Shown here: piece by piece, positions 1 through 64,000 of the stretch
How the letters are laid out: every line of letters starts with the position of its first letter
Numbering within the stretch: the stretch's first letter is position 1
Assembly (NCBI GenBank): GCA_003518365.1
Contig: DOYU01000021.1
Coordinates: 492 to 64,491 of the forward strand
Direction of reading: 5' to 3'
DNA from: Candidatus Magasanikiibacteriota bacterium
Lineage (GTDB): Bacteria; Patescibacteriota; Patescibacteriia; Magasanikbacterales; UBA922
DNA: 64,000 bases
Program-made: the position numbers and the translations under genes
Notes under the pieces: generated by a model
Database searches by the model: none
The model's input: the letters and a program-made list of their open reading frames with translations, nothing else
What the model was told of the DNA's origin: nothing

Positions 1-348
1 TCCGTCAACTGCACTTGTATCAATATCGTCATCACTTTGGGAAGCAACTGGTGGAGTCATGGCAGCAGCTGGTGCAGCACTGCGATATGCAGGGCCACGA
101 CCACCTTCTGGTTCATTGATCTTCAGATTAACGCGAGCGTTATTCTTTGCACCAACAATCTTCAAAAGTGTTCGAACTGATCGTGCGGTTTGACCTTGGC
201 GACCGATGACGTATGCCATGTCGCTAGGATCGACGTCGAGAGTGATGAGCACACCACGCTCATCAACGGTGCGAGTTGCCTTCACTTTGTCTGGGTTGTT
301 GACAATAGCTTTGACGACGTAATCCACAAAAGATTGATCTTGTTCCAT
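1..348 (-). CDS. KH-domain RNA-binding protein (YlqC/UPF0109-like); C-terminus runs off the window edge
   Basis: Not in the ORF track because it is open at the window edge. My reverse-strand translation from ATG 348-346 gives MEQDQSFVDYVVKAIVNNPDKVKATRTVDERGVLITLDVDPSDMAYVIGRQGQTARSVRTLLKIVGAKNNARVNLKI..., with the KH GxxG loop (IGRQGQTA). It sits directly downstream of rpsP, the conserved position. Confidence 0.8.
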   Translation of the reverse strand, partial: MEQDQSFVDYVVKAIVNNPDKVKATRTVDERGVLITLDVDPSDMAYVIGRQGQTARSVRTLLKIVGAKNNARVNLKINEPEGGRGPAYRSAAPAAAMTPPVASQSDDDIDTSAVDG

Positions 349-427
349 AGAATTCGTTTCAGAATGTAAATTTGTGAAGAACTGTCGACATTTCCCGAGC
401 ATATCGGGCCAGTTCTATCGTGAGAGT

Positions 428-456
428 AGTATATACAGATGGGTGGATTTTGTCAA
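428..456 (-). promoter_or_regulatory. Candidate sigma70-type promoter for the KH gene (TTGACA-17-TATACT)
   Basis: On the reverse strand, TTGACA (456-451), a 17-nt spacer, then TATACT (433-428). Located just after the rpsP terminator. Confidence 0.45.
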
Positions 457-462
457 TGTCAT

Positions 463-495
463 AAAAAAGACACACCTCACGGCATGTCTTTTTTA
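463..495 (-). terminator. Intrinsic terminator after rpsP (bidirectional shape)
   Basis: AAGACA...TGTCTT stem flanked by an A-run and a T-run, 14 nt downstream of the rpsP stop codon. Confidence 0.5.
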
Positions 496-508
496 TTATT
501 TCAAAATA

Positions 509-1021
509 TTACTCTGCTTTCTTTTCTTCTTCAGCTGGAGTTTCCTCAGCAGCAAGAGCTTCCTCTGCCTTTGGCTCTTCAACAGCTGCAGGAGCTTCAC
601 TTGCAGCTGCCTCCGCAGCCTTTGCTGCTTCTTCAGCTTCTCGTGCTGCTTGTTCTTCCGCTTCCTTCGCTGCTTTTGCAGCTTCTTCTGCCTTGCGTTT
701 TGCTTCTACGGCAGCATTTTTTACTGCATCGATCTTTCCTTGTCGTTTCTGTGAGATACTGACTGCTTTCTTTTTGTCGCCAGTCAAAATTCCTTCGCGA
801 ACAAACAAGTTGTGCACGGCTTCTGATGGAGTCGCACCTTGTGCGAGCCAGTGCTTGATGCGATCTGTATTGAGTGATACTACTTTTGGATTTGCGACAG
901 GGTTGTAGTTGCCGAGAATCTCGAGCGCACGTCCCTGTGTGTCGCGAGCATTTTCTGAGATCACCAATCGGTAACTAGGTGATTTTTTTCTTCCGATGCG
1001 TTGAAATCTAATACTAAGCAT
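509..1021 (-). CDS. rpsP: 30S ribosomal protein S16 with a long Lys/Ala/Glu-rich C-terminal tail
   Basis: MLSIRFQRIGRKKSPSYRLVISENARDTQGRALEILGNYNP is the S16 core. I start at the internal ATG at 1021, not the track start at 1054. About 80 aa of KAE-rich low-complexity tail follow the core. Confidence 0.9.
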   Translation of the reverse strand: MLSIRFQRIGRKKSPSYRLVISENARDTQGRALEILGNYNPVANPKVVSLNTDRIKHWLAQGATPSEAVHNLFVREGILTGDKKKAVSISQKRQGKIDAVKNAAVEAKRKAEEAAKAAKEAEEQAAREAEEAAKAAEAAASEAPAAVEEPKAEEALAAEETPAEEEKKAE

Positions 1022-1146
1022 AATGTCATTAAATGATGTAAACAATCCAATCAACGCAACAACAAACTGTTAGTTGTTAAAAGTTAATTGTTACTTGATT
1101 TGAGAGCAAAATTCTGGTTTCCCAGAGGTTTTTCGTGATGTTGGCG

Positions 1147-1175
1147 AGTATACAGGAAAGCTCTTCAGCTGTCAA
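1147..1175 (-). promoter_or_regulatory. Candidate promoter for rpsP (TTGACA-17-TATACT)
   Basis: On the reverse strand, TTGACA (1175-1170), a 17-nt spacer, then TATACT (1152-1147). This leaves a leader of about 120 nt before rpsP. Confidence 0.45.
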
Positions 1176-1181
1176 TACCAT

Positions 1182-4100
1182 CTAGGACGATGCCTTCTCT
1201 ACCACCTTCTCTGCTTCTCCGAGCTTCACAGAAAGCAGCCGACTCATCCCATCATTTCCCATCGTGACGCCATAGAGCGCGTCTGCTGCGTGCATACTCA
1301 CACGATTGTGTGTGATGAGGATAAACTGTGACTCGGTTGCAAGCTCTTGCAAGATATTCGTAAAGCGGAGTGTGTTTGCTTCGTCGAGGGCAGCCTCGAC
1401 TTCATCGAGAAAGACAAATGGTGATGGATTGGTGCGAAGAATCGCACACACAAGAGCAATCGATACCATGGTTCGCTCTCCTCCAGAAAGTGACTGAATA
1501 TTTTTAATTTTCTTGCCAGGTGGATTTGCCTTGACATCAATCCCCTGCAAAATTTCTTTGCCGCGCTTTTTCCGCCGACTCTTTGCGTCATCCTCGTCAT
1601 CAAGAAGATCATCTTCAACAAGAAGTGCTTCTTCATCGGTTTCATCTAAGGCGGATCCGCCTTGGGCGGATTCTTCCCCATATATCTCAATTAAATCCGC
1701 TTCCCCACCTTCAAACAGCGTCGTAAAATAGCGCTTGAATTCTGTCTTGATTTGTTTGAATGCCTTTTTTCGTTTTTTTCTCATCATTTCATCGAGCTCG
1801 GCAATAAGTGTTTCCAAATCTTTTGCCGTCTTTGTCAGATCATCGAGCTGCAACGATAAATGACTGTGTCGCGTTTTTGTTTCTTCATATTCATCCATGA
1901 CTTCCTGATCAATGCCGCCGATGAGCGACAATTTGTATTTCAATTTATCTATTTCTGCTTGCACTGCTTCGAGCCTATCCATCGTAAGCATAGTCTCAAC
2001 ACGATTCATCACTTCGCCGAGCGACATGTGGAGCTCGTGATAGATTTCTTCTTCGAGATCTTCCATCTTTGTTTCGAGCTTTGCAATCTCGACTTGGAGC
2101 GTATTGCGCTGTTCAGAGATACCATTAAGTGATGTCTGCACGCCTTGCATCTCATCCTGGAGTGCAAACACTCGTTTTCGTTTCTTTTCTTCTTCTGCAT
2201 TGAATGCATCGATCTTTGCTTGTGCTACGGCAAGTTCTTTTTCGACTGTTTCAATATCGTCATCCAGGGCATCCCGTTCTTGCTGAAGTTTTTTCATTGC
2301 AGCATCATAATCTCCTTCACTCATTGATGAGAGAGACAACTCTTGTTCAAACCCTGCTTTTTCTTTATCTATCTCATGCTTTTGCGATTCGAGAAGCTCT
2401 CGTTTGTTTGTGCGCTTGCCAATCTCTGCTTCGAGTGTTCGCAATGTTTCGTCTTCTTGTCGATGAACAGAGGTAAGCGCCGTAAGTTTGTGGTCAAGAG
2501 AAAGCAGTTCTTCTTTTATTTCTTCTTCATTATATTTTGCTCCATACATGGATTCTTGTGAAAAGCTCAGTCCCGTACTCTTTTGTTTTCGATAGCCACC
2601 TTTCATGCTGCCGCTCTTTTCGAGGATATCTCCATCGAGCGTGACCATGCGCACACGTCCGACACCAATCTCACGAGCAGTCTCGATATCTTCGACAATC
2701 AGCGTATCGCCAAGCACGTACGAAAAAATCTCTTCAAACTTTTCATCATATGTCACAATATCGAGCGCAAGACCAATCACGCCCTTCCTTCCAAGATAGC
2801 TTTCGATATCGTGTGAAATATGTCTCCCACGAATTTTTGTCAGTGGAAGAAATGTTGCATAACCAAGTTTACTTTCACGAAGATATCTGATGCAGCTTTC
2901 TGCCACTCGTTCATCTTCGACAACAATTGACGTCAGGTGCGCGCCTGCTGCGATATCGAGTGCAAGCTGATATTCTGCTGCAACGCGACCAAGCTGCGCC
3001 ACAGCGCCAGACACACCACCAAATCGACGGCGTTCAGACAGAATCGCTTCCACTGCACGCAGTCCCGTGTATTGGAAGACCGACGTTTGGGTTTCTGCCT
3101 CACGGAGCATGCGTTCGAGGTCCTGTTTTTTCCGATGCAATTCTTGTATGTCGAGAGACACCTCTTGCACTTTTTTTATCGCAGACATGCGCTTTTGTAC
3201 AAAGTCTGTTTCTTCTTTTTGTATACGAGCGATCTCATCAGCAAGAGTCGCCACTTTCGTATCCACGTCATCACGCTTTTGCTCAAGCCATCCGATATTT
3301 TGCTTGCCGGCTTGGCTATAGGCTGTCTGCATCCGACCGGAGAGAATTGCTCGTTCACGTTCGAGTTCATTCTTTTTTTTCTGTACATCACTATATGCGC
3401 GCTGCAACTCTGCAAAAACATCTTCACGCGATGCACCTTGCGCCAGGGTCGCAAGTTCTGTCTGAATTTCTGACAACGAACGACTCAGGTCATCGTATGT
3501 TTTTTGGATGCCAAACAAATCACTCCGTCCTTTTTCAAGTGCACTGTGATAATGCCCGCCCAAAGTGACATAGTATCCTTCTTGCAATTCGCGCAGCGCG
3601 ATTTCCACTTCTTTCCGCTGTTCAAGTTTTTTTACTTGTCGAGACAAGGCCTTCAATCGTGGCGTAATTTCGTTCAACAAGAGGGATGCCTGATCAATAT
3701 GTTCCTTACTTTTTCGAAGTTTGAGAAATGATTGGTGTCGCTTAATTTGAAATTCTTTGATGCCAGCCGCTTCGTCAAAAAATGCTTTTCGCTCTGAAGG
3801 AGATTGGAGCAGCATGCGATCGATCGTCCCCTGCCCGATGACGCTGTAAGAACCATGAGCAAACTGCGCTTTTGCTAATAAAATCTGAAGATCAATAAGA
3901 CGAACAGTGCCGCCATTGACCAGATACTCGCTCTCGCCAGAACGATAAAGGTTTCGCGTAATGATCAAATCTTCGTATTCTATTGGCGCGCTGTGATCAC
4001 TATTGTCAAAGTGTAAGCTCACGCTCGCCACACTCATTTGTCCCTTGGTGGCAGACCCGGCAAAAATCACGTCCGCCGTCTTTTTTCCTCGCAATTGCTT

Positions 4101-4277
4101 CACACTCTGCTCACCCAGCACCCACCGAATCGCGTCTGAGATATTGCTCTTGCCACTCCCATTTGGCCCCACGATTGCCGTAATACTTTGGCGGTCTTTA
4201 TATGGCGGCAAAAAAGATACCGTTGTCTTATCAGCAAAGGATTTGAAGCCGTGGAGTTCGATGGATTTGAGATGCAT
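1182..4277 (-). CDS. smc: Chromosome segregation protein SMC
   Basis: N-terminal Walker A (GPNGSGKSN), long coiled-coil arms, hinge, C-terminal LSGGE signature and Walker B (FVFLDEVEAALD). Start moved to ATG 4277 (MHLKSIELHGFKSF), which removes 70 unlikely N-terminal residues. Confidence 0.92.
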   Translation of the reverse strand: MHLKSIELHGFKSFADKTTVSFLPPYKDRQSITAIVGPNGSGKSNISDAIRWVLGEQSVKQLRGKKTADVIFAGSATKGQMSVASVSLHFDNSDHSAPIEYEDLIITRNLYRSGESEYLVNGGTVRLIDLQILLAKAQFAHGSYSVIGQGTIDRMLLQSPSERKAFFDEAAGIKEFQIKRHQSFLKLRKSKEHIDQASLLLNEITPRLKALSRQVKKLEQRKEVEIALRELQEGYYVTLGGHYHSALEKGRSDLFGIQKTYDDLSRSLSEIQTELATLAQGASREDVFAELQRAYSDVQKKKNELERERAILSGRMQTAYSQAGKQNIGWLEQKRDDVDTKVATLADEIARIQKEETDFVQKRMSAIKKVQEVSLDIQELHRKKQDLERMLREAETQTSVFQYTGLRAVEAILSERRRFGGVSGAVAQLGRVAAEYQLALDIAAGAHLTSIVVEDERVAESCIRYLRESKLGYATFLPLTKIRGRHISHDIESYLGRKGVIGLALDIVTYDEKFEEIFSYVLGDTLIVEDIETAREIGVGRVRMVTLDGDILEKSGSMKGGYRKQKSTGLSFSQESMYGAKYNEEEIKEELLSLDHKLTALTSVHRQEDETLRTLEAEIGKRTNKRELLESQKHEIDKEKAGFEQELSLSSMSEGDYDAAMKKLQQERDALDDDIETVEKELAVAQAKIDAFNAEEEKKRKRVFALQDEMQGVQTSLNGISEQRNTLQVEIAKLETKMEDLEEEIYHELHMSLGEVMNRVETMLTMDRLEAVQAEIDKLKYKLSLIGGIDQEVMDEYEETKTRHSHLSLQLDDLTKTAKDLETLIAELDEMMRKKRKKAFKQIKTEFKRYFTTLFEGGEADLIEIYGEESAQGGSALDETDEEALLVEDDLLDDEDDAKSRRKKRGKEILQGIDVKANPPGKKIKNIQSLSGGERTMVSIALVCAILRTNPSPFVFLDEVEAALDEANTLRFTNILQELATESQFILITHNRVSMHAADALYGVTMGNDGMSRLLSVKLGEAEKVVEKASS

Positions 4278-4370
4278 GTTTTCGGGACTAGAAGCTAGAA
4301 ACTGGACACTAGGGACAGAATCGCAAATATGGGATAATAATATCATATTTTGGGAGAGAGGAACAAGGTA

Positions 4371-4399
4371 TTGACATTTTTTAGAAAATACGGTAGAGT
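4371..4399 (+). promoter_or_regulatory. Candidate promoter for the DHH phosphoesterase gene (TTGACA-17-TAGAGT)
   Basis: TTGACA 4371-4376, 17-nt spacer, TAGAGT 4394-4399. About 80 nt upstream of ATG 4481. Confidence 0.45.
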
Positions 4400-4480
4400 C
4401 ATCGGCTTGTCTTTCTTCGCTCACGTATTTATAGTAAAAGGACGCAGTAACGAATTCCTCGTCACAAAGTCCAAACATAT

Positions 4481-5491
4481 ATGCCAAAACGGGTAGCCAC
4501 CCACATTTTCAAGGCCATCCAGGCAGCGAGAAAGATTCTCCTTGTGTCTCACAAAAATCCTGACGGAGACACGCTCGGATCTCTTGCTGCAATGATGCAA
4601 TACCTTCGCCATATCGAAAAACCACATGTGGCATTTTGTGCTACCGATATTTCTCCGTCACTGATGTTTTTGCCACACATCGACTATGTGACGCATACAC
4701 CGACCGTGTGGGATGATAAAGATATTGATCTCGTGATTGTATTTGATTCATCCAGTCCAGACTATGCTGGGGTAGAACACTTGCTCCCGATTATGAAAGA
4801 ACGTGGTGCACAGATCGCAAATATCGATCATCACAATACCAATCTTCAATATGGAGATTTCAACCTCGTCTTGCCAAAAGCAAGCTCAACGACAGAAATT
4901 GTCCATGACTTTTTTGCGCACAATAAAATAACCATCACACCAGCAATGGCAACATGCCTGCTCACTGGTATCATTACGGATACGGGGAATTTCACCAATG
5001 CAGCGACCACAAAACACTCGATGAATATTGCAAGCAAACTGATTGAAAAAGGCGGCAACATGGCACTCATTCAAGGATGGGTCCTGAAAGATAAGACTAT
5101 CAATGGACTCAAACTCTGGGGCACCGTACTCAGCAGAATGGCGCATCATGAAAAACTAGACATTGTCTACACGTATGTCACAAAAGAAGATATAGCAAAA
5201 CACGGCGTGACCGAACACGAAGTAGAAGGTATTGCAAACTTTATGAATAATATCAAAGATGGACGTGCTGGCATGATTCTAAAGGAAACAGAAGACGGCA
5301 ATTTCAAAGGGAGTTTTCGTACCACACATGATCATGTCGACGTCTCAGCTTTTGCAAAACTCTTTGGTGGCGGTGGACACAAAAAAGCAGCAGGCTTTTC
5401 TGTAGAAGGACCTATCGAACATGCACTCGAACATATCTTCGAAAAAATTCATCTTTTTGAGAATGGCGAACTTGCACTTGCTGAGGTGTAA
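4481..5491 (+). CDS. DHH/DHHA1 family phosphoesterase (NrnA-like oligoribonuclease / pAp phosphatase)
   Basis: Motifs HKNPDGDTLGS, DHH (NIDHHNTN) and the DHHA1 motif GGGGHKKAAGF. Confidence 0.85.
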   Translation: MPKRVATHIFKAIQAARKILLVSHKNPDGDTLGSLAAMMQYLRHIEKPHVAFCATDISPSLMFLPHIDYVTHTPTVWDDKDIDLVIVFDSSSPDYAGVEHLLPIMKERGAQIANIDHHNTNLQYGDFNLVLPKASSTTEIVHDFFAHNKITITPAMATCLLTGIITDTGNFTNAATTKHSMNIASKLIEKGGNMALIQGWVLKDKTINGLKLWGTVLSRMAHHEKLDIVYTYVTKEDIAKHGVTEHEVEGIANFMNNIKDGRAGMILKETEDGNFKGSFRTTHDHVDVSAFAKLFGGGGHKKAAGFSVEGPIEHALEHIFEKIHLFENGELALAEV

Positions 5492-5502
5492 CCATAAAAA
5501 CT

Positions 5503-5596
5503 CTCCCCCTAGTAGGGGGAGTTGGAGGGGGTTACCGCAGAAGCAAGAATAGTGGTAGTCCATAACCCCACCTTAATCCTCCCCTAGTAGGGGAGG
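5503..5596. repeat. Cluster of G/C-tract hairpins (CTCCCCCTAGTAGGGGGAG ... GGGGTTA/TAACCCC ... CCTCCCCTAGTAGGGGAGG)
   Basis: Two near-identical 19-nt perfect palindromes at 5503-5521 and 5578-5596 bracket a third inverted pair. Located in the 3' intergenic region after the DHH gene. Confidence 0.6.
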
Positions 5597-5610
5597 AAAT
5601 AATAAAAAAA

Positions 5611-5640
5611 CAACTCACAAAAAATGTGAGCTGTTTTTTT
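5611..5640. terminator. Bidirectional intrinsic terminator
   Basis: CAACTCACA-aaaaa-TGTGAGCTG stem with an A-run before and TTTTTTT after. It lies between convergent genes. Confidence 0.6.
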
Positions 5641-5776
5641 ATTTCAAAAGGTTTCGTCTTTTGTCTTATGCTGAGAAGACTCATCAGTCCAGATATCATC
5701 TGAAAACCTCAATGCGACCCTGCAACACGATACCGAAGCATCGTGGCAGAGTCGCTGCAAGAGAACGTGGGAGGCA

Positions 5777-6274
5777 CTAGTACAGGTAGCGCACCACCTC
5801 GAACGTCTCAATTGCGCCTGGTTGCGGCGCAATCGGGACGAACGCCGAGATGTGCACGCCACCTTCCAGCCCGTCGACTTGGAAGACGTAGTCTTCCGTG
5901 TCCATGGTGAGGAACGCCCCACCGTAGACACCACCGTCGCCGGTGACGCCGAAGACCTCGATCTCGAAGATCATTCCGGCGTAGACCTGTACGGGGATCT
6001 CGCCGACGAACTCGTACTCGAACAGCGCGATGTCCGGATCGATGGGATCCCAGACCTGTTGCGCAAAGCCTGCCTCGTCCACCACGGTCAGCCGACAGAC
6101 CGAGATGCACTCGACCCACGCCAAGGGCGGGGTGATGGTCTCATCGCTCGGCGTCGTCGTGTCCACCTGCTCGGGGCAGGCGGCCTGGACGGGCGCGAGG
6201 GTGTCGGAGTCGCAGGCGGCGGCGAGGGTCAGGGTCAGGGTCAGGGCGATGGTGGCGACGAAGAAGCTACGCAT
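5777..6274 (-). CDS. GC-rich predicted lipoprotein, paralog A (divergent)
   Basis: Start at ATG 6274 with GGAGG 6-7 nt upstream. Signal peptide plus lipobox: MRSFFVATIALTLTLTLAAAC. A sampled line is 62% GC. No recognisable family. Confidence 0.6.
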   Translation of the reverse strand: MRSFFVATIALTLTLTLAAACDSDTLAPVQAACPEQVDTTTPSDETITPPLAWVECISVCRLTVVDEAGFAQQVWDPIDPDIALFEYEFVGEIPVQVYAGMIFEIEVFGVTGDGGVYGGAFLTMDTEDYVFQVDGLEGGVHISAFVPIAPQPGAIETFEVVRYLY

Positions 6275-6423
6275 CGGAATCCTCCGGTGATGCGGTCTCA
6301 CGATGTACTTTACTACAGCATTTCTGCAGCAAGCACGATCGAATGAACCGCACCACCAACATGTTCTCTTGCATTGTAAAAAGCATGTCAAAAGAGGTAC
6401 TTGTGTCCTATTTTGAACGGCTG

Positions 6424-6452
6424 AATATAACATAAAAACACACTTTTGTCAA
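6424..6452 (-). promoter_or_regulatory. Candidate promoter for lipoprotein A (TTGACA-17-TATATT)
   Basis: On the reverse strand, TTGACA (6452-6447), a 17-nt spacer, then TATATT (6429-6424). Confidence 0.45.
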
Positions 6453-6461
6453 GTGTATAAC

Positions 6462-6553
6462 TAAAAAAATTGCCTTATGTTAGCAATTTTCTTCTTTTTT
6501 AGAAGTTTGCAAACAGTCGACGCAGCGCACTCCGAAGAGCGCGCCGCGTCGAC
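6462..6553 (-). terminator. Compound 3' element of lipoprotein B: GC hairpin with a CTC-TTCG-GAG apex, then an AT hairpin with a T-run
   Basis: GTCGACGC...GCGCGCTCTTCGGAGTGCGC...GCGTCGAC (6516-6553), followed on the reverse strand by AATTGC...GCAATT and TTTTTTT (6462-6489). The same architecture is repeated after lipoprotein C. Confidence 0.55.
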
Positions 6554-6565
6554 CGCGAAGAAAGA

Positions 6566-7099
6566 TCAGATGCCGTCTTGCCATCCGGGGTCGTAGACCA
6601 CTTGAATGGTGTACCTGCTCCCAGGTGTCCAGTCGTAGATGGGAAATCTCAGCTTTGGTGAGGTCTCGACACCATCATTGACTCGCAGGAGAAATTTGAA
6701 CATGAGGTTGTGGGACACGAGTTCGAGTGTCACACCGCCATTCATAGGGGGCGCGACCATCAGCTCGACCTCGATCTCTGCACCTTCAAGGAGCTGAAAA
6801 TCGAAGATCTCGTTACTCGCGAGATACTCATCGAGCGTAGGTCCCTCTTCATCACTCACATAGTACTCTCCATGAAAGAACCAAATGGGAGCGACCTCCC
6901 CATCCGGCAGGGTGACCGTCACCTTCCACACACCATTGGCCCAGAGAGAAGCGAAGGCTCCTTCTCCACCATAATGAAAGGTGATGCTTGGCTCAGAGGA
7001 ATCTTCCTCCTGCGGAATTTCCACATCTGGAAGGATGGTGGTGTCACAGCCGCCAGAGCTGTAGACGAAACCGAACAGAGCGAGAAAGATAAGTGCGTG
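6566..7099 (-). CDS. GC-rich predicted lipoprotein, paralog B
   Basis: Start at ATG 7099 (MHALIFLALFGFVYSSGGC, lipobox Cys) with GAGGT upstream. Clearly paralogous to 7377..7895: LDEYLASNEIFDFQLLEGAEIEVELMVAPPMNGG versus LDGYLAENEFLDFELTEGQTIHVELIESPPENGA. Confidence 0.65.
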   Translation of the reverse strand, partial: HALIFLALFGFVYSSGGCDTTILPDVEIPQEEDSSEPSITFHYGGEGAFASLWANGVWKVTVTLPDGEVAPIWFFHGEYYVSDEEGPTLDEYLASNEIFDFQLLEGAEIEVELMVAPPMNGGVTLELVSHNLMFKFLLRVNDGVETSPKLRFPIYDWTPGSRYTIQVVYDPGWQDGI

Positions 7100-7194
7100 C
7101 ATGAAATACCTCAGTGTGAATGCGACCATTCGTCAACGTACGGGACCACCCCGCACGTAAACGTATCAATCACATCCACATGACGTTGATCTTT

Positions 7195-7218
7195 CAAACG
7201 TATGATACCATACGTTTG
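7195..7218. promoter_or_regulatory. Perfect 10-4-10 palindrome CAAACGTATG-ATAC-CATACGTTTG at the predicted 5' end of the lipoprotein B transcript
   Basis: Read directly from the sequence. It lies about 10 nt downstream of the candidate -10 box, which is an operator-like or 5' stem-loop position. Confidence 0.4.
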
Positions 7219-7225
7219 ACAGTAA

Positions 7226-7253
7226 AAAATAGCAGAAAAAACAATTTTGTCAA
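7226..7253 (-). promoter_or_regulatory. Candidate promoter for lipoprotein B (TTGACA-16-TATTTT; weak -10)
   Basis: On the reverse strand, TTGACA (7253-7248). The surrounding about 50 nt (ttttgtcaagtgt..aaaaaattgcct.at.ttagcaatt) is conserved with 6440-6490. Confidence 0.3.
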
Positions 7254-7262
7254 GTGTCCAAA

Positions 7263-7363
7263 TAAAAAATTGCCTCATATTAGCAATTTCAAATATTTTT
7301 CAAAAGTGAAGCGAAGCGGCCGGCGCAGCGCTGCAACTCCGAAGAGTGCGCGCCACGCCGGTC
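7263..7363 (-). terminator. Compound 3' element of lipoprotein C (GC hairpin with CTC-TTCG-GAG apex, then AT hairpin with T-run)
   Basis: GGCCGGCG...CTCCGAAGAG...CGCCGGTC (7318-7363) and AATTGC..GCAATT plus a T-run (7263-7289). Same design as 6462-6553. Confidence 0.55.
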
Positions 7364-7376
7364 GCAAGGTGAGAGA

Positions 7377-7895
7377 TCAGGAGCAGGTGCCGTCCGGCAC
7401 GAGCTCCACGAAGTAGGCACGAGGTTCACCCACCGATGTGTAGATGGGCAGATAACACGTGGGCACTCCCCGGTTATTCGTGAACTGATACGCCTGTTGA
7501 TGGGAGACCAAGGTCATCTGCTCGGCACCATTCTCTGGTGGAGATTCGATGAGCTCGACATGGATGGTCTGTCCCTCTGTCAGCTCAAAATCCAGGAACT
7601 CATTCTCCGCCAGGTAGCCATCCAGCTTCCCGGCATCTTCATCAAGGACTTCGTACGGTCCAAGAGAGCGCCAAATCGAAGCAGCAGACCCGTCCGGATT
7701 AAGAACGCTGATCTCGCAGGCTCCTCGGCACCAAAAGGTTCCAAAGTTCTTCTCTCCGAGGTCATGCACTACAACTTTTGCGCCGTCTGCCTTCCCGACC
7801 TTTGGTGTGTCGGATATGCCCTCAATGTCCACATCGCAACCACCAATGAAGATGGCGACCAGCGCAAGAATCATGGTGATAATCGTGAGATGCAT
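7377..7895 (-). CDS. GC-rich predicted lipoprotein, paralog C
   Basis: Start at ATG 7895 with GGAGG 5 nt upstream. MHLTIITMILALVAIFIGGC gives a signal peptide and lipobox. Paralog of 6566..7099. Confidence 0.65.
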   Translation of the reverse strand: MHLTIITMILALVAIFIGGCDVDIEGISDTPKVGKADGAKVVVHDLGEKNFGTFWCRGACEISVLNPDGSAASIWRSLGPYEVLDEDAGKLDGYLAENEFLDFELTEGQTIHVELIESPPENGAEQMTLVSHQQAYQFTNNRGVPTCYLPIYTSVGEPRAYFVELVPDGTCS

Positions 7896-8007
7896 CGCGT
7901 CCTCCATAGAAGTATGAATACGACCATTCGTCAGCGTACGGGACCACCCCGAACACAAACGTATCTGCCGCATCCATACTTCTGTGATCTCTCAAAAATA
8001 TCATATC

Positions 8008-8032
8008 AAACTAGGAGTATTTTTCCTAGTTT
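8008..8032. promoter_or_regulatory. Inverted repeat AAACTAGGA-N7-TCCTAGTTT at the predicted 5' end of the lipoprotein C transcript
   Basis: 9-bp perfect arms, located just downstream of the candidate promoter at 8042-8070. Same position as the palindrome in the lipoprotein B leader, but a different sequence. Confidence 0.35.
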
Positions 8033-8041
8033 GAATAGATG

Positions 8042-8070
8042 AAGATAGCGTATTTTGCGACGTTTGTCAA
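8042..8070 (-). promoter_or_regulatory. Candidate promoter for lipoprotein C (TTGACA-17-TATCTT)
   Basis: On the reverse strand, TTGACA (8070-8065), a 17-nt spacer, then TATCTT (8047-8042). Confidence 0.4.
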
Positions 8071-8201
8071 TATATTAAATATCTGGCTGTATTGCTTACG
8101 CATGTTTCATTGTCAAATTGTTACATTGTTATATTGTTGATGATATTAAATAGATTGATATATGATAATTGTTATTTGCTATCTGAAATGTTAGCACTCT
8201 C

Positions 8202-8230
8202 TTGACAAGACTGATAATCTTCTCTATGCT
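8202..8230 (+). promoter_or_regulatory. Candidate promoter for clpP (TTGACA-17-TATGCT)
   Basis: TTGACA 8202-8207, 17-nt spacer, TATGCT 8225-8230. Confidence 0.45.
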
Positions 8231-8284
8231 ATACTTCTTTACATAATCTATTTCTAGTTACCAGTTACTGGTTCCTAGTCCCCT

Positions 8285-8875
8285 ATGTTTATGCATTCTC
8301 AATACCTCATCCCAACCGTCATCGAAAAAACATCACACGGTGAACGTGCATACGATATTTACTCTCGCCTTTTGAAAGATCGCATTATTTTTCTTGGCAG
8401 CGCGATCGATGACGGCGTCGCAAATACCATCATCGCTCAGCTCCTCTTCCTGGCAAATCAAGACGCGGAAAAAGATATCAAACTCTATATCAACTCCCCT
8501 GGTGGATCCGTCACCGCAGGTATGGCCATCTACGACACCATGCAATTTGTAAAACCACATGTTTCGACGATTTGTATCGGCATGGCAGCAAGTATGGGAT
8601 CAGTCCTCCTCGCAGCAGGAGAAAAAGGAAAACGTTTTGTCCTCCCAAATAGTGAAGTGATGATTCATCAAGTCCTCGGTGGGACACAAGGGCAAGCAAG
8701 TGATATTCAGATTCATGCAGAACGCATTGTCAAAATGAAAAAACATCTGAATGAAATTCTTGCAAAACACTGTGGCCAAACATTTGAAAAAGTAGAAAAA
8801 GACGCAGACCGAGATTACTTCATGAGTGCGGAAGAAGCTGTGACATACGGACTTGTGGACAAAGTTATATCGTAG
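8285..8875 (+). CDS. clpP: ATP-dependent Clp protease proteolytic subunit
   Basis: Full-length ClpP signature: [19 protein letters not shown], catalytic Ser context GMAASMG, and MIHQ.LGG. Confidence 0.95.
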
Positions 8876-9175
8876 TTCACGAGTCACTTAACACGTAGCA
8901 CGAAACAATCTTACTCTGAACGGGAGGAAACCTTGCCAGGCAAGACTACGCTTCGCTAAGATTATGTTTCACCTACGGTGAAACAAGATTGAAGATTACT
9001 TCACAAAAAGAAGGACATGCATGATATGCATGTCCTTCTTAGCATGTAACATAATCTTCAATCTTTTTTGCCGTAAGGCAAAAGTAATCTTAGTGGAGCG
9101 AAGCGAAACGCAATCTTACGTTGCACTAGGACACACGTTGTCACATACTATGTGACTCGTGTCTCGTGAACTACG
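8871..9175. repeat. 305-bp imperfect palindrome filling the clpP/permease convergent intergenic region
   Basis: 13-nt terminal inverted repeats CGTAGTTCACGAG (8871-8883) and CTCGTGAACTACG (9163-9175), each containing the TAG stop codon of the adjacent gene. Mirrored internal blocks: CGCTTCGC-TAAGATTA, small hairpins with CCTACGG/CTTACGG loops, AAGATTGAAGATTA. Central 14-bp hairpin AGAAGGACATGCAT/ATGCATGTCCTTCT at 9010-9039. Confidence 0.7.
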
Positions 9176-10364
9176 TGAACAAAACAAACACACTATACAC
9201 TGCTCCAACAGTCAACACGAGCAAGAGCAATGCACCAAGGAGTGCGATATGATGCAATTTATATTTTCCAGGATCAAGATCACCCAATTTTTTTGCGCGC
9301 CAATAAATCAGAAGAATGAGCAACATCTCAATACTACCAAACACACCACCGACAATATTGATCGCGGCAACAAATTGTCGAAGACCTAATAAAAAAATGA
9401 TACAAGGAATACCAAGTGTCACCACCGTCGCAATGCGCCCACTCATATGATAATCCCATGACAGTGAATCTTTGAGCGATACACCATTGAGCAAAAAGCT
9501 GGTCGCCATGGCAAAGAATGCAAACGCATTGCCAAACAAAAACAACGTGTGGCCGAGCCTATTGCCAAGGCCTATCGTTGCAATTTCTGTTGTCCCCTGT
9601 CCTGTCACCCCTACAACGACGAGCGCAAATGTCAGATACAGCGCCATGACGAGCAACCCTCCTATGAGGATCGCGCGACGAAATGCTCCGTTATCATCTT
9701 TCAAAAGGGCATGTATCTCAGGCACTGCTGTCGTACCATGGAGAGAAAATAAGACCACACCATAGGGAAGAAAGAGATAGGCAAGATTTGTGGTATAGAG
9801 ATGGGTGATGTCAATATGTGGCACACTCAGTGACGTGATAAACAACACAATCACCAAAATGCCAATGGTGAGAATCAGTTCAGCGGTCTTCACAGTGCGA
9901 AGCCCGAGCATCACAAGGAGTGCTGCGAATACAAAGAACACCAGACTCCACTCTACGCTACTGCCCCCAAAGAGCGCAGCAAGCGTTTCCCCTTCTCCAA
10001 TCAGATAAATCACGAGCGCGCCAAACAGCATGCCATACATCATGACGGTCATGATCATCCCGCCTGCCTTTCCTAAATATTTTTTTGCAAACCCAACGAG
10101 CTGAAACGACCCATGTGTTCTCACTGCGACTTCGCCAAGCATGAGATTCAGTCCGATCATAAGCGCGCCTAAGCCAATAATATAGAGCACCCCAATCAAC
10201 ACACCCGCTTGTGCTACAGCATAGGGCAATCCGAGCACTCCAGCACCGATCGTCCCACTGATCATGAGTGCAACGCCTTCAGCCATAGAAAGTTTGCGTC
10301 GAAAAATTCCTTGATGCATGGCAAGGTCTGTGATTTCTAGTTGTGGGCGTTTTCGAAAGAACAT
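9171..10364 (-). CDS. Amino acid permease (Trp/Tyr-type or Aa_trans-like, about 11 TM helices)
   Basis: Polytopic membrane protein with LSMAEGVALMISGTIGAGVLGLPYAVAQAG near the N-terminus. The start is ambiguous: ATG 10364 or ATG 10319. Confidence 0.7.
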   Translation of the reverse strand: MFFRKRPQLEITDLAMHQGIFRRKLSMAEGVALMISGTIGAGVLGLPYAVAQAGVLIGVLYIIGLGALMIGLNLMLGEVAVRTHGSFQLVGFAKKYLGKAGGMIMTVMMYGMLFGALVIYLIGEGETLAALFGGSSVEWSLVFFVFAALLVMLGLRTVKTAELILTIGILVIVLFITSLSVPHIDITHLYTTNLAYLFLPYGVVLFSLHGTTAVPEIHALLKDDNGAFRRAILIGGLLVMALYLTFALVVVGVTGQGTTEIATIGLGNRLGHTLFLFGNAFAFFAMATSFLLNGVSLKDSLSWDYHMSGRIATVVTLGIPCIIFLLGLRQFVAAINIVGGVFGSIEMLLILLIYWRAKKLGDLDPGKYKLHHIALLGALLLLVLTVGAVYSVFVLFT

Positions 10365-10368
10365 GCGA

Positions 10369-11697
10369 TTAAATAGCAACAAGCGTGATAAGGAGCAACA
10401 GAAGACCAAGTGTTTGCACGGTCACATGATGATGCTGATATCGAATCTCCCAAAAGATATTCATGAGAAGTGCGATGGTAAAGAAACCAATAAAGAAAAA
10501 GAATATGCCATTTGTAATATCAAACAAGTTTGTAATAGAAGACAGCAATGATTTCGAGGCAGTGTATTGTTCGATTGGTGTCATTTGTACTTTTGGCAGG
10601 TGCTGCCAATGCAGTGCATAGCTCACAACGTCACCACTCGCGAGTGTCACACGAAGCTCTGGTGCGAGTACTGCAGAGAAATACTCAGACACAGATTCAT
10701 CAATATCGACTGATCCAGAGACAACTCCATAACTTCCTCCCTCTTCTGTGAGAGGAATCGCCGTGTCACCTATCAATACAGCCGCTGAACGATAGTCTTC
10801 GTTGATACTCGCAAATGCAGCAATACGAAATTGTGTGTCACTGATTTCTTCATACCGAACAAACGAACGATCAATATCAACCGGTGGAAGTGTTTCTTCT
10901 TGAACGTCTTCTGGCTCAACACTCACGGCAACAACTTCAGGTGTTGTATCTTCATCAAGAACAATGTCTTCAGCAACGGTTTCTTCTTCTTTTGTCCCGA
11001 GCACGTCGCCAAATGTGGTACTCGATACCACAGGAGCTGGTTCTTCGATTGCTACAAGGGCAAGTTCAGTGACATCCTCAAGAGGTGTATCGGTTACTTC
11101 TTCAAGAGTAGGAGCAACGACACTGCCAGACTTCTCAGCACCAAAGTGCTGCGCCACATACACGACCGGCACGCCATCATACATTCCTGCCGCGAGTCCA
11201 ATACCAGTATCGTGATATTCTGGATCAATAAGATTTGCCAAATGCGTGGGACTATTCACCCAAGCATTGACGAGCGCGCGTGGATCAGAAAAACCAATGG
11301 CAAGATTTTCTCCTGCGGCGCTGTATGGATAGCCAACATCACTAAGCCAAGATGCCAGAGACTTTCCGTCAGGGCCGGTGTGCGCAAAATACGATGCACT
11401 CGCCATGTCTGTGGCTTTGTGTTGTGATGATGCAAAAAGGCGTTGCTCTGATGTGAGTGGCGCGATACCGTTTGCCACGCGCACCTCATTTGTGAGGGTA
11501 AAGAGTCTTGCCTGCTGATCTGCCAAAACATCTGGGATCACATATACCTCCACAGGAACAAGCAGCACAAAGGCAACCACGATCGCTTTCATCGCCAAAA
11601 ATAGTCCACTATAAAAAATCGCCCGCTTTGTATGTAAGATATGCGGATGATAATTGTTCTCGCTATGTGGTATGAAAAAATGCTTGAGGGATGCCAT
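10369..11697 (-). CDS. Membrane-anchored CAP/SCP (YkwD-like) domain protein
   Basis: N-terminal TM segment, then the CAP core (ASYFAHTGPDGKSLASWL ... GENLAIG ... VNAWVNSPTHLANLIDPEY), an acidic linker and a C-terminal TM segment. Start set at ATG 11697 (MASLKHFF). Confidence 0.7.
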   Translation of the reverse strand: MASLKHFFIPHSENNYHPHILHTKRAIFYSGLFLAMKAIVVAFVLLVPVEVYVIPDVLADQQARLFTLTNEVRVANGIAPLTSEQRLFASSQHKATDMASASYFAHTGPDGKSLASWLSDVGYPYSAAGENLAIGFSDPRALVNAWVNSPTHLANLIDPEYHDTGIGLAAGMYDGVPVVYVAQHFGAEKSGSVVAPTLEEVTDTPLEDVTELALVAIEEPAPVVSSTTFGDVLGTKEEETVAEDIVLDEDTTPEVVAVSVEPEDVQEETLPPVDIDRSFVRYEEISDTQFRIAAFASINEDYRSAAVLIGDTAIPLTEEGGSYGVVSGSVDIDESVSEYFSAVLAPELRVTLASGDVVSYALHWQHLPKVQMTPIEQYTASKSLLSSITNLFDITNGIFFFFIGFFTIALLMNIFWEIRYQHHHVTVQTLGLLLLLITLVAI

Positions 11698-11732
11698 ACA
11701 AGAATGTCTGTAGTATAGCAATAAAGGAGTAT

Positions 11733-14399
11733 TTATGACAACGTATCTACCAATGAGTCTGCCAATCCAATATATTTTTCTGGTGTCAGTGTAAAAAGAA
11801 ATTGTTTGTCTTCTTCAGAAATATCAAGTGTTGCGACAAAATTCCTAATTGTTAGGCTATCAAGTCGTGTTCCCCTACTCAATTCTTTTAATCGTTCATA
11901 CGCATCCTGCTGTCCATACTTTCGCAACATGGTTTGGATTGCTTCGGTAACGATTTCCGGATGTGCCTGCAATTCTTGCACAAGCGCAGACTGATTTGGG
12001 GTAATCGTAGCCATTCCTTTTATCATACTTTTTACTGCCAAGAATGCATGCGCAAGTGCTACGCCTTGATTGCGTATCATTGTGCTTCCGCTAAGATCTC
12101 TTTGCATACGTGAGACTGGCAGATGCGTCGCCAATGTTGTAAACAATCCGTTGGCAAGAGCAATATTGCCTTCAGCATGTTCAAAGTGAATCGGATTTAC
12201 TTTATGCGGCATGGTACTTGATCCAACATGTTCTTTCTCTACCATTTGTCCAAACATTCCTCGACTAATATAGAGCCACATGTCTCGCGCCAGATCGAGA
12301 AGGATGGTATTTATACGAGAAACAATCTGATAACTTTCTGCAAGTGAATCATATGTATTGACTTGCGTCGTGAGCAGTAATTGTTCAAAGCCAAGGCTTG
12401 CAAGAAATGATTTGTGAAATCGAGGCCAGTCCACGTGCGCATCGAGTATCTGGTGTGCAGCAAACGTTCCTGTTGCCCCACTGCACTTTGCATCAAATGT
12501 CATGTTTGTAAGATTCGCACGCTGCTTTTTCAGTCTCTCTACAAAGACGGCAATTTCTTTCCCGACCGTAGTGGGTGTTGCCGCTTGTCCATGCGTGAGG
12601 GCAAGCATGGGGAGTCTCGCATGTGTCTTTGCAAATGTGGTTAGTGTGCTCATCAATCTATCAAGCGTTGGAACAAAGACCGTGCTCAGTGAATCACGCC
12701 AGAGTGACAGATATGCAATGTTATTGATATCTTCTGATGTCAGTGCGATATGAATAAAGGGAATTGCATGTGAAAGACCAAGCAATGGCAATCGTTCTTG
12801 CAAAAATATTTCAACGGCTTTTACATCATGATGAATCCTTTTTTCAATCTGTTTTACACGCGCAGCATCTTCGAGAGAAAACAATGTTGAAATGTTTCTA
12901 AGCTGCTCTTTTTGTATGTCTGAAAACGAAACCAACGCCGTGAAGGTTGTTTCTTCTGCGAGTGCAATAAGATATGCAATTTCAATATGCACACGAGAGC
13001 GAATCAATGCGTATTCTGAATGATATGCTGCAAGTTCTTGGACTTGTTCATAATATCGTCCGTCGATTGGGGAAATAGCAGTCAATGCGTTGTCAGCACC
13101 TTCTGCAAGATGTGAAGACAACACAACGGTTTCTGAACGCTTTGGACCAAATGACACAATACCGATCGGACACCCGACTTCTTTTTCTATGAAAGAGAGA
13201 TATGTCTGCACTGCAGGGTCAAATCCTTGCATCGTTGTTGGCATCTCGCCTGTGTACACCTGTTGCCATCCAGAGAGCGTGGTGTACACGGGCTGCGCCT
13301 TTCGCATGTCAGACAAACTTGCCGGCATTTCGTGAACAAGTTTTCCATCAATATAATACGCCGTACATACCTTCAATTCATCAAATCCATTCAAGACATC
13401 GAGCTTTGTAATTGCAATTTCAGTGAGTGGATGTACGCGGGCACTTTGCCTTACTTGCACCAAATCAAGCCAACCAATGCGACGCGCTCTCCCTGTCGTT
13501 GTCCCATATTCTTGTCCAAGTTCGCGGATACGGTCCCCGACCGAATCAGTCAATTCTGTCACAAACGGACTTGTCCCGACACGACTAACGTATGCTTTTA
13601 CCACACCGACAATCCGCTTTGGCGCATTGATGCCAAGTCCACTTCCGACTTCTGCGTGCGCTGCGACATTGTTTGAACTTGTCGTATGTGGATACAATCC
13701 ATGATCAGGATCGAGTGACATTCCTTGTGCTCCTTCAAAAAGGATACGTTTCCCTGCTGTATACGCGTGTGCGAGTTCCACTTCGGTATCAGCAATATAT
13801 TGTTTGAGTTGTTGTCCGTATGCAAGATATTGATTCGTGATTTCTTCTTTTGAAGATTGGAAGGTGCCACGAAGAACATTGGTAATCATGCCCACGTTGA
13901 AATCATACGCTTTGTCCAATTTTTCTCGAAACAGCTCTGGCTCGAGCAAATCGCCCATACGAATTCCATGGCGATACATTTTATCTGCATAGACCGGGGC
14001 AATACCACGCTTGGTGCTTCCGGCAGCGAGCGCACCCTGATGCCCAGAGAGTGCTTCATCCATGGCAATGTGATACGGCATGATGACATGCGCGCGTTCG
14101 CTGATAGCAAGTTTCAGTGGTCTACCGTTTTTTGTGATTTCTGCGATTTCTCCGAGAAGCACGCTGGGATCAATGACAACGCCATTTCCTATCACAGAAT
14201 GGGTGTGTTCAGATACCACGCCACAGGGCAACAGATGCAATTTGTATGTTTGTTCTCCAACGACAATCGTATGCCCAGCATTATTTCCTCCGTGAAATCG
14301 AACAACATACTCTGCATCACTCGCAAGCACATCTGTGATTTTTCCTTTCCCCTCATCCCCCCATTGAGCACCCACGACAACGGTTGTTTGTGGTTTCAT
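11733..14399 (-). CDS. Fusion protein: adenylosuccinate synthetase (N-terminal half) and adenylosuccinate lyase (C-terminal half)
   Basis: One uninterrupted 888-aa ORF. The N-terminal half carries PurA motifs (VVVGAQWGDEGKGKITD, GGNNAGHT, TTTGRARRIGWLD). After a roughly 12-aa linker (SSHLAEGADNA), PurB begins (LTAISPIDGRYYEQV...) and includes the fumarate-lyase signature GSSTMPHKVNP. Confidence 0.85.
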   Translation of the reverse strand: MKPQTTVVVGAQWGDEGKGKITDVLASDAEYVVRFHGGNNAGHTIVVGEQTYKLHLLPCGVVSEHTHSVIGNGVVIDPSVLLGEIAEITKNGRPLKLAISERAHVIMPYHIAMDEALSGHQGALAAGSTKRGIAPVYADKMYRHGIRMGDLLEPELFREKLDKAYDFNVGMITNVLRGTFQSSKEEITNQYLAYGQQLKQYIADTEVELAHAYTAGKRILFEGAQGMSLDPDHGLYPHTTSSNNVAAHAEVGSGLGINAPKRIVGVVKAYVSRVGTSPFVTELTDSVGDRIRELGQEYGTTTGRARRIGWLDLVQVRQSARVHPLTEIAITKLDVLNGFDELKVCTAYYIDGKLVHEMPASLSDMRKAQPVYTTLSGWQQVYTGEMPTTMQGFDPAVQTYLSFIEKEVGCPIGIVSFGPKRSETVVLSSHLAEGADNALTAISPIDGRYYEQVQELAAYHSEYALIRSRVHIEIAYLIALAEETTFTALVSFSDIQKEQLRNISTLFSLEDAARVKQIEKRIHHDVKAVEIFLQERLPLLGLSHAIPFIHIALTSEDINNIAYLSLWRDSLSTVFVPTLDRLMSTLTTFAKTHARLPMLALTHGQAATPTTVGKEIAVFVERLKKQRANLTNMTFDAKCSGATGTFAAHQILDAHVDWPRFHKSFLASLGFEQLLLTTQVNTYDSLAESYQIVSRINTILLDLARDMWLYISRGMFGQMVEKEHVGSSTMPHKVNPIHFEHAEGNIALANGLFTTLATHLPVSRMQRDLSGSTMIRNQGVALAHAFLAVKSMIKGMATITPNQSALVQELQAHPEIVTEAIQTMLRKYGQQDAYERLKELSRGTRLDSLTIRNFVATLDISEEDKQFLFTLTPEKYIGLADSLVDTLS

Positions 14400-14470
14400 A
14401 CTATTGCTAATTTACGTTGAACAGTGTCTCCAATATCTGCGTAATCATTTTATAATCAGTGTAATCCATG

Positions 14471-15913
14471 CTAGGTGATAGGATTGACATCATGCACACC
14501 ACTTTCTCGCGAACCAGCGCTGGTGATGCGCACAAATGTTACGTTTTCTTGCAGCTCGGCGATCGTGTGTGCATTGGTGTAGCTCATACCCGAGCGAAGC
14601 CCCCCAACAAGCTGATACACAATATCTGCCACCACACCTTTGTATGGCACGATTGACTCTACGCCTTCTGGCACCACGTGCGATAGTTCTTTTTGTTCTT
14701 GTCCTTTTTGCTGGCGTTTTTGCGCCTGAGTAAAGCTGGCACTACCGCGAGATATTTTGAATTTTTTATCCCCTTTTGTCATCACGACGCCCGGACTTTC
14801 TGCCGTGCCTGCAAACATACTGCCAATCATCACTGTGTCCGCGCCTGCGCCAATTGCTTTCACAATATCACCAGACGTTTTGATGCCACCGTCTGCGATC
14901 ACCGGAACGCCGTATGTTTTTGCCACTTTTGCGACTTCACTCACGGCAGTGAGCTGTGGCATGCCGCAACCGGTGACCAAACGAGTAATACAAATTGATC
15001 CAGGACCCACGCCAACTTTCAATGCATCAACACCTGCGTCACACAAATCTTTTGCCGCCTGCGCAGTTGCGATATTTCCGGCGATGAGTGGGGTGCCTGG
15101 CACGGCTTGTTTTAATGCTGCAATGGCATTGATCATGAGATCAGAGTGTCCGTGCGCGATATCAATCACGAGAACATCTGCGCCCGCTGTCACAACAGCT
15201 TTTGCTCGCTCGACAAAATCCCCATGCACGCCCACGGCAGCACCGACAATCAATCGTCCGTCTGTATCAAGATTTGCATCAGGAAAATCTACACTAAGTT
15301 TCATATCATCACTCGTAATAAGTCCGATAATGGTATTTTCTTCATCAACAAGTGGAAGTTTTTCTATTTTATGCCGTGCAAATATTGCTCGTGCATCTTC
15401 AAATGTTGTTTCTTTATTTCCAACAACAAGTTTTTCTCTTGGCGTCATAATCTGTGATACACGTGTATCACCATTTGGTGCATAGAGAAAATCTCGTCGT
15501 GATAAAATGCCAAGCAATTTTTTATCCGGACTTGCGACGAGCAGACCGGTGATGCCAATATCTGCGACATATTCTTTTGCAGAGGCAACGGTTTGATCTT
15601 GTTCTATGGTATAGGGATCTTCAATAATAAAATTTTGTGCGCGTTTTACACGCTTTACTTCTTCAACATTTTCTTCAATCGTATTGAAACGATGCAATAT
15701 ACCAATACCACCGAGGCGTGCCATGGCAATCGCCATGTCTGATCCTGTCACAGAATCCATGTTTGCTGTGACAATAGGTATGTTGATATCAAGCTGACGC
15801 GTCAATCTTGTTTTTGTCTGTGCATCGCTGCGAGAACTCAATGTAGAACGACGTGGGACGATGAGAACATCATCGTATGTGAGGGCAAATGGGATCTGCA
15901 TAGCAAAAGGCAT
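14471..15913 (-). CDS. guaB: IMP dehydrogenase
   Basis: FALTYDDVLIVP, a CBS pair, the catalytic loop VGVGPGSICITR, and GGIKTSGD. Start moved to ATG 15913 (MPFAMQIPF). Confidence 0.92.
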   Translation of the reverse strand: MPFAMQIPFALTYDDVLIVPRRSTLSSRSDAQTKTRLTRQLDINIPIVTANMDSVTGSDMAIAMARLGGIGILHRFNTIEENVEEVKRVKRAQNFIIEDPYTIEQDQTVASAKEYVADIGITGLLVASPDKKLLGILSRRDFLYAPNGDTRVSQIMTPREKLVVGNKETTFEDARAIFARHKIEKLPLVDEENTIIGLITSDDMKLSVDFPDANLDTDGRLIVGAAVGVHGDFVERAKAVVTAGADVLVIDIAHGHSDLMINAIAALKQAVPGTPLIAGNIATAQAAKDLCDAGVDALKVGVGPGSICITRLVTGCGMPQLTAVSEVAKVAKTYGVPVIADGGIKTSGDIVKAIGAGADTVMIGSMFAGTAESPGVVMTKGDKKFKISRGSASFTQAQKRQQKGQEQKELSHVVPEGVESIVPYKGVVADIVYQLVGGLRSGMSYTNAHTIAELQENVTFVRITSAGSRESGVHDVNPIT

Positions 15914-16097
15914 AAAAAAACCACCAATTGGCGGCGTGTATACTAAAACGACATCTGCATGAATCCTCCTGTGTAGGATCGTGATTTCTTCATAGCAGAA
16001 GTATCGTAGCATGTTTCTTTTTTGTGGGCAAATACTCGACGAGAAAAGTTATCCGCAGTATACTGATGTGCAGAGCAGCCACAAAAGGAGGTCGCTC

Positions 16098-16397
16098 ATG
16101 CCCGACAATGCACAAAGCAGTGCCAATGGCGATACCCTTAGAGGGAATCCCTACATCGCCCGTGAACATGTCATCCTAAACCCTACAGATCCAAACTACG
16201 GAGGACGTCCCATCCCGAGGATCTGTGATCACTGCGTATTCCAACGCCGTGTGGGTACGACCAAGTACTCTGGTTGTTTGGTGGCCCACCAAAGGCCACT
16301 GACTGCCTTCCAGATCACGCAAGGTGATATACCTGATGTGCTTGATGGCAAACAGGTGGGGAACTACTGCACTTCATGGACACGTGTCGCACGCTGA
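16098..16397 (+). CDS. Hypothetical protein (GC-rich singleton)
   Basis: ATG 16098 is preceded by AAAGGAGG at ideal spacing. 99 aa with no recognisable family. Visibly higher GC than its neighbours and followed by a GC-rich hairpin. Confidence 0.5.
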   Translation: MPDNAQSSANGDTLRGNPYIAREHVILNPTDPNYGGRPIPRICDHCVFQRRVGTTKYSGCLVAHQRPLTAFQITQGDIPDVLDGKQVGNYCTSWTRVAR

Positions 16398-16411
16398 GCA
16401 GACACGCGCGC

Positions 16412-16483
16412 GCGCCGGTGAGTCTCGTACTCACCGGCGCAGCGCATCAAAAAAAGATGACACATTTGTGCATCTCTTTTTTT
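16412..16483. terminator. Two consecutive hairpins; the second is a bidirectional terminator
   Basis: GCGCCGGTGAGT-ctcgt-ACTCACCGGCGC (16412-16440), then AGATGACACA..TGTGCATCT flanked by an A-run and a T-run (16449-16483). Located between convergent genes. Confidence 0.6.
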
Positions 16484-16503
16484 ATATATACTCTTCCGCT
16501 TTT

Positions 16504-17505
16504 TTATTTTTTTGGTTGCAATGTATCTTGAATGAGCGCCCAATATCGATTGTCATCTTTTTGCGTTTTCATAAAGTACCACCACTCCACACCCCAAAAA
16601 TATACACGAGATGCACCAATGCGTGACGCATAGGAAATATTGTCTGCAAGAAATACCGGATTCATGGTCTGTTCCATGTCTTCGATCGTTGTATCAAGTG
16701 GTGTGCTGTCGGTAAACCATGGCTCTGCTTGCAATTCTGAAACAACAAATTGATCGTGTGGCTTATCCCACAGCGCTGCTTTCAAACGGTAAAAACCTGC
16801 TGGCAGCCACTTGTATGAAAAAATCATACCACCAGGTGTGCGTACTCGTCGATATAATGTAGTTCCTAATACATCTCCAAGTTTGCTTGGTCTTCGCCAT
16901 GATGCGAGTTCTCCACTATCTGTCATAACAATCTTACGATCAGGATCAAGGTGTTGAACCAACGCAAGTTCAGAGTAGACAGCCTCTTGATCAAACCTCG
17001 CACAGTCCCCAAATGCAAATCGGATAAACGCTTCGTTTTCTACTTGCCACAATTCAAGCGCTGGATGATCTTGATAGCGTTCTACAACCGTGCGGACATA
17101 GGCAAGCAGCTTTGTGCGATATGATTCTTGTTCAATACCATTGACCCATGCAGGGACATGGCACTCAGGCCAGCGTGGAGCTTTTTGTCCTACGACCAAC
17201 ATGACTTTCACATTATAGGTTGCTGCTTCTTCCATCATCCAGTCCACATTTGAAAAGTCATACGTACCTTCTTCACTCTCAATATCACTCCACATGGCAG
17301 CAATCCTGATATAGTTTGGATGCAGGTCAGTCAGCATTGCTTGATATGCCTGTCGCCAGTCAAGCCCGAGAGATGTTGCATGGTCAGGACTAAAACTAAT
17401 GCCATAGCCGACGTCGTACGTTTTGTGACTATAGGACCAGAAGACGATCCACAGTGCAAGTGCGATGAGAAGTATTGTGGCAAGAGTATATCCGAGGAGT
17501 TTCAT
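16504..17505 (-). CDS. Membrane-anchored TIM-barrel glycoside hydrolase (GH5/GH42-like clan A); family uncertain
   Basis: N-terminal TM segment and a WQVENE acid/base-type motif typical of clan GH-A. Start set at ATG 17505, because the track start at 17532 is a TTG inside a hairpin. Confidence 0.5.
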   Translation of the reverse strand: MKLLGYTLATILLIALALWIVFWSYSHKTYDVGYGISFSPDHATSLGLDWRQAYQAMLTDLHPNYIRIAAMWSDIESEEGTYDFSNVDWMMEEAATYNVKVMLVVGQKAPRWPECHVPAWVNGIEQESYRTKLLAYVRTVVERYQDHPALELWQVENEAFIRFAFGDCARFDQEAVYSELALVQHLDPDRKIVMTDSGELASWRRPSKLGDVLGTTLYRRVRTPGGMIFSYKWLPAGFYRLKAALWDKPHDQFVVSELQAEPWFTDSTPLDTTIEDMEQTMNPVFLADNISYASRIGASRVYFWGVEWWYFMKTQKDDNRYWALIQDTLQPKK

Positions 17506-17609
17506 AGATTTAGAATGTTGAATGTCCCGCAAAGCGGGATAGAATGTAGGATCTTGAATGCAGAATATGGAATGTTGAATGCAACATTCTACATTCTATA
17601 TTCCACATT

Positions 17610-18524
17610 CTACAATACAAAAAGTGCTGAGCCCAGTATAACAAATATCATCGCCACTGTCTGTACGGCAATCTCTCGACGAGAAAATGTTTCTTTCAAA
17701 ACACGTGGCGCAAATTTGGTGAGGAGCACGATGAAGAGGGTCATCAAGGCATACTGCACACCAACAAGTGCATTCACGAGCGTCACACTACCAACTGCGA
17801 TCGCGAGCTGGATGAGGACCACACCGACCACGCCGAGGACTTTGTTACTCACAATAATCAGTATGCCTCTGACGCCGCGAAACGCAGCGTTTTCTCCTTC
17901 TGCTTTTTTCACTCGATGAAACGTATTGCGAACAGCAGGAGAAAAAAGACAAACAATCCCAACCAACCCGGTCGTGGCGCGCGTCCACACAAATCCGGTG
18001 AGAAATGGATAGAGTTCATACAAATATTTTGCTGTCACGTGTGAGATAGCAAAGAGAAGAGCCGCAAGGATTCCCCACGCAAAACTGCTGTTGAATTCTA
18101 CAAGCCCTTTCTCATTAAAAAATGCGAGTAACAATGTTGCTCCTGCAAGCACTGCCATGCCGGCGATCTCAATCGTGCGAAGTGTTTCCCCGAGAAAAAC
18201 AAACGCGAGCACAAAAATAACAATGGTAATCATCGCGCCAATAAATGGGTTGATATGGCTTGCTTCTCCCTTTTTTACGGACAAAAACATTGCCCACAAA
18301 CCAAATCCAAATCCAAGCCCAGAGACAAGTGCCCAGAGCCAATCAATCCCATGTAAAAGCCCTACTCCAAACGGAAACGCAAGCAGCGCGCCAAACATGA
18401 AGATGGTAGAATAAAACGTATACACAATAGGATTGCTAAGTGTTTTTGTGAGGATCAATTTGTCGAGCACAAACACAATCGCAAGTGCAACGTATCCGGC
18501 AAGAGCAAGAAGTAACCAAAGCAT
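17610..18524 (-). CDS. EamA/DMT-family transporter (10 TM helices)
   Basis: Two-fold repeated 5-TM architecture, 304 aa, hydrophobic throughout. Confidence 0.6.
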   Translation of the reverse strand: MLWLLLALAGYVALAIVFVLDKLILTKTLSNPIVYTFYSTIFMFGALLAFPFGVGLLHGIDWLWALVSGLGFGFGLWAMFLSVKKGEASHINPFIGAMITIVIFVLAFVFLGETLRTIEIAGMAVLAGATLLLAFFNEKGLVEFNSSFAWGILAALLFAISHVTAKYLYELYPFLTGFVWTRATTGLVGIVCLFSPAVRNTFHRVKKAEGENAAFRGVRGILIIVSNKVLGVVGVVLIQLAIAVGSVTLVNALVGVQYALMTLFIVLLTKFAPRVLKETFSRREIAVQTVAMIFVILGSALFVL

Positions 18525-18527
18525 AGA

Positions 18528-19430
18528 TTAAGAAAAATACGGAATCCCCCACCAAAGAGATGGCTCAACATAACGGTGCGGGATTTCAAGTGCGAGTAAC
18601 TTCGTTATATCTTCTTGTGACAATGTGAAAGAAATTGCATCGATATTTTCAGCAATGCGTGACGGCGTGGTACTTTTTGGAATGACCACAACACCTCGGT
18701 CAAGGCCAAAACGAAGGAGCACCTGTGCTGGTGTTTTTCCATACGCTTTAGCAATCGACATAACAATGGGATGATCAATCAGTTTTGGGGTAGGATCTCC
18801 TTCATGCTGTCCGCCAGGACGACCAAGTGGTGAATACGCCGTTATATGAATATTTTTTTCATGACAAAATGCGCGGAGGGATTCTTGTGGCAAGTACGGA
18901 TGCATTTCCACTTGATTCATCGCCGGCACAATTGCCACTCGCTCGAGCAGCGATGTGAGCATGTCTTCTGTAAAATTTGACACACCAATTGCGCGGACTA
19001 ATCCCGTTTCAACCAACATCTCCATTGCTTGCCATGTTTCTTCAAAAGGAATATCAATAATCTCACCTGTATCATTTTGTGCAATTCTCCAATGCATCAG
19101 ATACAAATCTAGATAGTCGAGCTGTAGGTCTTTCAATGTCTTTTCACACGCATGGCGCACACGAGTTGGATCATGTTCGGTATTCCAGAGTTTGCTTGTG
19201 ATGAAGACGTCCTCTCGTTTCACACTGCCACGAGAAAACACACTGCTCAGTGCCTCTCCGATTTCTGCTTCATTTTCATAAATCGCCGCACAATCGATGT
19301 GCGTGTATCCAGCCTCTTCGAGCGCATAGCGCACCGCCTCCCCCACTTTCCCAGCCTCAGCCTTCCACGTCCCCAGCCCAATCTGTGGCATGTTCATCCC
19401 AGTATTCAACTCGATCATCGGAAGAACCAT
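18528..19430 (-). CDS. Aldo/keto reductase
   Basis: LNTGMNMPQIGLGTWK, DCAAIYENE, LDYLDLYLMHW and IPKSTTPSRIAENI are all AKR family hallmarks. Confidence 0.88.
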   Translation of the reverse strand: MVLPMIELNTGMNMPQIGLGTWKAEAGKVGEAVRYALEEAGYTHIDCAAIYENEAEIGEALSSVFSRGSVKREDVFITSKLWNTEHDPTRVRHACEKTLKDLQLDYLDLYLMHWRIAQNDTGEIIDIPFEETWQAMEMLVETGLVRAIGVSNFTEDMLTSLLERVAIVPAMNQVEMHPYLPQESLRAFCHEKNIHITAYSPLGRPGGQHEGDPTPKLIDHPIVMSIAKAYGKTPAQVLLRFGLDRGVVVIPKSTTPSRIAENIDAISFTLSQEDITKLLALEIPHRYVEPSLWWGIPYFS

Positions 19431-19488
19431 ATTTGAAATTAGAAATTAGAAATTTGTCCCGCAGAGACGGGATCCCGCTTTGCGGGAC

Positions 19489-20856
19489 TTACATTAAATG
19501 CATATCTTCTATCTCACTCCTCTTTCCCTTCAGCACAATCTCTTCTATATGATACGCACCATTTCTCGGCGCATTGAGAAAGCCACTCATGGCAGCCTCA
19601 GCCAGCCAGCCGGATTCGAGCCAGTCAAAGAGCCATTCGTGTGTAAACGCCGGATCTTCTTGTTCAAATCCTGCATTCACGGCATGAAGCCAGGCCTTAT
19701 TGTATTCTTCTTGCGACCCAATTGTTGGTGCGATAATGATCGGAATACCAAGGCCGGCGTAAAATGACAATTCACTCGGCTTTGTCCAAAGAATATCTGT
19801 GGTGCGGAGTACTTCGTTAAATTGTGAAAAATAATCCAGCTTATGTTTTGCAAACATAATATTCACCGTACCACCAAGATGTTTTTCGAGATGAAGTTCT
19901 TTTACTTTTTCATCATAAAATCGATACACATCATTGCGTGAACCAGCGACAAGATTGAGACGAACAGTTCCTTTTTCTATATGTACACGCAAACTTTCGA
20001 GAATCGTGACTCCCACATCTCGCTGAGCACCAGCACCACCGACAGCGAAGGTAATGGTCAATGGATGTTTTGCATTCAAATTGCAATACTGCTTGCCGAG
20101 GTAGGTATGCAACGTGCTTTCGTATTTTTTTTGATATTTTCCATGCGGATCGAGATTGCCAATACGACACCCAAGATCTTCTTTGAGTGTTTTGATAGTC
20201 TTCCCCCCAATATTTTCTTTTGGTAATGGAAATCCTGTCACAAAAATATTTTTTTCTTTCACCCCATACAGCATGAGACGCTGTTTTACTCGCTTTGTAG
20301 GTGCAAAGTACTGAATTCTACTTTTTTCAGGATGAAGCGGAGCCCAGGCACGACTAATATCCGTATCTGTACACAAGCAAAAAATGTCCCCTTTGTATCC
20401 ATGCTCTTCGGCAAAAAATGCCGTGATGAAAAAGGACGTGACAAATGGTTTTGGATCTTCATTGAGCACCTCTATAAGATGTTTCCCCCACCCTTTTGAA
20501 ATCATCTTATAAATTTGTTTGAGCTGAAGTGATGGCGCTGACAAATCTCTCTTTGGATAAAATGGTTTGATCCGCTGGACATAGTCCATGATATCAAAAA
20601 TCGGCTGGCCAATGAGCGGAATCTTTTTCATACGAGAAATAGTCTCGTACACTTTTTGATTATTTTCCCACGTTCGTTTGTCTTTTTTGGGAATACCGCC
20701 GTAATTGTTTGCCGTGATGATCCCAGCTTGTTGCCACCCTACCGGGCAGGCAGCCATATCTTTCAATGGATATACCGCCCGCTGATGTCCGTATCCCATG
20801 TCTACTGTGACAATATAGGCCTCTTTGTTTGATTGTGGTGTTTTTTTCGTTGCCAT
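19489..20856 (-). CDS. GT-B fold glycosyltransferase (MGDG-synthase/UgtP-like); tentative
   Basis: N-terminal VDMGYGHQRA and C-terminal TKPSELSFYAGLGIPIIIAPTIGSQEEYNKAWL resemble the GT28/MGDG-synthase pattern. Start set at ATG 20856 (MATKKT). Confidence 0.45.
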   Translation of the reverse strand: MATKKTPQSNKEAYIVTVDMGYGHQRAVYPLKDMAACPVGWQQAGIITANNYGGIPKKDKRTWENNQKVYETISRMKKIPLIGQPIFDIMDYVQRIKPFYPKRDLSAPSLQLKQIYKMISKGWGKHLIEVLNEDPKPFVTSFFITAFFAEEHGYKGDIFCLCTDTDISRAWAPLHPEKSRIQYFAPTKRVKQRLMLYGVKEKNIFVTGFPLPKENIGGKTIKTLKEDLGCRIGNLDPHGKYQKKYESTLHTYLGKQYCNLNAKHPLTITFAVGGAGAQRDVGVTILESLRVHIEKGTVRLNLVAGSRNDVYRFYDEKVKELHLEKHLGGTVNIMFAKHKLDYFSQFNEVLRTTDILWTKPSELSFYAGLGIPIIIAPTIGSQEEYNKAWLHAVNAGFEQEDPAFTHEWLFDWLESGWLAEAAMSGFLNAPRNGAYHIEEIVLKGKRSEIEDMHLM

Positions 20857-20954
20857 AGCGAGTATGAATAGTATATCACAAAAATTATTCTGCTCACATG
20901 GCGAGTCTTGATTTTTTCGTGTATATTGAGTATTATAGCGAAGCAAAAAAAGAT

Positions 20955-20983
20955 GGGCTTGTCCTGCCTTTCGCGAAAGGCGG
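20955..20983 (+). repeat. Left copy of the direct repeat flanking the GIY-YIG gene (contains hairpin CCTGCCTTTCGCGAAAGGCGG)
   Basis: GGGCTTGTCCTGCCTTTCGCGAAAGGCGG. The near-identical copy at 21322-21351 differs by a G/T substitution at the first base and one extra C. It is followed by a second hairpin, TCCCTCCCTTC-acg-GAAGGGAGGGA (20989-21014). Confidence 0.7.
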
Positions 20984-21047
20984 AGCGCGTCCCTCCCTTC
21001 ACGAAGGGAGGGATATATCGTATAGTGTGTATCAAACAGGAGGGGCT

Positions 21048-21296
21048 ATGTTCTATACCTACCTATTGCAAAGTACAAAGGACAACAATTTTTATATTGG
21101 ATCAACGACGGATTTAAAAAGAAGATTCACCGAACATAACGATGGGAAAGTTTCTTCAACAAAATTTCGTCGTCCAATGAAATTGGTATATTACGAAGCC
21201 TATCCAGAAGAACATCTGGCACGAGTACGCGAACAAAAATTAAAAGATTTTGGTTCAGCATACACAGCACTATTAAAAAGATTAGGGTATAAATAA
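21048..21296 (+). CDS. Small GIY-YIG nuclease family protein (UPF0213/YhbQ-like)
   Basis: MFYTYLLQSTKDNNFYIGSTTDLKRRFTEHN carries the GIY..YIG and R..H motifs. ATG 21048 is preceded by AGGAGGGG. Confidence 0.85.
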   Translation: MFYTYLLQSTKDNNFYIGSTTDLKRRFTEHNDGKVSSTKFRRPMKLVYYEAYPEEHLARVREQKLKDFGSAYTALLKRLGYK

Positions 21297-21321
21297 TATA
21301 GATATATAGTACGTTGTATAG

Positions 21322-21351
21322 TGGCTTGTCCCTGCCTTTCGCGAAAGGCGG
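21322..21351 (+). repeat. Right copy of the direct repeat flanking the GIY-YIG gene
   Basis: TGGCTTGTCCCTGCCTTTCGCGAAAGGCGG. Confidence 0.7.
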
Positions 21352-21411
21352 GATAAATACTGTGGTCTTCAAAAGAAGATGAGGCAAACAAAAAAATGCA
21401 TATACATACAT

Positions 21412-21482
21412 GGGCGCATCGTATAGTGGTAGTACATTGGTCTCCAAAACCAATTGCGTGGGTTCGATTCCTACTGCGCCTG
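21412..21482 (+). tRNA. tRNA-Trp (anticodon CCA)
   Basis: Folded by hand into a cloverleaf: acceptor GGGCGCA/TGCGCCT, anticodon stem TTGGT/ACCAA, loop CTCCAAA, T-arm GTGGG-TTCGATT-CCTAC. CCA is not encoded. Confidence 0.9.
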
Positions 21483-21538
21483 CACTGGAAAACATACCAA
21501 AAATAAGGTATGTTTTTATAGATAATAGAATAAACGAT

Positions 21539-21973
21539 ATGAAAAAAATAACCATCTCCCCCATGCCGACAATAGATTTTCTCTACATATTTTTTGCAGG
21601 TCTTTTGGGGGCAATCAGCTTCGGCATTGTATTTGGACTCATTGGTCTCTTGTTTGCAGATTATCTCGGCTTTCCACTCGCGGTAGGATCTGAAGAATTT
21701 ATGATGGGAGCTAGCATGATCTTCTACAGTACGCTTGCAATACCAGTCGGCGCATATATTGGATGCCTCAAAACTGCAAAATATTTATCATATACAACAA
21801 AAGACCTATACTCTTATTTTACAGGGTTTGTCCTTATTGCGATTGGATTATTTTTGAAAGATTATGTAAGTGTCTATTCATTGCTAGCATTCGGTGCAGT
21901 CAGTGCATTGGTCTTTGCAATGGTAATGGGGGTCTCTGCAAGCAAATCACAAAAGTCTGACATGACAAAATAG
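21539..21973 (+). CDS. Hypothetical small membrane protein (4 TM helices)
   Basis: ATG 21539 (MKKITISPM...). The track ORF start at 21410 overlaps the tRNA, so it is rejected. Hydrophobic segments throughout. Confidence 0.5.
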   Translation: MKKITISPMPTIDFLYIFFAGLLGAISFGIVFGLIGLLFADYLGFPLAVGSEEFMMGASMIFYSTLAIPVGAYIGCLKTAKYLSYTTKDLYSYFTGFVLIAIGLFLKDYVSVYSLLAFGAVSALVFAMVMGVSASKSQKSDMTK

Positions 21974-22063
21974 GTCAAATCGATTTAATCGTTATTCATA
22001 TCCAGCCCCAAGCTGAATTTTGAAGTATCGTTCCAAGTGCGTCTCACAACGCATGCTAACAAG

Positions 22064-22092
22064 ATAAGACTTACCCTAGTCTTATTTTTTTT
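22064..22092 (+). terminator. Intrinsic terminator
   Basis: ATAAGACT-taccct-AGTCTTAT followed by TTTTTTTT. Confidence 0.65.
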
Positions 22093-22176
22093 ACCAAAAA
22101 TTGGATAATGTTTCTATAATAATATACTATATATGATAATCAAGAATATATTATTCAAGATTAATAGATATAGATT

Positions 22177-22827
22177 ATGTATAGAAAAGGAGAAGTCATA
22201 GGTGTCGGGAATGACAAACGCATATATGCTGACGCAATAACTCCTGAGACAAGAGTTATTGCTGAATTTCGCAAGGAACAAACACCTGAAGAAATAAAGA
22301 GTGTGTACTATCTTGGGAACATAGCTCATATATTATTCCCTCAAAATGTACCCAAAGTATATGAAGCAGGGATGCATCCACAAGAACATACGAAAGTAGA
22401 AAGAAAAAAGGTGGATGTCAATCATAAAAATACGGCTGATCTCATGGTGACATACGAAGATTATTTCATGGGAGATGGTGAAACGGGACCTTCTTCAGAA
22501 GAAGATAGTGAGATGGATGTAGATATAGAAAAAAAAGAAACCGATCCAAGAGTAAAACAACTTTTAACAAAAGCGTCTTCTGTCGGATTATATTTTGATA
22601 CAGGCGGACAAAATTTTTCTTTTGACGATTTGGGTACTGTCCAATATCTTGAAGTGAATCCAGCATTTCATATAGAAAAAAACCACGTCCGTTTGCACTT
22701 CAACGAAAGCAAATTAAGAGATGCCATACAAGCATTAGAAAATGAAAAAGAGAAAAAAAAGGCTACACTATATTTCGAACGATTGATGTCTTTGATCCAA
22801 GTAGCACAAAATAATCTTATACAATAG
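22177..22827 (+). CDS. Hypothetical protein; possible atypical kinase-like fold (YrbL-like); weak
   Basis: Glycine-rich loop-like VIGVGNDKRIY near the N-terminus and LYFDTGGQNFSF resembling a kinase catalytic loop, read by eye only. Very AT-rich. Confidence 0.45.
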   Translation: MYRKGEVIGVGNDKRIYADAITPETRVIAEFRKEQTPEEIKSVYYLGNIAHILFPQNVPKVYEAGMHPQEHTKVERKKVDVNHKNTADLMVTYEDYFMGDGETGPSSEEDSEMDVDIEKKETDPRVKQLLTKASSVGLYFDTGGQNFSFDDLGTVQYLEVNPAFHIEKNHVRLHFNESKLRDAIQALENEKEKKKATLYFERLMSLIQVAQNNLIQ

Positions 22828-22913
22828 TTCCAACTTCCTCCTTCCTCTACGATCCCCTGCACCTCCTGCAGTAGCTCCTGCCGGCAGGCAGGTTAGCGAA
22901 GGCACGGCACTTG

Positions 22914-22948
22914 AAAAACAGAGTGAAAAACACTCTGTTTTTCTTTTT
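22914..22948 (+). terminator. Intrinsic terminator
   Basis: AAACAGAGTG-aaaaa-CACTCTGTTT followed by a T-rich run. Confidence 0.65.
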
Positions 22949-23002
22949 GACATGAAGGGAAGAACGGAGTATTGTACAAGTAAACATATACATTATATTG
23001 GT

Positions 23003-23212
23003 ATGGCTCATCAAAAAAATACAATCGGAAAAAACATCAAACGATTACGGCAAGAACAAAAAATTTCCCAAGATCGTCTTTCAAAACTTGCGGATCTTTC
23101 TTTGAATACTATTGTTACCGTTGAAAGTGGCGCAAACGAAAATCCTACTATTGATACGCTCACAAGGATTGCGAAAGCGTTTCAAGTTGGCGTGGATGAC
23201 CTCATAACATAA
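23003..23212 (+). CDS. XRE-family helix-turn-helix transcriptional regulator (69 aa)
   Basis: IGKNIKRLRQEQKISQDRLSKLADLSLNTIVTVESG is a canonical HTH_3. Start set at ATG 23003. Confidence 0.85.
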   Translation: MAHQKNTIGKNIKRLRQEQKISQDRLSKLADLSLNTIVTVESGANENPTIDTLTRIAKAFQVGVDDLIT

Positions 23213-23220
23213 CACCCACT

Positions 23221-24198
23221 ATGTCTAAACAAACACCTACCAATAATCTCGCTATCTACCAAGCTAAAAACGGCGCGATTGAATTTCGCGGTGATTTTGA
23301 GCAAGAGACGGTTTGGGGAAATTTAAATCAAATTGCCGATCTTTTTGGTCGCGACAAGTCCGTTGTTTCCCGCCATATAAAAAACATCTATAAAACAGGC
23401 GAATTAAACGAAACGGCAACTGTTGCAAAAATTGCAACAGTTCAAAAGGAAGGAAGGAGAGAAGTGATGCGTGAAATTGAGTACTTCAACCTTGATGTTA
23501 TTTTGTCCGTTGGGTACAGAGTAGATTCCAAGCAAGCCACGCAATTCCGCAAATGGTCAACGCAAGCGCTCAAGGCACACCTTGTAGACGGGTATACCAT
23601 CAACAAAAAACGCATCGGTAATAACTACGAACACTTTTTGCGTGCAGTGGCAGAAACAAAAGCACTCCTCCCTGTGGGCAACAAGGTTTCTACCGAGGAT
23701 ATACTTGAACTCGTGAACGCATTTGCTGCTACGTGGTTTTCGCTCGATGCATATGACAAAGACGCATTTCCTCAAAAAACAGCCTCAAAAAAGTCAGTTT
23801 CAGTTGACACTGTAAAGCTACTCAATGCGATTGGTGAGTTGAAGCAAGAACTGATAACCAAAAAGCAAGCAACAAACCTATTTGCACAAGAAAGGAAGAC
23901 GGGAACAGTAGAAGGAATCGTCGGAAATGTATTTCAGTCTGCCTTTGGCAAAGATGTATATCCAAGTATAGAAGAAAAGGCCGCACACATCCTCTACTTC
24001 ATGGTAAAAAATCATCCATTCACCGATGGCAACAAGCGCAGCGGAGCCTTTGCATTTGTTTGGTTTCTACGAAAAGCTGGTTTACTCCGACCAAGTCTTA
24101 CTCCAGAAGCGTTGACTGCCATTACCCTCCTCATTGCAGAGAGTAATCCAAAAGATAAAGACAAAATGGTGGGACTAGTGGTGATGTTAATCAAATAA
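23221..24198 (+). CDS. RhuM-family N-terminal domain fused to a Fic/Doc domain
   Basis: N-terminus: QIADLFGRDKSVVSRHIKNI ... YFNLDVILSVGYRVDSKQATQFRKW, the RhuM family pattern. C-terminus: HPFTDGNKRSGAF, which matches the Doc-type core HxFx[DN][GA]NKR. Confidence 0.8.
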   Translation: MSKQTPTNNLAIYQAKNGAIEFRGDFEQETVWGNLNQIADLFGRDKSVVSRHIKNIYKTGELNETATVAKIATVQKEGRREVMREIEYFNLDVILSVGYRVDSKQATQFRKWSTQALKAHLVDGYTINKKRIGNNYEHFLRAVAETKALLPVGNKVSTEDILELVNAFAATWFSLDAYDKDAFPQKTASKKSVSVDTVKLLNAIGELKQELITKKQATNLFAQERKTGTVEGIVGNVFQSAFGKDVYPSIEEKAAHILYFMVKNHPFTDGNKRSGAFAFVWFLRKAGLLRPSLTPEALTAITLLIAESNPKDKDKMVGLVVMLIK

Positions 24199-24200
24199 CT

Positions 24201-25322
24201 ATGGCAAATAAAAACCTTACAAAAGCAAAAAAGGCAAAAAATGATGAATTTTATACTCAATTTTCAGATATTCAAAAAGAAGTTGAGTCTTATCTTGAGT
24301 ATAACCCAGATACTTTTAAAGATAAGATAATTTACAGTAATTGTGACGACCCGTTCGAAAGTAATTTCTTTCGCTATTTTGTATTAAATTTTGATCGTTT
24401 AGGACTAAAGAGACTTATTTCAACGAGCTACAAACCCTCACCTGTTGCCAATACGCAACTGGGATTATTTGGCGATGACAAAACACTTGAAAAAGTAAAA
24501 GGCCGTCCAAAAGTAACCGCTAACAAATTCATCATCAACGAAGTTGGCGATATCGACGGCGACGGCTCTTTTACGCTAGAAGATATTGCCCAACAGCTTC
24601 GAGCGAATAAAAATAACGAATGGACTCCGCTTGAGGGCGATGGTGATTTTAGAAGTGCCGAATGTGTCGAGTTGCTCAAACAATCTGACATCGTAGTTAC
24701 TAATCCTCCATTTAGTTTATTCCGTGAATATATTACGCAACTTTTCGAACACAAAAAGCAATTTCTAATTATTGGTAGCATGAACTCAATTACTTACAAA
24801 GAAATCTTTGTGTTGATTAAAAATAATAAATTGTGGTTAGGTAATGGGTTTAATGCTGGCAATGCATATTTTTCAACTCCCAATGCGCGAAAAGATTTTG
24901 CTTCTGGTGTGTATGATGAAAAAACTGGTCTTGTAAAATTTCGGAATTGTCATTGGTTTACTAATTTAGATCATGGTCGTCGTCATCAGCCTCTTAATCT
25001 GATGACAACAAATGAAAACCTAAGATTTAATAAAAAAATGCAAGGCAAAACTACTTATGATCGTTATGACAATTATGACGCTATTGATGTACCATTTACA
25101 AAAGCTATCCCTTCTGACTACGAAGGAGTAATGGGTGTTCCTATAAGCTTTCTCGATAAGTACAATCCTAATCAGTTTGAGATATTGGGCTCTGACACAG
25201 ACATAAAAGAAGGTAAACTTCCACTTTTAATAATAAGTAAATGGAATGGAAAGCTAGACAGAGGTTATATACATGGAAAGAGAATCTTCAGTAGAATGTT
25301 TATTAAGCACAAAAAGAAATAA
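24201..25322 (+). CDS. N6-adenine DNA methyltransferase, EcoRI-methylase family
   Basis: N-terminal [16 protein letters not shown]...[18 protein letters not shown] and catalytic motif [12 protein letters not shown]. It begins 2 nt after the previous stop codon. Confidence 0.8.
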
Positions 25323-25323
25323 T

Positions 25324-26487
25324 ATGAAAACAACCTTAAAAAATGATATCACCGTTAAAGAAGTTTGCGACGGCTTTGAATACAACGAATTTGAAGGAAA
25401 AGGTTTGTTTGGTCTCTCTGGCAAACTAACTATTCAGCCAGAGTATCAGCGTAATTATATTTATGCTGACGGCAAACGTGACGTTGCTGTAATTGACTCA
25501 ATTTTAAAGGGTTATCCTATCGGTTTGATCTATTTCAATCAGGCTGGTAAAGACGAGTTTGAAGTATTAGATGGTCAACAGCGCATCACGAGTATAGGTC
25601 GTTTTGTTACTGGCAAATTTGCTGTTAAAGATAAAAACGGTCACGAGCAATACTACAGCGGTATGTCTGAGAGTCAGCGTGAGCAAATTATGAAGACTAA
25701 GTTGTTGGTGTATGTGTGCGAAGGTGACGAGCCTGAGATCAAAGATTGGTTCAAGACTATTAACATTGCTGGAGTGCCATTAACTGAACAAGAGATTCTT
25801 AACGCGGTATATTCTGGGCCATTCGTTACTCGAGCTCGTGAAGAGTTTAGTAATAGTCAAAATACCAACATCCAGAAATGGAGTGCGTACATCGCAGGTG
25901 ATATCAAGCGTCAGGCATACTTGGAACGAGCTCTAGATTGGGTTTCTGATGGATCAATCGATAGTTATATGAGCAAACACCGCAATGACAAAAATATTAC
26001 TGAACTAAAAAAACATTTTGATACTATCATTGACTGGGTCTCAACTATCTTTACTGACGTTGAGAGCGATATGAAAGGCCTTGAGTGGAACAGGATTTAT
26101 GAGACATATCACAAGAAGAAATACAATCCGACTACCATCTCTGCTTCTGTTCAGAAGCTCTATGCTGATGGTTTCGTAAAAAGTCGCAAAGGCATTTTTG
26201 AATATGTTTTAGGCGGAGAAGTTGAAACTAAACTACTTGAAATACGAGTATTTGAGGACTCAACAAAACGTTCAGTTTACGAAGCTCAAACTGCTATTGC
26301 AAAGAAAAAAGGTGTTTCAAACTGTCCACATTGTGCTATTGGGCATGATGCCAATAAAGAAAAAATTTGGACTTTAAGCGATATGGATGCTGATCATGTG
26401 GCTGCTTGGAGTAAAGGTGGAAAAACGGAAGCAAAAAACTGTGAGATGTTGTGTAAAACGCATAATCGTGCCAAAGGTAATCGGTAA
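25324..26487 (+). CDS. DUF262 (ParB/GmrS-like NTPase) fused to an HNH endonuclease
   Basis: N-terminus: IQPEYQRNY ... [10 protein letters not shown], the DUF262 hallmark. C-terminus: CPHCAIG...[12 protein letters not shown]...[15 protein letters not shown], the HNH motif. Start set at ATG 25324, 1 nt after the methyltransferase stop codon. Confidence 0.8.
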
Positions 26488-26493
26488 AATATT

Positions 26494-27987
26494 ATGCACC
26501 TCACAAAAACCGACTATCTCGAATATACCTTTTGCAAAAAGAACCTTTGGCTCAAAAAACATAAGCCAGAGCTTTTTGAAGATGTAGAATTGTCGGAATT
26601 TGAAAAAAAAATTATTGAGGAAGGGAATTTGGCTGATGAGGCTGCAAGAAATTTATTTCCTGATGGAGAATTGATCGGTATCGTCGGAGTAAATGCTATA
26701 CCTGTTACAAAAAAGATACTGGAGAAAAACCCACCAGTATTATTTCAAGGTGCATTTTCATTCAATGACTTTTTTGTTCAAGCGGATATTTTACGTTACA
26801 ACGACATTTTAAAGGGTTGGGAACTTTACGAAGTAAAAGCAACAAATGATGTAAAACGAGAAATCCCTCATCACCATATCAACGACCTTGCGTTTCAAAA
26901 AATTGTAATTGAACAAAATGGGATACACATTATAAAAGCAGGCGTTATTCACCTTAACGGCGAATATAGACAACGAGGCAAAGTAAACTATAACGAACTG
27001 TTCATCATTGCCGAGCTTACTGATGAAGTACTAGAAGCGGAAGAACTTGTACGTGGGCAGATGCGTGATATTCACACATATATGGACATGGCAGAAGAAA
27101 AAAATTGTGAATGTTTGTATCGAGGTAGAAATGCACAATGTACAACGTTCGCTTACTCTAATCCTGAAGTGCCTGAATACTCTGTTCACGATATCAATAG
27201 AATTGGCGGAAGCAAAAAACTGTTTTTTGACTGGATAGATAGAGGGATCTACCGGCTCGAAGATATAGATAACCCAGAAAATCTTACAGGATCAAAAAAG
27301 GCACAATATACTGCGTACATAACAGGTAAGCCTCTCATAGACAAAGAAGCAATACAAAAAGAACTTGGTGAATTGGTTTTTCCTCTCCAATTTTTTGATT
27401 ACGAAGGATATTCTAGTGCTATCCCCAGCTTTAACGGCTTCGGTGCGTATGAACAAGTGCCTTTTCAATATTCACTACATACGCTCCATGAAGACGGAAC
27501 GCTTGAACACCGAGAATATCTCATCACAGAGCCAGAGAATGATTTGACTTTGCCATTGGTAGAAAGAATGAAAGAAGACTTTGATGATGTTGGTACTGTC
27601 ATATCTTGGTACAAATCATACGAATCACAACGAAACGACAAACTAGCAGAACTTCATCCAAATCATGCAGACTTTCTTATTGGCCTCAATGACAGAATGT
27701 TTGACCTCATGACAATGTTTTCCAAAAATTATTATGTGGATGCACGGTTCAAAGGGAGTGCAAGCATAAAAAATGTTCTGCCGGTCATTGTACCGGAATT
27801 AACGTACAAAGTACTTGGTATTCAAAAAGGAGATCAAGCAGTAGAACGTTGGGAAAAAATGATATTTGCAGATATTCATCCAGATGAAAAGAAAGAAATA
27901 AAAAAAGATTTGCTTGAGTATTGCAAATTGGATACTTTGGCGATGGTGAGGATTTGGGAGTTTCTAATGAAAATAAAAAATGTATGA
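26494..27987 (+). CDS. DUF2779 family protein (N-terminal PD-(D/E)xK/Cas4-like nuclease, C-terminal DUF2779)
   Basis: MHLTKTDYLEYTFCKKNLWLKKHKPE...FPDG, ELYEVKA (ExK), and FFDYEGYSSAIPSFNGFGAYEQVPFQYSLH, the DUF2779 hallmark. Confidence 0.75.
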   Translation: MHLTKTDYLEYTFCKKNLWLKKHKPELFEDVELSEFEKKIIEEGNLADEAARNLFPDGELIGIVGVNAIPVTKKILEKNPPVLFQGAFSFNDFFVQADILRYNDILKGWELYEVKATNDVKREIPHHHINDLAFQKIVIEQNGIHIIKAGVIHLNGEYRQRGKVNYNELFIIAELTDEVLEAEELVRGQMRDIHTYMDMAEEKNCECLYRGRNAQCTTFAYSNPEVPEYSVHDINRIGGSKKLFFDWIDRGIYRLEDIDNPENLTGSKKAQYTAYITGKPLIDKEAIQKELGELVFPLQFFDYEGYSSAIPSFNGFGAYEQVPFQYSLHTLHEDGTLEHREYLITEPENDLTLPLVERMKEDFDDVGTVISWYKSYESQRNDKLAELHPNHADFLIGLNDRMFDLMTMFSKNYYVDARFKGSASIKNVLPVIVPELTYKVLGIQKGDQAVERWEKMIFADIHPDEKKEIKKDLLEYCKLDTLAMVRIWEFLMKIKNV

Positions 27988-29219
27988 ATATGCACAGCCC
28001 TCTTTCTTCAATTCAACAACTACAATCAATATTAAGTAGTCCTTCGAAAAAAATCGGATTCCTTTTTGGGGCTGGAATTTCAATGGAAAAAAAAGATAAG
28101 AGTGATTTGGTGGTAGGAACTGATGACAAAAAAGATGAGAACGGTAATGTAATAAAAGAAGGAATGACAAGTCTCGCAATTAAAAATTTATCAGAGGAAC
28201 AAAAAAAAGCTGTAGATTTAATAAAGAATGAGGTTGAAACAGAAAATAAAAAATTTAACATCGAAAGTCTCTTATCAAAAATTTCTGAAAAAGAAAGAGC
28301 TGTTGGCGATCAAGAGCTTTGTGGTTTAACAAAAGAAAAATTATTAAATTTGAGAAAGGATATACAGGATAAAATAAGAGATTTGGTTTCCGTACATAGG
28401 GTGGATGATAAAGAAATTGATATTGAGGCATTAAATCACAGCACATTTGCTCAATGGATTAGTAATGCTGATAGAGAATTCTCAGTAGAAATTTTTACAA
28501 CAAATTACGATTATCTACTAGAACTAGCACTTGAAAAACAAGGAATTCCCTATTTCGATGGTTTTGTGGGTAGTTATGAAGCATTTTTTTGCCCTGAATG
28601 GATTGAAGATGACACGCCTGTCAAAAATTGGGTAAAGCTATGGAAATTACATGGTTCACTTGGTTGGGCACAGAATAGTAAAAAAGAAATAATTAGAACA
28701 TCTGGTAATACCGGTGCGGCGATGATATACCCTTCATTTTTGAAATATGACCATTCCAAAAAACAGCCATACTTGAGCTATATGGATAGATTGTCCGATT
28801 TTTTAAAGCAAGAAGATTCTGTCTTATTTGTTTGTGGTTATTCATTTGGAGATGAACATATAAATGAAATAATTTTGACAGCACTTACGCACTCTCGCTC
28901 ATCACATGTATTTGTGTTGAAAAATGGAGAAATGGAAAAATCTAGCCATCTTTCAAAAGAAATTGCACAAAAAAATTCTAGAATTTCAGTTTATGCAAAA
29001 CGTACCTGTATTATTGGAGGTAAATTTGGAGAATGGAAGCTCGATAGAGAACCAGACAGAAATGAATCCTACAACATATTAGATTATGCTTTTGATGAAG
29101 ACGCTACACCTGATGGAGTACCATGGACAGGAAGAGGTGATTTTCGTCTTGGAGACTTTAAAAAATTTACGGAGTTTTTAGAGCTTTTCTACCATAATTC
29201 GAGATATATCAATAAATGA
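27984..29219 (+). CDS. SIR2-like (SIR2_2) NAD-binding defence protein
   Basis: IGFLFGAGIS, FTTNYDYLLE, KLHGS and CGYSFGDEHIN. The start ATG 27984 overlaps the DUF2779 stop codon (ATGA). Confidence 0.8.
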   Translation: MNMHSPLSSIQQLQSILSSPSKKIGFLFGAGISMEKKDKSDLVVGTDDKKDENGNVIKEGMTSLAIKNLSEEQKKAVDLIKNEVETENKKFNIESLLSKISEKERAVGDQELCGLTKEKLLNLRKDIQDKIRDLVSVHRVDDKEIDIEALNHSTFAQWISNADREFSVEIFTTNYDYLLELALEKQGIPYFDGFVGSYEAFFCPEWIEDDTPVKNWVKLWKLHGSLGWAQNSKKEIIRTSGNTGAAMIYPSFLKYDHSKKQPYLSYMDRLSDFLKQEDSVLFVCGYSFGDEHINEIILTALTHSRSSHVFVLKNGEMEKSSHLSKEIAQKNSRISVYAKRTCIIGGKFGEWKLDREPDRNESYNILDYAFDEDATPDGVPWTGRGDFRLGDFKKFTEFLELFYHNSRYINK

Positions 29220-29220
29220 C

Positions 29221-30999
29221 ATGAGAAATAAAGAGACATTTATAGGTAAAGTGAGAAGTGTCACAGGTAGTACGCTTGCTATTGAGTTACACGAAGATAT
29301 TAGATCAACGTTACCTATTATTGATGGGATATTATATAGAATTGGACAAATTGGTTCTTTTATAAGAATTCCTTTTGGTTATGTTGATTTATATGGAGTA
29401 ATTACACAAGCTGGATCAGACGCTATACCAGAAAAATTAGCGGAGCAAGAGGGTTTGAAAGGATCTCGCTGGATTAAGGCTACTCTTATTGGAGAAAGGG
29501 TCGGTAATAGATTTGAAAGAGGGGTGTTGCAATTTCCTATTGCTGATGACGAAGTTCATTTGGTCACGAAGGATGATTTGGAATTGATATATGGTGGAAT
29601 TGATGAATCAAAGTCAATAGTAGTTGGACAGGTCAGTGCCTCTGAAAATCTGTCAGCAAGAATAGATATAGACAGATTAATTAATAGACATTGCGCCATA
29701 CTTGGCTCTACAGGAAGTGGAAAATCAAATACAGTTTCTGTAATACTAGAAGCAATTGCTTCTAGACATCATGATGATGAAAATATAAAAAGTACGAGAA
29801 TTCTTTTGGTCGACCCTCATGGTGAGTATGGCGATATTTTAAAAAATTATAGTCAAATATTTAAGTTAGGAGCAGACTTGTCAAAAGGAGAAAAAGAACT
29901 AGTTGTTCCATATTGGGCTTTACCTTTTCAAGAATTTATAAAAAGTTTTCCAGGTAATCTAACTGAAAAGCAGGAAGAGTACATACGTGAAGAAATTCTA
30001 CAAAGAAAGATTAAGGCTTCTAAAAAATTAAATCCTATTCCACAAGAGGAGGCAATTACAGCTGATAGCCCTATCCCTTTCAGTATTAAACAACTATGGT
30101 TTGACCTTATTGATATAGAGCAAAAAACTTTTAATAACAAGGAGTTAACCGAAGTCGCACTCGAATCACTAGGCGATCCTGAGGCACTTAAGCCTAACAA
30201 ATACTCCATAGCGTCAACAAATAATACAGCCCCTTTCAGTAATAACAGGGTTGCGCAGGGTATTTCAAGTTTTTTAAACTTAATGCGGAATAGAATTTTA
30301 GATCAAAGATTTAAGTTTTTATTCAAACTAGACACGCTCTCTCCTGGTATTGACGGAACTATTTCAAGTGATTTAGACAGTCTCATTGAAAGTTGGATTG
30401 GGACAGAGAAACCAATAACTATTTTAGACCTATCGAGTATACCCTCTGAAATCATGGGTTCAATTTCTGGTTCTTTGCTTTCAATAATTTATGAATTTCT
30501 ATATTGGGGACAGAATGAAGATGTGGGAGGTCGCCAAACACCTATTCTGTTTGTACTAGAAGAGGCACATAATTATCTAAAGTCAGGCGAGAATTCTATT
30601 GCCTCAAGAACTGTACAAAAAATTGCAAAAGAGGGTAGAAAATATGGTTCAGGTTTACTACTCGTAACCCAACGACCTTCTGAACTGGATGATACTGTTT
30701 TGAGTCAATGTGGTTCAGTTATCGCGTTGAGAATGACAAATTCTAGCGATAGAGGCCACGTAAAGAGTGCTGTCGAGGATTCCCTAAACGAGTTAGTTGA
30801 TTTGCTTCCGAGCCTAAGAACAGGTGAAGGTTTAATTATGGGTGAATGTGTAAAATTACCTATGCGAACTAAATTTTCTAAAACTAGGGAATCTAAAAGT
30901 ACAGACCCACTTGTTTCTAAGCAGTGGAAAACAACTCTTCCAGAATCCTCTAACTATAATAAAGTTTTAGAAAATTGGAGAAATAATAAATTTTCTTAA
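29221..30999 (+). CDS. HerA-like (DUF87) FtsK/HerA-clade ATPase
   Basis: Walker A ILGSTGSGKSNT, Walker B ILFVLEEAHNYL, GRKYGSGLLLVTQRPSEL. It begins 1 nt after the SIR2 stop codon. Confidence 0.85.
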   Translation: MRNKETFIGKVRSVTGSTLAIELHEDIRSTLPIIDGILYRIGQIGSFIRIPFGYVDLYGVITQAGSDAIPEKLAEQEGLKGSRWIKATLIGERVGNRFERGVLQFPIADDEVHLVTKDDLELIYGGIDESKSIVVGQVSASENLSARIDIDRLINRHCAILGSTGSGKSNTVSVILEAIASRHHDDENIKSTRILLVDPHGEYGDILKNYSQIFKLGADLSKGEKELVVPYWALPFQEFIKSFPGNLTEKQEEYIREEILQRKIKASKKLNPIPQEEAITADSPIPFSIKQLWFDLIDIEQKTFNNKELTEVALESLGDPEALKPNKYSIASTNNTAPFSNNRVAQGISSFLNLMRNRILDQRFKFLFKLDTLSPGIDGTISSDLDSLIESWIGTEKPITILDLSSIPSEIMGSISGSLLSIIYEFLYWGQNEDVGGRQTPILFVLEEAHNYLKSGENSIASRTVQKIAKEGRKYGSGLLLVTQRPSELDDTVLSQCGSVIALRMTNSSDRGHVKSAVEDSLNELVDLLPSLRTGEGLIMGECVKLPMRTKFSKTRESKSTDPLVSKQWKTTLPESSNYNKVLENWRNNKFS

Positions 31000-31010
31000 T
31001 TATTAAACAT

Positions 31011-31223
31011 ATGGAAAGAAAACCAGTACAATCATCAAATCTTGCTGCTATTGGATATGATCCTTTGACAGAAACTTTGGAGGTGGAATTCACAGATGGG
31101 TCTGTCTATGAGTATAAGAACGTCTCTCAATTTATATACGATGAGCTGATGAATGCTTCGTCTCATGGTTCTTATTTTAATAGAGAAATCAGTAAAAGTT
31201 TTCCGTATGAGAAAATAGGTTAA
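31011..31223 (+). CDS. KTSC domain protein (70 aa)
   Basis: VQSSNLAAIGYDPLTETLEVEFTDGSVYEYKNV matches the KTSC pattern (SSN...GYD...L.V.F..G..Y.Y..V). Confidence 0.75.
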   Translation: MERKPVQSSNLAAIGYDPLTETLEVEFTDGSVYEYKNVSQFIYDELMNASSHGSYFNREISKSFPYEKIG

Positions 31224-31401
31224 ATATGAAATAGGATTGTTTGAGGGAGGGGCAATTCTCCTTTTTGATTCCCCTCTTCCCCCTCCCCCAAACCAGAAAT
31301 AGAAGTTTTGAATGAATAGAATTAATTGGATACAATTGGACGTAGTTAATATATCCAAAAACCAATAATCTGTTATACTTTCATAGAAGTATCATTCTCA
31401 C

Positions 31402-33249
31402 ATGAAACATTCAACATTCCACTATCATCTATCACGTATGACCCTCCTCTTTCTCATACTGATCCCCATCCTCATCATTATTGTGGGGATGTATGTTTTC
31501 TTTTGGAAAAACGCTGTACCAACAGGAGAACAATTTGTGACCGTATGCTCGGATGAAGATGTGTCGTGCCACCCGACGAATCTCCCGTATCAAGATGCAA
31601 CACTTCCGACTCAGGAACGAGTTGTTGATTTGCTCGGCAGGATGACTCTGGCAGAAAAAATAGGACAAATGGCACTTGTTGAAAAAAATAGTATTAAAAA
31701 CAACAATGACATTGCAACGTATGGACTTGGTGCCATTATGAGTGGTGGTGGAGGAAAACCCACTGACAATAGTCCTACAGGTTGGAAAGACATGATACAG
31801 TCATTTCAAACAAAGAGCCAAACAACACGTCTTCAAATTCCCCTCTTGTATGGCGTGGATGCAAATCATGGACATGGCAATGTACCAGGAGCAACAATTT
31901 TTCCACACGCTATCGGACTTGGCGCGACAAACAACGCGGAACTCGTAAAAAATATTGCAAAAGCAACCGCACAAGAAGCAGAAGCGACTGGCGTTAATTG
32001 GATATTTTCTCCAAATCTTGACGTGACAAACGATGTCAGATGGGGACGAACGTATGAGACGTTTGGTTCAAACACAGAAACCATCGCTAAACTTGGACAA
32101 GCATCTATAGAAGGTATGAACACGGTGCCGACGATGCTTGCGGGCGCAAAACACTTTATCGGGAATGGTGCGACCGAGTGGGGATCATCTGAAAACAAAA
32201 ATTTTTTTATCGACCAAGGCAATGCTTCTGTATCTGAAGAAGAATTGCGAAAGACGCATCTGATACCCTTTATCTCCGCCATTGATGCTGGAGCCAAATC
32301 AATTATGATTGGTCTCAATCAATGGAACAATGAAAAAATTATATTTCACACATATCTTATACAGGATGTATTAAAAGGTAAGCTTGGATTTGACGGATTT
32401 GTCTTCTCAGACTGGTATGGCGTATACGAGGGGGAATCAAATAAATCAACAGCACTCATCAGTGCCATCAATGCTGGCGTAGATATGGTGATGCTTCCCT
32501 ATGATTACACACAATTCTCTCGTATCATGCACCGCGCCGTACAAAATGGCGATATTTCAGAAGCACGGATTGATGATGCTGTGACGAGAATTCTCACGGT
32601 AAAATTTGATAAAGGACTTTTTGATACAACACCAACAAACGTCTCAGACCTCGACATCGTCGGATCAAAAGAACACAAAGATCTTGCACGAATTGCAGTA
32701 CAACAATCTCTGGTGTTGTTAAAAAATAAGAACGTCCTTCCCCTCTCTAAAAAAGTGAATTCCATATTTATAGCAGGATCGAGCGCAGATAATATTGGAA
32801 GACAATCTGGTGGGTGGACAGTAGAGTGGTCTGGTATTGATGGAAATTGGATCCCCGGAACGACGATATTGGAAGGAATAAAAAACACCGTATCCCCTAC
32901 CACGAATATTCAATATGACATGCAGGGATCATTTCCAACACAAACAGAAAAAGCAGATGTTGGTATTGCGATTGTAGGAGAAATGCCGTATGCAGAAGGC
33001 TGGGGAGACAATGCACACCCATCACTTTCTGAAGAAGATATCAATACTATTGAAGCATTGAAAGCACAGAGTAAAAAAATTGTAGTGATTATTGTTTCTG
33101 GTCGTCCGCTTGATATTGCCCCATATATTGACGAGTGGGATGCCGTTGTGGCCGTATGGCTTCCTGGTTCTGAAGGAATGGGAATTGCAGATGTTCTGTT
33201 TGGAGATGTTTCATTCACAGGGAAACTTCCTATTGAGTGGACATGGTAA
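31402..33249 (+). CDS. Glycoside hydrolase family 3 (beta-glucosidase/BglX-like), N-terminal TM anchor
   Basis: LAEKIGQM, GVDANHGHGN, the GFDGFVFSDW nucleophile motif, and a C-terminal alpha/beta sandwich domain. Confidence 0.88.
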   Translation: MKHSTFHYHLSRMTLLFLILIPILIIIVGMYVFFWKNAVPTGEQFVTVCSDEDVSCHPTNLPYQDATLPTQERVVDLLGRMTLAEKIGQMALVEKNSIKNNNDIATYGLGAIMSGGGGKPTDNSPTGWKDMIQSFQTKSQTTRLQIPLLYGVDANHGHGNVPGATIFPHAIGLGATNNAELVKNIAKATAQEAEATGVNWIFSPNLDVTNDVRWGRTYETFGSNTETIAKLGQASIEGMNTVPTMLAGAKHFIGNGATEWGSSENKNFFIDQGNASVSEEELRKTHLIPFISAIDAGAKSIMIGLNQWNNEKIIFHTYLIQDVLKGKLGFDGFVFSDWYGVYEGESNKSTALISAINAGVDMVMLPYDYTQFSRIMHRAVQNGDISEARIDDAVTRILTVKFDKGLFDTTPTNVSDLDIVGSKEHKDLARIAVQQSLVLLKNKNVLPLSKKVNSIFIAGSSADNIGRQSGGWTVEWSGIDGNWIPGTTILEGIKNTVSPTTNIQYDMQGSFPTQTEKADVGIAIVGEMPYAEGWGDNAHPSLSEEDINTIEALKAQSKKIVVIIVSGRPLDIAPYIDEWDAVVAVWLPGSEGMGIADVLFGDVSFTGKLPIEWTW

Positions 33250-33262
33250 ACAGTGTTTTTCT

Positions 33263-33793
33263 ATGCCAACAATAACTTTCAAAACAACACTCCTCACCAT
33301 TGGCTCATGGACTATTCTTCGATTGCCAAAACAGGCAAGCGCGAAACTCCCCTCTCGCGGCATGTGTATGGTGGAAGGAAAAATCAATGATGTGCCATTT
33401 CAGACACCACTCGAACCAGATGGTGAAGGTAGTCATTGGTTTCGTGTCGATGCCACACTGGCAAAGAAAGCTGGTGTGCATGCAGGTGACACCGTCACAC
33501 TCGCAATCGAACCAATGAAAGAATGGCCAAACCCAACGGTGCCAGCAGATCTAAAAAAAGCACTTGCTACGAATAAAAAGGTTGCGCAAGTGTGGGAAGA
33601 CATCACACCAATCGCGCGCTGGGACTGGATCAGATGGATCCGTTCGACAAACAATGCCGACACACGAAAAAAACGCATCGACGTGGCATGCTCGAAAATG
33701 ACAAGTGGCATGAAGAGACCGTGCTGCTTTAACCGCAGCATGTGCACCGAACCGAAGGTGTCGAAAAGCGGTGTGCTACTCGACATAAAGTAA
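33263..33793 (+). CDS. DUF1905 plus YdeI/OmpD-associated domain protein
   Basis: VEGKINDVPFQTPLEPDGEGSHWFRV (DUF1905) and WDWIRWIRSTNNADTRKKRI (YdeI-like). Start set at ATG 33263. Confidence 0.7.
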   Translation: MPTITFKTTLLTIGSWTILRLPKQASAKLPSRGMCMVEGKINDVPFQTPLEPDGEGSHWFRVDATLAKKAGVHAGDTVTLAIEPMKEWPNPTVPADLKKALATNKKVAQVWEDITPIARWDWIRWIRSTNNADTRKKRIDVACSKMTSGMKRPCCFNRSMCTEPKVSKSGVLLDIK

Positions 33794-33796
33794 TGC

Positions 33797-33825
33797 TTGA
33801 CTTTTGCCAAGCACTTCGATAGAGT
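33797..33825 (+). promoter_or_regulatory. Candidate promoter for the proABC operon (TTGACT-17-TAGAGT)
   Basis: TTGACT 33797-33802, 17-nt spacer, TAGAGT 33820-33825. Confidence 0.45.
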
Positions 33826-33834
33826 ATATTCACT

Positions 33835-33897
33835 ATGAATCGACGAGCATACACAACATTTGTACCGCCAACCTACACTTCTCCCCCGGGTGTATAG
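33835..33897 (+). promoter_or_regulatory. Candidate leader peptide MNRRAYTTFVPPTYTSPPGV (4 Pro in 20 aa, as two PP pairs)
   Basis: My own translation. The ATG is about 3 nt from the predicted transcription start, so the mRNA would be leaderless or nearly so. The ORF ends 26 nt before a terminator hairpin that precedes proA. Confidence 0.3.
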
Positions 33898-33922
33898 ATA
33901 TTTTTGTATCAAACTGTTACTA

Positions 33923-33945
33923 AGCACCCGATCGGGTGCTTTTTC
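33923..33945 (+). terminator. Intrinsic terminator inside the proA leader (candidate attenuator)
   Basis: AGCACCC-GATC-GGGTGCT followed by TTTTT, 22 nt upstream of the proA ATG. Leader segment CGGGTGT (33887-33893) can alternatively pair with GCACCCG (33924-33930). Confidence 0.5.
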
Positions 33946-33966
33946 TTACTTCTCTTATATTCATCT

Positions 33967-35148
33967 ATGAAGACTGAACAAAAAAACAATGTCCTCACCT
34001 CCCTCGCCACATTACTCCGAGAGCAAACGGATGCCATCTTACACGCCAATACACAGGATCTCGACAATGCGTCTGATATGGATACAGCATTGCGCGAGAG
34101 ATTGGCACTCGATGCTACAAAAATTCAAAGCATGATTACGTCGATTCACACCATTCTGACACTGCCAGATCCTGAACAAAAAATCATTTCTGCATACACG
34201 CATGACAATGGCCTCGTGATAAAAAATATGACTGTGACTTTTGGCACGATCTTGATTATCTATGAATCACGTCCGGATGTGACGATAGAGGCATCCGCGC
34301 TCGCCTTCAAAGCAGGCAACACGGTACTGCTGAAAGGTGGAAAAGAATCTCTCCATACCAATCTCGCTCTCATCGATCTCTGGCACAAAGCATTGTCTAT
34401 ACATGATATTGATACGTCATATGTAACATATCTCGATATGGACAGAGATGACACGCAATCACTCATTGCAAACAACACACATGATGTTGATCTCATCATT
34501 CCACGCGGCGGCGAAGGGTTGATTTCGTTTGTAGAAACACATGCAAGCGTGCCAGTCCTCGTGAGTGGGCGCGGCAACAATTTTCTCTATCTTGATAGTG
34601 ACGCGGATATCGACATGGCAATTGATATTATAAAAAACGGAAAATCGCGCATAAGCGTGTGCAATGCACTTGATAAAGTATTGATCAATGAGCAGGTGTC
34701 TGACGAACATATCCGCATGATCACATCCACAGTGCATGATGCTGGCATTGCGCTCCTCGGCGACGAACACATTGTAGCAATTGATGAACGCGTGATGCGC
34801 GTCGAAGATATGGAAGCAATTCTCAAAAAAGAATTTCTTTCTGCGACGCTCTTTCTTCACGTGGTAGACACTCTCGACACAGCAATATATATGATCAATA
34901 CCTATTCTGGCGGACATTCAGCAAGCATCGTCTCAAACAATGCTGCACACGCGGACACATTTCAACAGCAGGTTGACTGTGCTGCCGTCTATCACAATGC
35001 ATCATCGCGTTTTACGGATGGCGGACAATTTGGACTTGGTGGAGAAATCGCAATCAGTACTCAAAAGCTCCACTGTCGTGGTCCCATCGGACTCGATAGT
35101 CTTGTGACAAATAAATGGTTCATCACTGGAACCGGACAAATTAGATAA
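33967..35148 (+). CDS. proA: Gamma-glutamyl phosphate reductase
   Basis: IYESRPDVT, GNTVLLKGGKES, IPRGG and YHNASSRFTDGGQFGLG. Start set at ATG 33967. Confidence 0.9.
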   Translation: MKTEQKNNVLTSLATLLREQTDAILHANTQDLDNASDMDTALRERLALDATKIQSMITSIHTILTLPDPEQKIISAYTHDNGLVIKNMTVTFGTILIIYESRPDVTIEASALAFKAGNTVLLKGGKESLHTNLALIDLWHKALSIHDIDTSYVTYLDMDRDDTQSLIANNTHDVDLIIPRGGEGLISFVETHASVPVLVSGRGNNFLYLDSDADIDMAIDIIKNGKSRISVCNALDKVLINEQVSDEHIRMITSTVHDAGIALLGDEHIVAIDERVMRVEDMEAILKKEFLSATLFLHVVDTLDTAIYMINTYSGGHSASIVSNNAAHADTFQQQVDCAAVYHNASSRFTDGGQFGLGGEIAISTQKLHCRGPIGLDSLVTNKWFITGTGQIR

Positions 35149-35155
35149 CCGTATT

Positions 35156-35923
35156 ATGAAAAGAAAAAAAATCGTCCTCAAACTTGGCACATCGACCCTC
35201 ACAGCAGGCAGCACCCATATCTCGTATGGAAAACTGGAAGACATTGCAAGACAACTACTCGCCTTGCGTGACACGTATGATATTATCGTTGTTTCTTCTG
35301 GTGCGATCGCCACAGCAAAACAATTTGTGTCTCTCTCCGGCAATGGCAACACCGTTGAATTGAAGCAGGCACTCTCAGCGATTGGCCAGCCAAAATTGAT
35401 GAGTATGTATGACGAAGTGTTTGAAAAGTTTGGCTTACACATGGCGCAGTGTCTGCTCACAAATCGCGATATTGACCACGATGTCTCACGAACAAACATA
35501 AAAAATACGCTTGATGTGTTGCTTGCAAATGGATACACACCTATCATCAATGAAAATGATACAGTCGCCATCGAAGAAATTATGTTTGGTGACAACGATG
35601 CACTTGCTGCACACGTGGCCGTGATCGCCGAGGCAGACTTGGTCGTGCTTGCATCAGACGTGGATGGCTTGTATGATCGAAATATACACATAGATAAAGA
35701 TGCCATCCTTATCACCGAGGTGTCAGATTTGCAATCTGTCGAATCATACATTGGAGAAAGTACGACAACACTCGGCACCGGTGGCATGAGATCAAAATTA
35801 AAATCAGTTGAAATTTGTAGAAACGCGGGCATTGAAGTCTGGATTGTGAACGGTCAAAAACAAAACTTTCTTGTCGATGCACTCGAACATAAGATTCAAT
35901 TCACTACATTTACCACCACCTAA
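35156..35923 (+). CDS. proB: Glutamate 5-kinase (short form, no PUA domain)
   Basis: IVLKLGTSTLT, VSSGAIA, INENDTVA, GDNDALAA and GTGGMRSKL. Confidence 0.9.
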   Translation: MKRKKIVLKLGTSTLTAGSTHISYGKLEDIARQLLALRDTYDIIVVSSGAIATAKQFVSLSGNGNTVELKQALSAIGQPKLMSMYDEVFEKFGLHMAQCLLTNRDIDHDVSRTNIKNTLDVLLANGYTPIINENDTVAIEEIMFGDNDALAAHVAVIAEADLVVLASDVDGLYDRNIHIDKDAILITEVSDLQSVESYIGESTTTLGTGGMRSKLKSVEICRNAGIEVWIVNGQKQNFLVDALEHKIQFTTFTTT

Positions 35924-35924
35924 T

Positions 35925-36692
35925 ATGAAACATGGATTTATTGGATTTGGGAATATTGCGCACGCCCTCCATGCAGGATTGCAAAAAAATCAAGACAACA
36001 CATTCAAATATATCTCAAAGAGTACGCCAAACGAGAATCTCGATGCGGCAAAGAATATTGGTGACCTCGCAGAATGGGCAGATGTGATTTGGCTTTGCGT
36101 GAAACCACAACAAGCAGCCGAGGTTCTCTCTGAACTGCGCGGCGCAGATCTCTCAAACACGATCGTTGTCTCCCCTATTGCCGGAGTAAAGATCTCAACA
36201 CTGCAAGAAACACTCGGCACAGATATGCCTCTTGTCAGAATTATGCCAAATCTTGCCTTGCAGTACGGACATTCTGTCACTGCGTTTTGTGCGAGTGAGA
36301 TGGATGATGATGTGAAAAAAGTGTACGTTGCACTCGAAACCATGGGCATTGTATTGCATCTGACTGAAGACAAATTTGATCTGTTCACTGCCCTGTTTGG
36401 CAGTGGCCCAGCATTTTTGCTCCGCGTGTTGAACGTCTTTCAAGAGCAAGCCATTGTCTTGGGAATTTCTGAGCAAGAAGCTGCATCACTGGTATTAACA
36501 TTACTGAAAGGGACTACTGCATATCTAGGTGAAAACAAAGAGCAAAGTATCACAGAACTCATTGCACAAGTCGCAAGTAAAGGCGGCGTGACAGAAGCTG
36601 GATTGCACTATTTTGATGACCATCATATAGCGCAGTCATTTCAAGATATGATCTCAATTGCAAAGGAACAATCTGCACGTCTGGGGACGTAA
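35925..36692 (+). CDS. proC: Pyrroline-5-carboxylate reductase
   Basis: FIGFGNIAHAL Rossmann motif, CVKPQ, GSGPAF and ASKGGVTEAG. Start set at ATG 35925. Confidence 0.88.
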   Translation: MKHGFIGFGNIAHALHAGLQKNQDNTFKYISKSTPNENLDAAKNIGDLAEWADVIWLCVKPQQAAEVLSELRGADLSNTIVVSPIAGVKISTLQETLGTDMPLVRIMPNLALQYGHSVTAFCASEMDDDVKKVYVALETMGIVLHLTEDKFDLFTALFGSGPAFLLRVLNVFQEQAIVLGISEQEAASLVLTLLKGTTAYLGENKEQSITELIAQVASKGGVTEAGLHYFDDHHIAQSFQDMISIAKEQSARLGT

Positions 36693-36758
36693 TACATTAC
36701 CATTCTTTTGTCATGAACGACAAAGTGGTATATCATACGACATACATACACTATCACT

Positions 36759-37283
36759 ATGGCTGCAACGCAGGGAGATATCGAACAACTCTTCATGACA
36801 CTCTACGACACGTATCAAGATGCGATTTTTCGGCATTGCTATTTTCGTGTCTATCATCGAGAGATTGCAAAAGAGCTTGCGCAAGAAGCATTCATGAAGG
36901 TCTGGAACTATCTGCAAAAAGGAAATACACTCGAACACCCCAAAGCATTTCTCTATAAAATAGCGACAAACACAGTCATCGACTACCGGCGACGAAAAAA
37001 AGAACAATCACTGGAACAACTCCAAGACACAGGATTTCAAATCGCTGATACCGATCGAATGGAAGAAACCGTGGACGGGAATATGGCCATGGCACACCTC
37101 AGAGAAGTCCTCGACACGCTCGAAGACATCTATCGCGAAGCCTTTCTCTTACGCTATATCGAAGGATTGAAACCAAAAGAAATCGCCGTGATGACTGGCG
37201 AAACCGTGAATGTCATCTCAGTAAGAATCACAAGGGCAAAACGTCAGGTACAGCAGAAGATGAAACACATCCCAACGGTATGA
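36759..37283 (+). CDS. ECF-type RNA polymerase sigma-70 family factor
   Basis: Region 2 (YQDAIFRHCYFRV ... AQEAFMKVW) and region 4 HTH (LKPKEIAVMTGETVNVISVRITRAKRQV). Confidence 0.85.
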   Translation: MAATQGDIEQLFMTLYDTYQDAIFRHCYFRVYHREIAKELAQEAFMKVWNYLQKGNTLEHPKAFLYKIATNTVIDYRRRKKEQSLEQLQDTGFQIADTDRMEETVDGNMAMAHLREVLDTLEDIYREAFLLRYIEGLKPKEIAVMTGETVNVISVRITRAKRQVQQKMKHIPTV

Positions 37284-38626
37284 AAAAGCTACACAAACAA
37301 TTGAACCATGTCAGATTGACAAAGCAAGAATCGGCAGATATGCGTGGTGAGATGTTGTCATACATGAAAGAACACCCAGCAGCGGTAAGTCCTGTAAGAA
37401 AATCTGATCCTATCCGACATAGTATGGGTATAGGGAAACACTTCCCTATACGCTTACTCGTAACACACAATCGTATGTTTGCAGGAATCTTACTTGCCAT
37501 TGTGGCAGCACTCAGTGGAGGGACCGTATTTGCAGCACAAGGAGCATTGCCAGGAGATATGCTGTACCCAATAAAAGTGAACGTCAACGAAGAAGTACGT
37601 GGTGCCTTCACATTGAATACAGAAGCAAAAGTCGCATGGGAGACTACCCTTGCAGAACGTAGATCACACGAAGCAGCAACACTTGTGACAGAAGGAACAC
37701 TTGACGAAGACGTCGCAGCAGACCTTTCAGCCAGGCTCGCAACACATCTTGACAAAGCCGAATCGCTCATGGCAGAGCTGGAAGCAAAAGGAAATCTGGA
37801 AGCCGCTGCCAATGCCCAAAGTAGACTGGAAGCGTTATTGAACGTCCAACAACGCATCTTCCAATCACTTGAAGATGACGCAACCGCTGACACAGAAGAC
37901 AACACCACTACAAGCACTACAACCACAACAACGTCAACAGATACTGACGACGAGGATGATGATACAAATGATGACAATCGAAAAAATGTGTCATCAATCA
38001 CCCATATCCTCGACGCACTCGAACATAAAGCTGATGTTCAAGAACGGGTGAGAGCAGACTACGCAGACAAACTTGAGGAAAAAGATGAAGACGACCGAGC
38101 TCGTACGCTCGCTCAAACAAAACAAGTCACTGAAACAAAAATTGCAACCACAGAAAAAATCCTTCTCGCATTTGAAGAAAAAAATGGCGCACGAACAGAA
38201 GCACACACAGCATTTAACGCAGCTGTCAAGGTAAAACAAGAAGCTGATCAAAAACTTCTTGCAAAAGAATACGGCGATGCATTTGAACTCTATCACAAGG
38301 CGCAAACCATGCTTGATCGCGTTCATCTCTTCTTACGCACTTCAGCCGCTATTGGGATTGATCTCCAGATAGACACTGATCGTGATGACGACGGGGACGA
38401 CGACCGAAATCGATCAGACGAAAAACGTGAAGATGTGAATGATGAAGATACAGACGACGAGCAAAATGCTGATGATGCAGACGAGAAAGAAGATGAAGAG
38501 AAAAATGATGATGATACTGATGAAGATGACGCACTCAATATTGAGATAGAAACCGACGCACTTCTCGATATTGACGACAAAGAGACACGCAGCGAATCAA
38601 AGAGTCGCGTGAACATTGGATTGTAA
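37280..38626 (+). CDS. Single-pass membrane protein (DUF5667-like, putative anti-sigma partner) with an extremely acidic C-terminal tail
   Basis: Overlaps the sigma gene by ATGA. One TM segment (MFAGILLAIVAALSGGTVFA), then GDMLYPIKVNVNEEVR and helical repeats. The last roughly 90 aa are Asp/Glu-rich. Confidence 0.6.
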   Translation: MKKLHKQLNHVRLTKQESADMRGEMLSYMKEHPAAVSPVRKSDPIRHSMGIGKHFPIRLLVTHNRMFAGILLAIVAALSGGTVFAAQGALPGDMLYPIKVNVNEEVRGAFTLNTEAKVAWETTLAERRSHEAATLVTEGTLDEDVAADLSARLATHLDKAESLMAELEAKGNLEAAANAQSRLEALLNVQQRIFQSLEDDATADTEDNTTTSTTTTTTSTDTDDEDDDTNDDNRKNVSSITHILDALEHKADVQERVRADYADKLEEKDEDDRARTLAQTKQVTETKIATTEKILLAFEEKNGARTEAHTAFNAAVKVKQEADQKLLAKEYGDAFELYHKAQTMLDRVHLFLRTSAAIGIDLQIDTDRDDDGDDDRNRSDEKREDVNDEDTDDEQNADDADEKEDEEKNDDDTDEDDALNIEIETDALLDIDDKETRSESKSRVNIGL

Positions 38627-38729
38627 ATAACAATTTTTACATGATAAACCACTTGCATTCATGCTGGTGGTTTATATTTACGCTCGTTCTAATTCTATGG
38701 ATGCTTTTGATAACGGCTACAAGTAAACA

Positions 38730-38860
38730 AAGGGTTTTGAGGGGGAAGCTGTTCGAGCCTCATCGCTTGTCAATGAGTACTTTATTAGCGCCGACACAGG
38801 CGAGTTCTTCCCCCCAACACTTTTTGTTACTTTTTGGTGACAAAAAGTAAGGAAAGAAGT
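38730..38860 (+). repeat. Copy 1 of a roughly 130-nt structured intergenic repeat
   Basis: Aligns over its full length with 54781-54912. Contains GGGGGAAG...CTTCCCCC outer complementarity and a perfect hairpin TTACTTTTTG-gtga-CAAAAAGTAA, and ends in GGTGACAAAAAGTAAGG. Confidence 0.7.
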
Positions 38861-39001
38861 GACTTACAGTGGGTGACCTAAAAATTTGTTTACAGAATAG
38901 ACTCTCATATACTGAATGACGTTCAAACGTGCAGCATGTTACTTTCTCACGATTCTATCGTATACTATAGTAGAAGCATACAAAAAGATATCTTTTTCCC
39001 C

Positions 39002-39571
39002 ATGAACAACACACATATACAGCGTTGGGCCGATGCCGCATCACACGGAGATCGTGAAGCTTTTGGTCGTCTCTATGATCTGTATATCAAAGAGATCTAT
39101 CGCTTTGTCTATTACAAAACACATCACACACAAACGGCAGAAGATTTGACTGCAGATATTTTTGTCAAAGCAATCAAAAATATTTCCTCATATGTTCACA
39201 CCCACGGATCCTTTCGCACATGGCTCTATACCATCACGCGAAGTGCAGTCATCGATCACTATCGGACACAAAAACATGATTCGCCCATAGAAGATGCATG
39301 GGACATCGTGCCAACAAAAGATACCACACAACAAATCCATGCACGCATAGAGATAGATCAGCTCAAACCGTATCTGGCACAATTGTCATCAGAACAGCGA
39401 GATATTCTTGTTCTCAGGCTATGGCAAGCAAAAAGCTATAAAGAAATAGCAGACATCCTCGGCAAAAGTGAAGCAAGCTGCAAAATGGCATTCTCCAGAT
39501 CTCTCAAAACACTTCGTGACAACATGCCCCTTCATCTCTTCCTCATGTTTCTTACCACTCCATTCTTATGA
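39002..39571 (+). CDS. ECF-type RNA polymerase sigma-70 family factor
   Basis: REAFGRLYDLYIKEIYRFVYYK (region 2) and YKEIADILGKSEASCKMAFSRSLKTL (region 4). Start set at ATG 39002. Confidence 0.85.
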   Translation: MNNTHIQRWADAASHGDREAFGRLYDLYIKEIYRFVYYKTHHTQTAEDLTADIFVKAIKNISSYVHTHGSFRTWLYTITRSAVIDHYRTQKHDSPIEDAWDIVPTKDTTQQIHARIEIDQLKPYLAQLSSEQRDILVLRLWQAKSYKEIADILGKSEASCKMAFSRSLKTLRDNMPLHLFLMFLTTPFL

Positions 39572-41067
39572 AAAAAATACATACATTTCTCAAAGAACTC
39601 TACGCCATCGATCCAACGCTGAAAGCGCATGAAACAGAACTCATCATACTCCTCACGCGCATGCTCGAACAAAAACCAGACGTACATATCGACGACGCAT
39701 TTGTATCCTCACTTCGAAAACGACTTGTGGGGACACCGGTACCGTCATCACCTTCATTCTTCACGCATCTTTTTATGAACAAACAACCAGCCTTCATTGC
39801 AACAGGTGCAGTCCTCTCGCTCGCGTTGCTCGTGGGTGTCTATCACTATGGCACGACACGTACAGGCATGATCTCAGGAGGCCAATTTGCTTCGATCTTT
39901 TCACCAAATGAGGTCGTCCACAGAAATGCAGGAGCCTTTGGTGTGCTCTCGTCAACAGAAAGCGCTGCCGCACCGACAGCAGAATCAGTCTCCTTTGATA
40001 CCAGTATGCTCAGCAGCCGTATGCCAGCAGATACGGTGGTCGGCATGGGTGGCGATGGCGTGGATGCAAAGATGATGATCGCGCCAGCACCATACCGCTA
40101 CACATACACGTATACTGGCGAGCCGCTCGAGCTCACTGACACCACGCTCCCAGTCTATCGACGCATCGTGCCAACGAATGCATCACAGGCACTCGGTACA
40201 CAACTCAGCAATGTCGGCACAGGTCTTGTCGATTTGTCCTCATTTGGCACACTGCATGCAGAAACGATTTCTATCTATGACAACGAATATCGTATCACTA
40301 TCGATATTGCCAATGGGCAAGCAAGTATTTATGAAAATTACGACAATCGACAGGACATCTATCGTGAAGCCACAGAAGCAGACATGTTGCCAGAACAACA
40401 ATTGATCGACATCGCAGATGCATTTTTACGCGCACACAATATCAGCACAGCGGGTTATGGCACACCAGTCGTAGATATGCAGTGGAAAACAGTGCAAGCA
40501 AAGCAAGAAACTGCTGATGCAGCATACCAGACGTATATTCCAAATATCATCACGATCATCTATCCATTCCAGCTCGAAGATCATACTGCGCATGACTATA
40601 GCGGATTGCCAGAGGGCATGCGTGTGAATGTCGACATCTTCACAAAAAAAGTAAATAATGTCTCAAATCTCATGGCAGGAGGATTTGAAGCATCAGACTA
40701 CGATGTGACGACAGACAGTAGCCGCGTGATCTCACTTGCAGAGCAAGGTGGACTCAACATGTATCCATGGTATGCAGAAGAGTCAGAAGAACGAATCCTC
40801 GAGCTCGGCACGCCAACGCTCGTCTATATCCAGCACTACTTGCCACAGGAAGGCAATGCACGTTCGTACGAAGTGTTTATCCCTGCACTCCAATTCCCTG
40901 TACAAAATATCCCAACAGATGAACCATTCTACAGCTCACGCATTATCACGATCCCGCTGGTCACCAATATTCTCGATGAAGAAAGAGACCGCCCGATCCC
41001 TACAGAACCACCGATCCTCCTGATGAAAGATGGTGCAGAGCCGGCAGTGGAACCTGCGGTAAGATAA
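39568..41067 (+). CDS. Single-pass membrane protein, putative anti-sigma partner or extracytoplasmic sensor
   Basis: Overlaps the sigma gene by ATGA. Cytoplasmic N-terminus, one TM segment (PAFIATGAVLSLALLVGVYHY), and a roughly 400-aa external domain with no recognisable family. Confidence 0.55.
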   Translation: MKKIHTFLKELYAIDPTLKAHETELIILLTRMLEQKPDVHIDDAFVSSLRKRLVGTPVPSSPSFFTHLFMNKQPAFIATGAVLSLALLVGVYHYGTTRTGMISGGQFASIFSPNEVVHRNAGAFGVLSSTESAAAPTAESVSFDTSMLSSRMPADTVVGMGGDGVDAKMMIAPAPYRYTYTYTGEPLELTDTTLPVYRRIVPTNASQALGTQLSNVGTGLVDLSSFGTLHAETISIYDNEYRITIDIANGQASIYENYDNRQDIYREATEADMLPEQQLIDIADAFLRAHNISTAGYGTPVVDMQWKTVQAKQETADAAYQTYIPNIITIIYPFQLEDHTAHDYSGLPEGMRVNVDIFTKKVNNVSNLMAGGFEASDYDVTTDSSRVISLAEQGGLNMYPWYAEESEERILELGTPTLVYIQHYLPQEGNARSYEVFIPALQFPVQNIPTDEPFYSSRIITIPLVTNILDEERDRPIPTEPPILLMKDGAEPAVEPAVR

Positions 41068-41082
41068 CAATTTATTTCAACA

Positions 41083-41160
41083 AAAAAGCCACTCACTTCC
41101 CCCCTGTACTGATGCTGAGAATCTCAGAAGCAATACAGGATGTGTGAGTGGCTTTTGTTG
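41083..41160. terminator. Long nested hairpin between convergent genes (bidirectional terminator candidate)
   Basis: AAAAGCCACTCAC (41085-41097) pairs with GTGAGTGGCTTTT (41144-41156). Inner stems are CCTGTA/TACAGG and CTGAGA/TCTCAG. Confidence 0.6.
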
Positions 41161-41210
41161 TACCGCCCACGCATCCCGTTGTCAGGGTTGGGGCGTGGGT
41201 GGAGCAGAGG

Positions 41211-42287
41211 CTACGCGAAGCCACGAACCTTCAGCTCGTGTCGAACCTGGTCTCCTACCAAGATCGGTGGGTAGAGGCTATCAATCGCAGCCAGGTGGTC
41301 CTCATTGAGGCCTTCCAAGAACATCGGTAATGGGCGAAGCATGTGATCCGATCGGAAATGAACAAAGAATGTGGACGACACACTGACCAACGGCCATCCC
41401 TCTTGTTCGGAATACTCCATCGCTTTAATGGTCTCTGGTAGGGAGACAACCTCGCTGAAGCTTGCCAAAAGCTTACCCCCGGTAAGCCACTCGAGCTGCT
41501 GTCCGACCTGCACGAGGAGCCAGCCATCAGGCACACAAACCTTCTTCGGCTGTCCGTCGGGGCCCCAGATAATGAGCCCTGGAAACCGAGACTTGCCGTG
41601 GATCGTCAATGCGTTCAAATCCGTATTGAAGGCATTGATGATCGTGTCCTTCTTGCCATGTTCTCGAAGGTTCACACCACTCGGAACCAGGAGATGTGGG
41701 GCTTTTTTCAACAAACGAGAGAAGGTATCACGTTTGAGCCCCTGTGCCAGCGCAAGCATTTCACAGACCGTACGAGCGGTCTCCAGCATCTTCTCTCCCA
41801 ATGCGTCCATCGTGCTGGCCCACTCATTCTTGAATCCGCTCGGGATTACCCGATCAGCGGCGTTCTGCACAGGAAAGGCGGTGGACGCCGGACGCTCACC
41901 AATAGGCCAGGAAAAACGCTCTCCCGGATCTCCCTTACAGTTGCAGGGCGTCACATAAGGGCGATATTCAGGCGGCATGCGGGCGATGAAACCACGATAA
42001 TCAGGAGGGCGCTCAATGTACGGTGGAGAAACTCCCACATGATAGCCCAGATCCGGTCGTTGATCATGGACCCGATCTTTGTAGGGGTTGCCGAAGTAAT
42101 CCTCAAGCATGTTCAGGTATCTTTCGTTGTCACTCGGCAAAATCCGCGGATCGCGCACAAAAACTGCTGAGTGCTGCTTCAACGATTTGAAGAGTCTCCT
42201 GGCCTGCGACATGTCGTGTTTCAATCCCTTCCTGCCTACAAATGTGGACAAGTGGACATATGGAATACCCAACGCCCCGTATCGCAT
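41211..42287 (-). CDS. 2OG-Fe(II) oxygenase superfamily-like protein (IPNS/DIOX_N-like), GC-rich; metal-binding residues appear substituted
   Basis: ATG 42287 is preceded by GAGGTG. N-terminus is IPYVHLS-like. The core LTIHG..FPGLIIW...DGWLLVQVGQQLEWLTGGKL aligns by eye to the jelly-roll consensus (HxD..GLQV....N.Gd.le.wTNg...S..HRV), but it reads NTD and SEV where HxD and HRV are expected. Confidence 0.45.
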   Translation of the reverse strand: MRYGALGIPYVHLSTFVGRKGLKHDMSQARRLFKSLKQHSAVFVRDPRILPSDNERYLNMLEDYFGNPYKDRVHDQRPDLGYHVGVSPPYIERPPDYRGFIARMPPEYRPYVTPCNCKGDPGERFSWPIGERPASTAFPVQNAADRVIPSGFKNEWASTMDALGEKMLETARTVCEMLALAQGLKRDTFSRLLKKAPHLLVPSGVNLREHGKKDTIINAFNTDLNALTIHGKSRFPGLIIWGPDGQPKKVCVPDGWLLVQVGQQLEWLTGGKLLASFSEVVSLPETIKAMEYSEQEGWPLVSVSSTFFVHFRSDHMLRPLPMFLEGLNEDHLAAIDSLYPPILVGDQVRHELKVRGFA

Positions 42288-42471
42288 GATTCACCTCGCT
42301 TTCTCACCAATACGAACATCGTATTGGGAAGTAAAGATACACTACACGACGTATTTCTGACGGTCAAGGTATGGGTTTGGAAGAGTGTTTTTTTGAAAGA
42401 AAATACGTTCGTATACGTACTACGTATATATGAGTACACAGTAGCGTAGATATTTTTTTTTATTACTCGTT

Positions 42472-43065
42472 ATGAACAAACATATTCTCGTTTCATTGTC
42501 TTTTTTATCAGTAGCTCTGGTAATTTCTGGTTGTGGAAATAACACAACTACACCCAATGCTTCTGATACAGGTACAGAGCCAGGTCAAGAACGATTTGGG
42601 AATAATCCAAATGCTCCACAAACTCAGGCTGATATTGTGGGTATTGTGAAATCTATGGTTGGGAATGAAGTGACCATTACTCAAATCGATATGGACAAAA
42701 TGCGTGAGGCAATGGCTGCCAGTAGGCCAGATAGCCAACCTGCAACGGGTGAGGAAGGAAGGAGTAATAATTTTGTCGCAGGAACAGGACCAGGTATGGG
42801 ACCGGGGGGCGGTATGGGTCCTGGTGGTGGTATGGGACCAGATGGTGCCAATATTGATAGTGAAGAAAGAAATCAAGCACTCTCTGACATGATGAAAGAA
42901 TATAGTGCAGGAGACGTAAAAGTAATACTTCCTGTAGGGATTGCGATGAACCGTCGTGGGGAAACAGCAAGTTTAGCTGATGTTGCTGTTGGTGCCAATC
43001 TTTCTATTTGGTTAAATACGTCAGTCAGTGACAAAAAAGTAGCTGAGTATGTAAGTATTAGATAA
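42472..43065 (+). CDS. Lipoprotein with a Gly/Pro/Met repeat (GPGMGPGGGMGPGGGMGP); first gene of a MacAB-like operon
   Basis: Signal peptide and lipobox LVISGC. Confidence 0.65.
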   Translation: MNKHILVSLSFLSVALVISGCGNNTTTPNASDTGTEPGQERFGNNPNAPQTQADIVGIVKSMVGNEVTITQIDMDKMREAMAASRPDSQPATGEEGRSNNFVAGTGPGMGPGGGMGPGGGMGPDGANIDSEERNQALSDMMKEYSAGDVKVILPVGIAMNRRGETASLADVAVGANLSIWLNTSVSDKKVAEYVSIR

Positions 43066-43066
43066 T

Positions 43067-44905
43067 ATGTCTCAAGAAGAATCAATCATTGCTCAAAGCA
43101 AAAAATTTCGTCGTGGAGGATACATACCAAAACTTTTGAAAAATAAAAAAGTACTGATGATAGTGCTTGTTTTGGTAATGACTCTTTCAGGCGGATATTA
43201 TGTGTATTCAAAAATCGCAAAGAACAATGATACCGCTGTTGCTACGAAAAAAACATATACCGTAAAAAAAGGTGATATTCGTATTTCTACCAATGCTGAC
43301 GGCAGTATTGTTGCCAAAGATGGTGTGAGTTTGTCTTTTTCGAGTACAGGTGTCACGATAAAAAATGTATATGTAAAAGAAGGCGATATCGTCAAAAAAG
43401 GTGACAACATTGCAACAGCCGATACAGGTACCCAAAGCATTGATTTGCAATCAGCGTATGCTTCGTATACGTCTGCGAAAGCAAGTTATGAAGAAAAAAT
43501 TGCAGGACCTACAGAAAATGATTTGGCTTCCTACAAAAATTCTGTTGAAAGTGCTCAAGCAAGTCTTGATAAGACGTTGAAACAAAATGAATATGCAATA
43601 CAGAGTGCGGAAAGTTCTCTAGAAACAGCTCTTGCTAATTTGAAATTGTCAGAAGGTGGTGAACAGAGTCAGATAGTACAAGATGCGTACAACGATATAT
43701 ATCTGGATTCACTCAGTGCGGTGACGAATCTGAATGCAGCGCTTACTGCCTCAGATAATATTCTTGGTATTGACAACATATTTGCCAATGATGTTTTTGA
43801 AAATGTATTATCAGTCTTAGATAGTGCGAGCATTTCTCAGGCAAGAAATTCTTATCTTGTTGCAAAACATACGTTGACAACTGCAGAAAATGCCGTTGTG
43901 GTATTGAATGCTTCTTCTCCTCAAGGAGATATGTTGGCGAGTGCCCAATTAGTTCTAGTAGCTATTACCCAAATGCATCAGCATTATTATGATATGCAAG
44001 AAATGCTTGTAGCAACGCTACCCATTGGTGATCTGTCACAAAGCTCCTTAGAGAGTATGCGAAGCAGTGTGAATAGCAAAAAATCATCCATGGTTTCTTT
44101 GCTCAGTTCTTTCAATGCTTCTCTGAAAGCCATAGATACAGCAACATCAAGTTATGATTCATATAAAAGAGCATATGAAAATGCTCTCCAAGCATTGGAA
44201 AAAGCAAAGAGTGATGCTGAGTCTTCTGAAATAAGTGCCAGATTGAGTCTACAAAATGCAGAACAACAGTTGAAAGAGGCATCGGCTCCTTTGACAGAGT
44301 CTGAGCGTAGTTCCGCCAAGAGTAGTCTTGCAAATGCAAGTGCAAGTGTACAAAAACTTCAATATCAAATAGATCAATCTACGCTCAAATCCCCGATTGA
44401 TGGTGAAGTGGTATTGTTGAATGGGAAAACAGGAGACATCATCGTGGATGAAAAAAATTCTCCTTTTGTAACAATTTTGAATAAAGAAACATTTTTTGTT
44501 GAGACAAATATAGAGGAATCTGAAATAAGTAACATCCAAGTTGGTCAAAAAGCTCACATCATTGTTGATGCACTCGATGAAGCAACGCTTGAGGGTACGG
44601 TCAATTTTATTTCCCTTACTTCTGAAAGTGGTACTGGTGGTGTTGTGACGTACCTTGTGCGTGTGTTGCTAGATGATACAGAGTATGTTGATGTGAGAGA
44701 AGGAATGACGGCAGGTGTGGACTTCGTGATTGCGGAATCAAATGATGTCCTGATGGTGCCAGTGCAAGCAGTACAAAATGTAAATGGCAAACCTGCAGTA
44801 ACCATGAACAATGGAGATACCAGAGACGTTGTCACTGGTTTTACAGATGGACAAACAGTGGAGATTATTTCTGGATTAGAAGTTGGAGAACAAGTAACCT
44901 ATTAA
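43067..44905 (+). CDS. Periplasmic adaptor (HlyD/MacA-type membrane fusion protein) with a very long coiled coil
   Basis: N-terminal TM segment, lipoyl-like VKEGDIVKKGDNIA, about 300 aa of coiled coil, and a C-terminal beta-barrel (SPIDGEVVLLNGKTGD). Confidence 0.75.
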   Translation: MSQEESIIAQSKKFRRGGYIPKLLKNKKVLMIVLVLVMTLSGGYYVYSKIAKNNDTAVATKKTYTVKKGDIRISTNADGSIVAKDGVSLSFSSTGVTIKNVYVKEGDIVKKGDNIATADTGTQSIDLQSAYASYTSAKASYEEKIAGPTENDLASYKNSVESAQASLDKTLKQNEYAIQSAESSLETALANLKLSEGGEQSQIVQDAYNDIYLDSLSAVTNLNAALTASDNILGIDNIFANDVFENVLSVLDSASISQARNSYLVAKHTLTTAENAVVVLNASSPQGDMLASAQLVLVAITQMHQHYYDMQEMLVATLPIGDLSQSSLESMRSSVNSKKSSMVSLLSSFNASLKAIDTATSSYDSYKRAYENALQALEKAKSDAESSEISARLSLQNAEQQLKEASAPLTESERSSAKSSLANASASVQKLQYQIDQSTLKSPIDGEVVLLNGKTGDIIVDEKNSPFVTILNKETFFVETNIEESEISNIQVGQKAHIIVDALDEATLEGTVNFISLTSESGTGGVVTYLVRVLLDDTEYVDVREGMTAGVDFVIAESNDVLMVPVQAVQNVNGKPAVTMNNGDTRDVVTGFTDGQTVEIISGLEVGEQVTY

Positions 44906-44916
44906 GACTGAATGGT

Positions 44917-45627
44917 ATGAGTGAAGAAGTTGTCATACAATTGAAAGATGTCCACAAATCTTATTATTTAGGCAATGGCGAAGAAGTACAGGTCTTAAAA
45001 GGGGTTGATGTAGAAATAAAAAAGGGAGAATTTGTCGCACTCATGGGAGAGTCTGGTGGTGGAAAAACCACGTTACTCAATATTCTAGGATGCCTCCATC
45101 CCCTCTCTTCTGGTACATATTTACTCGAAGGAGAAAATATTGGAGATGTCCGTGATGATGGAACGCTCGCGTTTATCCGTAACAAAAAAATGGGCTTTGT
45201 GTTTCAACAATTCAATTTGTTGTCACGTCTCAGTGCTCTCAAAAATGTGGCATTGCCAAGTCTGTATGCAGGAGTCGACAAAGAAACGAGAAACACAAAA
45301 GCAAAAGAACTGTTAAAACTTTTATCAATGGAAGAAAGAACAGAACACAAACCAACAGAGCTTTCGGGTGGTCAACAACAACGTGTCGCCATAGCACGCG
45401 CGCTGATGAACGACCCTGAAATAATTTTGGCAGATGAACCGACAGGTGCTCTTGATTCAAAAAATGGTTTGGAGATTATGGAAATTTTCAAAAATTTCAA
45501 AAACCAACAAAAGACGGTCGTGATGGTAACGCATACCGCAGAAGTTGCAAAATACGCTGACAGAATTATCTATATGCGTGATGGTAAAATTTTGGATACT
45601 CATTATCAGTTGAAGAGTGAGTACTAA
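44917..45627 (+). CDS. ABC transporter ATP-binding protein (MacB/LolD type)
   Basis: [35 protein letters not shown]. Confidence 0.9.
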   Translation: MSEEVVIQLKDVHKSYYLGNGEEVQVLKGVDVEIKKGEFVALMGESGGGKTTLLNILGCLHPLSSGTYLLEGENIGDVRDDGTLAFIRNKKMGFVFQQFNLLSRLSALKNVALPSLYAGVDKETRNTKAKELLKLLSMEERTEHKPTELSGGQQQRVAIARALMNDPEIILADEPTGALDSKNGLEIMEIFKNFKNQQKTVVMVTHTAEVAKYADRIIYMRDGKILDTHYQLKSEY

Positions 45628-45685
45628 TTTTTTGTGAATATACTAGGTAAAAAATTAGAGTTTACGAGGATCATTTGTTGAACGT

Positions 45686-46894
45686 ATGTTTTTAGAAATA
45701 TTAAAAATGGCAGGTGAAGCACTTTGGTCCAATAAGATCCGAAGTTTTTTGTCAGTGCTTGGTATTATTATTGGGGTGTCTACGGTTATCGTAGTAGTAG
45801 GCATTGGGACTGGAGCAAAAAAACAAATAGAAGAACAATACAAAAATCTGAGTGCGACGACCATCATGGTCATGAAACAGATGGGACGAGATGCTGTTTC
45901 TTCTTCAAAACTGGAAGCAGAAGATGCCACTGTTATTTCTCAAAATATTGAACATATAAAGAGTACCACCGTTTTTATTTCGGGCAACTCAACGGTTGCG
46001 TATGGACAAGAATCTGGTTCAGTAAATACATTTGGTATCTATGATACTTTTTTTGATATAGGTAATTTAGAGCTAGAAGCTGGGAGACTTCTCACTCAAG
46101 AAGATGTGAGTAATAAATCAAAAGTCATTGTCATTGGTTCAGGTGCGTTGACGACACTTTTTGGTGAGGAGGCTGAGACTACTCAAGCGGTCGGTCAATT
46201 TATTACTGTTTCTAATAAAAAAATGGAAATAGTCGGCATCCTCAAAGAAAATGGAGGAAGTGTGATGGGGAGAATGTCTTATGATGATGCGGTGTTTGTC
46301 CCATATACGACGGCTGAAAGTATGTTGGGAAATCAAGCCAACATGATGATTGTGGTACTTATGGATGATGTGGACAATTTGCAAACAGGCATGGATGATA
46401 TTACCACTATCTTGCGAATTCAGCATAAACTCAAAGCAAGTCAGGCTGATGATTTTCGTATTTTTGATCCTGGTTCTATTGTCGGCGCTGCCCAAAGTTC
46501 TGCAGATACCATGTCATTACTGTTGGTATCGATCGCAACGATTGTGCTTATTGTATCTGGCGTCGGTATTATGAATGTCATGTTTGTGACGGTGGCAGAA
46601 AGAACAAAAGAAATTGGTATTGCAAAAGCAATTGGGGCACAAAAACAAGATATCTTGACTCAATTTTTGGCTGAATCAGTGATTTTATCAATTGGGGGAG
46701 GAATGGTAGGAGCATTACTTGGTCAAATCATCATTCCCATTTTGAATACATTTGAAGGTTGGTATGTTGTTCCATCTGTTTCTGGAGTGATATTGTCTTT
46801 TACGTTCTCAGCTATTGTAGGTTTATTTTTTGGATTTTATCCAGCACTCAAAGCAAGCAAACTCGATCCTGTAGATGCGTTGAGGAGTGAATAG
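45686..46894 (+). CDS. ABC transporter permease (MacB periplasmic domain plus FtsX 4-TM)
   Basis: LWSNKIRSFLSVLGIIIGV, a large periplasmic domain, and the C-terminal FtsX motif PALKASKLDPVDALRSE. Confidence 0.88.
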   Translation: MFLEILKMAGEALWSNKIRSFLSVLGIIIGVSTVIVVVGIGTGAKKQIEEQYKNLSATTIMVMKQMGRDAVSSSKLEAEDATVISQNIEHIKSTTVFISGNSTVAYGQESGSVNTFGIYDTFFDIGNLELEAGRLLTQEDVSNKSKVIVIGSGALTTLFGEEAETTQAVGQFITVSNKKMEIVGILKENGGSVMGRMSYDDAVFVPYTTAESMLGNQANMMIVVLMDDVDNLQTGMDDITTILRIQHKLKASQADDFRIFDPGSIVGAAQSSADTMSLLLVSIATIVLIVSGVGIMNVMFVTVAERTKEIGIAKAIGAQKQDILTQFLAESVILSIGGGMVGALLGQIIIPILNTFEGWYVVPSVSGVILSFTFSAIVGLFFGFYPALKASKLDPVDALRSE

Positions 46895-46952
46895 CACATT
46901 TTGATTGATGTATACATATACTTGACTTTTTCTGATATTTCATACAGTATAG

Positions 46953-47013
46953 AAGTATACTTACTTCTCTGGACTTCCGATTTCTACCACAAATTCACAG
47001 AGTATAGTATACT
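46953..47013. promoter_or_regulatory. Two palindromic AGTATACT boxes upstream of hicB (candidate autoregulatory operators)
   Basis: AAGTATACTT at 46953-46962 and AGTATACT at 47006-47013, 52 bp apart centre to centre. Half-site-like AGTATAG motifs lie adjacent to each. Confidence 0.35.
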
Positions 47014-47036
47014 TAAAAAGTACGTAAACATTTTAT

Positions 47037-47354
47037 ATGTGGAACACTATATATCGTTTTTTCTTCCCAGCGCTTTCGCCTGCTGAAATAAAAAAAACAT
47101 ATAATATCCCAAACAAATTTAATCTACGCATCCGATTTACTCCTGATGGTTTTTTTGTCTTGACCTGTGAAGAATTGCCAGGCCTCGTAACAGAGGCAAA
47201 AAATGGCAAAGATCTTATAAGAATGTTTAACGATGCCGTATTATCTTACTATGATGTTCCTAAAAAAATAGGAGATGTGGTCCATGAGAAAATGATTATT
47301 GACGGATACGGAACATTTGTATTGCAGGACAACAAGGTTGTCCAACCAGCGTAA
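47037..47354 (+). CDS. hicB: HicB-like (UPF0150) antitoxin
   Basis: DGFFVLTCEELPGLVTEAKNGKDLIRMFNDAVLSYY fits the HicB N-terminal fold pattern. It is paired with hicA 5 nt downstream. The start codon is uncertain. Confidence 0.6.
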   Translation: MWNTIYRFFFPALSPAEIKKTYNIPNKFNLRIRFTPDGFFVLTCEELPGLVTEAKNGKDLIRMFNDAVLSYYDVPKKIGDVVHEKMIIDGYGTFVLQDNKVVQPA

Positions 47355-47359
47355 ACCAT

Positions 47360-47620
47360 ATGGGGAGGCAAGATTTCAATAGAAAACAATGTATACGAGC
47401 ATTACTAAAACTGGGATTTGTAAAAGATAATAAACGACGTGGGAGTCATGACAAATTCAAGGCACCCGAACATGTATTACAACAAAGACAAGCAAATCAG
47501 CCCCCTTTTATCATGGTTCCAAGGTCAAGACAACTTCACTGCCAGTTGGAAATATTGAAAGAACTATGGGCTTTTGGTGGCGATGCATTTGTGGAAGAAT
47601 TTTTAGGCCATATAAAATAA
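47360..47620 (+). CDS. hicA: HicA-family mRNA interferase toxin
   Basis: RKQCIRALLKLGFVKDNKRRGSHDKF...VPRS matches the HicA/YcfA pattern, including the catalytic GSH. Confidence 0.7.
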   Translation: MGRQDFNRKQCIRALLKLGFVKDNKRRGSHDKFKAPEHVLQQRQANQPPFIMVPRSRQLHCQLEILKELWAFGGDAFVEEFLGHIK

Positions 47621-47630
47621 AAACACAGTT

Positions 47631-47924
47631 GTGTCCTTATTAAGGGGAAAAAACAATTCGAGAACAAATAGAAATATAGTCTTCTTTGTAGTCTCTTTTT
47701 TTATTACATTGAATCTTTTTGGTTACACCGGACCACATATTCTAAATCTAATTTTATACTTAGCTTTTTCCGCGTGGTTGACTATCCCCATATTTTCCTA
47801 TAAAGAAGAAAATGTTGACCTAACAAAGTTAATTATCGGTTACCTTTTGTGGGTCGCTATCCAATATTCCATTGTACTATTTGGCATTGCACCTCCAGAA
47901 GGATCGGGAATCCCTCATTTTTAA
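47631..47924 (+). CDS. Hypothetical small membrane protein (GTG start)
   Basis: ORF-track only. Three hydrophobic segments and no recognisable family. Confidence 0.35.
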   Translation: MSLLRGKNNSRTNRNIVFFVVSFFITLNLFGYTGPHILNLILYLAFSAWLTIPIFSYKEENVDLTKLIIGYLLWVAIQYSIVLFGIAPPEGSGIPHF

Positions 47925-47943
47925 TGATTACCTCCAATAACTT

Positions 47944-48375
47944 ATGGACAAAGAAAAGATTGATTTTGAATTTCTAAAAATTCAAATGGACTCATTGCAT
48001 ACTTCAGTACGTTCTAAATTAGCGATTGTTCCACAAATTGCTGCTTTGTCAGCAACAGTTCTTGTTATAGCAACTTTTAGCGATGAACTTTTACAAATAA
48101 CAGGATTATTTAAAGCATCATTATCAGTATTACTCGCATTAATACCAATATCACTTTTGTTTTATCTAATTGAGGTTCATATATCTATAGATAAAGGTGT
48201 TAAAATTATTGAAGAAATTACTAAAGCTGCGCCAGGAGAATTGATGAAAAAAGTAACAGAGAAGCAACCGAAAAAAATAGTATTATTCAATTTTTTGGCA
48301 AATTACTATCCTTTTTTTGCTACAATTCTGTTATCACTCGTGATAGTCTATACTATTTCCCAAATTTGGTGTTAA
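47944..48375 (+). CDS. Hypothetical membrane protein
   Basis: 143 aa with three or four hydrophobic helices and no recognisable family. Confidence 0.45.
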   Translation: MDKEKIDFEFLKIQMDSLHTSVRSKLAIVPQIAALSATVLVIATFSDELLQITGLFKASLSVLLALIPISLLFYLIEVHISIDKGVKIIEEITKAAPGELMKKVTEKQPKKIVLFNFLANYYPFFATILLSLVIVYTISQIWC

Positions 48376-48386
48376 GGTGACTCTCC

Positions 48387-50183
48387 CTACACCAACCTCC
48401 CCAACTCCCCTTCCATTCCATCAATCTTCTCTTGAATAAGAAGCCACTCCTTCTCTACTCCCTCGAGCTCGTAGGTGATATGATCTACCTGCTCTTTTTT
48501 TATACGTGAAAAACTATTTGGATTTTGTTCAAACCAAACAAACAACTCTTGCTTTTCTTTTTCCAGCTCCATCATCCTCACTTCTGCATCATGCAGATTC
48601 TTTTTTTCTTGCTTGAGTTCCTCTCTGATTTCAATGCGTCGTTCTTTCTTTTCGTTTGGGGTTTTTTCTTCTTCTGCGAGCTCTGGCATGGCGATGTGCA
48701 GACGTTCTTTCAGATGATAAATATAATTTTCATAATCATGAAGCGATCGACGTACTTTTCCGCCACCTACTTCGATAATACTCGTCGCAATATTATTTAC
48801 AAACGTTCTATTGTGACTCACAAAAAGAATAGTGATATTCGTCTCTGACAGAGCTTCAGCAAGAGCTTCAACAGTTTCAAAATCGAGATGGTTTGTCGGC
48901 TCGTCGAGGAGAAGGACATCATTCTTTTGGAGCAAAAGTCCTGCCAGACACAGCCGTGCCTTTTCTCCCCCACTCAGGACAGAAATCGGCTTTTTCAGAT
49001 CCTCGTCTGAAAAAAGAAAATTGCCTGCCATCTGAAAGACATCTTGATCTTTTACCTCTGGACCAGCCATATGCACGAGATGATCACCGACTTGATCTTT
49101 TGGATTGAGCATGTCAGGCACATGCTGAGCATAGTAGCCAATGCGAATATGCACACCAAACTTGTATGATCCTGCAAGTGGCGTGAGTGCTCCGGCAATA
49201 GTTTTGAGAAGCGTAGTTTTTCCTTGTCCATTGTTTCCCACGATTGCCACATGCTCTCCCCGCTCGATGTGAAATGAAATATCACTCGCAACGGTATACT
49301 CCGGATACCCGATCGACATCTCGTGCAGAGAAAGTGCTGTTCCTTTTTTATCAGATACAGAAGGAATCGCTATCATGGCACTGCGACTAGGATTCACGAT
49401 CGTGATCGTCTGCAATTTATGAAGTTGCTTCAATTTTGATTGTGCTTGCGATGCTTTTGATGCTTTGTATCGAAAACGGTCGACAAAGGATTGCAAGTGT
49501 CGTTGTTCTTTTGCAATTTTTTTATTGTACCTGCGTGCAAATTCTTCTTGTTGTTCTTTATAGAGCAGATATGCTTCGAGTGGTTGAGGAAAAAAACTTG
49601 CCTTGCCCTGTGCAATCTCGAGTGTCTCTGTGCACGTACGCTTCAAGAATTCTCTGTCATGCGAGATGAGCAAAAAACTTCCAGAAAAGTTTCGCAAAAA
49701 TTGTTCGAGAAGGAGCAGTGTCGAAAGATCGAGATAGTTTGTCGGCTCGTCGAGCAAAAGCAAGTTTGGATCTTCGAGAAGCATCGCCACGATCTTCACG
49801 CGCATCTGATATCCTCCGGCAAAGGATCCGATCTCGCGCGTGAGTTGTGCTTTTTTCAAATGAAATTGTCCAGCCATCTTTGCACATTCCCATTCTTCCT
49901 TGCCGCTCGAACGCATGAGAAAACCGATGACAGTTTCTGTGAGTTCAAAGGGATTTTCTTGCTGACGCAGATAGCCGATGCGCGCATTCTGATGAATCTT
50001 TACTTCTCCCTCCTCTGCCTCTTCGAGTCCCATGATGATTTTGAAAAGCGTCGACTTCCCCGCTCCATTTCTCCCCACCACCCCAATATGCTGCCCAGTA
50101 GACACGGTCAACGACAAATTATCAAACAAAGGATTGATATCATATGACTTTTTCAGATTTGCGACCTGGAGGAGAATCGACAT
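48387..50183 (-). CDS. ABC-F family ATPase (translation-factor type, Uup/EttA-like)
   Basis: Two cassettes (GRNGAGKST and GNNGQGKTT), two signature motifs (FAGGYQMR and LSGGEKAR), no TM segments, and a C-terminal coiled coil. Start set at ATG 50183. Confidence 0.88.
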   Translation of the reverse strand: MSILLQVANLKKSYDINPLFDNLSLTVSTGQHIGVVGRNGAGKSTLFKIIMGLEEAEEGEVKIHQNARIGYLRQQENPFELTETVIGFLMRSSGKEEWECAKMAGQFHLKKAQLTREIGSFAGGYQMRVKIVAMLLEDPNLLLLDEPTNYLDLSTLLLLEQFLRNFSGSFLLISHDREFLKRTCTETLEIAQGKASFFPQPLEAYLLYKEQQEEFARRYNKKIAKEQRHLQSFVDRFRYKASKASQAQSKLKQLHKLQTITIVNPSRSAMIAIPSVSDKKGTALSLHEMSIGYPEYTVASDISFHIERGEHVAIVGNNGQGKTTLLKTIAGALTPLAGSYKFGVHIRIGYYAQHVPDMLNPKDQVGDHLVHMAGPEVKDQDVFQMAGNFLFSDEDLKKPISVLSGGEKARLCLAGLLLQKNDVLLLDEPTNHLDFETVEALAEALSETNITILFVSHNRTFVNNIATSIIEVGGGKVRRSLHDYENYIYHLKERLHIAMPELAEEEKTPNEKKERRIEIREELKQEKKNLHDAEVRMMELEKEKQELFVWFEQNPNSFSRIKKEQVDHITYELEGVEKEWLLIQEKIDGMEGELGRLV

Positions 50184-50235
50184 ATGCGGACATGCTAGCA
50201 GAAATATGCAGAAAAATCCAGGGAAACAATACAAC

Positions 50236-50262
50236 AAAAAACGCCTTTTGAAAAAGCGTCCT
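50236..50262 (-). terminator. Intrinsic terminator after the Gfo/Idh/MocA gene
   Basis: The reverse strand reads ACGCTTTTTCAAAAGGCGT followed by TTTTTTG. Confidence 0.5.
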
Positions 50263-50276
50263 TTGTAAAAAGTATG

Positions 50277-51302
50277 TTATGAAATTCTGACACTTTCCCC
50301 ACTTTCCATAGACGCATATGAAGCTTCCACAATCTCGAGCGTCGATAAGACTTCATCTTTTGTAATATAGGCAGGAGCATGGTGAAACATCACATCATAC
50401 ATATTTTGGATCACACCAATATGCCCATATCCATAGACCGTATCTGCAGTATCGGGAAATGATACGGCTCGATACGCGTCTTCTCCGAGCCCTTGCCAAG
50501 AAACAATTTCATCCATTGCTTTGCCACCAATTTTGACTGTGGCATGTTCAAAACACATCGTAATACTTCCTTCTAAATTTTCTGGATACGAAATAGTATT
50601 CACCTGACACGATCCTATCACATCATTATGAAATTTTACTTGCAATGAGACGACATCTTCACTCTCCATTGCATGTCCATAATTGCCACCAAACGCAAAC
50701 ACATGTTTTGGTGTAGACTCGACGACATGACACATCATATCGACATAATGAATTCCCTGATTCATGAGCACACCACCTTCCAAATCTTTTTTGCCATGCC
50801 ATCCATCATCATAATAACTTTGTGGACGATACCAAAAACAAGATGCATTGACATATTGCAATGTCCCGACAACATCTCTTTGCGTCTGCAAAAATCGTAC
50901 CGGAGGATTAAATCTATTTTGCATCACAGGCAACAACAATCTGCTATATTCTGTTGCCACATCAAACATATCTTTTGCATCAGAGAATTTCATGGCAAGT
51001 GGTTTTTCAACAATCACATCTTTTCCAGCTTTCATACTATCTATGGCAATCTGCCGATGTGATGCAGGAGGCGTACAGATAGCAATAACATCCACCGTGT
51101 CATCTTGAAGCAACGCCTGATAGTCCGTATACATGCGTACACTTCCGTCTATTGTATGGACCAAGGCATCCATTCTTGCCTGATCAGTATCACAGAGAGC
51201 AACAATGGTTGCGTGTGTTACCGCATGGACAGCGTGAATATAGGTAGAAGCAATACGCCCACATCCAATAAGTCCAATGCGAAGAGATTTGTGTGTTGTC
51301 AT
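50277..51302 (-). CDS. Gfo/Idh/MocA family oxidoreductase
   Basis: LRIGLIGCGRIAS Rossmann motif and the EKPLA motif. Start set at ATG 51302. Confidence 0.85.
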   Translation of the reverse strand: MTTHKSLRIGLIGCGRIASTYIHAVHAVTHATIVALCDTDQARMDALVHTIDGSVRMYTDYQALLQDDTVDVIAICTPPASHRQIAIDSMKAGKDVIVEKPLAMKFSDAKDMFDVATEYSRLLLPVMQNRFNPPVRFLQTQRDVVGTLQYVNASCFWYRPQSYYDDGWHGKKDLEGGVLMNQGIHYVDMMCHVVESTPKHVFAFGGNYGHAMESEDVVSLQVKFHNDVIGSCQVNTISYPENLEGSITMCFEHATVKIGGKAMDEIVSWQGLGEDAYRAVSFPDTADTVYGYGHIGVIQNMYDVMFHHAPAYITKDEVLSTLEIVEASYASMESGESVRIS

Positions 51303-51638
51303 ACGTGTCTCAGTTAAAAAACAGGATCGATATATATCGTACCATATATGTAAAAACTGCATAGGGTGTCTCCTATCTTGGCTTTTTGTATAAAAAAAGA
51401 TAGAATGACCTACTTTTTGATTTGACATCGCTTTTTTGTACGTGATTCTCTCCCGTATACAAAAGCTGGGTCAACTCGACCAAAGAAATACCTCGGAGGA
51501 ATTTCCATGATCAAGTTCATCGTCACCGCCGGGCCGGCGCTGACACCCATGACCCACTCTCTCCGGAGGTGGGTCTGTTGCTTTCTATCGCATTCTATTT
51601 TACTATGAATAGTATAATAACCTTTTAAGCCTTCCCCT

Positions 51639-51995
51639 ATGCCGGAACAACTCCACCACGGCAGCTGCCACTGCGGCGCTGTCGCATACGATGTGACCAT
51701 GTCACTCGACAACACAATCACCTGCAATTGTTCTATGTGCGGACGCGCAGGAACCATTCTTGCGTTTGTGCCAGCAGAAAAATTCACCCTTCTCTCAGGA
51801 GAAGACGCACTCACAAATTATCAATTCAATAAAAAAGTGATTGATCATCTCTTTTGCAGCATCTGCGGGATCAAAGCATTTGGGAAAGGAAAAGACAACG
51901 ATGGGAATGATACCGTTGCAGTAAATGTTCGCTGTCTTGATGGTGTTGATATTGAAAGTCTTTCCCCGTATCAGTACGATGGCAAAAATGTATAA
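51639..51995 (+). CDS. GFA (glutathione-dependent formaldehyde-activating / CENP-V) family protein
   Basis: HHGSCHCGAVAY, CNCSMC and FCSICG zinc-binding Cys clusters. Confidence 0.85.
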   Translation: MPEQLHHGSCHCGAVAYDVTMSLDNTITCNCSMCGRAGTILAFVPAEKFTLLSGEDALTNYQFNKKVIDHLFCSICGIKAFGKGKDNDGNDTVAVNVRCLDGVDIESLSPYQYDGKNV

Positions 51996-52060
51996 GAAAT
52001 CCCCATCGACAAATTACGTTTGCCAACAATGTTCATCATAATGTATGTACATTACAGCAA

Positions 52061-52124
52061 CCCTCTTCCCTTAAGCTGTTTGTCCCGATTTGATCGGGAT
52101 TGGTGACAAAAAGTAAGGGAGGAA
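52061..52124 (+). repeat. Partial third copy of the structured repeat (3' core GGTGACAAAAAGTAAGGGA, with a GTCCCGAT..ATCGGGAT hairpin)
   Basis: Shares CTTCCC..TAA and the 19-nt 3' core with 38730-38860 and 54781-54912. The central hairpin is replaced by GTCCCGATTTGATCGGGAT. Confidence 0.55.
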
Positions 52125-52126
52125 AT

Positions 52127-52158
52127 AAAAAACGTTCGCCATATCAGCAAACGTTTTT
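52127..52158. terminator. Bidirectional intrinsic terminator
   Basis: AAACGTT-13 nt-AACGTTT flanked by an A-run and a T-run, between convergent genes. Confidence 0.55.
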
Positions 52159-52173
52159 ACTATATCATGAATA

Positions 52174-53046
52174 TTATTTCTTCTCCTGCGGAGATTTTGG
52201 GAGTTGTATGTCTGACATCGGCGGTTGCTGCGGCATCTTTTTCATACCGTAGAAAAGAGCGCCAAACATGAACCCAAGGAGAATGATCGAGTATACATAC
52301 GGCACAGGAAAGACCATCAAAAGCATGATGAGCTGCACAATCGTAGGAACGGTCAGTGCATACACACCGATGGTGAACACCTGCCAATAGGTAATAGGCT
52401 TTTTGTCTGCGCGCGCGACCACGTAGACCAGCCATGACATAATACCCAGAAAAAACAATTTCCACATGCCCAGAAAACCGGTAATCACAAGCGCAATAGC
52501 AAGCAAAATCCACGGCATGGCACCCTGAAAAAATGTTGTTAATTTGTCACTCACCTGCTGTCTTGTCACAGAAAAGGAAGGAACATTTTTGATATATTCT
52601 GTTTGGACATTCTTCAAATCCTGATCATAGACTTTGATCAGTTTACTCGTGAGCACGAGCGTTGGTATCTCATCGACAACATCGCCACGCGCGTCTTCGA
52701 TACTCACAGAACTCGTTGTCACGGTATCAACATAGAGGAGCATGGCATCACCTTCTGTACTTTCAAAAATCTGACGATATGGCTGTTCCAATCCTGAAAT
52801 GGATAAGGTGCCATCCTGCACTGATACAGCAACATCTGGTGCATTCTCAGTCACTTCATTCCAATACACCAATGCTTGTGATGGCAAATCTCGGACGAAC
52901 AGATAGCCACCAATCACCACGACAAGAAAAAAGAATATGAAAAAATACGCAAGCGCGCTGCCAAGTTTTTCTCGGTTTGATGCCAGCCAGGTGACATCAT
53001 AACAACTTTTGTAGAAGGCTGTTGCAATATGTTTGAGAAATTTCAT
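52174..53046 (-). CDS. Polytopic membrane protein (DUF1189-like); tentative
   Basis: N-terminus MKFLKHIATAFYKSCYDV followed by a TM segment, an extracytoplasmic loop and four C-terminal TM helices. Family assignment is by pattern only. Confidence 0.45.
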   Translation of the reverse strand: MKFLKHIATAFYKSCYDVTWLASNREKLGSALAYFFIFFFLVVVIGGYLFVRDLPSQALVYWNEVTENAPDVAVSVQDGTLSISGLEQPYRQIFESTEGDAMLLYVDTVTTSSVSIEDARGDVVDEIPTLVLTSKLIKVYDQDLKNVQTEYIKNVPSFSVTRQQVSDKLTTFFQGAMPWILLAIALVITGFLGMWKLFFLGIMSWLVYVVARADKKPITYWQVFTIGVYALTVPTIVQLIMLLMVFPVPYVYSIILLGFMFGALFYGMKKMPQQPPMSDIQLPKSPQEKK

Positions 53047-53130
53047 AATAAATCCTGATATGCGGATAATCCAGATCAACAGATACGTATCCGTGGATCT
53101 GGATTATCTGGATATCCGTATGCTGCTACA

Positions 53131-53157
53131 AACAAAAACACCCCTGTTACGGGGCGT
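53131..53157 (-). terminator. Intrinsic terminator after rpmG
   Basis: The reverse strand reads ACGCCCC-GTAACA-GGGGTGT followed by TTTTGTTTGT. Confidence 0.55.
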
Positions 53158-53166
53158 AGTGTACCA

Positions 53167-53322
53167 TTACTTGGTTTCCTTGTGCAAAGTATGAGTGCCG
53201 CAAGTTGGGCAGAGTTTCTTGAGCTCGAGGCGATCCTTGAGCTTTTGTTTATTTTTTCTAGAAAAATGGTTGATCTGCTTGCACTGCTCACATTGCAGCT
53301 TGATCATCTGTTTCTGTGCCAT
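53167..53322 (-). CDS. rpmG: 50S ribosomal protein L33
   Basis: Not in the ORF track (51 aa). My translation is MAQKQMIKLQCEQCKQINHFSRKNKQKLKDRLELKKLCPTCGTHTLHKETK, with the CxxC...CxxC zinc ribbon of L33. Confidence 0.85.
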   Translation of the reverse strand: MAQKQMIKLQCEQCKQINHFSRKNKQKLKDRLELKKLCPTCGTHTLHKETK

Positions 53323-53449
53323 ATGATTAATTACAGAATGATGTTAGTAGTGCAAAGACTATACAGGATTGCGGGAGATTTGTCAATACACACATAAAGG
53401 GAAGAGCCTCCATTGATTTTTGGCTCTATTATGCTATCCTCTGTCATAT

Positions 53450-54700
53450 ATGAGAGTAGCCATCGTAGGTGGAGGCGCCGCTGGCATGATGTGCGCCGCA
53501 ACTATCGCAGAGGAATATCCACATGTGGAAATCTTTGTGCTCGAAAAAAACGCCTCTCTTGGCAAAAAAGTCATTATTTCCGGTGGTGGGAGATGTAATG
53601 TTACGACCGGTATAGAAGACATTGCATTGGTACTCGAAAAATATCCTCGCGGCAATAAATTTCTCCAATCTGCCATGCATCGATTTTCTCCGAGCATGGT
53701 CTATGCTTGGTTTGAAGCACATGGCGTTCCACTCAAATGTGAAGACGATTTGCGAGTGTTTCCCGTATCAAATAATGGGAAAGATATTGTGGCGGTGTTT
53801 GAAGATATATTTGAAGAAGCAGACGTTCACGTCAAATATAAACACAATGTACAAGATATAACAAAAAAAGAAACAGGATTTGTTCTTTCTTTCAAAGATC
53901 AAAATGATCTCGAGGTAGACAAGGTCGTCATGGCACTCGGTGGACAAGCGTATCGTCACACCGGATCTACTGGCGACGGATATTATATCCTCGAACAATT
54001 GGGACACACAATCACTCCCCTTGCACCAAGTCTCAATTCTTTTTTGACAAAAGAATCCTGGCCAAAAGAACTTTCTGGCCTTTCATTTCAAAAAGCAACC
54101 ATTTTTGTACACGGACAAAAAAAACAATATAACAGTACCGGCCCATTTCTCTTTACCCATACTGGTGTCAGCGGCCCGGCAGTGTTTGCACTGTCTTCTC
54201 GAATTGCATTTCTTGACTATGACAAAACGAATCCACTCGCAATACAGATAGATGTCTTTCCAGACCAGACAGAACAAGAACTTCTTGAAAGACTTCAACA
54301 AACGAGAGAAGAACACATGCAAAAAACATTCAAAAATACGTTACCCCACTTGGTAGCGAAGTCACTTGCAGAAGAAATGTGTATCCAACTCGATATTCCC
54401 CTCGATAAAAAAAATGCCGACATGAGTAAAAAAGAATTGGCACGTATCGCAACATATGTAAAAGGAATACCACTCGAAGTAATTGGACGCGGTGCAGGAG
54501 ATGAATTTGTGACTGCCGGTGGCGTCGAACTCACAGAGGTCGACCCAAAAACAATGGAATCAAAAATATGTCCTGGACTGTACTTTGCAGGAGAAATTCT
54601 TGACGTCGACGGCTATACAGGCGGATTCAACTTACAAGCGTCTTGGGCAACTGGGAATGCTGCGGGTATAGCGATTGGAAGTAATGTGCCATTAGCCTAA
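53450..54700 (+). CDS. HI0933/BaiN-like NAD(P)/FAD-dependent oxidoreductase
   Basis: VAIVGGGAAGMMCA, ISGGGRCN, and the C-terminal GLYFAGEILDVDGYTGGFNLQ. Confidence 0.85.
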   Translation: MRVAIVGGGAAGMMCAATIAEEYPHVEIFVLEKNASLGKKVIISGGGRCNVTTGIEDIALVLEKYPRGNKFLQSAMHRFSPSMVYAWFEAHGVPLKCEDDLRVFPVSNNGKDIVAVFEDIFEEADVHVKYKHNVQDITKKETGFVLSFKDQNDLEVDKVVMALGGQAYRHTGSTGDGYYILEQLGHTITPLAPSLNSFLTKESWPKELSGLSFQKATIFVHGQKKQYNSTGPFLFTHTGVSGPAVFALSSRIAFLDYDKTNPLAIQIDVFPDQTEQELLERLQQTREEHMQKTFKNTLPHLVAKSLAEEMCIQLDIPLDKKNADMSKKELARIATYVKGIPLEVIGRGAGDEFVTAGGVELTEVDPKTMESKICPGLYFAGEILDVDGYTGGFNLQASWATGNAAGIAIGSNVPLA

Positions 54701-54780
54701 ATACCAACAATTTTGGATTTGTCACCATGACCATGACGTCTGACATTAATTTGAATTACGAAAAACATTTCTTCTTATCC

Positions 54781-54912
54781 AAGGGGTTTTAAGGGGAAAG
54801 CTGTTTGAGCCTAAGTGCTTGCCAATGAGTATTTTCTTAGCACCGACACAGGCGAGTTCTTTCCCCTAACACTTTTTGTTACTTTTTGGTGACAAAAAGT
54901 AAGGGAAGAAGT
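54781..54912 (+). repeat. Copy 2 of the roughly 130-nt structured intergenic repeat
   Basis: Full-length alignment with 38730-38860. Substitutions are scattered and the last roughly 45 nt are nearly identical. Confidence 0.7.
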
Positions 54913-54955
54913 ATATATATTATTATCTGAAACATCTTTCTTAAAAAAGAAAGTA

Positions 54956-56086
54956 TTATTTCTTATAATACTTCTTTCCCTGCAACTTCTCCGGCAAAAA
55001 ACTTTTCTTTGATCTCATCTCATACCCTTCACCATATCCAAGTTCTTTCATCAAGGCTGTCGGGGCATTCCGGACTTCCATAGGAATAGACAAATTTCCA
55101 TGTGCCTTCACATCTGCCTCTGCCGCGCGGAGGGCATCGTAGGCAGATCGATCTTTTTTACTTTCTGCGAGATAGACGACGCCGTGAGCCAAATTGATCG
55201 CGCATTCCGGCAATCCTATTGTCTCTACTGATCGAAATACTTCATTTGCCACGACGAGCGCGGTTGGCTGCGCCATGCCGATGTCTTCACTCGCAAAGAC
55301 GACCATCCTTCGCGCAATAAACTTTGGGTCTTCACCAGCATCAAGCATCCGTGCGAGATAGTACACCGCCGCATCCGGCTGGCTCGCGCGCATAGATTTG
55401 ATAAAGGCGCTAATCGTGTTGTAATGTTCCTCCCCTTTTTTATCGTAGCGCAGATGTTTTGATTGCAGCGCTTCTTTCAAATGCTCGACAGTAATGGTGG
55501 TATATAATTCTTTTGTCTGCTCTAGCATGGTCAGTGCTTGGCGTGCGTCACCGTTTGCCATAGCAATGAGCCATTCCATAGCATCGTCTGGAATATACAT
55601 CTTTGTGGCTGTCAAAATAACGCGCATATCATCTGGCGTATGTTCGTGCAAGACAAACACCCGACATCGTGATAAGAGCGCGGAGATGACTTCAAAGCTG
55701 GGATTTTCTGTGGTCGCGCCGATCAACACGATTTCTCCAGATTCCACAAACGGGAGCAGATAATCTTGTTGCGCTTTATTGAAGCGATGAATTTCGTCGA
55801 GAAACAATATTTTTTGCGAATCACTTTCTGTCTTGATCACTTTTTCTACATCAGCCTTTTTTGCAGAGACAGCAGAGAGTTCAAAAAAATTTGCACCGAG
55901 ACTTTCTGCATATATTTTTGCCAATGTTGTCTTGCCACTTCCCGGAGGCCCCCAAAGAAGAAATGAAAACATATGCCCCTGCTCGATCGCTTTGCGAAGT
56001 GGCTTTCCGGGTCCCACAAGATGTTCTTGACCAATAAAGTCGTCAAGTGCCCGCGGACGGAGTTGTGTGGCGAGTGGGGTTTTCAT
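54956..56086 (-). CDS. rarA: Replication-associated recombination protein A (AAA+ ATPase)
   Basis: LWGPPGSGKTTLA, ILFLDEIHRFNK, GATTENPSF, and the MgsA C-terminal domain. Confidence 0.9.
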   Translation of the reverse strand: MKTPLATQLRPRALDDFIGQEHLVGPGKPLRKAIEQGHMFSFLLWGPPGSGKTTLAKIYAESLGANFFELSAVSAKKADVEKVIKTESDSQKILFLDEIHRFNKAQQDYLLPFVESGEIVLIGATTENPSFEVISALLSRCRVFVLHEHTPDDMRVILTATKMYIPDDAMEWLIAMANGDARQALTMLEQTKELYTTITVEHLKEALQSKHLRYDKKGEEHYNTISAFIKSMRASQPDAAVYYLARMLDAGEDPKFIARRMVVFASEDIGMAQPTALVVANEVFRSVETIGLPECAINLAHGVVYLAESKKDRSAYDALRAAEADVKAHGNLSIPMEVRNAPTALMKELGYGEGYEMRSKKSFLPEKLQGKKYYKK

Positions 56087-56128
56087 ATATACCAGCAGTA
56101 AGCAATAAGCAGAGTAAGCAGAATATGC

Positions 56129-56515
56129 TTATCGCTTATCTACTGACTGAAATCCAAGCGAAAGGGAATTGATACAATACCGCTTACCAGTCTCTGTCGG
56201 ACCGTCGTCAAAGATGTGGCCAAGATGAGAACCACACTGTGCGCAGCGTACTTCTGTTCTCGTCATGCCCAGAGTAGTATCATCGAGAAATGTCACTGTC
56301 CCCTCTCCCATATCACGATCAAAACTCGGCCATCCACAATGGGAGTCAAATTTTGCGCCAGAAGCAAATAACACATTGCCGCAAGCTGCACATGTGTAGG
56401 ATCCGTCTTCTTTGTGATCGAGAAATTTGCCGGAAAATGGCGCTTCGGTACCACGTTCTCTAAGAATGTGATATTGTTCTTGGGTAAGTTTCTCTCTGAA
56501 CTCTTGGTCGTTCAT
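56129..56515 (-). CDS. msrB: Peptide-methionine (R)-S-oxide reductase
   Basis: YTCAACGNVLF, CAQCGSHLGHIF and RYCINS. Start set at ATG 56515, since the track start is a TTG. Confidence 0.9.
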   Translation of the reverse strand: MNDQEFREKLTQEQYHILRERGTEAPFSGKFLDHKEDGSYTCAACGNVLFASGAKFDSHCGWPSFDRDMGEGTVTFLDDTTLGMTRTEVRCAQCGSHLGHIFDDGPTETGKRYCINSLSLGFQSVDKR

Positions 56516-56593
56516 ATAGGGAGGTGTGAGAAAGTACAATGTATAGGTTCATCGTACGTCGAATTGGCAGGTTGGTCAACTCACAGCATTGTA

Positions 56594-56622
56594 TTGACTA
56601 CTTGACGGGAATACGGTATAGT
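56594..56622 (+). promoter_or_regulatory. Candidate promoter for tRNA-Val (TTGACT-17-TATAGT)
   Basis: TTGACT 56594-56599, 17-nt spacer, TATAGT 56617-56622. About 29 nt upstream of the tRNA 5' end. Confidence 0.5.
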
Positions 56623-56650
56623 TAGCCTCGCAAAAAACAATGGATTTTAT

Positions 56651-56727
56651 GCGCGCCTAGCTCAGTTGGTTAGAGCATCTCGTTTACACCGAGAGGGTCG
56701 GGGGTTCGAATCCCTCGGCGCGCACCA
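56651..56727 (+). tRNA. tRNA-Val (anticodon TAC), 3' CCA encoded
   Basis: Folded by hand: acceptor GCGCGCC/GGCGCGC, D-arm GCTC..GAGC, anticodon stem TCTCG/CGAGA with loop TTTACAC, T-arm GGGGG-TTCGAAT-CCCTC, then ACCA. Confidence 0.92.
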
Positions 56728-56736
56728 AGAACATAA

Positions 56737-56809
56737 GCAATAAACACTAAACAATAAACAGTCGTTACTCAAAATTGTTTATTGCCTGCTGTTTATTGTT
56801 TATTTTTTT
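56737..56809 (+). terminator. Extended hairpin plus T-run between tRNA-Val and tRNA-Thr
   Basis: GCAATAAACA and AAACAATAAACAG pair with TTGTTTATTGC and CTGTTTATTGTTT, followed by TTTTTTT. Confidence 0.45.
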
Positions 56810-56812
56810 CAT

Positions 56813-56885
56813 GCCGTCATAGCTCAGTTGGTAGAGCGCATCCATGGTAAGGATGAGGTCTCGGGTTCGATTCCCGATGTCGGCT
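56813..56885 (+). tRNA. tRNA-Thr (anticodon GGT), CCA not encoded
   Basis: Folded by hand: acceptor GCCGTCA/TGTCGGC (one U-U mismatch), anticodon stem CATCC/GGATG with loop ATGGTAA, T-arm TCGGG-TTCGATT-CCCGA. Confidence 0.88.
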
Positions 56886-56886
56886 C

Positions 56887-56922
56887 AAAAAAAACATTGC
56901 TACATCAAGCAATGTTTTTTTT
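56887..56922 (+). terminator. Intrinsic terminator after tRNA-Thr
   Basis: AAAACATTGC-tacatcaa-GCAATGTTTT followed by a T-run. Confidence 0.65.
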
Positions 56923-57148
56923 GCAATCAATGTTTGAACTGAGCATCAAGAATATTCTATTCATTTTCAATACATCTCACACCAACAAAAAAGTACCTCG
57001 CTCATCACCAAAATTCCTCCTATATATTTATTCATAACATAGACATGTTAGCATCTACTACTCTAAGTCAAACCATGCCTTATACGCTCTACATCTCCTA
57101 CACATTATGTGATATACTCTTATCAATAATGACCTCCTCTGCCTGTCT

Positions 57149-58501
57149 ATGCCAGCAGCTATTTCAATTCACAATCTTTCTGTTACCTATTTTCCTGGAA
57201 AGAGCAATGAAGTAAAAGCACTCAGTAATGCTACTCTTGATATTTATTCAGGAGAATTTATTATTTTTTTTGGTCCTTCTGGTTGTGGAAAATCCACCCT
57301 CCTCTACACTATTGCTGGTCTTGAAAGACCCACAGAAGGAGAAGTTGTTGTCCAAAATTTAACATTGCATGACCTGAAAAATAAAGAACTAGAATATTAT
57401 CACCAGTTTACCACCGGCATGGTCTTTCAGGCGTTTCATCTGATTCCCTCTCTGAGTGTTGAAAAAAATATCTTGTTGCCGCAAATCGCAGTCGGAGGAA
57501 AACGGAAGGAACGCCAAGCAGAAGCAGAACGCCTCATGAAATATTTTGGCGTGTATGAACAACGAGGCAAATTGCCAAACGAACTTTCCGGTGGGCAGCA
57601 GCAACGTGTTGCTATTTGTCGTTCGCTCATCAATGATCCTGAAATTATCTTTGCTGATGAACCGGTCGGAAATCTTGATTCAAAATCAGCACAAGACGTG
57701 CTTGCCCTTATTCAAGAATTGAACATCAAACAAAAAAAGACGATCATTCTCGTCACGCATGATCCTTCCCACCTCGATATAGCGGATCGCGTGTTCTTTA
57801 TGAAAGATGGGAAAATCATTAATACCAAGGAAAATCCCAACAAACGACACATTACGCCAGGTGAACTCGCTGCGGCTCCAGCACCACCAAAGACAAACCT
57901 CGAATTGGTCTCCACATCATTTACCAAAGAAGGTGCCTTTGGGCTGGAAGGCATGTTGCTCGACTATACAGCAAAAGAAATTGTTGCAGAGGCACTCACT
58001 GGATTTACGGCAGAAGAAATCAATCGTATCGAACAGTATGTGAAGTCATATCTGACCGATGTAAAAGCAAAACCGAGCACATTGCAGGAATATCTCAATG
58101 AAGATTATATGACAGCCAATGGATTGGCTCTCAATAAACGCTCTGCCAAAAGGCTGACAACCTTGCTCACGCATACAGCAAAGGAAATGCGTGACCTTCA
58201 CGACAGAGTTATCAGCAAACATAAGAAAAAACCAAACTATGCAGCAGAACTACGCTACTATTTGCTCGGGACGTTTGATGTGTCACTGAGAAATACTGAG
58301 GCAATTGATGCCATGGATGCCGTTATCAAGGATAGAATCAATGACAGGACAGATAGAAAAGGCGCGCAAGCGATGTTTGAGTTGCCTATCTCTCGTGGGG
58401 GTGTAGGTCTTCGCAAAAGAGTTGCAAGAAAAATGGCAAAGCACCTCGACGTGGTATTACTCGCAAGATATCGTGTTGAAAAAAAGGCAAAAAAAATATA
58501 A
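57149..58501 (+). CDS. ABC transporter ATP-binding protein (MacB/FtsE-like) with a roughly 220-aa C-terminal extension of unknown function
   Basis: [35 protein letters not shown]. Residues from about 230 to 450 have no recognisable family. Confidence 0.85.
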
Positions 58502-58520
58502 TACGTAATGACTGGCTCGC

Positions 58521-59810
58521 ATGAAAAAAGATGTGAACACAATCTCACAAAAAAACACCCCAATTGCGGGGGGACAACCTCATCCAAAAAGAAAACGGAT
58601 GGCTTTTCAAGATGTGTTGATGCTCTCTACGCGTACATTTCGGACAAGACCCTTGCGTACATCACTCACCATTTTAGGTATGAGTGTTGGTATAGGTGCC
58701 GTCTTATTTTTGGTATCCCTGGGATATGGTCTCCAAGAAACGGTATTAAATCGTATTACAACCGCAGATGCCCTCCTCAGTCTCGACGTCAGCCCAGGAG
58801 ATACAGAACTCATCCAACTCAATAATCAGAGTATCGACAAGATAGCTTCTTTGGAGCATGTTGAAGAAGTGAGTCCTGTGGCAGCACTTCCTTCTCAGAT
58901 TGCTTACGGAGAACTGACAGGTGTCGTCACGATGTACGGCGTCAAACCATCCTTTTTTGGTCTGAGTGGTCTGAACCCCATGATTGGTGACTTCTTTTCA
59001 GACGAAGATCTGAATAATGGACGCCATGATATAGTCGTATCGTCTGCGTTGTCGGCAATATTTGATGTTCCTCCAGAAGACATGATTGGACACAACGTCA
59101 CGCTCACAGCCTTTTTGCCATTCATCGATGAGGCTGGATTTGAAGAAATAAAAACAGTAGACATTCCTGCAACATTTACCATCAGTGCCGTCATTGACGA
59201 TGAAGGAGAAAGCTTTATTTACGCACCATCATCATTGCTCGAAGGAATCCAAGTGAATACCTACATAGGCATAAAGGTAAAAGCGACAGATCCTGAATAT
59301 ATGAGTGCACTCAGAGATCAAATTATTGAAATGGGATTCTTTGTATCAGTCCTCCAAGATACCATTGATCAAGTAACAAAAATCTTCACCATTATTCAGG
59401 TAGTCCTCGGATTGTTTGGTCTCATAGCTCTCATCGTCTCTGCGATTGGGATGTTTAATACGATGACGGTCATGCTCCTCGAAAGAACGAATGAAATCGG
59501 TATTATGCGCTCTATTGGCGTCACAAAAAGTGACGTAAAAAAACTCTTTATTATTGAAGCAATGGTAATGGGATTTTTAGGTGGTTTTGGTGGAGTTGCC
59601 CTCGGTCACATTGGAGGTGTTTTAGCAAATGTAGGGGTAAACATCCTCGCAAAAAGTTTTGGTGGACAAGCACTGGACCTCTTCTCATACCCCTCAATAT
59701 TTATCCTTGTAATCGTCATTTTTTCAACAATTATTGGACTTCTCACCGGTCTCTTCCCTGCTCGACGTGCCGGCAAGCTCAAACCCCTCGATGCGCTCAG
59801 ATATAAGTAA
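58521..59810 (+). CDS. ABC transporter permease (MacB periplasmic domain plus FtsX)
   Basis: LRTSLTILGMSVGIGAV, and the C-terminal FtsX motif FPARRAGKLKPLDALRYK. Confidence 0.85.
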   Translation: MKKDVNTISQKNTPIAGGQPHPKRKRMAFQDVLMLSTRTFRTRPLRTSLTILGMSVGIGAVLFLVSLGYGLQETVLNRITTADALLSLDVSPGDTELIQLNNQSIDKIASLEHVEEVSPVAALPSQIAYGELTGVVTMYGVKPSFFGLSGLNPMIGDFFSDEDLNNGRHDIVVSSALSAIFDVPPEDMIGHNVTLTAFLPFIDEAGFEEIKTVDIPATFTISAVIDDEGESFIYAPSSLLEGIQVNTYIGIKVKATDPEYMSALRDQIIEMGFFVSVLQDTIDQVTKIFTIIQVVLGLFGLIALIVSAIGMFNTMTVMLLERTNEIGIMRSIGVTKSDVKKLFIIEAMVMGFLGGFGGVALGHIGGVLANVGVNILAKSFGGQALDLFSYPSIFILVIVIFSTIIGLLTGLFPARRAGKLKPLDALRYK

Positions 59811-59864
59811 TATCATGCACAATGTGTCTCATATCGAAAAATCCTTTAGGTAAGGGCTTTTCTA

Positions 59865-59893
59865 TTGACAAGAACAACAGGATCCGCTATACT
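59865..59893 (+). promoter_or_regulatory. Candidate promoter for typA (TTGACA-17-TATACT)
   Basis: TTGACA 59865-59870, 17-nt spacer, TATACT 59888-59893. Confidence 0.5.
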
Positions 59894-59963
59894 TGTGCCC
59901 TATAGAGATTCTCCAGCTCGGAGAATTTTATTATAAAAAAATTACGAACTAGTACCACAAGAT

Positions 59964-61748
59964 ATGGATATTCGAAATATCGCCATCATCGCACACGTAG
60001 ACCATGGCAAAACCACCCTCACAGACGCCCTCCTCCGCCAAACAGGGATGATTGAGGAAACAGGCAGTATGGATAGTAACTCGCTTGAACAAGAGCGAGG
60101 TATTACGATTTATGCAAAAAACACCACGCTCTATTACAAAGATGTAAAAATCAATATCGTTGACACACCAGGCCATGCGGATTTTGGCTCAGAAGTAGAA
60201 CGAGTCCTCCGATCGATTGATTCTGTGATCCTCGTTGTAGATGCACAGGAAGGGCCAATGCCACAGACAAAATTTGTCTTGAAAAAAAGTCTCGAGCTTG
60301 GTCTCAAGCCGCTTGTGGTACTCAATAAAATTGACAAACCTGCAGCAAGACCAGACGAAGTCCATGAAGAAGTACTGGAATTATTTATGGATCTTGGTGC
60401 CAATGATGAACAAATGAACTTCCCGTATTGTTATGCCATCGGCAAACAAGGAATTGCGAAAAAAACACTCGACGATGCATCAACTGATATGAATCCCCTC
60501 CTGGATCTCATTCTCGAGCACGTTCAGCCAGCACCTCATGACATCACTGTCCCATTTCGCATGCAACCCTTCAATCTTGCCTATGATGACTTTGTTGGTC
60601 GTCTTGCGATTGGACGTATTTACGAAGGAATTGTGCATGTCGGTGATAAAGTCATTATCAAAAAACCAACAGGTGAAACACGCAGTGGCACGATTACAAA
60701 ACTGCAGCAATTCAAAGGGTTTGATCGTGTTGACGCCACAGAAGCGCTTGCTGGTGACATTGTCATGTTAGCAGGCATTGCAGACATCGATATTGGAGAA
60801 ACCATCTGTCACAGCGCCAATCAAGAACCACTCCCAGCGATTCATGTGGATGAGCCAACTATCGGGATTGACTTTTTAGTCAATAATTCTCCCTTTGCCG
60901 GCAAAGAAGGAAAATTTGTCACGACAAGACAGATCAAAGAACGACTTGAAAAAGAATTGGAAATTAATGTAGGGCTCAAAATCGACTTTTCTGAATCAGA
61001 CAAATTCAAAGTCTATGGCCGTGGAGAACTCCATATTGCTATTTTGCTTGAACAAATGCGCAGAGAAGGATTTGAATTGCAAGTCAGCCAGCCACAGGTT
61101 ATTATCAAAGAAATCGAAGGCGTCAAAAGCGAACCATTTGAAGAAGTCACGATCGATATTCCTGAAGAATTCACGGGAACGATTATCGAAAAATTGAGTA
61201 AACGCAAAGGTCTCATGACAAACATGGTCTCAAAAAACGGCCATGCGCGTCTTACCTTTGAAATTCCTTCTCGTGGCCTCCTTGGTTACCGTGGTCAATT
61301 TATCATGGACACAAAAGGCGAAGGTATCATGGCAAGCCAAGGCGCAGGGTTCCGTAAATATGTTGGAGAGATAGAAAAACGAAATGTTGGCTCTATGATC
61401 TCCATGGTCACAGGCAAAGCGCTTGGCTATTCACTCGCAAATCTCCAAGAACGAGGTGCCCTCTATATCGGACCAAACGTCGAAGTATACGAAGGTATGG
61501 TCATCGGAAATACTGCAAAGGGAGAAGACATGGCGGTCAATCCTATCAAAGGAAAGCAACTCACCAATATGCGTGCCAGTGGTACGGATGAGGCGCTGAA
61601 CCTGACACCACCATTGGACATGACGCTTGAACGTGCGCTGGAAACCATTGCAGAAGACGAATACCTTGAAATCACGCCATTAAGTGTCCGCATTCGAAAA
61701 CAATTTCTTACAGAAAATGATCGAAAGAGATCCGGACGCAAGGCCTAG
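59964..61748 (+). CDS. typA: Translational GTPase TypA/BipA
   Basis: IRNIAIIAHVDHGKTTL, DTPGHADFG, NKIDK, and the BipA C-terminal domain. Confidence 0.93.
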   Translation: MDIRNIAIIAHVDHGKTTLTDALLRQTGMIEETGSMDSNSLEQERGITIYAKNTTLYYKDVKINIVDTPGHADFGSEVERVLRSIDSVILVVDAQEGPMPQTKFVLKKSLELGLKPLVVLNKIDKPAARPDEVHEEVLELFMDLGANDEQMNFPYCYAIGKQGIAKKTLDDASTDMNPLLDLILEHVQPAPHDITVPFRMQPFNLAYDDFVGRLAIGRIYEGIVHVGDKVIIKKPTGETRSGTITKLQQFKGFDRVDATEALAGDIVMLAGIADIDIGETICHSANQEPLPAIHVDEPTIGIDFLVNNSPFAGKEGKFVTTRQIKERLEKELEINVGLKIDFSESDKFKVYGRGELHIAILLEQMRREGFELQVSQPQVIIKEIEGVKSEPFEEVTIDIPEEFTGTIIEKLSKRKGLMTNMVSKNGHARLTFEIPSRGLLGYRGQFIMDTKGEGIMASQGAGFRKYVGEIEKRNVGSMISMVTGKALGYSLANLQERGALYIGPNVEVYEGMVIGNTAKGEDMAVNPIKGKQLTNMRASGTDEALNLTPPLDMTLERALETIAEDEYLEITPLSVRIRKQFLTENDRKRSGRKA

Positions 61749-61764
61749 GCACATATACTCCTGG

Positions 61765-61797
61765 AAGCCCCTGTTATCTACATAGCAGGGGCTTTTG
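61765..61797 (+). terminator. Intrinsic terminator after typA
   Basis: AAGCCCCTG-12 nt-CAGGGGCTT followed by TTTG. Confidence 0.6.
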
Positions 61798-61852
61798 TAT
61801 TGCAATGAAAGAAATGAGTGATACCGTGCGTATTACATCATAGAGGAAAAGT

Positions 61853-62449
61853 GTGTATACTCTCAGCATGACTGATTATTCTGCCGATACAGATGAATCC
61901 CTTGCTCTGCGCTCGACGACCGATCACGACGCATTTGGAGCACTCGTTGGGCGATATGAGCAAAAGCTCTATCGCTATGTTCGTCGTATCACAGATGCGA
62001 GTCATGAAGAGTGTGAAGATATTTTGCAAGAAATTTTTTTAAAAACATATCGCTATCTACATAATTTTGATGATTCACTTTCATTTTCTTCATGGATCTA
62101 TCGAATAGCACACAATGAAACGATCAGCCACTTCCGAAAACGATCAGTAAGACCACAGACCATCCGAGAAGAAGATGGGACTCTCTACCTCCAAAATATT
62201 GAAGCAGATATGGATATTGCCGCAGAGATAGATACCAAAGCTCTTCAACAACAAATTCAAAAAATCCTAGATACCCTTGGCCCAAAATATAAAGATGTTC
62301 TCCTCCTGAGATACCTCGAAGAAAAAAATTATCAAGAAATTTCAGATATTCTCAAAATACCCGTAAAAACAGTAGGGACAAGAATCAATAGAGCAAAAAA
62401 ACAACTGCATCAGAGTATTACAGAACAGGGCCTGTTCATTACTCCATAA
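61853..62449 (+). CDS. ECF-type RNA polymerase sigma-70 family factor
   Basis: DAFGALVGRYEQKLYRYVRRI (region 2) and YQEISDILKIPVKTVGTRINRAKKQL (region 4). GTG 61853 has GAGG 6 nt upstream. ATG 61868 is the alternative start. Confidence 0.82.
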   Translation: MYTLSMTDYSADTDESLALRSTTDHDAFGALVGRYEQKLYRYVRRITDASHEECEDILQEIFLKTYRYLHNFDDSLSFSSWIYRIAHNETISHFRKRSVRPQTIREEDGTLYLQNIEADMDIAAEIDTKALQQQIQKILDTLGPKYKDVLLLRYLEEKNYQEISDILKIPVKTVGTRINRAKKQLHQSITEQGLFITP

Positions 62450-62453
62450 TCAT

Positions 62454-63239
62454 ATGGATATCAAACAAAAAATCCTAGATACAATCAAAAACGAACACAT
62501 CACCCCTATTCCCGCATGGAAATTCTTCATGGGGACATATGGCTTATGGATGCTTTCTGGAGTGCTTCTCATACTCGGTTCCTTTGGTGTGGCATCGATT
62601 GTTTTTCTCTTTACAAAAAATGATTGGGATATTTATACCGAATTGTCTGAATCAAAATTCACACATATTGTATCAACACTCCCCTATTTGTGGCTTGCCA
62701 TTTTTGTCATCATGCTCATTTTGCTCTATGTCGATATTCGTCATACAAAACGAGGATATTCCTATACATCACTGCATCTTTTCTTCGCAGCATTAGGAGC
62801 AAGCATACTCCTCGGGTTTGGGCTTCATGTGATAGGCGTTGGACAAAAAATCGACACGATCATCACAAAAACAGACCCCCACTATGCTCACATGTTCAAT
62901 CCTCGCCTGAGAGCGTTGAGCCAGCCAGAAAAAGGTATTCTTATGGGAAAGGTCACCAACATAGAGACTATATCCTCGACAACAACACGCATGTATGTCG
63001 AAAATCCTCTCTTAGAAGGTACCTGGGTTGTGATTGTTCAGCCAACAACTATTCTTCCACCCTCAGGAATACAGATTCAAGATCGTATTCGTGTACTTGG
63101 AGAAGAAATAAAAGATGTCGACACAGCAGAACATCAATTTTTTGCTCACATCATCCTTCCCTTTGACACACTCGGCATAGAACCAGGATGGAAAAGACGG
63201 AACATGCAACCACCCCCTCTCCAACGTCCTATCCGCTAA
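62454..63239 (+). CDS. Membrane protein (4 TM helices), putative partner of the upstream sigma factor
   Basis: Starts 4 nt after the sigma gene stop codon. No recognisable family. Confidence 0.5.
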   Translation: MDIKQKILDTIKNEHITPIPAWKFFMGTYGLWMLSGVLLILGSFGVASIVFLFTKNDWDIYTELSESKFTHIVSTLPYLWLAIFVIMLILLYVDIRHTKRGYSYTSLHLFFAALGASILLGFGLHVIGVGQKIDTIITKTDPHYAHMFNPRLRALSQPEKGILMGKVTNIETISSTTTRMYVENPLLEGTWVVIVQPTTILPPSGIQIQDRIRVLGEEIKDVDTAEHQFFAHIILPFDTLGIEPGWKRRNMQPPPLQRPIR

Positions 63240-63374
63240 GAACCACATACAAAGAGAAAAGAGAGAGGCACATACGCTTCTCTCTTTATTATGAAAGAAA
63301 ATATGAGAAGGATACGTACTATATAGCAGAAGGGCCCGAGAACAACAATCTATACTCAATAATTCATATCTCCT

Positions 63375-64000
63375 ATGAACAAGCCACAAATAACGACAAC
63401 AGCAGCCATTCTCTTTGCCGTTGCAACTATGGGAATTGGTCTGGCAAATGCACAAGGAAGTGCATCTTCAGAAGGAGCAAATCCTCCTCAACGATCTTTT
63501 GGACAAGCACAACATCAACGCATGGATCAGGTACTCGAAGCCACAGATTATGCATCATTTGTCGATGAAGTAGGCACTGATGCAAAAATTCTTGACGTCA
63601 TTACTGAAGACAATTTTGGTCAATTCCTCAAAATGCATGAACTCATGCAATCCGGAGATTTAGACGGTGCAAAGACTATTGCAGATGAGCTAGACATGCC
63701 ATATGGAATGAAAGACATGCGTCAGGATGGAAGAGGAAGAGGTGCAGAAGGTATGGGACAAAGAGGTGGTAACAGAGGACAACTTTCAGAAGAAGAAAGA
63801 ACTGCGGTAGACGCAGCGATGGAATCTGGAGATTACCAGGCTTTTATAAAAGCACATGGAGCAGATTCAGATATAACATCTCGAGTGAGTGAAGAACAAT
63901 TCAAGGACATGGTGACTCGTCATAAAGAAAATGAAACACGCCGAGATGCAGTACAGGCATCCATTGATGCACGAGATTACGACTCCTTTGTGAAAGCAGT
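63375..64000 (+). CDS. Secreted protein with repeated [DG]DYxxF[VI]K helical units; 3' end beyond the window
   Basis: Not in the ORF track (open-ended). My translation is MNKPQITTTAAILFAVATMGIGLANAQGS... (signal peptide) with TDYASFVDE, GDYQAFIKA and RDYDSFVKA repeats. Confidence 0.55.
   Translation, partial: MNKPQITTTAAILFAVATMGIGLANAQGSASSEGANPPQRSFGQAQHQRMDQVLEATDYASFVDEVGTDAKILDVITEDNFGQFLKMHELMQSGDLDGAKTIADELDMPYGMKDMRQDGRGRGAEGMGQRGGNRGQLSEEERTAVDAAMESGDYQAFIKAHGADSDITSRVSEEQFKDMVTRHKENETRRDAVQASIDARDYDSFVKA

Follow-up and report, generated by a model that had tools for sequence, protein, structure and literature searches.

An EcoRI-family adenine methyltransferase with shuffled cassettes and a DUF262-HNH nuclease as a putative mobile restriction-modification module

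The window, meaning the whole stretch of DNA that was analysed, is 64,000 nucleotides long and comes from a Candidatus Magasanikiibacteriota bacterium (assembly GCA_003518365.1, contig DOYU01000021.1). It contains a methylase gene directly followed by a nuclease gene, with two further genes and two smaller elements upstream. These features and their parts are, by position in the window:

22913-22943, + strand: terminator-like hairpin with a 13-bp stem and a T run after it
22947-22975, + strand: promoter-like site TTGACA-17-TATTGT, directly before the HTH gene (consensus match only)
22952-23212, + strand: small XRE-type HTH protein
23221-24198, + strand: RhuM-Fic/DOC fusion protein, between the HTH gene and the methylase
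24201-25322, + strand: EcoRI-family N6-adenine DNA methyltransferase, 373 aa
24201-24845, + strand: catalytic half of the methylase, residues 1-215
24243-24260, + strand: methylase motif DEFYTQ, residues 15-20
Methylase residues 48-51: CDDP, invariant or nearly so among homologues
24702-24713, + strand: NPPF, within methylase motif IV, TNPPFSLF (residues 167-174)
24846-24953, + strand: methylase cassette V1, residues ~216-251, V1 type 1
25191-25295, + strand: methylase cassette V2, residues ~331-365, V2 type 3
25324-26487, + strand: restriction component, DUF262 + HNH, 387 aa
25324-25818: DUF262 ParB/Srx-like NTPase domain, nuclease residues ~1-165, with DGQQR at 25570-25584
25819-26313: helical middle region, nuclease residues ~166-330, no domain annotation
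26314-26484: McrA/Cas9-type HNH with four Cys, nuclease residues ~331-387, with DH at 26392-26397

The upstream unit ends at the hairpin, and a co-directional gene array begins there. The promoter-like site is a candidate operon promoter by its sequence, with the qualification that the region has no more sites of this kind in total than shuffled sequence has. The HTH protein matches Pfam HTH_3 (E=2.6e-11) and the PADLOC Control_protein model (E=1.4e-8). Its translation probably starts at an internal ATG, 23003 (M18), given that homologue alignments begin at residues 14-23. Homologues of this protein are found upstream of the methylase in 10 related loci, several of them within ~10 nt of it, and the protein is probably a C-protein-like controller of the module. 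No C-box was identified for it.

The RhuM-Fic protein carries Pfam Virulence_RhuM (E=6e-23) and Fic (E=1.6e-12) domains, and matches PDC-S23 in PADLOC (E=6.6e-112). The gene is a passenger outside the core of the methylase-nuclease pair; in 8 other loci, RhuM-like genes are nested between methylase and nuclease. PADLOC places the pair amid SIR2-HerA and other defence genes, in other words in a defence island. At the boundaries of this island, neither att-like direct repeats of tRNA-Trp nor an integrase were found. Among the scanned neighbours there are no ssp genes according to Pfam, PADLOC and NCBIfam.

The methylase matches the Pfam family PF13651 (EcoRI_methylase) over profile positions 1-345 of 345, with E=3e-127 and a score of 425 bits, where the curated cut-off is 26.4. 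It also has a full-length match to the PADLOC model MTase_II PDLC03297 (E=2.8e-106). TNPPFSLF and DEFYTQ are identical in at least 97% of 80 methylase homologues. A preliminary description of this DNA had named an EcoRI-family methyltransferase on the basis of NPPF and DEFYT, and this is borne out. No relative with a solved structure was found for it by sequence, profile search included. The gene stops with TAA at 25320-25322, which is followed by a single base (T, 25323) and then by the ATG of the nuclease at 25324. The methylase thus ends 1 nt before a 387-aa gene, exactly as described earlier.

The longest open reading frame in the nuclease frame begins at 25273 and would encode 404 aa. In the alignment of homologues the conserved N-terminus is MKTT, which identifies 25324-26487 as the real gene. 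Residues 36-163 are GmrSD_N/DUF262 (E=1e-22) and residues 344-387 are HNH PF01844 (E=2e-5) in Pfam, which confirms the earlier call of DUF262, with its DGQQR, and a C-terminal HNH in one protein. Pfam has no PF07510 (DUF1524/GmrSD_C) match in it. The earlier statement that DUF262 usually comes with DUF1524, as in GmrSD, BrxU and SspE, agrees with the literature. Two sets of residues are invariant or nearly so in homologues: D83-G84-Q85-Q86-R87 with P39/Q42/R43, and C334/C337, D357-H358, N372, C377 and N381. No solved-structure relative was found by sequence. The closest solved structure is BrxU, and the C-terminus resembles the HNH domains of EcoKMcrA, GVE2 HNH and Cas9.

The nuclease has a full-length match to the PADLOC model REase_II PDLC03418, with E=1.5e-88. 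Other PADLOC homes were considered. Dazbog was rejected, as there is no DzbA match; Menshen (NsnA) and PD-T4-2_A match through the common DUF262 domain only, far more weakly than REase_II. This means that the family is already catalogued, and that standard tools would call the pair a type II restriction-modification (R-M) system. The PADLOC papers give no provenance for PDLC03418, and do not name a characterised REBASE enzyme behind it. NCBIfam has no model for either protein. The nuclease's source names go no further than 'DUF262 domain-containing', 'HNH endonuclease family' and 'GmrSD restriction endonuclease domain-containing', and no paper describing a methylase + DUF262-HNH pair was found in the literature. 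The preliminary description presented the pair as standing in place of a conventional restriction enzyme. It was right about the absent enzyme, since a Pfam scan of nine neighbouring ORFs matched no EcoRI-type endonuclease family; as a new kind of locus the claim does not hold, given PDLC03418.

If the two genes belong together, they should be found together elsewhere. For 80 loci, chosen as the best matches to the window nuclease (a selection which narrows the range of nuclease identities), the methylase is upstream on the same strand in 77. The remaining 3, with under 1.6 kb of sequence upstream, are not evaluable, which makes the count 77/77. In 52 of these 77, -4 to +11 nt separate the methylase stop from the nuclease start. 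The pairing is kept in a clade with a 361-aa nuclease at 40% identity, and also in relatives at 35-36% nuclease identity. When the search is begun from the methylase, the nuclease is downstream in 3/3 look-ups. This co-occurrence was the check proposed beforehand, and its result supports the R-M alternative that the preliminary description had offered.

The pair also travels. It is present on plasmids of Moraxella, Enterococcus, Lactobacillales, Actinomycetota and Bacteroidota (four phyla), and in Flavobacterium phage laban6-1, a cultured phage. Often it is a bare two-gene insert amid housekeeping genes, and in some relatives it adjoins resolvases, integrases and IS elements. The window nuclease has its closest relatives in Patescibacteria; nuclease identity among the window, Moraxella and Enterococcus is 61-67%. 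Three homologue searches yielded at least 8,000 candidates each, and at least 449 clusters at 50% identity. The module is found in Patescibacteria, Bacillota, Actinomycetota, Pseudomonadota and Bacteroidota, on plasmids and in a phage. The pairing in every evaluable locus, its persistence at 35-40% identity and its presence on plasmids and in a phage together rule out chance. They support reading the methylase and the DUF262-HNH gene as one mobile and very widespread R-M module.

In a single lineage the two parts are found in a single ORF. In this fusion, DUF262-HNH is attached to a methylase-like domain whose motifs are dead (NPPF has become FPSF); two non-identical members are known, on two contigs. 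The genome in question uses TGA as a Trp codon, and the contig of the fusion shows no partner methylase, so the fusion may be derived or in decay. As a physical coupling of methylase-like domain and nuclease, it would count in favour of a nuclease that is guided by its methylase.

What is new here is that the methylase is a mosaic, with cassettes that are shuffled independently of the nuclease. Among 80 methylases, V1 comes in 13 discrete types, flanked by invariant W212/G214 and W252. V2 comes in 21 discrete types and holds most of the length variation of the methylase. The two combine freely, giving 48 combinations in the 80 loci. For example, the 25 loci with a nuclease at least 85% identical to that of the window have 15 combinations, drawn from 8 types of V1 and 10 of V2.

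The nuclease has no such cassettes. It is 387-389 aa long in 69/80 loci, where methylase lengths span 350-413 aa. Nuclease identity correlates with identity of the methylase catalytic half at r=0.80, versus 0.19 for V1 and 0.11 for V2; as partial correlations, the latter two become 0.06 and 0.00. V1 types are kept over deep divergence in the manner of functional alleles: an EcoRI-type methylase has a V1 that shares 76% identity with type 2 and 29% with the window type, compared to ~55% in the catalytic half. It was also considered that the nuclease might be odd for being more conserved than the methylase. This was rejected, as the catalytic half is about as conserved, and the cassettes explain the gap.

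V1 and V2 are proposed to be the target-recognition elements of the methylase. Because the nuclease is conserved and cassette-free, while the cassettes of its partner change freely, it most likely does not read the target itself. The words 'instead of a conventional restriction enzyme' understate the case, since these data suggest a nuclease that does not itself read the sequence. There are other ways to look at the variation. V1 and V2 could vary because the protein surface tolerates it or because anti-restriction pressure acts on them, and the nuclease could have a few specificity residues that covary with V1 and V2 while overall identity stays unmoved.

Site avoidance gives no signal for any target. 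No palindrome stands out as avoided, be it in the window or in the pooled loci (873 kb). The window has 18 copies of GAATTC, with 16.3 expected, so the site is not avoided there; in the pooled loci its observed/expected ratio is 0.82, like that of many other hexamers. When loci are grouped by V1 or V2 type, there are only generic site biases and no target signal. A look for a Kangiella aquimarina methylome in the literature yielded only an unrelated Type III motif.

The explanation that best covers the whole, with a probability of roughly 0.55, is that sequence specificity comes from the methylase, with the nuclease as a sequence-agnostic, NTP-gated effector, the two forming one mobile R-M module. 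The EcoRI-family enzyme would place N6-methyladenine (m6A) on host DNA, at sites set by the swappable cassettes V1 and V2. The DUF262-HNH protein would be the restriction effector. Its ParB/Srx-type DGQQR pocket would act as a switch by binding and hydrolysing nucleotide, like that of BrxU and SspE, and this switch would license the zinc-bound HNH to cut DNA that lacks the m6A mark. This could work in two ways. The methylase may recruit the nuclease to unmethylated sites, much like Mod and Res, with a ParB-fold switch replacing the helicase motor. Or the nuclease may sense the m6A mark, whatever its sequence context. In both cases we infer that methylation protects the host, that the nuclease needs NTP and does not read sequence, and that the cassettes set specificity.

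It is also possible, if doubtful, that this is a classical type II system, in which the nuclease alone reads a fixed sequence, probably via its helical middle, all partner methylases methylate that sequence, and DUF262 does nothing more than dimerisation or regulation. Such a fixed specificity predicts a strongly conserved nuclease, and the ~165 helical residues that have no assignment could bind DNA. Both proteins have full-length type II matches in PADLOC, and the methylase is stand-alone, from the family of M.EcoRI, which is an independent monomer beside an unrelated endonuclease. The difficulty is that 48 combinations of non-homologous V1 and V2 would all have to keep one specificity, although the cassette types are conserved like functional alleles. 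The invariant NTPase motif is also foreign to type II enzymes, and the fusion of dead methylase and nuclease is left unexplained.

Two further explanations were weighed. The preliminary description also allowed for a type IV enzyme, a GmrSD-like modification-dependent nuclease beside an unrelated orphan methyltransferase. DUF262 is indeed best known from the modification-dependent GmrSD and BrxU, BrxU is the closest solved structure, and the locus is in a defence island. Against this, the methylase is there in all evaluable loci and in the relatives at 35-40% identity, which effectively refutes an orphan. Stop and start codons often overlap, nuclease identity co-varies with the catalytic half (r=0.80), the C-terminus is HNH PF01844 and not DUF1524, and a nuclease that attacked what its obligate partner makes would kill its host. 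This explanation is therefore highly improbable. That the pair is mainly a selfish addiction or mobility cassette, maintained because it spreads itself (by post-segregational killing or by homing driven by the HNH) and not because it defends its host, is less far-fetched and still unlikely. This would suit a compact insert of two genes that recurs in many unrelated genomes, on plasmids and in a phage, the adjoining resolvases, integrases and IS elements, and a cross-phylum nuclease identity that is unusually high. A role in defence is compatible with all this, however, as type II R-M systems do both. The window pair is among SIR2-HerA and other defence genes, other defence-type genes are nested inside the operon, and no homing-site or intein/intron context was seen.

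Should the methylase alone set specificity, then a very common, compact two-gene module works by a logic undescribed for type II. The ParB/Srx nucleotide switch would extend from modification-dependent enzymes to classical self/non-self R-M. Specificity would be reprogrammable by exchanging cassettes, with the nuclease untouched, and the library of V1 and V2 types could supply new m6A specificities, plus programmable nucleases that follow them. If the nuclease is an ordinary type II enzyme, the pair is one more member of a catalogued family, in a defence island.

Compared with type II R-M, the system similarly has separate methylase and nuclease genes, is small and mobile, and sometimes has an HTH controller gene upstream. 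It differs in that the nuclease has an invariant ParB/Srx NTPase motif, and does not vary with the putative recognition cassettes of its partner. Classical type II endonucleases cut with Mg2+ alone, need no NTP, and themselves read the sequence that the methylase recognises; the NTPase motif and the independence from the cassettes speak against such an enzyme here. The EcoRI system on plasmid CP067830 has a methylase that belongs to the same Pfam family, shares the catalytic motifs of the window methylase, and is 58% identical to it in the N-terminal half. There, however, the order is R then M, with an unrelated 277-aa endonuclease, whereas in the window it is M then nuclease. The V1 and V2 of the window are 29% and 21% identical to the EcoRI-type cassettes, so GAATTC specificity is not to be assumed for the window methylase.

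GmrSD and BrxU share the N-terminal DUF262 with DGQQR, but have a DUF1524 C-terminus where the window nuclease has a classical zinc-bound HNH (PF01844) and is ~200 residues shorter. GmrSD enzymes act alone on modified DNA; the window-type nuclease is encoded with a methylase wherever this could be evaluated. In SspABCD-SspE, four proteins make a phosphorothioate mark, where here one methylase is predicted to make m6A. The nuclease domain of SspE is DUF1524 and nicks DNA, and that of the window nuclease is HNH.

The next comparison is with Type III (Mod + Res). It is established that Type III genes come in the order modification then restriction, often with overlapping codons, that methylase specificity modules are exchanged as the restriction subunit is conserved, and that this subunit combines an NTPase with a nuclease. 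The window family has the same order and overlap, the same pattern of exchange, and the same combination in its nuclease. The parts themselves differ: Type III Res is an SF2 helicase-like ATPase with PD-(D/E)XK, the window nuclease has ParB/Srx fold and HNH only, and the window methylase is of the gamma-class EcoRI family and not a Type III Mod. The resemblance would be one of function and not of membership. Tentatively, and with the odds somewhat against it, the system may be a separate R-M class, in which the methylase is the sole reader of sequence through two exchangeable cassettes, and recruits or licenses a conserved ParB-fold HNH nuclease, as a helicase-free counterpart of Type III.

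The methylase and nuclease genes belong to a run of seven genes, placed head to tail on the + strand from a hairpin and a promoter-like site onward. The features of this region are as follows.

21412-21483, + strand: tRNA-Trp gene
22913-22943: hairpin upstream of the seven-gene run
22947-22975: promoter-like site, also upstream of the run
22952-23212, + strand: XRE-type HTH gene, matching C-protein models
23221-24198, + strand: RhuM-Fic fusion (PADLOC PDC-S23, E=6.6e-112)
24201-25322, + strand: methylase, 373 aa, TAA stop ending at 25322
25324-26487, + strand: nuclease, 387 aa, ATG at 25324
26494-27987, + strand: Cas4-like/DUF2779 protein, 497 aa
27987-30999, + strand: complete SIR2-HerA anti-phage pair (PADLOC SIR2 E=1.8e-107, HerA E=2.1e-150)

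A single base separates the methylase stop from the nuclease ATG. The longest ORF in the nuclease frame opens at 25273, but in an alignment of 86 homologues the conserved N-terminus is MKTT, which makes 25324 the real start. The methylase matches the Pfam EcoRI_methylase model end to end (E=3e-127), and its motifs DEFYTQ (15-20), CDDP (48-51) and TNPPFSLF (167-174) are essentially invariant. In the nuclease, Pfam recognizes GmrSD_N/DUF262 at residues 36-163 (E=1e-22) and HNH at the C-terminal residues 344-387 (E=2e-5). Its essentially invariant positions are DGQQR (83-87), P39/Q42/R43, Cys 334/337/373/377, D357-H358, N372 and N381. The preliminary description had named just such an EcoRI-family methylase with NPPF and DEFYT motifs, ending 1 nt before a 387-aa protein with DUF262 (DGQQR) and a C-terminal HNH domain, and reading frames, domains and motifs all agree with it. 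It had also reported no EcoRI-like endonuclease gene, and a Pfam scan of nine neighbouring ORFs likewise found no member of that endonuclease family (0/9).

A search for PDB sequence relatives returned none for either protein, with the methylase also searched as a profile. In the AlphaFold2 model of the nuclease (pLDDT 84.5), a ParB/Srx-like N-domain is joined by a helical middle region to a beta-beta-alpha C-terminus. This C-domain matches EcoKMcrA (6.8), the GVE2 HNH (6.8) and Cas9 HNH domains, and Foldseek agrees.

One genome per species was scanned for relatives of the nuclease, and the best 80 loci, mostly from Patescibacteria, were kept. Of these 80 best-matching loci, 77 have an EcoRI-family methylase upstream of the nuclease in the same orientation; in the remaining three the available upstream sequence is shorter than 1.6 kb. 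The nuclease starts within -4 to +11 nt of the methylase stop at 52 of the 77 loci. The same arrangement is found in three relatives at 35-36% identity, and also looking in reverse from the methylase, the nuclease is directly downstream in 3/3 cases, in places with just these two genes inserted between transporter genes. In a second clade, whose nucleases have 361 aa and are only 40-44% identical, a PF13651 gene precedes the nuclease and overlaps it by 4 nt; these pairs were seen in Kangiella and one metagenomic contig, within integrase or resolvase elements. In all, the nuclease family holds at least 449 clusters at 50% identity (E<=1e-30).

The pair also travels on plasmids of Moraxella, Enterococcus faecium, lactobacilli, Arthrobacter, Rhodococcus, Dietzia, Gordonia and Phocaeicola. 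The cultured Flavobacterium phage vB_FspS_laban6-1 carries it as gp07 and gp08 (locus L098, 2281-4643), with a nuclease 69% identical to ours, running opposite to the flanking tail and hypothetical genes.

The pairing is overwhelmingly more than chance. Co-occurrence was the check proposed in the preliminary description, which had left two readings standing. Its R-M interpretation gains support from the result. Its other reading, in which a type IV enzyme happens to neighbour an unrelated orphan methylase, is untenable because the two genes co-occur.

On the Chryseobacterium taklimakanense plasmid NZ_CP034172 (locus L081, 3068-3885), an intact nuclease is preceded by a methylase whose match is spread over two different reading frames and which the gene table of the plasmid does not list. 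This methylase may be a frameshifted pseudogene.

Alignment of the 80 methylase-nuclease pairs shows the methylase to be a mosaic. Conservation of its catalytic half (residues 1-215) is similar to that of the nuclease, at 83-91% where nucleases are 85-93% identical. V1 (residues ~216-251) and V2 (~331-365), the putative specificity cassettes, are swapped for unrelated sequences between invariant anchors. By clustering, V1 falls into 13 types and V2 into 21, and 48 combinations of the two occur; the 25 loci with a nuclease at least 85% identical to that of the window already have 8 V1 types, 10 V2 types and 15 combinations. The nuclease has no cassettes, and is 387-389 aa long in 69 of the 80 loci, whereas methylase lengths span 350-413 aa. 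In pairwise comparisons, nuclease identity is correlated with that of the catalytic half (r=0.80) and of the inter-cassette segment (0.60), but not with that of V1 (0.19) or V2 (0.11). When the catalytic half is controlled for, the partial correlations are 0.06 for V1 and 0.00 for V2. The synteny is obligate, the nuclease is co-inherited with the methylase core, and cassette shuffling ignores the nuclease.

Plasmid CP067830 carries a genuine EcoRI-type system, a 277-aa endonuclease followed by a 325-aa methylase. The V1 of this methylase is 76% identical to V1 type 2 and its V2 62% identical to V2 type 14, where the catalytic halves reach only 52-57%. By sequence, the cassette types look like conserved functional alleles. 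The window methylase combines V1 type 1 (29% identity to the EcoRI-type V1) with V2 type 3 (21% to the EcoRI-type V2), so its target should not be taken to be GAATTC. Site-avoidance statistics yielded no target sequence. As a separate observation, GGCC is strongly under-represented in the window (63 observed versus 113 expected, z=-4.7), with a ratio of 0.67 in pooled related loci, a possible hint of HaeIII-type restriction pressure on these lineages.

A natural fusion forms one cluster of the nuclease family: a 688-aa protein with EcoRI_methylase, GmrSD_N and HNH domains in Pfam, with two non-identical members on two contigs. On one of these (locus L093, 8001-10067; contig GC 33.5%) it is a single reading frame. 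Its in-frame TGA codons occur only at conserved tryptophans, so this organism reads TGA as Trp. In the methylase-like part NPPF has become FPSF, DEFYT NLFAS and CDDP AGDG, and the GDGDF region is deleted, while the DUF262 and HNH motifs are intact. FtsX-domain and ABC-transporter genes lie upstream and an apparent surface protein downstream; no second methylase gene was called on the fetched locus. The fold is thus retained without catalysis and joined to the nuclease, which suggests, from one lineage, that it serves the nuclease in a non-methylating role, with DNA binding as the first candidate.

The two genes are best read as a true R-M pair (probability about 0.85). The methylase would place m6A on host DNA at sites set by V1 and V2, and the DUF262-HNH protein would restrict unmarked DNA, with an NTP switch licensing the HNH domain. 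BrxU must bind and hydrolyse a nucleotide, via RLFDS and DGQQR, before it can cut, and its mutants Q101A and R102A no longer defend. GTP hydrolysis by SspE, which links the sensing of the host phosphorothioate mark to nicking, requires the arginine of DGQQR. That our nuclease is NTP-gated is rather probable; that it is sequence-agnostic, not reading the target itself, has about even odds.

Such a nuclease could find its sites in two ways. The methylase could recruit it at unmethylated sites, by a logic like that of Type III Mod/Res, which is favoured by the fusion. Or it could sense m6A regardless of sequence context, as in SspE-like logic. The chief alternative is that the nuclease is a classical type II enzyme whose unassigned helical region reads a fixed site. 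The shuffling of cassettes beside a constant nuclease points away from this, and we consider it less likely; it keeps some weight since the effect of the cassettes on specificity is something we infer.

The rest of the run is looser. The HTH gene is probably a controller, going by its homologues upstream of the methylase in 10 other loci, within ~10 nt in several. The RhuM-Fic gene, between it and the methylase, is a passenger. In 25 of the 77 loci, the methylase-nuclease gap holds 0.6-3.1 kb of co-directional genes; these nested genes include RhuM, DUF2130, T5orf172/MUG113, Bro-N, AbiU2-HEPN and Fic (for example in loci L035, L041, L044, L053, L067, L068 and L072). A NUMOD4/HNH_3 gene is likewise nested in the locus of a more distant relative (L096). 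Such passengers recall the 'embedded' defence genes described for other systems. Downstream of the nuclease, the 497-aa protein, which ends in a DUF2779 domain (E=1e-34) and is weakly Cas4-like at its N-terminus (PADLOC E=2e-5), separates the R-M pair from SIR2-HerA. The listed SIR2 start, 27921, overlaps the preceding gene, and 27987 was taken instead. SIR2, HerA and DUF2779 each occur with the pair at just 2 of the 80 loci, which makes them neighbours and not parts.

GC is low around the pair, from ~21 kb to 33 kb (0.32-0.42; typical values elsewhere in the window are 0.43-0.47), and this stretch resembles a genomic island. It starts just after the tRNA-Trp gene at its left edge; a search for att repeats or an integrase marking its boundaries found none. 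Inside lies a 216-aa ORF (22177-22827, + strand) with no significant family match, and just before the tRNA gene an ORF with a GIY-YIG domain (20898-21296, + strand, E=3e-16). The 1-kb bins 6001-7000 and 41001-42000 have a GC of 0.54, well above the rest of the window; an Rfam scan found no rRNA or other RNA family in them.

The locus is a member of a large family already labelled type II R-M in databases. PADLOC REase_II PDLC03418 is a full-length match to the nuclease (E=1.5e-88, nuclease residues 6-386 aligned to positions 5-371 of the 372-position profile) and MTase_II PDLC03297 matches the methylase, so a standard defence annotator would assign that label. Both models presumably derive from REBASE. 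NCBI's own models name neither protein, and source names are generic.

Our literature search turned up no account of a DUF262-HNH nuclease paired with an EcoRI-family methylase. Reviews place DUF262 in GmrSD, BrxU, SspE, Menshen, Dazbog and PD-T4-2, and a 2025 survey gives ParB-fold/HNH fusions only as novel and uncharacterised. The family pattern is unreported in the papers searched: the methylase carries putative specificity cassettes, the NTPase-HNH nuclease stays constant, and one lineage fuses a dead methylase to it. This pattern points to a division of labour unlike that of classical type II systems.

What the first reader, a model, noticed from the sequence alone, without database searches (positions are those of the whole stretch)
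26494..31223. SIR2-HerA pair extended by an overlapping upstream DUF2779/PD-(D/E)xK nuclease and a trailing KTSC gene: a possible 3-4 gene variant
SIR2 plus HerA is an established two-gene anti-phage module that acts through NAD+ depletion, with a HerA hexamer scaffolding the effector. Here the SIR2 start codon overlaps the stop codon of a 497-aa DUF2779 protein (ATGA at 27984-27987). That protein carries a Cas4/RecB-like ExK nuclease motif, so translational coupling is implied. HerA is followed 11 nt later by a 70-aa KTSC domain gene. HerA is also known to pair with nuclease effectors in sister systems. A locus combining a nuclease and an NADase with one HerA would therefore be a hybrid architecture.
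Basis: partly seen in the sequence, partly recalled or inferred. Interest (0 to 1): 0.75.

Follow-up and report, generated by a model that had tools for sequence, protein, structure and literature searches.

The report
SIR2-HerA-KTSC defence operon with exonuclease neighbour
This groundwater bacterium carries a known NAD-depleting anti-phage system (SIR2-HerA) whose small trailing KTSC gene is a detached piece of HerA and a true third component, while the double exonuclease gene in front of it is an optional add-on seen in about one in seven related loci.

Summary

KTSC is a real component. A 67-73 aa KTSC gene follows HerA in 79 of 80 related loci from many phyla. It is homologous to the ordered C-terminal domain of the solved Paenibacillus sp. 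453MF HerA. The module is therefore the Paenibacillus-type SIR2-HerA in its usual split form, not an extension of it.

DUF2779 is a Cas4/MGME1-like PD-(D/E)xK nuclease fused to a DEDDy 3'-5' exonuclease, with both active sites intact. It is not a core component:
- 68 of 80 loci have no such nuclease within 7 kb.
- Two of the four closest HerA relatives examined lack it.
- Its own closest relatives mostly follow restriction-modification operons.

It is still a recurrent companion:
- 12 of 80 loci carry a double exonuclease of this kind, from two Pfam families with no detectable sequence similarity between them. Seven abut the operon directly.
- In one Desulfobacterota-type DUF2779 clade the four genes stay together while the flanking genes change.
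- DUF2779 also occurs fused to PIN_8-KTSC and to Shedu nucleases.

Best reading: a three-gene core plus an optional DNA-end-processing accessory. Cooperation between them is inferred, not shown. The ATGA overlap proves little, because every junction in this eight-gene array is equally tight.

The parts
27984..29219 (+). SIR2 NADase effector (411 aa from the ATG at 27984; alternative ATG at 27990)
   Evidence: Pfam SIR2_2 8.5e-22 and PADLOC SIR2 PDLC04093 6.5e-108. The best solved relative is Paenibacillus sp. 453MF SIR2, 8w9l_A, at 9e-55. Catalytic N174, D176 and H223 align with its N163, D165 and H212 (residues named in PMC11472057).
29221..30999 (+). HerA hexameric ATPase/translocase (592 aa)
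   Evidence: Pfam DUF87 1e-36 and HerA_C, and PADLOC HerA PDLC04105 2.1e-150. It aligns to residues 9-604 of 8wiv_A, the Paenibacillus HerA, at 2.3e-141. Walker A (G162-S169) and Walker B (E447, E448) are invariant in 26 homologues.
31011..31223 (+). KTSC protein (70 aa): the detached C-terminal domain of HerA and third core component
   Evidence: Pfam KTSC 1e-25. It aligns to residues 629-695 of 8wiv_A (1.5e-12). An AF2 model (pLDDT 80.6) superposes on modelled residues of the 8WLD and 8WIV HerA chains, with TM about 0.8 and 40-41% identity. A KTSC gene follows HerA in 79 of 80 related loci, with a median gap of 11 nt.
26494..27987 (+). DUF2779 double exonuclease (497 aa): N-terminal Cas4/MGME1-like PD-(D/E)xK domain with four cysteines, and C-terminal DEDDy 3'-5' exonuclease. 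An optional neighbour or accessory, not a core component.
24201..25322 (+). Context: EcoRI-family adenine methyltransferase, upstream R-M module
   Evidence: Pfam EcoRI_methylase 3.1e-127 and PADLOC MTase_II 2.8e-106.
25273..26487 (+). Context: GmrSD_N (DUF262)-HNH restriction endonuclease. Its stop lies 6 nt before the DUF2779 start.
   Evidence: Pfam GmrSD_N 1.3e-22 and HNH, and PADLOC REase_II PDLC03418 1.7e-88. The same pairing with a double exonuclease and SIR2-HerA-KTSC is seen in L161 and L163.
22952..24198 (+). Context: HTH protein (22952-23212) and RhuM/Fic protein (23221-24198), the first genes of the tightly packed array
   Evidence: Pfam HTH_3. RhuM plus Fic, and PADLOC PDC-S23 6.6e-112. 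A terminator-like hairpin at 22913-22943 lies just upstream.
21412..21483 (+). Context: tRNA-Trp at the left edge of the low-GC island (about 21.0-32.0 kb; 32-42% GC against 42-49% in the flanking 10 kb)
   Evidence: ARAGORN and Rfam; composition profile.

Best explanation
Core. The locus encodes a Paenibacillus-type SIR2-HerA abortive-infection system in its usual three-gene form: SIR2 (NADase), HerA (hexameric ATPase) and a separate 70-aa KTSC protein. KTSC corresponds to the ordered C-terminal domain of the solved, fused Paenibacillus HerA. By homology, HerA and SIR2 assemble into a large complex, KTSC docks on the outside of the HerA ring, and infection unleashes NAD+ hydrolysis that stops the infected cell.

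Accessory. The DUF2779 gene in front encodes a Cas4-like plus DEDDy double exonuclease. It is not part of the core. It is an optional, modular companion gene found next to, or fused with, several DNA-end-responsive defence effectors (SIR2-HerA-KTSC, Shedu, PIN_8-KTSC), and it is often found at the end of restriction-modification operons.

Inferred step, not shown. DUF2779 trims or binds the ends of linear phage DNA, including ends made by the upstream restriction enzyme. This would feed the end-bearing DNA intermediates that are known, in another Sir2-HerA subtype, to switch on the HerA ATPase and license the NADase.
For: Core identity
- PADLOC SIR2 6.5e-108 and HerA 2.1e-150.
- The closest solved structures are the Paenibacillus sp. 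453MF pair.
- SIR2 N174, D176 and H223 are conserved. The HerA Walker motifs are invariant.

KTSC
- It follows HerA in 78 of 80 GTDB loci read with the standard code, and in L013 once UGA is read as sense.
- The one exception, L081, has a transposase directly after HerA.
- Median gap 11 nt; length 67-73 aa; a conserved SSN..GYD..Y.Y motif.
- It aligns to 8wiv_A residues 629-695 and superposes on modelled HerA residues in 8WLD and 8WIV.
- Only 1 of 150 HerA representatives has KTSC fused.
- The three genes move as one cassette, for example inside type I R-M operons.

DUF2779 biochemistry
- Two intact nuclease domains, in agreement with PMC13621843 and PMC3985635.

DUF2779 recurrence near SIR2-HerA-KTSC
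- DUF2779 lies within 7 kb in 9 of 80 loci.
- A PDDEXK_1+RNase_H_2 protein of the same architecture, with no phmmer hit to DUF2779, is present in 3 more (L085, L077, L075) and in L163.
- Seven of the 12 abut the operon and point the same way.
- In the L011-type DUF2779 clade (Desulfobulbaceae/Desulfobacterota-type records; 31% identical to the window's protein), DUF2779-SIR2-HerA-KTSC stays together in L011, L012, L170 and L176 while both flanks change.

Fusions
- P0267 is DUF2779+PIN_8+KTSC, and P0246 is DUF2779+PIN_8.
- P0262 and P0282 are DUF2779+HNH_2+SduA_C.
- The 91%-identical DUF2779 in L092 is followed 1 nt later by a Shedu gene.

Mechanistic background
- DNA ends activate the type III Sir2-HerA ATPase and relieve ATP inhibition of the NADase (PMC13434337).
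- Shedu N-terminal domains sense free DNA ends (bioRxiv 10.1101/2023.08.10.552762).
Against: - 68 of 80 related loci have no double exonuclease within 7 kb.
- HerA relatives L165 (78% identical) and L167 (80%) lack one.
- In PMC11472057 the Paenibacillus system is described as a two-gene system, and anti-phage activity depended on the SIR2-HerA contacts. No DUF2779 partner is mentioned.
- Among the DUF2779 homologues 61-94% identical to the window's, 38 distinct loci have a readable downstream neighbour. Only L091, which is the window's own population, has SIR2 there.
- The gene before DUF2779 in those loci points the same way in most cases. In roughly 40% it is a restriction or other defence gene.
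- Known separate systems abut the cassette just as tightly. In L031 hsdS overlaps SIR2 by 4 nt.
- About a third of loci have some close, co-directional neighbour on each side.
- No physical or functional interaction could be tested here.
Confidence: 0.5

Rival explanations
1. DUF2779 is an autonomous gene, either a stand-alone defence nuclease or a repair nuclease. It simply lives in defence islands. Its position next to SIR2 here results from island packing and block transfer, with no functional tie to SIR2-HerA-KTSC. The core three-gene reading is unchanged.
For: - Neighbours vary: 91%-identical DUF2779 copies sit before SIR2 (window, L161) or before Shedu (L092).
- Close homologues follow type I, II, IIG, III and IV restriction genes, RhuM and others.
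- L171 has DUF2779 alone among housekeeping genes.
- In Campylobacterota loci, one or two variable genes separate KTSC from DUF2779.
- Type I R-M genes abut the cassette as often and as tightly as DUF2779 does.
- A Mycoplasma member of the family is quasi-essential, which suggests a housekeeping role is possible (PMC13621843).
Against: - Two families with no detectable sequence similarity but the same architecture occupy the same slot.
- The four genes stay together with changing flanks in the L011-type clade.
- In-frame fusions to KTSC-bearing and Shedu effectors show that DUF2779 can work in cis with defence effectors.
- Counting both double-exonuclease families (12 loci), this is the most frequent non-core neighbour kind in the 80 loci. 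DUF2779 alone ties with hsdM in the clustering, at 8 loci each.
Confidence: 0.33
2. DUF2779 belongs functionally to the upstream restriction-modification module (EcoRI-type methylase plus DUF262-HNH endonuclease). It would act as a post-cleavage degrading exonuclease, a stand-in for RecBCD/AddAB in a reduced genome. SIR2-HerA-KTSC would be a separate system inserted downstream.
For: - The gap from the restriction gene to DUF2779 is 6 nt.
- The order DUF262-family nuclease, then double exonuclease, recurs in L161 and L163. In L013 the order is reversed.
- In the window's DUF2779 clade the upstream gene is mostly co-directional and close, and is often a restriction subunit: ResIII in 6, plus HsdR, GmrSD, MmeI/Eco57I and methylases.
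- The downstream gene in that clade is mostly housekeeping.
- L176 has hsdMSR directly upstream.
Against: - L170, L012 and L172-175 have no R-M upstream of DUF2779.
- No single R-M type is preferred.
- L037 has the same methylase and DUF262-HNH pair near SIR2-HerA-KTSC without any DUF2779.
- This reading is not exclusive of the accessory model, since DNA ends made by restriction could feed both.
Confidence: 0.12
3. One reading: DUF2779 is a second effector scaffolded by the same HerA hexamer, as DUF4297 is in HerA-DUF4297 systems. This would give a combined nuclease and NADase machine.
For: - HerA is known to pair with nuclease effectors (DUF4297, PMC12198126). PMC9503650 mentions HerA plus KTSC plus an endoDNase in place of the sirtuin, as an unpublished observation.
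- The stop/start overlap with SIR2.
Against: - DUF2779 has no DUF4297 or Cap4-like domain. It is a Cas4-like plus DEDDy exonuclease.
- It occurs upstream of, downstream of, or several genes away from the operon.
- It occurs with effectors that have no HerA at all: the PIN_8-KTSC fusion and Shedu.
- Most SIR2-HerA-KTSC loci lack it.
Confidence: 0.05

Closest known systems
Paenibacillus sp. 453MF SIR2-HerA (PDB 8WIV, 8WLD, 8W9L; PMC11472057)
   Same: It is the closest solved relative of both proteins: HerA 2.3e-141 over residues 3-590, and SIR2 9e-55 with N, D and H conserved. The KTSC fold is part of that complex.
   Different: There KTSC is fused to HerA, inside what the authors call the C-terminal arm domain (aa 576-696). 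Here, and in 79 of 80 relatives, it is a separate 70-aa protein. Only 1 of 150 HerA representatives is fused. The paper does not name the domain KTSC and treats the system as two genes.
E. coli Sir2-HerA/Nezha (8J4U) and E. coli types I-III (PMC13434337)
   Same: The same two-protein logic: a SIR2 NADase with a HerA ATPase, acting by abortive infection. In type III, DNA ends activate the ATPase, which gates the NADase.
   Different: Only distant similarity: HerA 1e-30 and SIR2 3.4e-17 to 8J4U. The KTSC query matched no other solved HerA chain, and the paper's text has no hit for 'third gene', 'three-gene', 'accessory' or 'additional gene'.
HerA-DUF4297 nuclease systems (PMC12198126)
   Same: A HerA hexamer partnered with a nuclease.
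   Different: In those systems the nuclease replaces SIR2 and binds HerA. DUF2779 is from an unrelated fold family, sits beside an intact SIR2, and is optional.
Shedu (SduA) with N-terminal sensor domains (bioRxiv 10.1101/2023.08.10.552762 and 10.1101/2023.08.10.552793)
   Same: DUF2779 occupies the N-terminal position of Shedu in the fusion proteins P0262 and P0282, and precedes a Shedu gene in L092 and L172-175. Shedu N-terminal domains sense DNA ends.
   Different: The window has no Shedu gene. A search of the Gu et al. main text found no mention of DUF2779, Cas4 or exonuclease. Its supplements were not checked.
DUF2779/PF11074 family, including MMSYN1_0389 of JCVI-syn3.0 (PMC13621843; PMC3985635)
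   Same: The same two-domain architecture of a Cas4-like nuclease plus an RNase H-like 3'-5' exonuclease, with conserved D, E and K.
   Different: The Mycoplasma protein keeps only two of the four cysteines and is quasi-essential. The window protein keeps all four and sits in a mobile low-GC defence island.

Membership tests
SIR2-HerA anti-phage system (Paenibacillus type) | SIR2_2-family protein with the catalytic Asn, Asp and His | tested here: met
   Pfam SIR2_2 8.5e-22 and PADLOC SIR2 6.5e-108. N174, D176 and H223 align to N163, D165 and H212 of 8w9l_A.
SIR2-HerA anti-phage system (Paenibacillus type) | HerA-type ASCE ATPase with Walker A and Walker B motifs | tested here: met
   Pfam DUF87 and HerA_C, and PADLOC HerA 2.1e-150. 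G162-S169 and E447/E448 are invariant. 8wiv_A 2.3e-141.
SIR2-HerA anti-phage system (Paenibacillus type) | SIR2 and HerA genes adjacent and co-directional, with that order conserved in relatives | tested here: met
   The gap here is 1 nt. A SIR2 hit lies directly upstream of HerA in 77 of the 80 loci. In L033, L059 and L084 the contig starts too close to HerA to show it.
SIR2-HerA anti-phage system (Paenibacillus type) | C-terminal KTSC ('arm') domain associated with HerA | tested here: met
   It is present as a separate gene. It aligns to 8wiv_A 629-695, matches structurally, and is conserved in 79 of 80 loci.
SIR2-HerA anti-phage system (Paenibacillus type) | SIR2-HerA supramolecular complex, infection-triggered NAD+ depletion and phage protection | not testable with these tools
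   This needs expression, phage challenge and NAD+ measurement. It is inferred from homology to PMC11472057 and 10.1101/2021.12.14.472415.
DUF2779 (PF11074) double exonuclease | PF11074 domain above the gathering score | tested here: met
   119.9 bits against a cut-off of 23.3.
DUF2779 (PF11074) double exonuclease | N-terminal Cas4-like PD-(D/E)xK fold with D...ExK and a Cys cluster | tested here: met
DUF2779 (PF11074) double exonuclease | C-terminal DEDD 3'-5' exonuclease fold with its acidic residues | tested here: met
HerA-nuclease systems (DUF4297-HerA) | DUF4297/Cap4-like nuclease partner of HerA | tested here: not met
   None of the four proteins has a DUF4297 hit in Pfam or PADLOC. SIR2 occupies the effector position.
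Proposed four-gene DUF2779-SIR2-HerA-KTSC variant | DUF2779 co-occurs with the operon across relatives | tested here: inconclusive
   12 of 80 loci have a double exonuclease and 7 of those abut the operon. It is kept with changing flanks in L011, L012, L170 and L176. It is absent in 68 of 80 loci and in L165 and L167. The reverse survey gave 1 of 38.
Proposed four-gene DUF2779-SIR2-HerA-KTSC variant | Physical or functional interaction of DUF2779 with SIR2, HerA or KTSC | not testable with these tools
   No multimer prediction or experiment was available. The only indirect evidence is the DUF2779+PIN_8+KTSC fusion.

The most novel reading that the evidence does not exclude
Cas4-like plus DEDD double exonucleases (DUF2779/PF11074 and the PDDEXK_1+RNase_H_2 type) would form an unrecognised, interchangeable 'DNA-end module'. 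This module would plug into several unrelated defence effectors, by gene adjacency or by fusion: SIR2-HerA-KTSC, Shedu, PIN_8-KTSC and restriction enzymes. It would sense or generate the DNA ends that license those effectors. KTSC would be the shared adaptor that links such modules to the effector.
Probability: 0.25. Interest if true: 0.75.

Novelty: new variant of a known kind. Interest (0 to 1): 0.5.

Why it matters
SIR2-HerA is catalogued and studied as a two-gene system. This survey shows that, in the clade holding the structurally solved Paenibacillus prototype, the normal form is three genes and KTSC is a separate small protein. Constructs or annotation rules that take only SIR2 and HerA from such loci would drop a conserved component.

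The recurrent double exonuclease gives a concrete, testable lead on an open question: what feeds the DNA-end signal recently shown to gate the Sir2-HerA NADase. It also links that question to Shedu, another DNA-end sensor. If the exonuclease proves to be independent, it is still a useful marker of defence islands in Patescibacteria.

Tried and rejected
- Overlap as evidence of coupling: rejected. All junctions in the eight-gene array are tight, hsdS overlaps SIR2 by 4 nt in L031, and about a third of loci have a close co-directional neighbour on each side.
- Adjacency statistics: 7 of 12 abutting gives binomial p of about 1e-3. I give this little weight, because type I R-M genes abut the cassette just as often.
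- GC and GC3 per gene do not cleanly assign DUF2779 to the R-M block or to the SIR2 block: GC3 is 0.32 for DUF2779, 0.28-0.34 for the R-M genes and 0.23-0.28 for SIR2, HerA and KTSC.
- Promoter and terminator scan: promoter-like sites are at chance level. No strong internal terminator lies between 23.3 and 31.2 kb.
- No att-like direct repeat marks the island edges.
- PHROGs: no phage family matches DUF2779.
- PDB sequence search for DUF2779 found nothing, so a fold search was needed.
- Literature: 'DUF2779' occurs in only 7 papers, none on SIR2-HerA. 'KTSC' with 'HerA' gives only a passing remark in PMC9503650. 7X8C has no paper in the library.
- L013 and L081 looked like KTSC-less exceptions. 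They are explained by UGA recoding and by a transposase insertion.
- The second low-GC stretch in the window (42.4-47 kb) is an ordinary MacAB-like transporter.


Full report
**Source and setting**

The window matches Candidatus Magasanikbacteria GW2011_GWD2 (Patescibacteria, Rifle groundwater; GCA_000998635.1 contig LCDM01000008.1). The finding lies in a low-GC island (about 21.0-32.0 kb; 32-42% GC against 42-49% in the flanking 10 kb) that begins at a tRNA-Trp gene (21412-21483).

After a terminator-like hairpin at 22913-22943, eight + strand genes follow. Every called junction is 11 nt or less, or an overlap:

| Gene | Coordinates |
|---|---|
| HTH | 22952-23212 |
| RhuM/Fic | 23221-24198 |
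| EcoRI-type methylase | 24201-25322 |
| GmrSD_N-HNH endonuclease (PADLOC type II REase, 1.7e-88) | 25273-26487 |
| DUF2779 | 26494-27987 |
| SIR2 | 27984-29219 |
| HerA | 29221-30999 |
| KTSC | 31011-31223 |

A glycosyl hydrolase family 3 (GH3) gene follows after 178 nt.

**Observation**

This includes the ATGA at 27984-27987, the 11-nt HerA-KTSC gap and the D98...E113-x-K115 motif.

**The core system**

- PADLOC scores are SIR2 6.5e-108 and HerA 2.1e-150.
- The closest solved structures are the Paenibacillus sp. 453MF pair: HerA 8wiv_A at 2.3e-141 and SIR2 8w9l_A at 9e-55. E. coli Nezha (8J4U) is far more distant.
- SIR2 N174, D176 and H223 match the catalytic N163, D165 and H212 named in PMC11472057.
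- The HerA Walker A and B motifs are invariant in 26 homologues.

**KTSC**

I scanned one genome per GTDB species with a HerA alignment and kept 80 loci. HerA identity was 43-74%. The loci come from many bacterial phyla and one archaeon.

- SIR2 directly precedes HerA in 77 of the 80 loci. In the other three (L033, L059, L084) the contig starts too close to HerA to show it.
- A KTSC ORF follows HerA in 78 loci.
- L013 only looked degraded. Its HerA has 28 in-frame TGA codons and no other stops. With UGA read as sense, SIR2, HerA and KTSC are all intact.
- L081 has an IS5-like transposase directly after HerA.
- The total is therefore 79 of 80. The median gap is 11 nt, the length is 67-73 aa, and the motif SSN..GYD..Y.Y is conserved.

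The window's KTSC aligns to residues 629-695 of the 696-aa Paenibacillus HerA. Its AF2 model (pLDDT 80.6) superposes on modelled residues of HerA chains in 8WIV and in the 8WLD SIR2/HerA complex, with TM about 0.8 and 40-41% identity. It also matches the stand-alone KTSC crystal structures 7X8C and 4RGI.

PMC11472057 calls residues 576-696 a 'C-terminal arm domain' that stabilises the split-spiral hexamer. It does not use the name KTSC.

Only 1 of 150 HerA cluster representatives carries a fused KTSC. The split form is therefore the rule and the solved fusion is the exception.

The three genes also move as a unit. They are inserted between type I R-M genes in several loci, in the order hsdM, hsdS, cassette, hsdR where all are visible.

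The only prior mention I found of a HerA-KTSC link is a passing remark on unpublished observations in PMC9503650.

**What DUF2779 is**

- The AF2 model has pLDDT 81.7.
- D98, E113, K115, the four cysteines, and D302, E304, D404, Y476 and D480 (a DEDDy signature) are invariant.
- This agrees with PMC3985635 and PMC13621843.

**Evidence that DUF2779 is not a core component**

- 68 of the 80 loci have no double exonuclease within 7 kb.
- Of the four closest HerA relatives examined, L165 (78% identical) and L167 (80%) lack one.
- The reverse survey covered 70 metagenome loci encoding DUF2779 proteins 61-94% identical to the window's. Among 38 distinct loci with a readable downstream neighbour, SIR2 is downstream only in L091, which is the window's own population.
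- In that clade the upstream gene is mostly co-directional and close. In roughly 40% of loci it is a restriction or other defence gene: ResIII in 6, plus HsdR, GmrSD, MmeI/Eco57I, methylases, RhuM and PADLOC candidate system PDC-S18.
- The downstream gene in that clade is mostly housekeeping.
- DUF2779 copies 91% identical to the window's precede SIR2 in L161 but Shedu in L092.

**Evidence that DUF2779 is more than a chance neighbour**

- DUF2779 lies within 7 kb in 9 of the 80 loci:
  - directly upstream in L011 and L012;
  - upstream with one GmrSD gene between in L013;
  - directly downstream of KTSC in L064 and L080;
  - one or two genes downstream in four Campylobacterota loci.
- A different family with the same architecture (PDDEXK_1+RNase_H_2) gives no phmmer hit to DUF2779. 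It sits directly upstream of SIR2 in L163, L085 (4-nt overlap) and L077, and just after KTSC in L075.
- Double exonucleases are therefore present in 12 of 80 loci. This makes them the most frequent non-core neighbour kind, ahead of hsdM at 8.
- In the L011-type DUF2779 clade (Desulfobulbaceae/Desulfobacterota-type records; 31% identical to the window's protein), the four genes stay together in L011, L012, L170 (4-nt overlap) and L176 while both flanks change.
- In the same clade the slot after DUF2779 can hold Shedu (L172-175) or be fused to it. P0267 is one 828-aa protein made of DUF2779, PIN_8 and KTSC. P0246 is DUF2779+PIN_8. P0262 and P0282 are DUF2779+HNH_2+SduA_C.

**Weighing the evidence**

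Tight adjacency and 4-nt overlaps are weak evidence. The whole array is tightly packed, and type I R-M genes abut and even overlap the cassette in the same way.

The stronger arguments are the convergence of two families with no detectable sequence similarity on the same slot, the four-gene unit that survives flank changes, and the fusions.

I therefore rate an optional accessory role at about 0.5, pure co-residence at about 0.33, an R-M accessory role at about 0.12 (not exclusive of the first), and a HerA-scaffolded second effector at about 0.05.

**Proposed mechanism**

Shown by homology: HerA and SIR2 form the NADase complex, with KTSC as the HerA-associated domain.

Inferred: DUF2779 processes or binds DNA ends. 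All its recurrent partners respond to or create DNA ends:
- DNA ends activate the type III Sir2-HerA ATPase and relieve ATP inhibition of the NADase (PMC13434337).
- Shedu N-terminal domains clamp free DNA ends (10.1101/2023.08.10.552762).
- Restriction enzymes make ends.

**Novelty**

The core is a known kind of system. The split KTSC gene as a conserved third component, and the optional double exonuclease, make this a new variant of a known kind.

Noticed in passing
L031, L032, L035, L041, L049, L056, L062 (HerA at about 7001-8800 in most): The SIR2-HerA-KTSC cassette sits among type I restriction-modification genes. The order is hsdM, hsdS, cassette, hsdR in L031 and L032, with partial versions in the others. 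In L031 hsdS overlaps the SIR2 start by 4 nt.
   Followed up: partly
L016:3744-4772, and homologues in L022, L023, L025, L034, L048, L072: A protein of about 342 aa with no Pfam, PHROG or PDB sequence match clusters in these 7 loci. It starts -1 to +6 nt after KTSC in L016, L023, L025, L034 and L048, mostly Bacteroidota. It may be another optional fourth gene.
   Followed up: partly
L169:1350-3836 (protein P0267); also P0246, P0262, P0282: Single polypeptides fuse DUF2779 to PIN_8 and KTSC, or to HNH_2 and the Shedu nuclease domain. In L169 the fusion occupies the place that SIR2-HerA-KTSC holds in L011 and L170.
   Followed up: partly
L011:9158-12851, L012:6408-8414, L169:3890-7594, L170:10791-13482, L172:9330-13034: A Metallophos protein (about 414 aa) and an SMC-like ATPase (about 815 aa), resembling SbcCD, follow the variable effector slot in loci of the L011-type DUF2779 clade. 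Whether they form a system with DUF2779 was not examined.
   Followed up: no
L013 (CAZUBA010000001.1, labelled Candidatus Peribacteria): HerA contains 28 in-frame TGA codons and no TAA or TAG, so this genome reads UGA as a sense codon (code 25 or 4). The locus has DUF2779, GmrSD, SIR2, HerA and KTSC in that order.
   Followed up: yes
window 20963-20983 and 21331-21351: An exact 21-nt palindromic repeat, CCTGCCTTTCGCGAAAGGCGG, lies inside the 5' part of the GIY-YIG ORF (20898-21296) and again just after it, next to tRNA-Trp. A 71% copy is at 20991.
   Followed up: no
window 22177-22827: A 216-aa ORF between tRNA-Trp and the defence array has no significant Pfam hit (one weak Tudor_5 hit below the cut-off) and no PADLOC or PHROG match. 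It is conserved in all sampled copies of this contig that reach that far upstream.
   Followed up: no
window 42472-46894: A second low-GC stretch encodes an HlyD-like, ABC ATPase and FtsX/MacB-like transporter. It is ordinary and unrelated to the finding.
   Followed up: yes
L037:312-2503 (- strand): The same EcoRI-type methylase and DUF262-HNH endonuclease pair as in the window lies 3 kb upstream of SIR2-HerA-KTSC in Pedobacter xixiisoli, with no DUF2779.
   Followed up: no

What the first reader, a model, noticed from the sequence alone, without database searches (positions are those of the whole stretch)
33797..33966. Candidate proline-codon leader peptide with competing terminator/antiterminator upstream of proABC
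Between a near-consensus promoter (33797-33825) and proA there is a 20-codon ORF, MNRRAYTTFVPPTYTSPPGV, with two Pro-Pro pairs. It is followed by a clean terminator (AGCACCC-GATC-GGGTGCT-TTTTT, 33923-33945). The last codons of the peptide contain CGGGTGT (33887-33893). This segment can pair with the 5' arm of the terminator (GCACCCG, 33924-33930). Consider a ribosome stalled at the first PP pair (33865-33870). It would leave 33887-33893 free to form the antiterminator. A ribosome reaching the stop codon at 33895 would mask that segment and allow termination. This is the logic of classical amino-acid attenuation, applied to proline, with PP motifs that are intrinsically slow to translate. Two caveats apply. 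The ATG lies about 3 nt from the predicted transcription start, so translation would be leaderless. A stall at the second PP pair would give the opposite outcome.
Basis: inference. Interest (0 to 1): 0.55.

Follow-up and report, generated by a model that had tools for sequence, protein, structure and literature searches.

The report
Proline leader-peptide attenuator before proABC
A 20-codon mini-gene with two adjacent proline codons, followed by a stop-transcription hairpin, sits in front of the proline-synthesis genes of an uncultured ultra-small (CPR) bacterium; it has the full layout of a classical amino-acid attenuator, which is not an established mode of control for proline synthesis or for this bacterial group.

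Summary
A promoter, a 20-codon ORF (MNRRAYTTFVPPTYTSPPGV), an intrinsic terminator and a competing helix all lie at the stated coordinates, directly upstream of proA-proB-proC.

The window comes from a Candidatus Magasanikbacteria (CPR) genome. Only three distinct versions of this leader could be found in public data. All three keep:
- both promoter hexamers
- the 9-nt gap from the -10 hexamer to the ATG
- the 20-codon length and the TAG stop
- the first Pro-Pro pair (VPPTYT)
- the terminator, with one compensatory G-C to A-U change
- the antiterminator, 100% pairable

The promoter spacer, codons 1-9 and the spacer after the ORF diverge freely.

- An anti-antiterminator hairpin (33873-33897) lies just downstream of the first Pro-Pro pair, giving the full 1:2 / 2:3 / 3:4 layout of trpL.
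- The antiterminator is longer than described (CCC.CGGGUGU with GCACCCG...GGG) and about as stable as the terminator.
- The second Pro-Pro pair is not conserved. It is a by-product of the C-rich antiterminator strand.

The genome almost lacks Shine-Dalgarno sequences, so an SD-less, nearly leaderless start is not odd here.

Verdict: a probable proline-sensing, ribosome-mediated transcription attenuator, a new member of a known kind. Function is inferred, not shown.

The parts
33797..33802 (+). -35 hexamer TTGACT
   Evidence: Conserved as TTGACA in L001 and TTGACT in L080, while the 17-nt spacer is only 5/17 identical between the window and L001 (counted by eye on the sequences printed; the whole -35..-10 block is 52% identical there). 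The rpmG promoter in this window has the same type, TTGACA-17-TATAGT.
33820..33825 (+). -10 hexamer TAGAGT
   Evidence: TATAGT in L001 and TACAGT in L080, giving the consensus TAnAGT.
33832..33832 (+). Predicted transcription start: A, 7 nt after the -10 hexamer and preceded by C. This gives a 3-nt 5' UTR (ACU) before the AUG.
   Evidence: Inference from promoter geometry. The 9 nt between the -10 hexamer and the ATG keep their length in all three variants, with 78-100% identity. The start site has not been mapped.
33835..33897 (+). Leader ORF: 20 codons plus TAG, MNRRAYTTFVPPTYTSPPGV
   Evidence: Same length, start and stop in L001 (MNRYIQTTVVPPTYTPPSGV) and L080 (MNRHAYITLVPPTYTSPSGV).
33865..33870 (+). 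Regulatory Pro-Pro codons CCG CCA (codons 11-12), inside the invariant block GTACCGCCAACC (33862-33873)
   Evidence: Invariant in all variants, third codon positions included. The block has no pairing partner downstream beyond what shuffles give and occurs only once in the window.
33873..33882 (+). Region 1, the 5' strand of the anti-antiterminator (1:2) hairpin
   Evidence: Present in the minimum-energy fold of each variant and in the RNAalifold consensus. Pairable in 95% of cells. Covered by a ribosome whose P site is at codon 10, 11 or 12.
33883..33897 (+). Region 2: CCC.CGGGUGUAUAG. It pairs either with region 1 or with regions 3/4 as the antiterminator 5' strand. It holds the last codons and the stop codon.
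   Evidence: Antiterminator pairs are 100% pairable in all three variants.
33898..33921 (+). Spacer between region 2 and the terminator, with a possible pause U-run at 33901-33905
   Evidence: Poorly conserved between the window and L001 (48%), with length conserved. The pause role is inference only.
33922..33930 (+). Region 3: the terminator 5' arm AAGCACCC(G), also the antiterminator 3' strand
33934..33941 (+). Region 4: the terminator 3' arm GGGTGCTT
   Evidence: The pair G33924-C33939 becomes A-U in L001, a compensatory change.
33940..33951 (+). U-rich tract of the intrinsic terminator (TTTTTCTTACTT)
33967..35148 (+). proA (glutamate-5-semialdehyde dehydrogenase), 393 aa, with no SD sequence
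   Evidence: Pfam Aldedh. Homologues are named as such by their sources. The start at ATG 33967 is supported by the 393-396-aa homologues and the conserved N-terminus.
35156..35923 (+). proB (glutamate 5-kinase)
   Evidence: Pfam AA_kinase.
35925..36692 (+). proC (pyrroline-5-carboxylate reductase)
   Evidence: Pfam P5CR_dimer and F420_oxidored. The start is taken from the public gene call.

Best explanation
This is a ribosome-mediated (leader-peptide) transcription attenuator that couples proABC transcription to the supply of charged tRNA-Pro.

Proposed sequence of events:
1. Transcription starts about 3 nt before an AUG, and a 20-codon ORF is translated from a nearly leaderless, SD-less start.
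2. When proline is plentiful, the ribosome runs to the TAG at 33895. It covers region 2 (33883-33897), so regions 3 and 4 form the terminator. RNA polymerase stops at the U tract, 25 nt before proA.
3. When prolyl-tRNA is scarce, the ribosome stalls at CCG CCA (codons 11-12). Pro-Pro bond formation is intrinsically slow, which should sharpen the stall. The footprint reaches about 33877-33883 and covers region 1.
4. Region 2 stays free and pairs with region 3, plus the first Gs of region 4, as soon as they emerge. The terminator cannot form and proABC is transcribed.
5. With no translation at all, the 1:2 and 3:4 hairpins both form and transcription terminates.

Shown: the sequence elements, their conservation, and the alternative folds. 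Inferred: the start site, translation of the ORF, stalling, and the response to proline.
For: - Context. The element lies directly upstream of proA-proB-proC (Pfam). Only 25 nt separate the terminator from proA, and no conserved promoter lies in between.
- The element travels with proA. L001 has a different upstream gene and still carries it.
- Conservation footprint in three variants. Codons 10-21 are 92-94% identical in every pair and the terminator arm is 91-100%. In the same window-L001 comparison, the promoter spacer is 5/17 identical (my count on the sequences), codons 1-9 are 56% and the post-ORF spacer is 48%. The ORF length, ATG, TAG and VPPTYT are invariant.
- Pairing. The terminator is 100% pairable with one compensatory G-C to A-U change. 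The antiterminator is 100% pairable, with U-G becoming U-A at the same column. The 1:2 hairpin is 95% pairable. RNAalifold independently predicts the 1:2 hairpin and the terminator.
- Footprint-constrained folds. With the P site at codon 10, 11 or 12, the antiterminator is the minimum-energy structure of the nascent RNA: -16.7 / -13.1 / -18.0 kcal/mol with the P site at codon 10 or 11, and -15.7 / -13.0 / -15.9 at codon 12. With the ribosome at the stop codon, only the terminator forms (-13.2 / -13.8 / -14.2).
- Complementarity exceeds shuffles.
- Pro content of the peptide is 15-20%, against 3.5% in the window's genes.
- SD-less starts are the norm in this genome, 41 of 45 genes.
- Precedents. 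Leaderless leader peptides are described in Deinococcus deserti (PMC4007540) and in mycobacteria (bioRxiv 10.1101/834739). A Pro-codon attenuator, mgtP, is known in Salmonella (PMC3641672). Codon choice within Pro-Pro pairs tunes pausing (PMC8129111 abstract), which could explain the conserved third positions.
- The sign of the regulation is right for a biosynthetic operon.
Against: - Only three distinct variants exist, and effectively two leader lineages, because the window and L080 leaders are 86-100% identical. The support is therefore conservation; there is only one covarying pair, and the shuffle controls are not significant.
- Only two Pro codons are conserved.
- The invariant 12-nt block GTACCGCCAACC is conserved at synonymous sites and in the flanking Val and Thr codons. 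A pure 'Pro codon' model does not require this, and a trans-factor binding site would also explain it.
- The transcription start is inferred, and translation from a 3-nt 5' UTR is untested in this phylum. A search for -10 boxes at leaderless distance before other genes gave no clear pattern.
- The 1:2 hairpin of the window variant is weak (-4.8 kcal/mol).
- In the window variant, a second PP at codons 17-18 would favour termination if the ribosome stalled there.
- No RNA data are available.
Confidence: 0.65

Rival explanations
1. A terminator/antiterminator switch operated by a trans-acting factor rather than by a translating ribosome. The factor could be an RNA-binding protein, a small RNA or a metabolite that binds the invariant single-stranded block GUACCGCCAACC(UACAC). 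The ORF would be incidental.
For: - The 12-nt block is invariant, including synonymous positions and the flanking Val and Thr codons, while neighbouring codons vary freely.
- The block has no pairing partner in the leader.
- The AUG has almost no 5' UTR and no SD sequence.
- ORF openness over 18 codons is not in itself improbable: 34% of shuffles give an ORF of 12-28 codons.
Against: - The ATG sits at a fixed distance from the -10 hexamer, the length is a fixed 20 codons, and the stop codon lies inside region 2. All of these are conserved, and all are what a ribosome-driven switch needs.
- The block contains the Pro-Pro codons, and the operon makes proline.
- The block occurs nowhere else in the 64-kb window, so there is no sign of a regulon.
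- The leader before the terminator is only about 90 nt with little structure, which is small for a riboswitch aptamer. No Rfam family matches.
Confidence: 0.15
2. The same attenuator, but the signal is the speed of Pro-Pro peptide-bond formation rather than proline supply. That speed reflects EF-P activity or general translation capacity.
For: - The conserved regulatory codons are a Pro-Pro pair in a conserved V-P-P-T context.
- PP motifs stall ribosomes and uncouple transcription from translation when EF-P is lacking (PMC5021804).
- The mgtCBR leader ORF mgtP links Pro codons, and in later work EF-P, to attenuation (PMC3641672 and PMC5299641).
Against: - The regulated genes are exactly the proline pathway, which argues for proline as the physiological signal.
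- A two-codon stall site also works for Trp in trpL without any special chemistry (established knowledge).
- The two signals are not exclusive.
Confidence: 0.1
3. There is no regulation. The hairpin is a leaky constitutive terminator or insulator, for instance the terminator of the upstream gene. Alternatively, the promoter-to-terminator unit is an independent small RNA or micropeptide gene, and proABC is expressed by read-through.
For: - The terminator lies downstream of the YdeI/OmdA-like gene.
- Transcripts released at attenuators can act as sRNAs elsewhere (PMC6614838, listed).
Against: - The unit stays with proA when the upstream gene differs, as in L001.
- There is no conserved promoter between the terminator and proA.
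- A conserved alternative helix that exactly competes with the terminator, plus a conserved helix that competes with that one, is not expected for a plain terminator.
- The N-terminal half of the peptide is not conserved.
Confidence: 0.07

Closest known systems
E. coli trp operon attenuator (trpL) and the other classical leader-peptide attenuators (hisL, pheL, leuL, thrL, ilvL)
   Same: - A short ORF carries cognate codons; trpL likewise has only two, in tandem, in a 14-codon ORF.
- The 1:2 / 2:3 / 3:4 helix layout is the same.
- The regulatory codons lie just upstream of region 1.
- The ribosome at the stop codon covers region 2.
- An intrinsic terminator lies just before the first biosynthetic gene.
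- The distance from the regulatory codons to the end of the terminator is about 75 nt, comparable to trpL (established knowledge; geometry).
   Different: - The amino acid is proline and the operon is proABC.
- There is no SD sequence and a predicted 5' UTR of only about 3 nt.
- The host is a CPR bacterium.
- There is no sequence or covariance-model similarity to any Rfam leader family.
Salmonella mgtP (mgtCBR leader) and mgtL (mgtA leader), proline-codon leader ORFs
   Same: Translation of consecutive Pro codons in a leader ORF decides between alternative leader RNA structures, and responds to proline-charged tRNA (PMC3641672; review PMC12856214).
   Different: - Those elements control Mg2+ transport and virulence genes, not proline synthesis.
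- They sit in long multi-signal leaders.
- mgtA control is Rho-dependent (PMC12856214).
- They are unrelated in sequence and come from Proteobacteria.
Leaderless leader peptides: the 14 predicted in Deinococcus deserti, and the polycysteine leaderless short ORFs of mycobacteria
   Same: The leader ORF starts at or within a nucleotide or so of the transcript's 5' end. It is enriched in the cognate amino acid and lies upstream of amino-acid or tRNA-synthetase genes (PMC4007540; bioRxiv 10.1101/834739).
   Different: - The phyla and the amino acids differ.
- In the text I could read, no proline case was mentioned. The Deinococcus supplementary table was not available.
- I did not read far enough into the mycobacterial paper to compare its mechanism with an intrinsic terminator.
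Proline-specific T-box leaders of Bacillus subtilis proBA and proI (from my own knowledge, not checked here)
   Same: The same pathway is controlled by the same physiological signal, uncharged versus charged tRNA-Pro, through a terminator/antiterminator choice.
   Different: A T-box binds tRNA directly and needs a leader of about 200-300 nt with a specifier loop and a T-box sequence. This leader is about 110 nt and has no T-box match.

Membership tests
Ribosome-mediated (leader-peptide) transcription attenuators | A short ORF in the 5' leader of an amino-acid biosynthetic operon, enriched in codons of the cognate amino acid | tested here: met
   The 20-codon ORF lies upstream of proABC. It has 3-4 Pro per 20 codons against 3.5% in the window's genes, and the tandem CCG CCA is invariant in the three variants.
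Ribosome-mediated (leader-peptide) transcription attenuators | An intrinsic terminator between the leader ORF and the first structural gene | tested here: met
   An 8-bp GC-rich stem, a 4-nt loop and a U tract at 33922-33951, 25 nt before proA. It is conserved, with a compensatory change.
Ribosome-mediated (leader-peptide) transcription attenuators | An antiterminator helix (2:3) mutually exclusive with the terminator | tested here: met
   CCC.CGGGUGU pairs with GCACCCG...GGG. It is the minimum-energy fold of the nascent RNA when region 1 is masked, is 100% pairable in three variants, and is better than shuffles.
Ribosome-mediated (leader-peptide) transcription attenuators | An anti-antiterminator (1:2) whose 5' strand is covered by a ribosome stalled at the regulatory codons, while a ribosome at the stop codon covers region 2 | tested here: met
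   The 1:2 hairpin appears in every minimum-energy fold and in the RNAalifold consensus. The footprint sizes used are textbook values, not measured for this organism.
Ribosome-mediated (leader-peptide) transcription attenuators | Conservation of the ORF and the helices in relatives | tested here: met
   Three distinct variants were found. The sample is small and there is only one covarying pair.
Ribosome-mediated (leader-peptide) transcription attenuators | The ORF is translated, and readthrough rises when the cognate charged tRNA is limiting | not testable with these tools
   This needs RNA-end mapping, ribosome profiling or reporter assays.
Curated Rfam leader families (Trp, His, Leu, Thr, Phe leaders and others) | A match to the family covariance model at or near the gathering score | tested here: not met
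   No cis-regulatory family reached the gathering score in the window. Within 33600-34100 only chance-level hits with E >= 2.5 were found.
T-box leaders | A specifier loop and T-box sequence; a match to the Rfam T-box model | tested here: not met
   No T-box hit, even at E <= 10. The leader is only about 110 nt.
Leaderless mRNAs | The transcription start lies at or within a few nt of the start codon | tested here: inconclusive
   A fixed 9-nt distance from the -10 hexamer to the ATG, with a conserved CA at the 7th position, predicts a 3-nt UTR. The genome is almost SD-free, but no consistent -10-to-ATG geometry was seen at other genes. The start site is not mapped.

The most novel reading that the evidence does not exclude
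This would be the first ribosome-mediated attenuator described both for a proline biosynthetic operon and for any CPR/Patescibacteria genome. It would have been assembled on an operon that this lineage probably acquired from Bacteroidota. It would work from a nearly leaderless ORF and use a Pro-Pro pair, so that it integrates prolyl-tRNA supply with EF-P-dependent Pro-Pro bond formation. That would imply tight transcription-translation coupling in these ultra-small bacteria.
Probability: 0.2. Interest if true: 0.65.

Novelty: new member of a known kind. Interest (0 to 1): 0.5.

Why it matters
- Proline synthesis is usually described as controlled by feedback inhibition of ProB or, in Firmicutes, by T-boxes (my own knowledge). 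I found no described leader-peptide attenuator for pro genes in five full-text literature searches, but that is not proof of absence.
- Almost nothing is known about gene regulation in CPR bacteria, which cannot be grown alone. My one search combining CPR/Patescibacteria terms with attenuation terms listed no paper on attenuation in CPR among the twelve results shown.
- A working leader-peptide attenuator requires the ribosome to follow RNA polymerase closely. The element would therefore be indirect evidence for coupled transcription and translation, and for efficient SD-less or leaderless initiation, in this phylum.
- It is a compact (about 115 nt), self-contained part that could be tested in vitro.
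- It would also show a regulatory leader being fitted onto a horizontally acquired operon.

Tried and rejected
- **Rfam.** The whole window at gathering score and the locus at E <= 10 gave no leader, T-box or riboswitch family.
- **More relatives.**
  - The genome-contig scan with ProA gave one close locus (L001); everything else was 36-41% identical (Clostridia, Streptomyces and others).
  - The metagenome-contig scan with a ProA alignment gave only L088, which equals L001, and two Bacteroidota-type loci.
  - The 5.8-billion-protein search gave one cluster at >= 90%, one protein at 72%, then Bacteroidota at <= 60%.
  - All cluster members that could be looked up carry a leader identical to the window's.
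  - A viral-contig scan with the conserved core found nothing.
- **A homologous leader in the donor-like lineage.** Eight Bacteroidota-type proA loci have no Pro-rich uORF combined with a terminator. Covariance model R1 hits only the three known variants.
- **A pairing partner for the invariant block GUACCGCCAACC.** None beyond what shuffles give, and no other copy in the window.
- **A second promoter between the terminator and proA.** The window has a TATATT 5 nt before the ATG, but there is no -35 hexamer and it is not conserved in L001 or L080. Rejected.
- **Leaderless geometry as a genome-wide habit.** Inconclusive.
- **Other attenuator-like terminators in the window.** The others are ordinary 3' terminators, for example that of rpmG.
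- **Programmed +1 frameshifting at CCC-C.** The +1 frame is open through the terminator in all three variants, but its end point relative to proA is not conserved. Recorded as a curiosity, not adopted.
- **Covariation statistics.** Three sequences are too few, and the shuffle controls are not significant.
Full report
**What is there**

- TTGACT (33797-33802), a 17-nt spacer, then TAGAGT (33820-33825).
- An ATG at 33835 that opens a 20-codon ORF, MNRRAYTTFVPPTYTSPPGV, ending in TAG at 33895-33897.
- CCG CCA at 33865-33870.
- CGGGTGT at 33887-33893.
- A hairpin AAGCACCC-GATC-GGGTGCTT (33922-33941) running into TTTTTCTTACTT.
- The ATG of the next gene at 33967.

Two small corrections apply. The T run is five T (33940-33944), two of which close the stem. 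The promoter matches only 9 of 12 consensus positions, and sites of that quality are as common in this region as in shuffles (17 found against 17.4 expected).

**Genes and organism**

The three downstream genes are proA, proB and proC (Pfam Aldedh; AA_kinase; P5CR_dimer with F420_oxidored). The upstream gene is a YdeI/OmdA-DUF1905 protein that ends at 33793.

ProA is 100% identical to a protein from Candidatus Magasanikbacteria GW2011_GWD2_43. The nearest genome locus is another Magasanikbacteria MAG (L001). The window is therefore from a CPR/Patescibacteria genome.

**More than chance?**
- The best duplex between the leader (33835-33915) and the terminator 5' arm is -18.7 kcal/mol. Dinucleotide shuffles give -9.6 +/- 2.4, and 9 of 2000 are as good.
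- With a slightly different arm definition, the same test gives 45, 21 and 30 of 2000 in the three variants. The duplex always ends at the same leader position.
- With the ATG fixed, an ORF of 12-28 codons that contains PP arises in 3.1% of shuffles.
- The whole leader folds with a z-score of -2.08.

**Relatives**

All available routes gave only three distinct versions of the leader. The routes were the genome scan, the metagenome scan, the 5.8-billion-protein search, cluster members and twelve contig look-ups.

The three versions are:
- the window type, identical in nine other contigs
- L001, which equals L088
- L080

Their peptides are MNRRAYTTFVPPTYTSPPGV, MNRYIQTTVVPPTYTPPSGV and MNRHAYITLVPPTYTSPSGV.

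L001 has a different upstream gene and still keeps the whole unit, so the unit belongs to proA.

Identity by block:

| Block | Identity |
|---|---|
| Codons 10-21 | 92-94% in every pair |
| Terminator 5' arm | 91-100% in every pair |
| -35 to -10 block, window vs L001 | 52% (hexamers 5/6 each; spacer 5/17 by my count) |
| Codons 1-9, window vs L001 | 56% |
| Spacer after the ORF, window vs L001 | 48% |

The region from the -35 hexamer to the terminator loop has no indel in any variant. The ATG, the TAG, the 9 nt between the -10 hexamer and the ATG, and the 20-codon length are all fixed.

This is a clear conservation footprint: promoter hexamers, start codon, Pro-Pro pair plus the two switch strands, and terminator.

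**The structures**

The minimum-energy fold of each variant and the RNAalifold consensus contain two hairpins.
- One is the terminator.
This is a 1:2 anti-antiterminator. Its energies are -4.8, -11.3 and -10.6 kcal/mol in the three variants.

I then imposed ribosome footprints, taken as about 15 nt 3' of the first P-site nucleotide (a textbook value), and folded the nascent RNA.
- With the P site at codon 10, 11 or 12, meaning a ribosome waiting for or joining Pro11-Pro12, region 1 is covered. The minimum-energy fold of the RNA made so far is an extended antiterminator: CCC.CGGGUGU (33883-33893) pairs with GCACCCG (33924-33930) and GGG (33934-36). Energies are -16.7 / -13.1 / -18.0 kcal/mol with the P site at codon 10 or 11, and -15.7 / -13.0 / -15.9 at codon 12.
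- With the ribosome at the stop codon, only the terminator forms (-13.2 / -13.8 / -14.2 kcal/mol).

Pair counts across the three variants:
- Terminator: 100% pairable, with one compensatory G-C to A-U change.
- Antiterminator: 100% pairable. The same G-to-A change turns a U-G pair into U-A.
- 1:2 hairpin: 95% pairable.

With three sequences the shuffle controls are not significant. The support is conservation and slide controls, not covariation.

First, the second Pro-Pro pair is not conserved (SPP, PPS, SPS). Its C-run is the 5' strand of the antiterminator, so it is there for RNA reasons. A starved ribosome would in any case meet codons 11-12 first.

Second, the start is indeed almost leaderless. 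A conserved CA lies 7 nt after the -10 hexamer, which predicts a 3-nt UTR. Only 4 of 45 genes in the window have an SD-like motif, and proA itself has none, so SD-independent initiation is normal in this organism.

I could not show that leaderless geometry is common here. Leaderless leader peptides are described in Deinococcus deserti (PMC4007540) and in mycobacteria (bioRxiv 10.1101/834739).

**Mechanism proposed**

This is classical attenuation with proline as the signal.
- A stall at CCG CCA masks region 1, the 2:3 helix forms, and transcription reads through into proABC.
- An unimpeded ribosome reaches the TAG and masks region 2, the 3:4 helix forms, and transcription terminates.
- With no ribosome, the 1:2 and 3:4 helices both form and transcription terminates.

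The geometry is close to that of trpL, from my own knowledge of that system: two tandem regulatory codons, about 75 nt from them to the end of the terminator, and a stop codon at region 2.

The sequence elements, their conservation and the folds are shown. The start site, translation, stalling and the proline response are inferred.

**Unexplained residue**

The 12 nt GTACCGCCAACC are invariant, including third codon positions and the flanking Val and Thr codons. They have no pairing partner in the leader and no other copy in the window.

There are two candidate explanations.
- Constraint from codon and context on the strength of the Pro-Pro pause. In E. coli, codon choice within Pro-Pro pairs tunes pausing (PMC8129111 abstract).
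- A binding site for a trans-acting factor. This is the main rival (0.15).

Other rivals are an EF-P or translation-capacity sensor built on the same architecture (0.10), and an unregulated terminator or independent small RNA (0.07).

**Comparison with what is known**
- No Rfam family matches, so this is not a T-box and not a member of any curated leader family.
- By mechanism it meets every sequence-level criterion of leader-peptide attenuators (see the membership table). The functional criterion cannot be tested here.
- Proline-codon leader ORFs are known for Salmonella mgtCBR and mgtA (PMC3641672; PMC12856214), but those do not control proline synthesis.
- In five full-text searches I found no leader-peptide attenuator described for pro genes. 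In the one search combining CPR terms with attenuation terms, none of the twelve listed papers concerns attenuation in CPR. This is absence of evidence in a partial library.

**Origin**

Outside Magasanikbacteria, the nearest ProA proteins are from Bacteroidota (55-60% identity). Most of the longer loci fetched there show the same proA-proB-proC order.

Eight such loci have no comparable leader. The covariance model built from the three variants hits nothing else.

The operon was probably acquired horizontally, and the leader is specific to the CPR lineage.

**Verdict**

It is strengthened by the 1:2 hairpin, the extended antiterminator and the conservation pattern.

It is a new member of a well-known kind of regulator. 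The interest lies in the amino acid, the near-leaderless start and the host phylum. Confidence in the mechanism is 0.65 and interest is 0.5.

Noticed in passing
window 33967-36692; loci L085, L087, L089-L093, L099, L101: The proABC operon of this CPR genome has its nearest non-CPR relatives in Bacteroidota (ProA 55-60% identical). Most of the longer loci fetched there share the proA-proB-proC order. CPR bacteria usually lack amino-acid synthesis, so this is probably a horizontally acquired operon. No phylogenetic tree was made.
   Followed up: partly
window 33797-35148 compared with L001:578-1931 and L080:3832-5182: Divergence is discordant between the leader and proA. Window and L001 proA are 90% identical in DNA (84% at third positions), yet the unconstrained parts of their leaders are at about 30-55%. 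Window and L080 proA are 72% identical (53% at third positions), yet their leaders are 86-100% identical. This suggests a recombination breakpoint near the proA start, and a wider unsampled pool of such leaders.
   Followed up: partly
whole window, 45 gene starts: Only 4 of 45 genes have an SD-like motif within 20 nt of the first ATG. Translation initiation in this genome appears largely SD-independent. No 16S rRNA gene lies in the window, so the anti-SD sequence could not be checked.
   Followed up: partly
window 33881-33970: The +1 frame relative to the leader ORF stays open through the terminator in all three variants. In the window it ends at a TGA overlapping the proA ATG (ATGA). The window has a CCC-C sequon and L001 a CCU-C sequon, which are prone to +1 frameshifting in E. 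coli (PMC8129111 abstract). The end point is not conserved in L001 or L080, so this is probably coincidence.
   Followed up: partly
window 53139-53385, minus strand: An unlisted small gene for ribosomal protein L33 (my reading of the translated sequence; no database search was run), about 53320-53165. It has a clean TTGACA-17-TATAGT promoter, a 5' UTR of about 35 nt with no SD sequence, and its own terminator at 53156-53139. It is a useful internal example of this organism's promoter type.
   Followed up: partly
window 36759-38626 and 38936-41067: Two consecutive pairs lie immediately downstream of proC. Each consists of an ECF-type sigma factor followed by a long protein: DUF5667 in the first pair, no Pfam hit in the second. 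The first pair is syntenic in L080 and L094-L098.
   Followed up: no
window 20000-32000: A stretch of lower G+C (0.36-0.40 against about 0.44-0.49 elsewhere) contains a run of same-strand genes, including a HerA/FtsK-like ATPase at 29221-30999. It may be a mobile or secretion-related island.
   Followed up: no
window 33904-35148: Public annotation (P0001, 414 aa) starts proA at TTG 33904, inside the leader spacer and across the terminator. Homologues of 393-396 aa and the conserved N-terminus MxTxQKNN place the true start at ATG 33967.
   Followed up: yes
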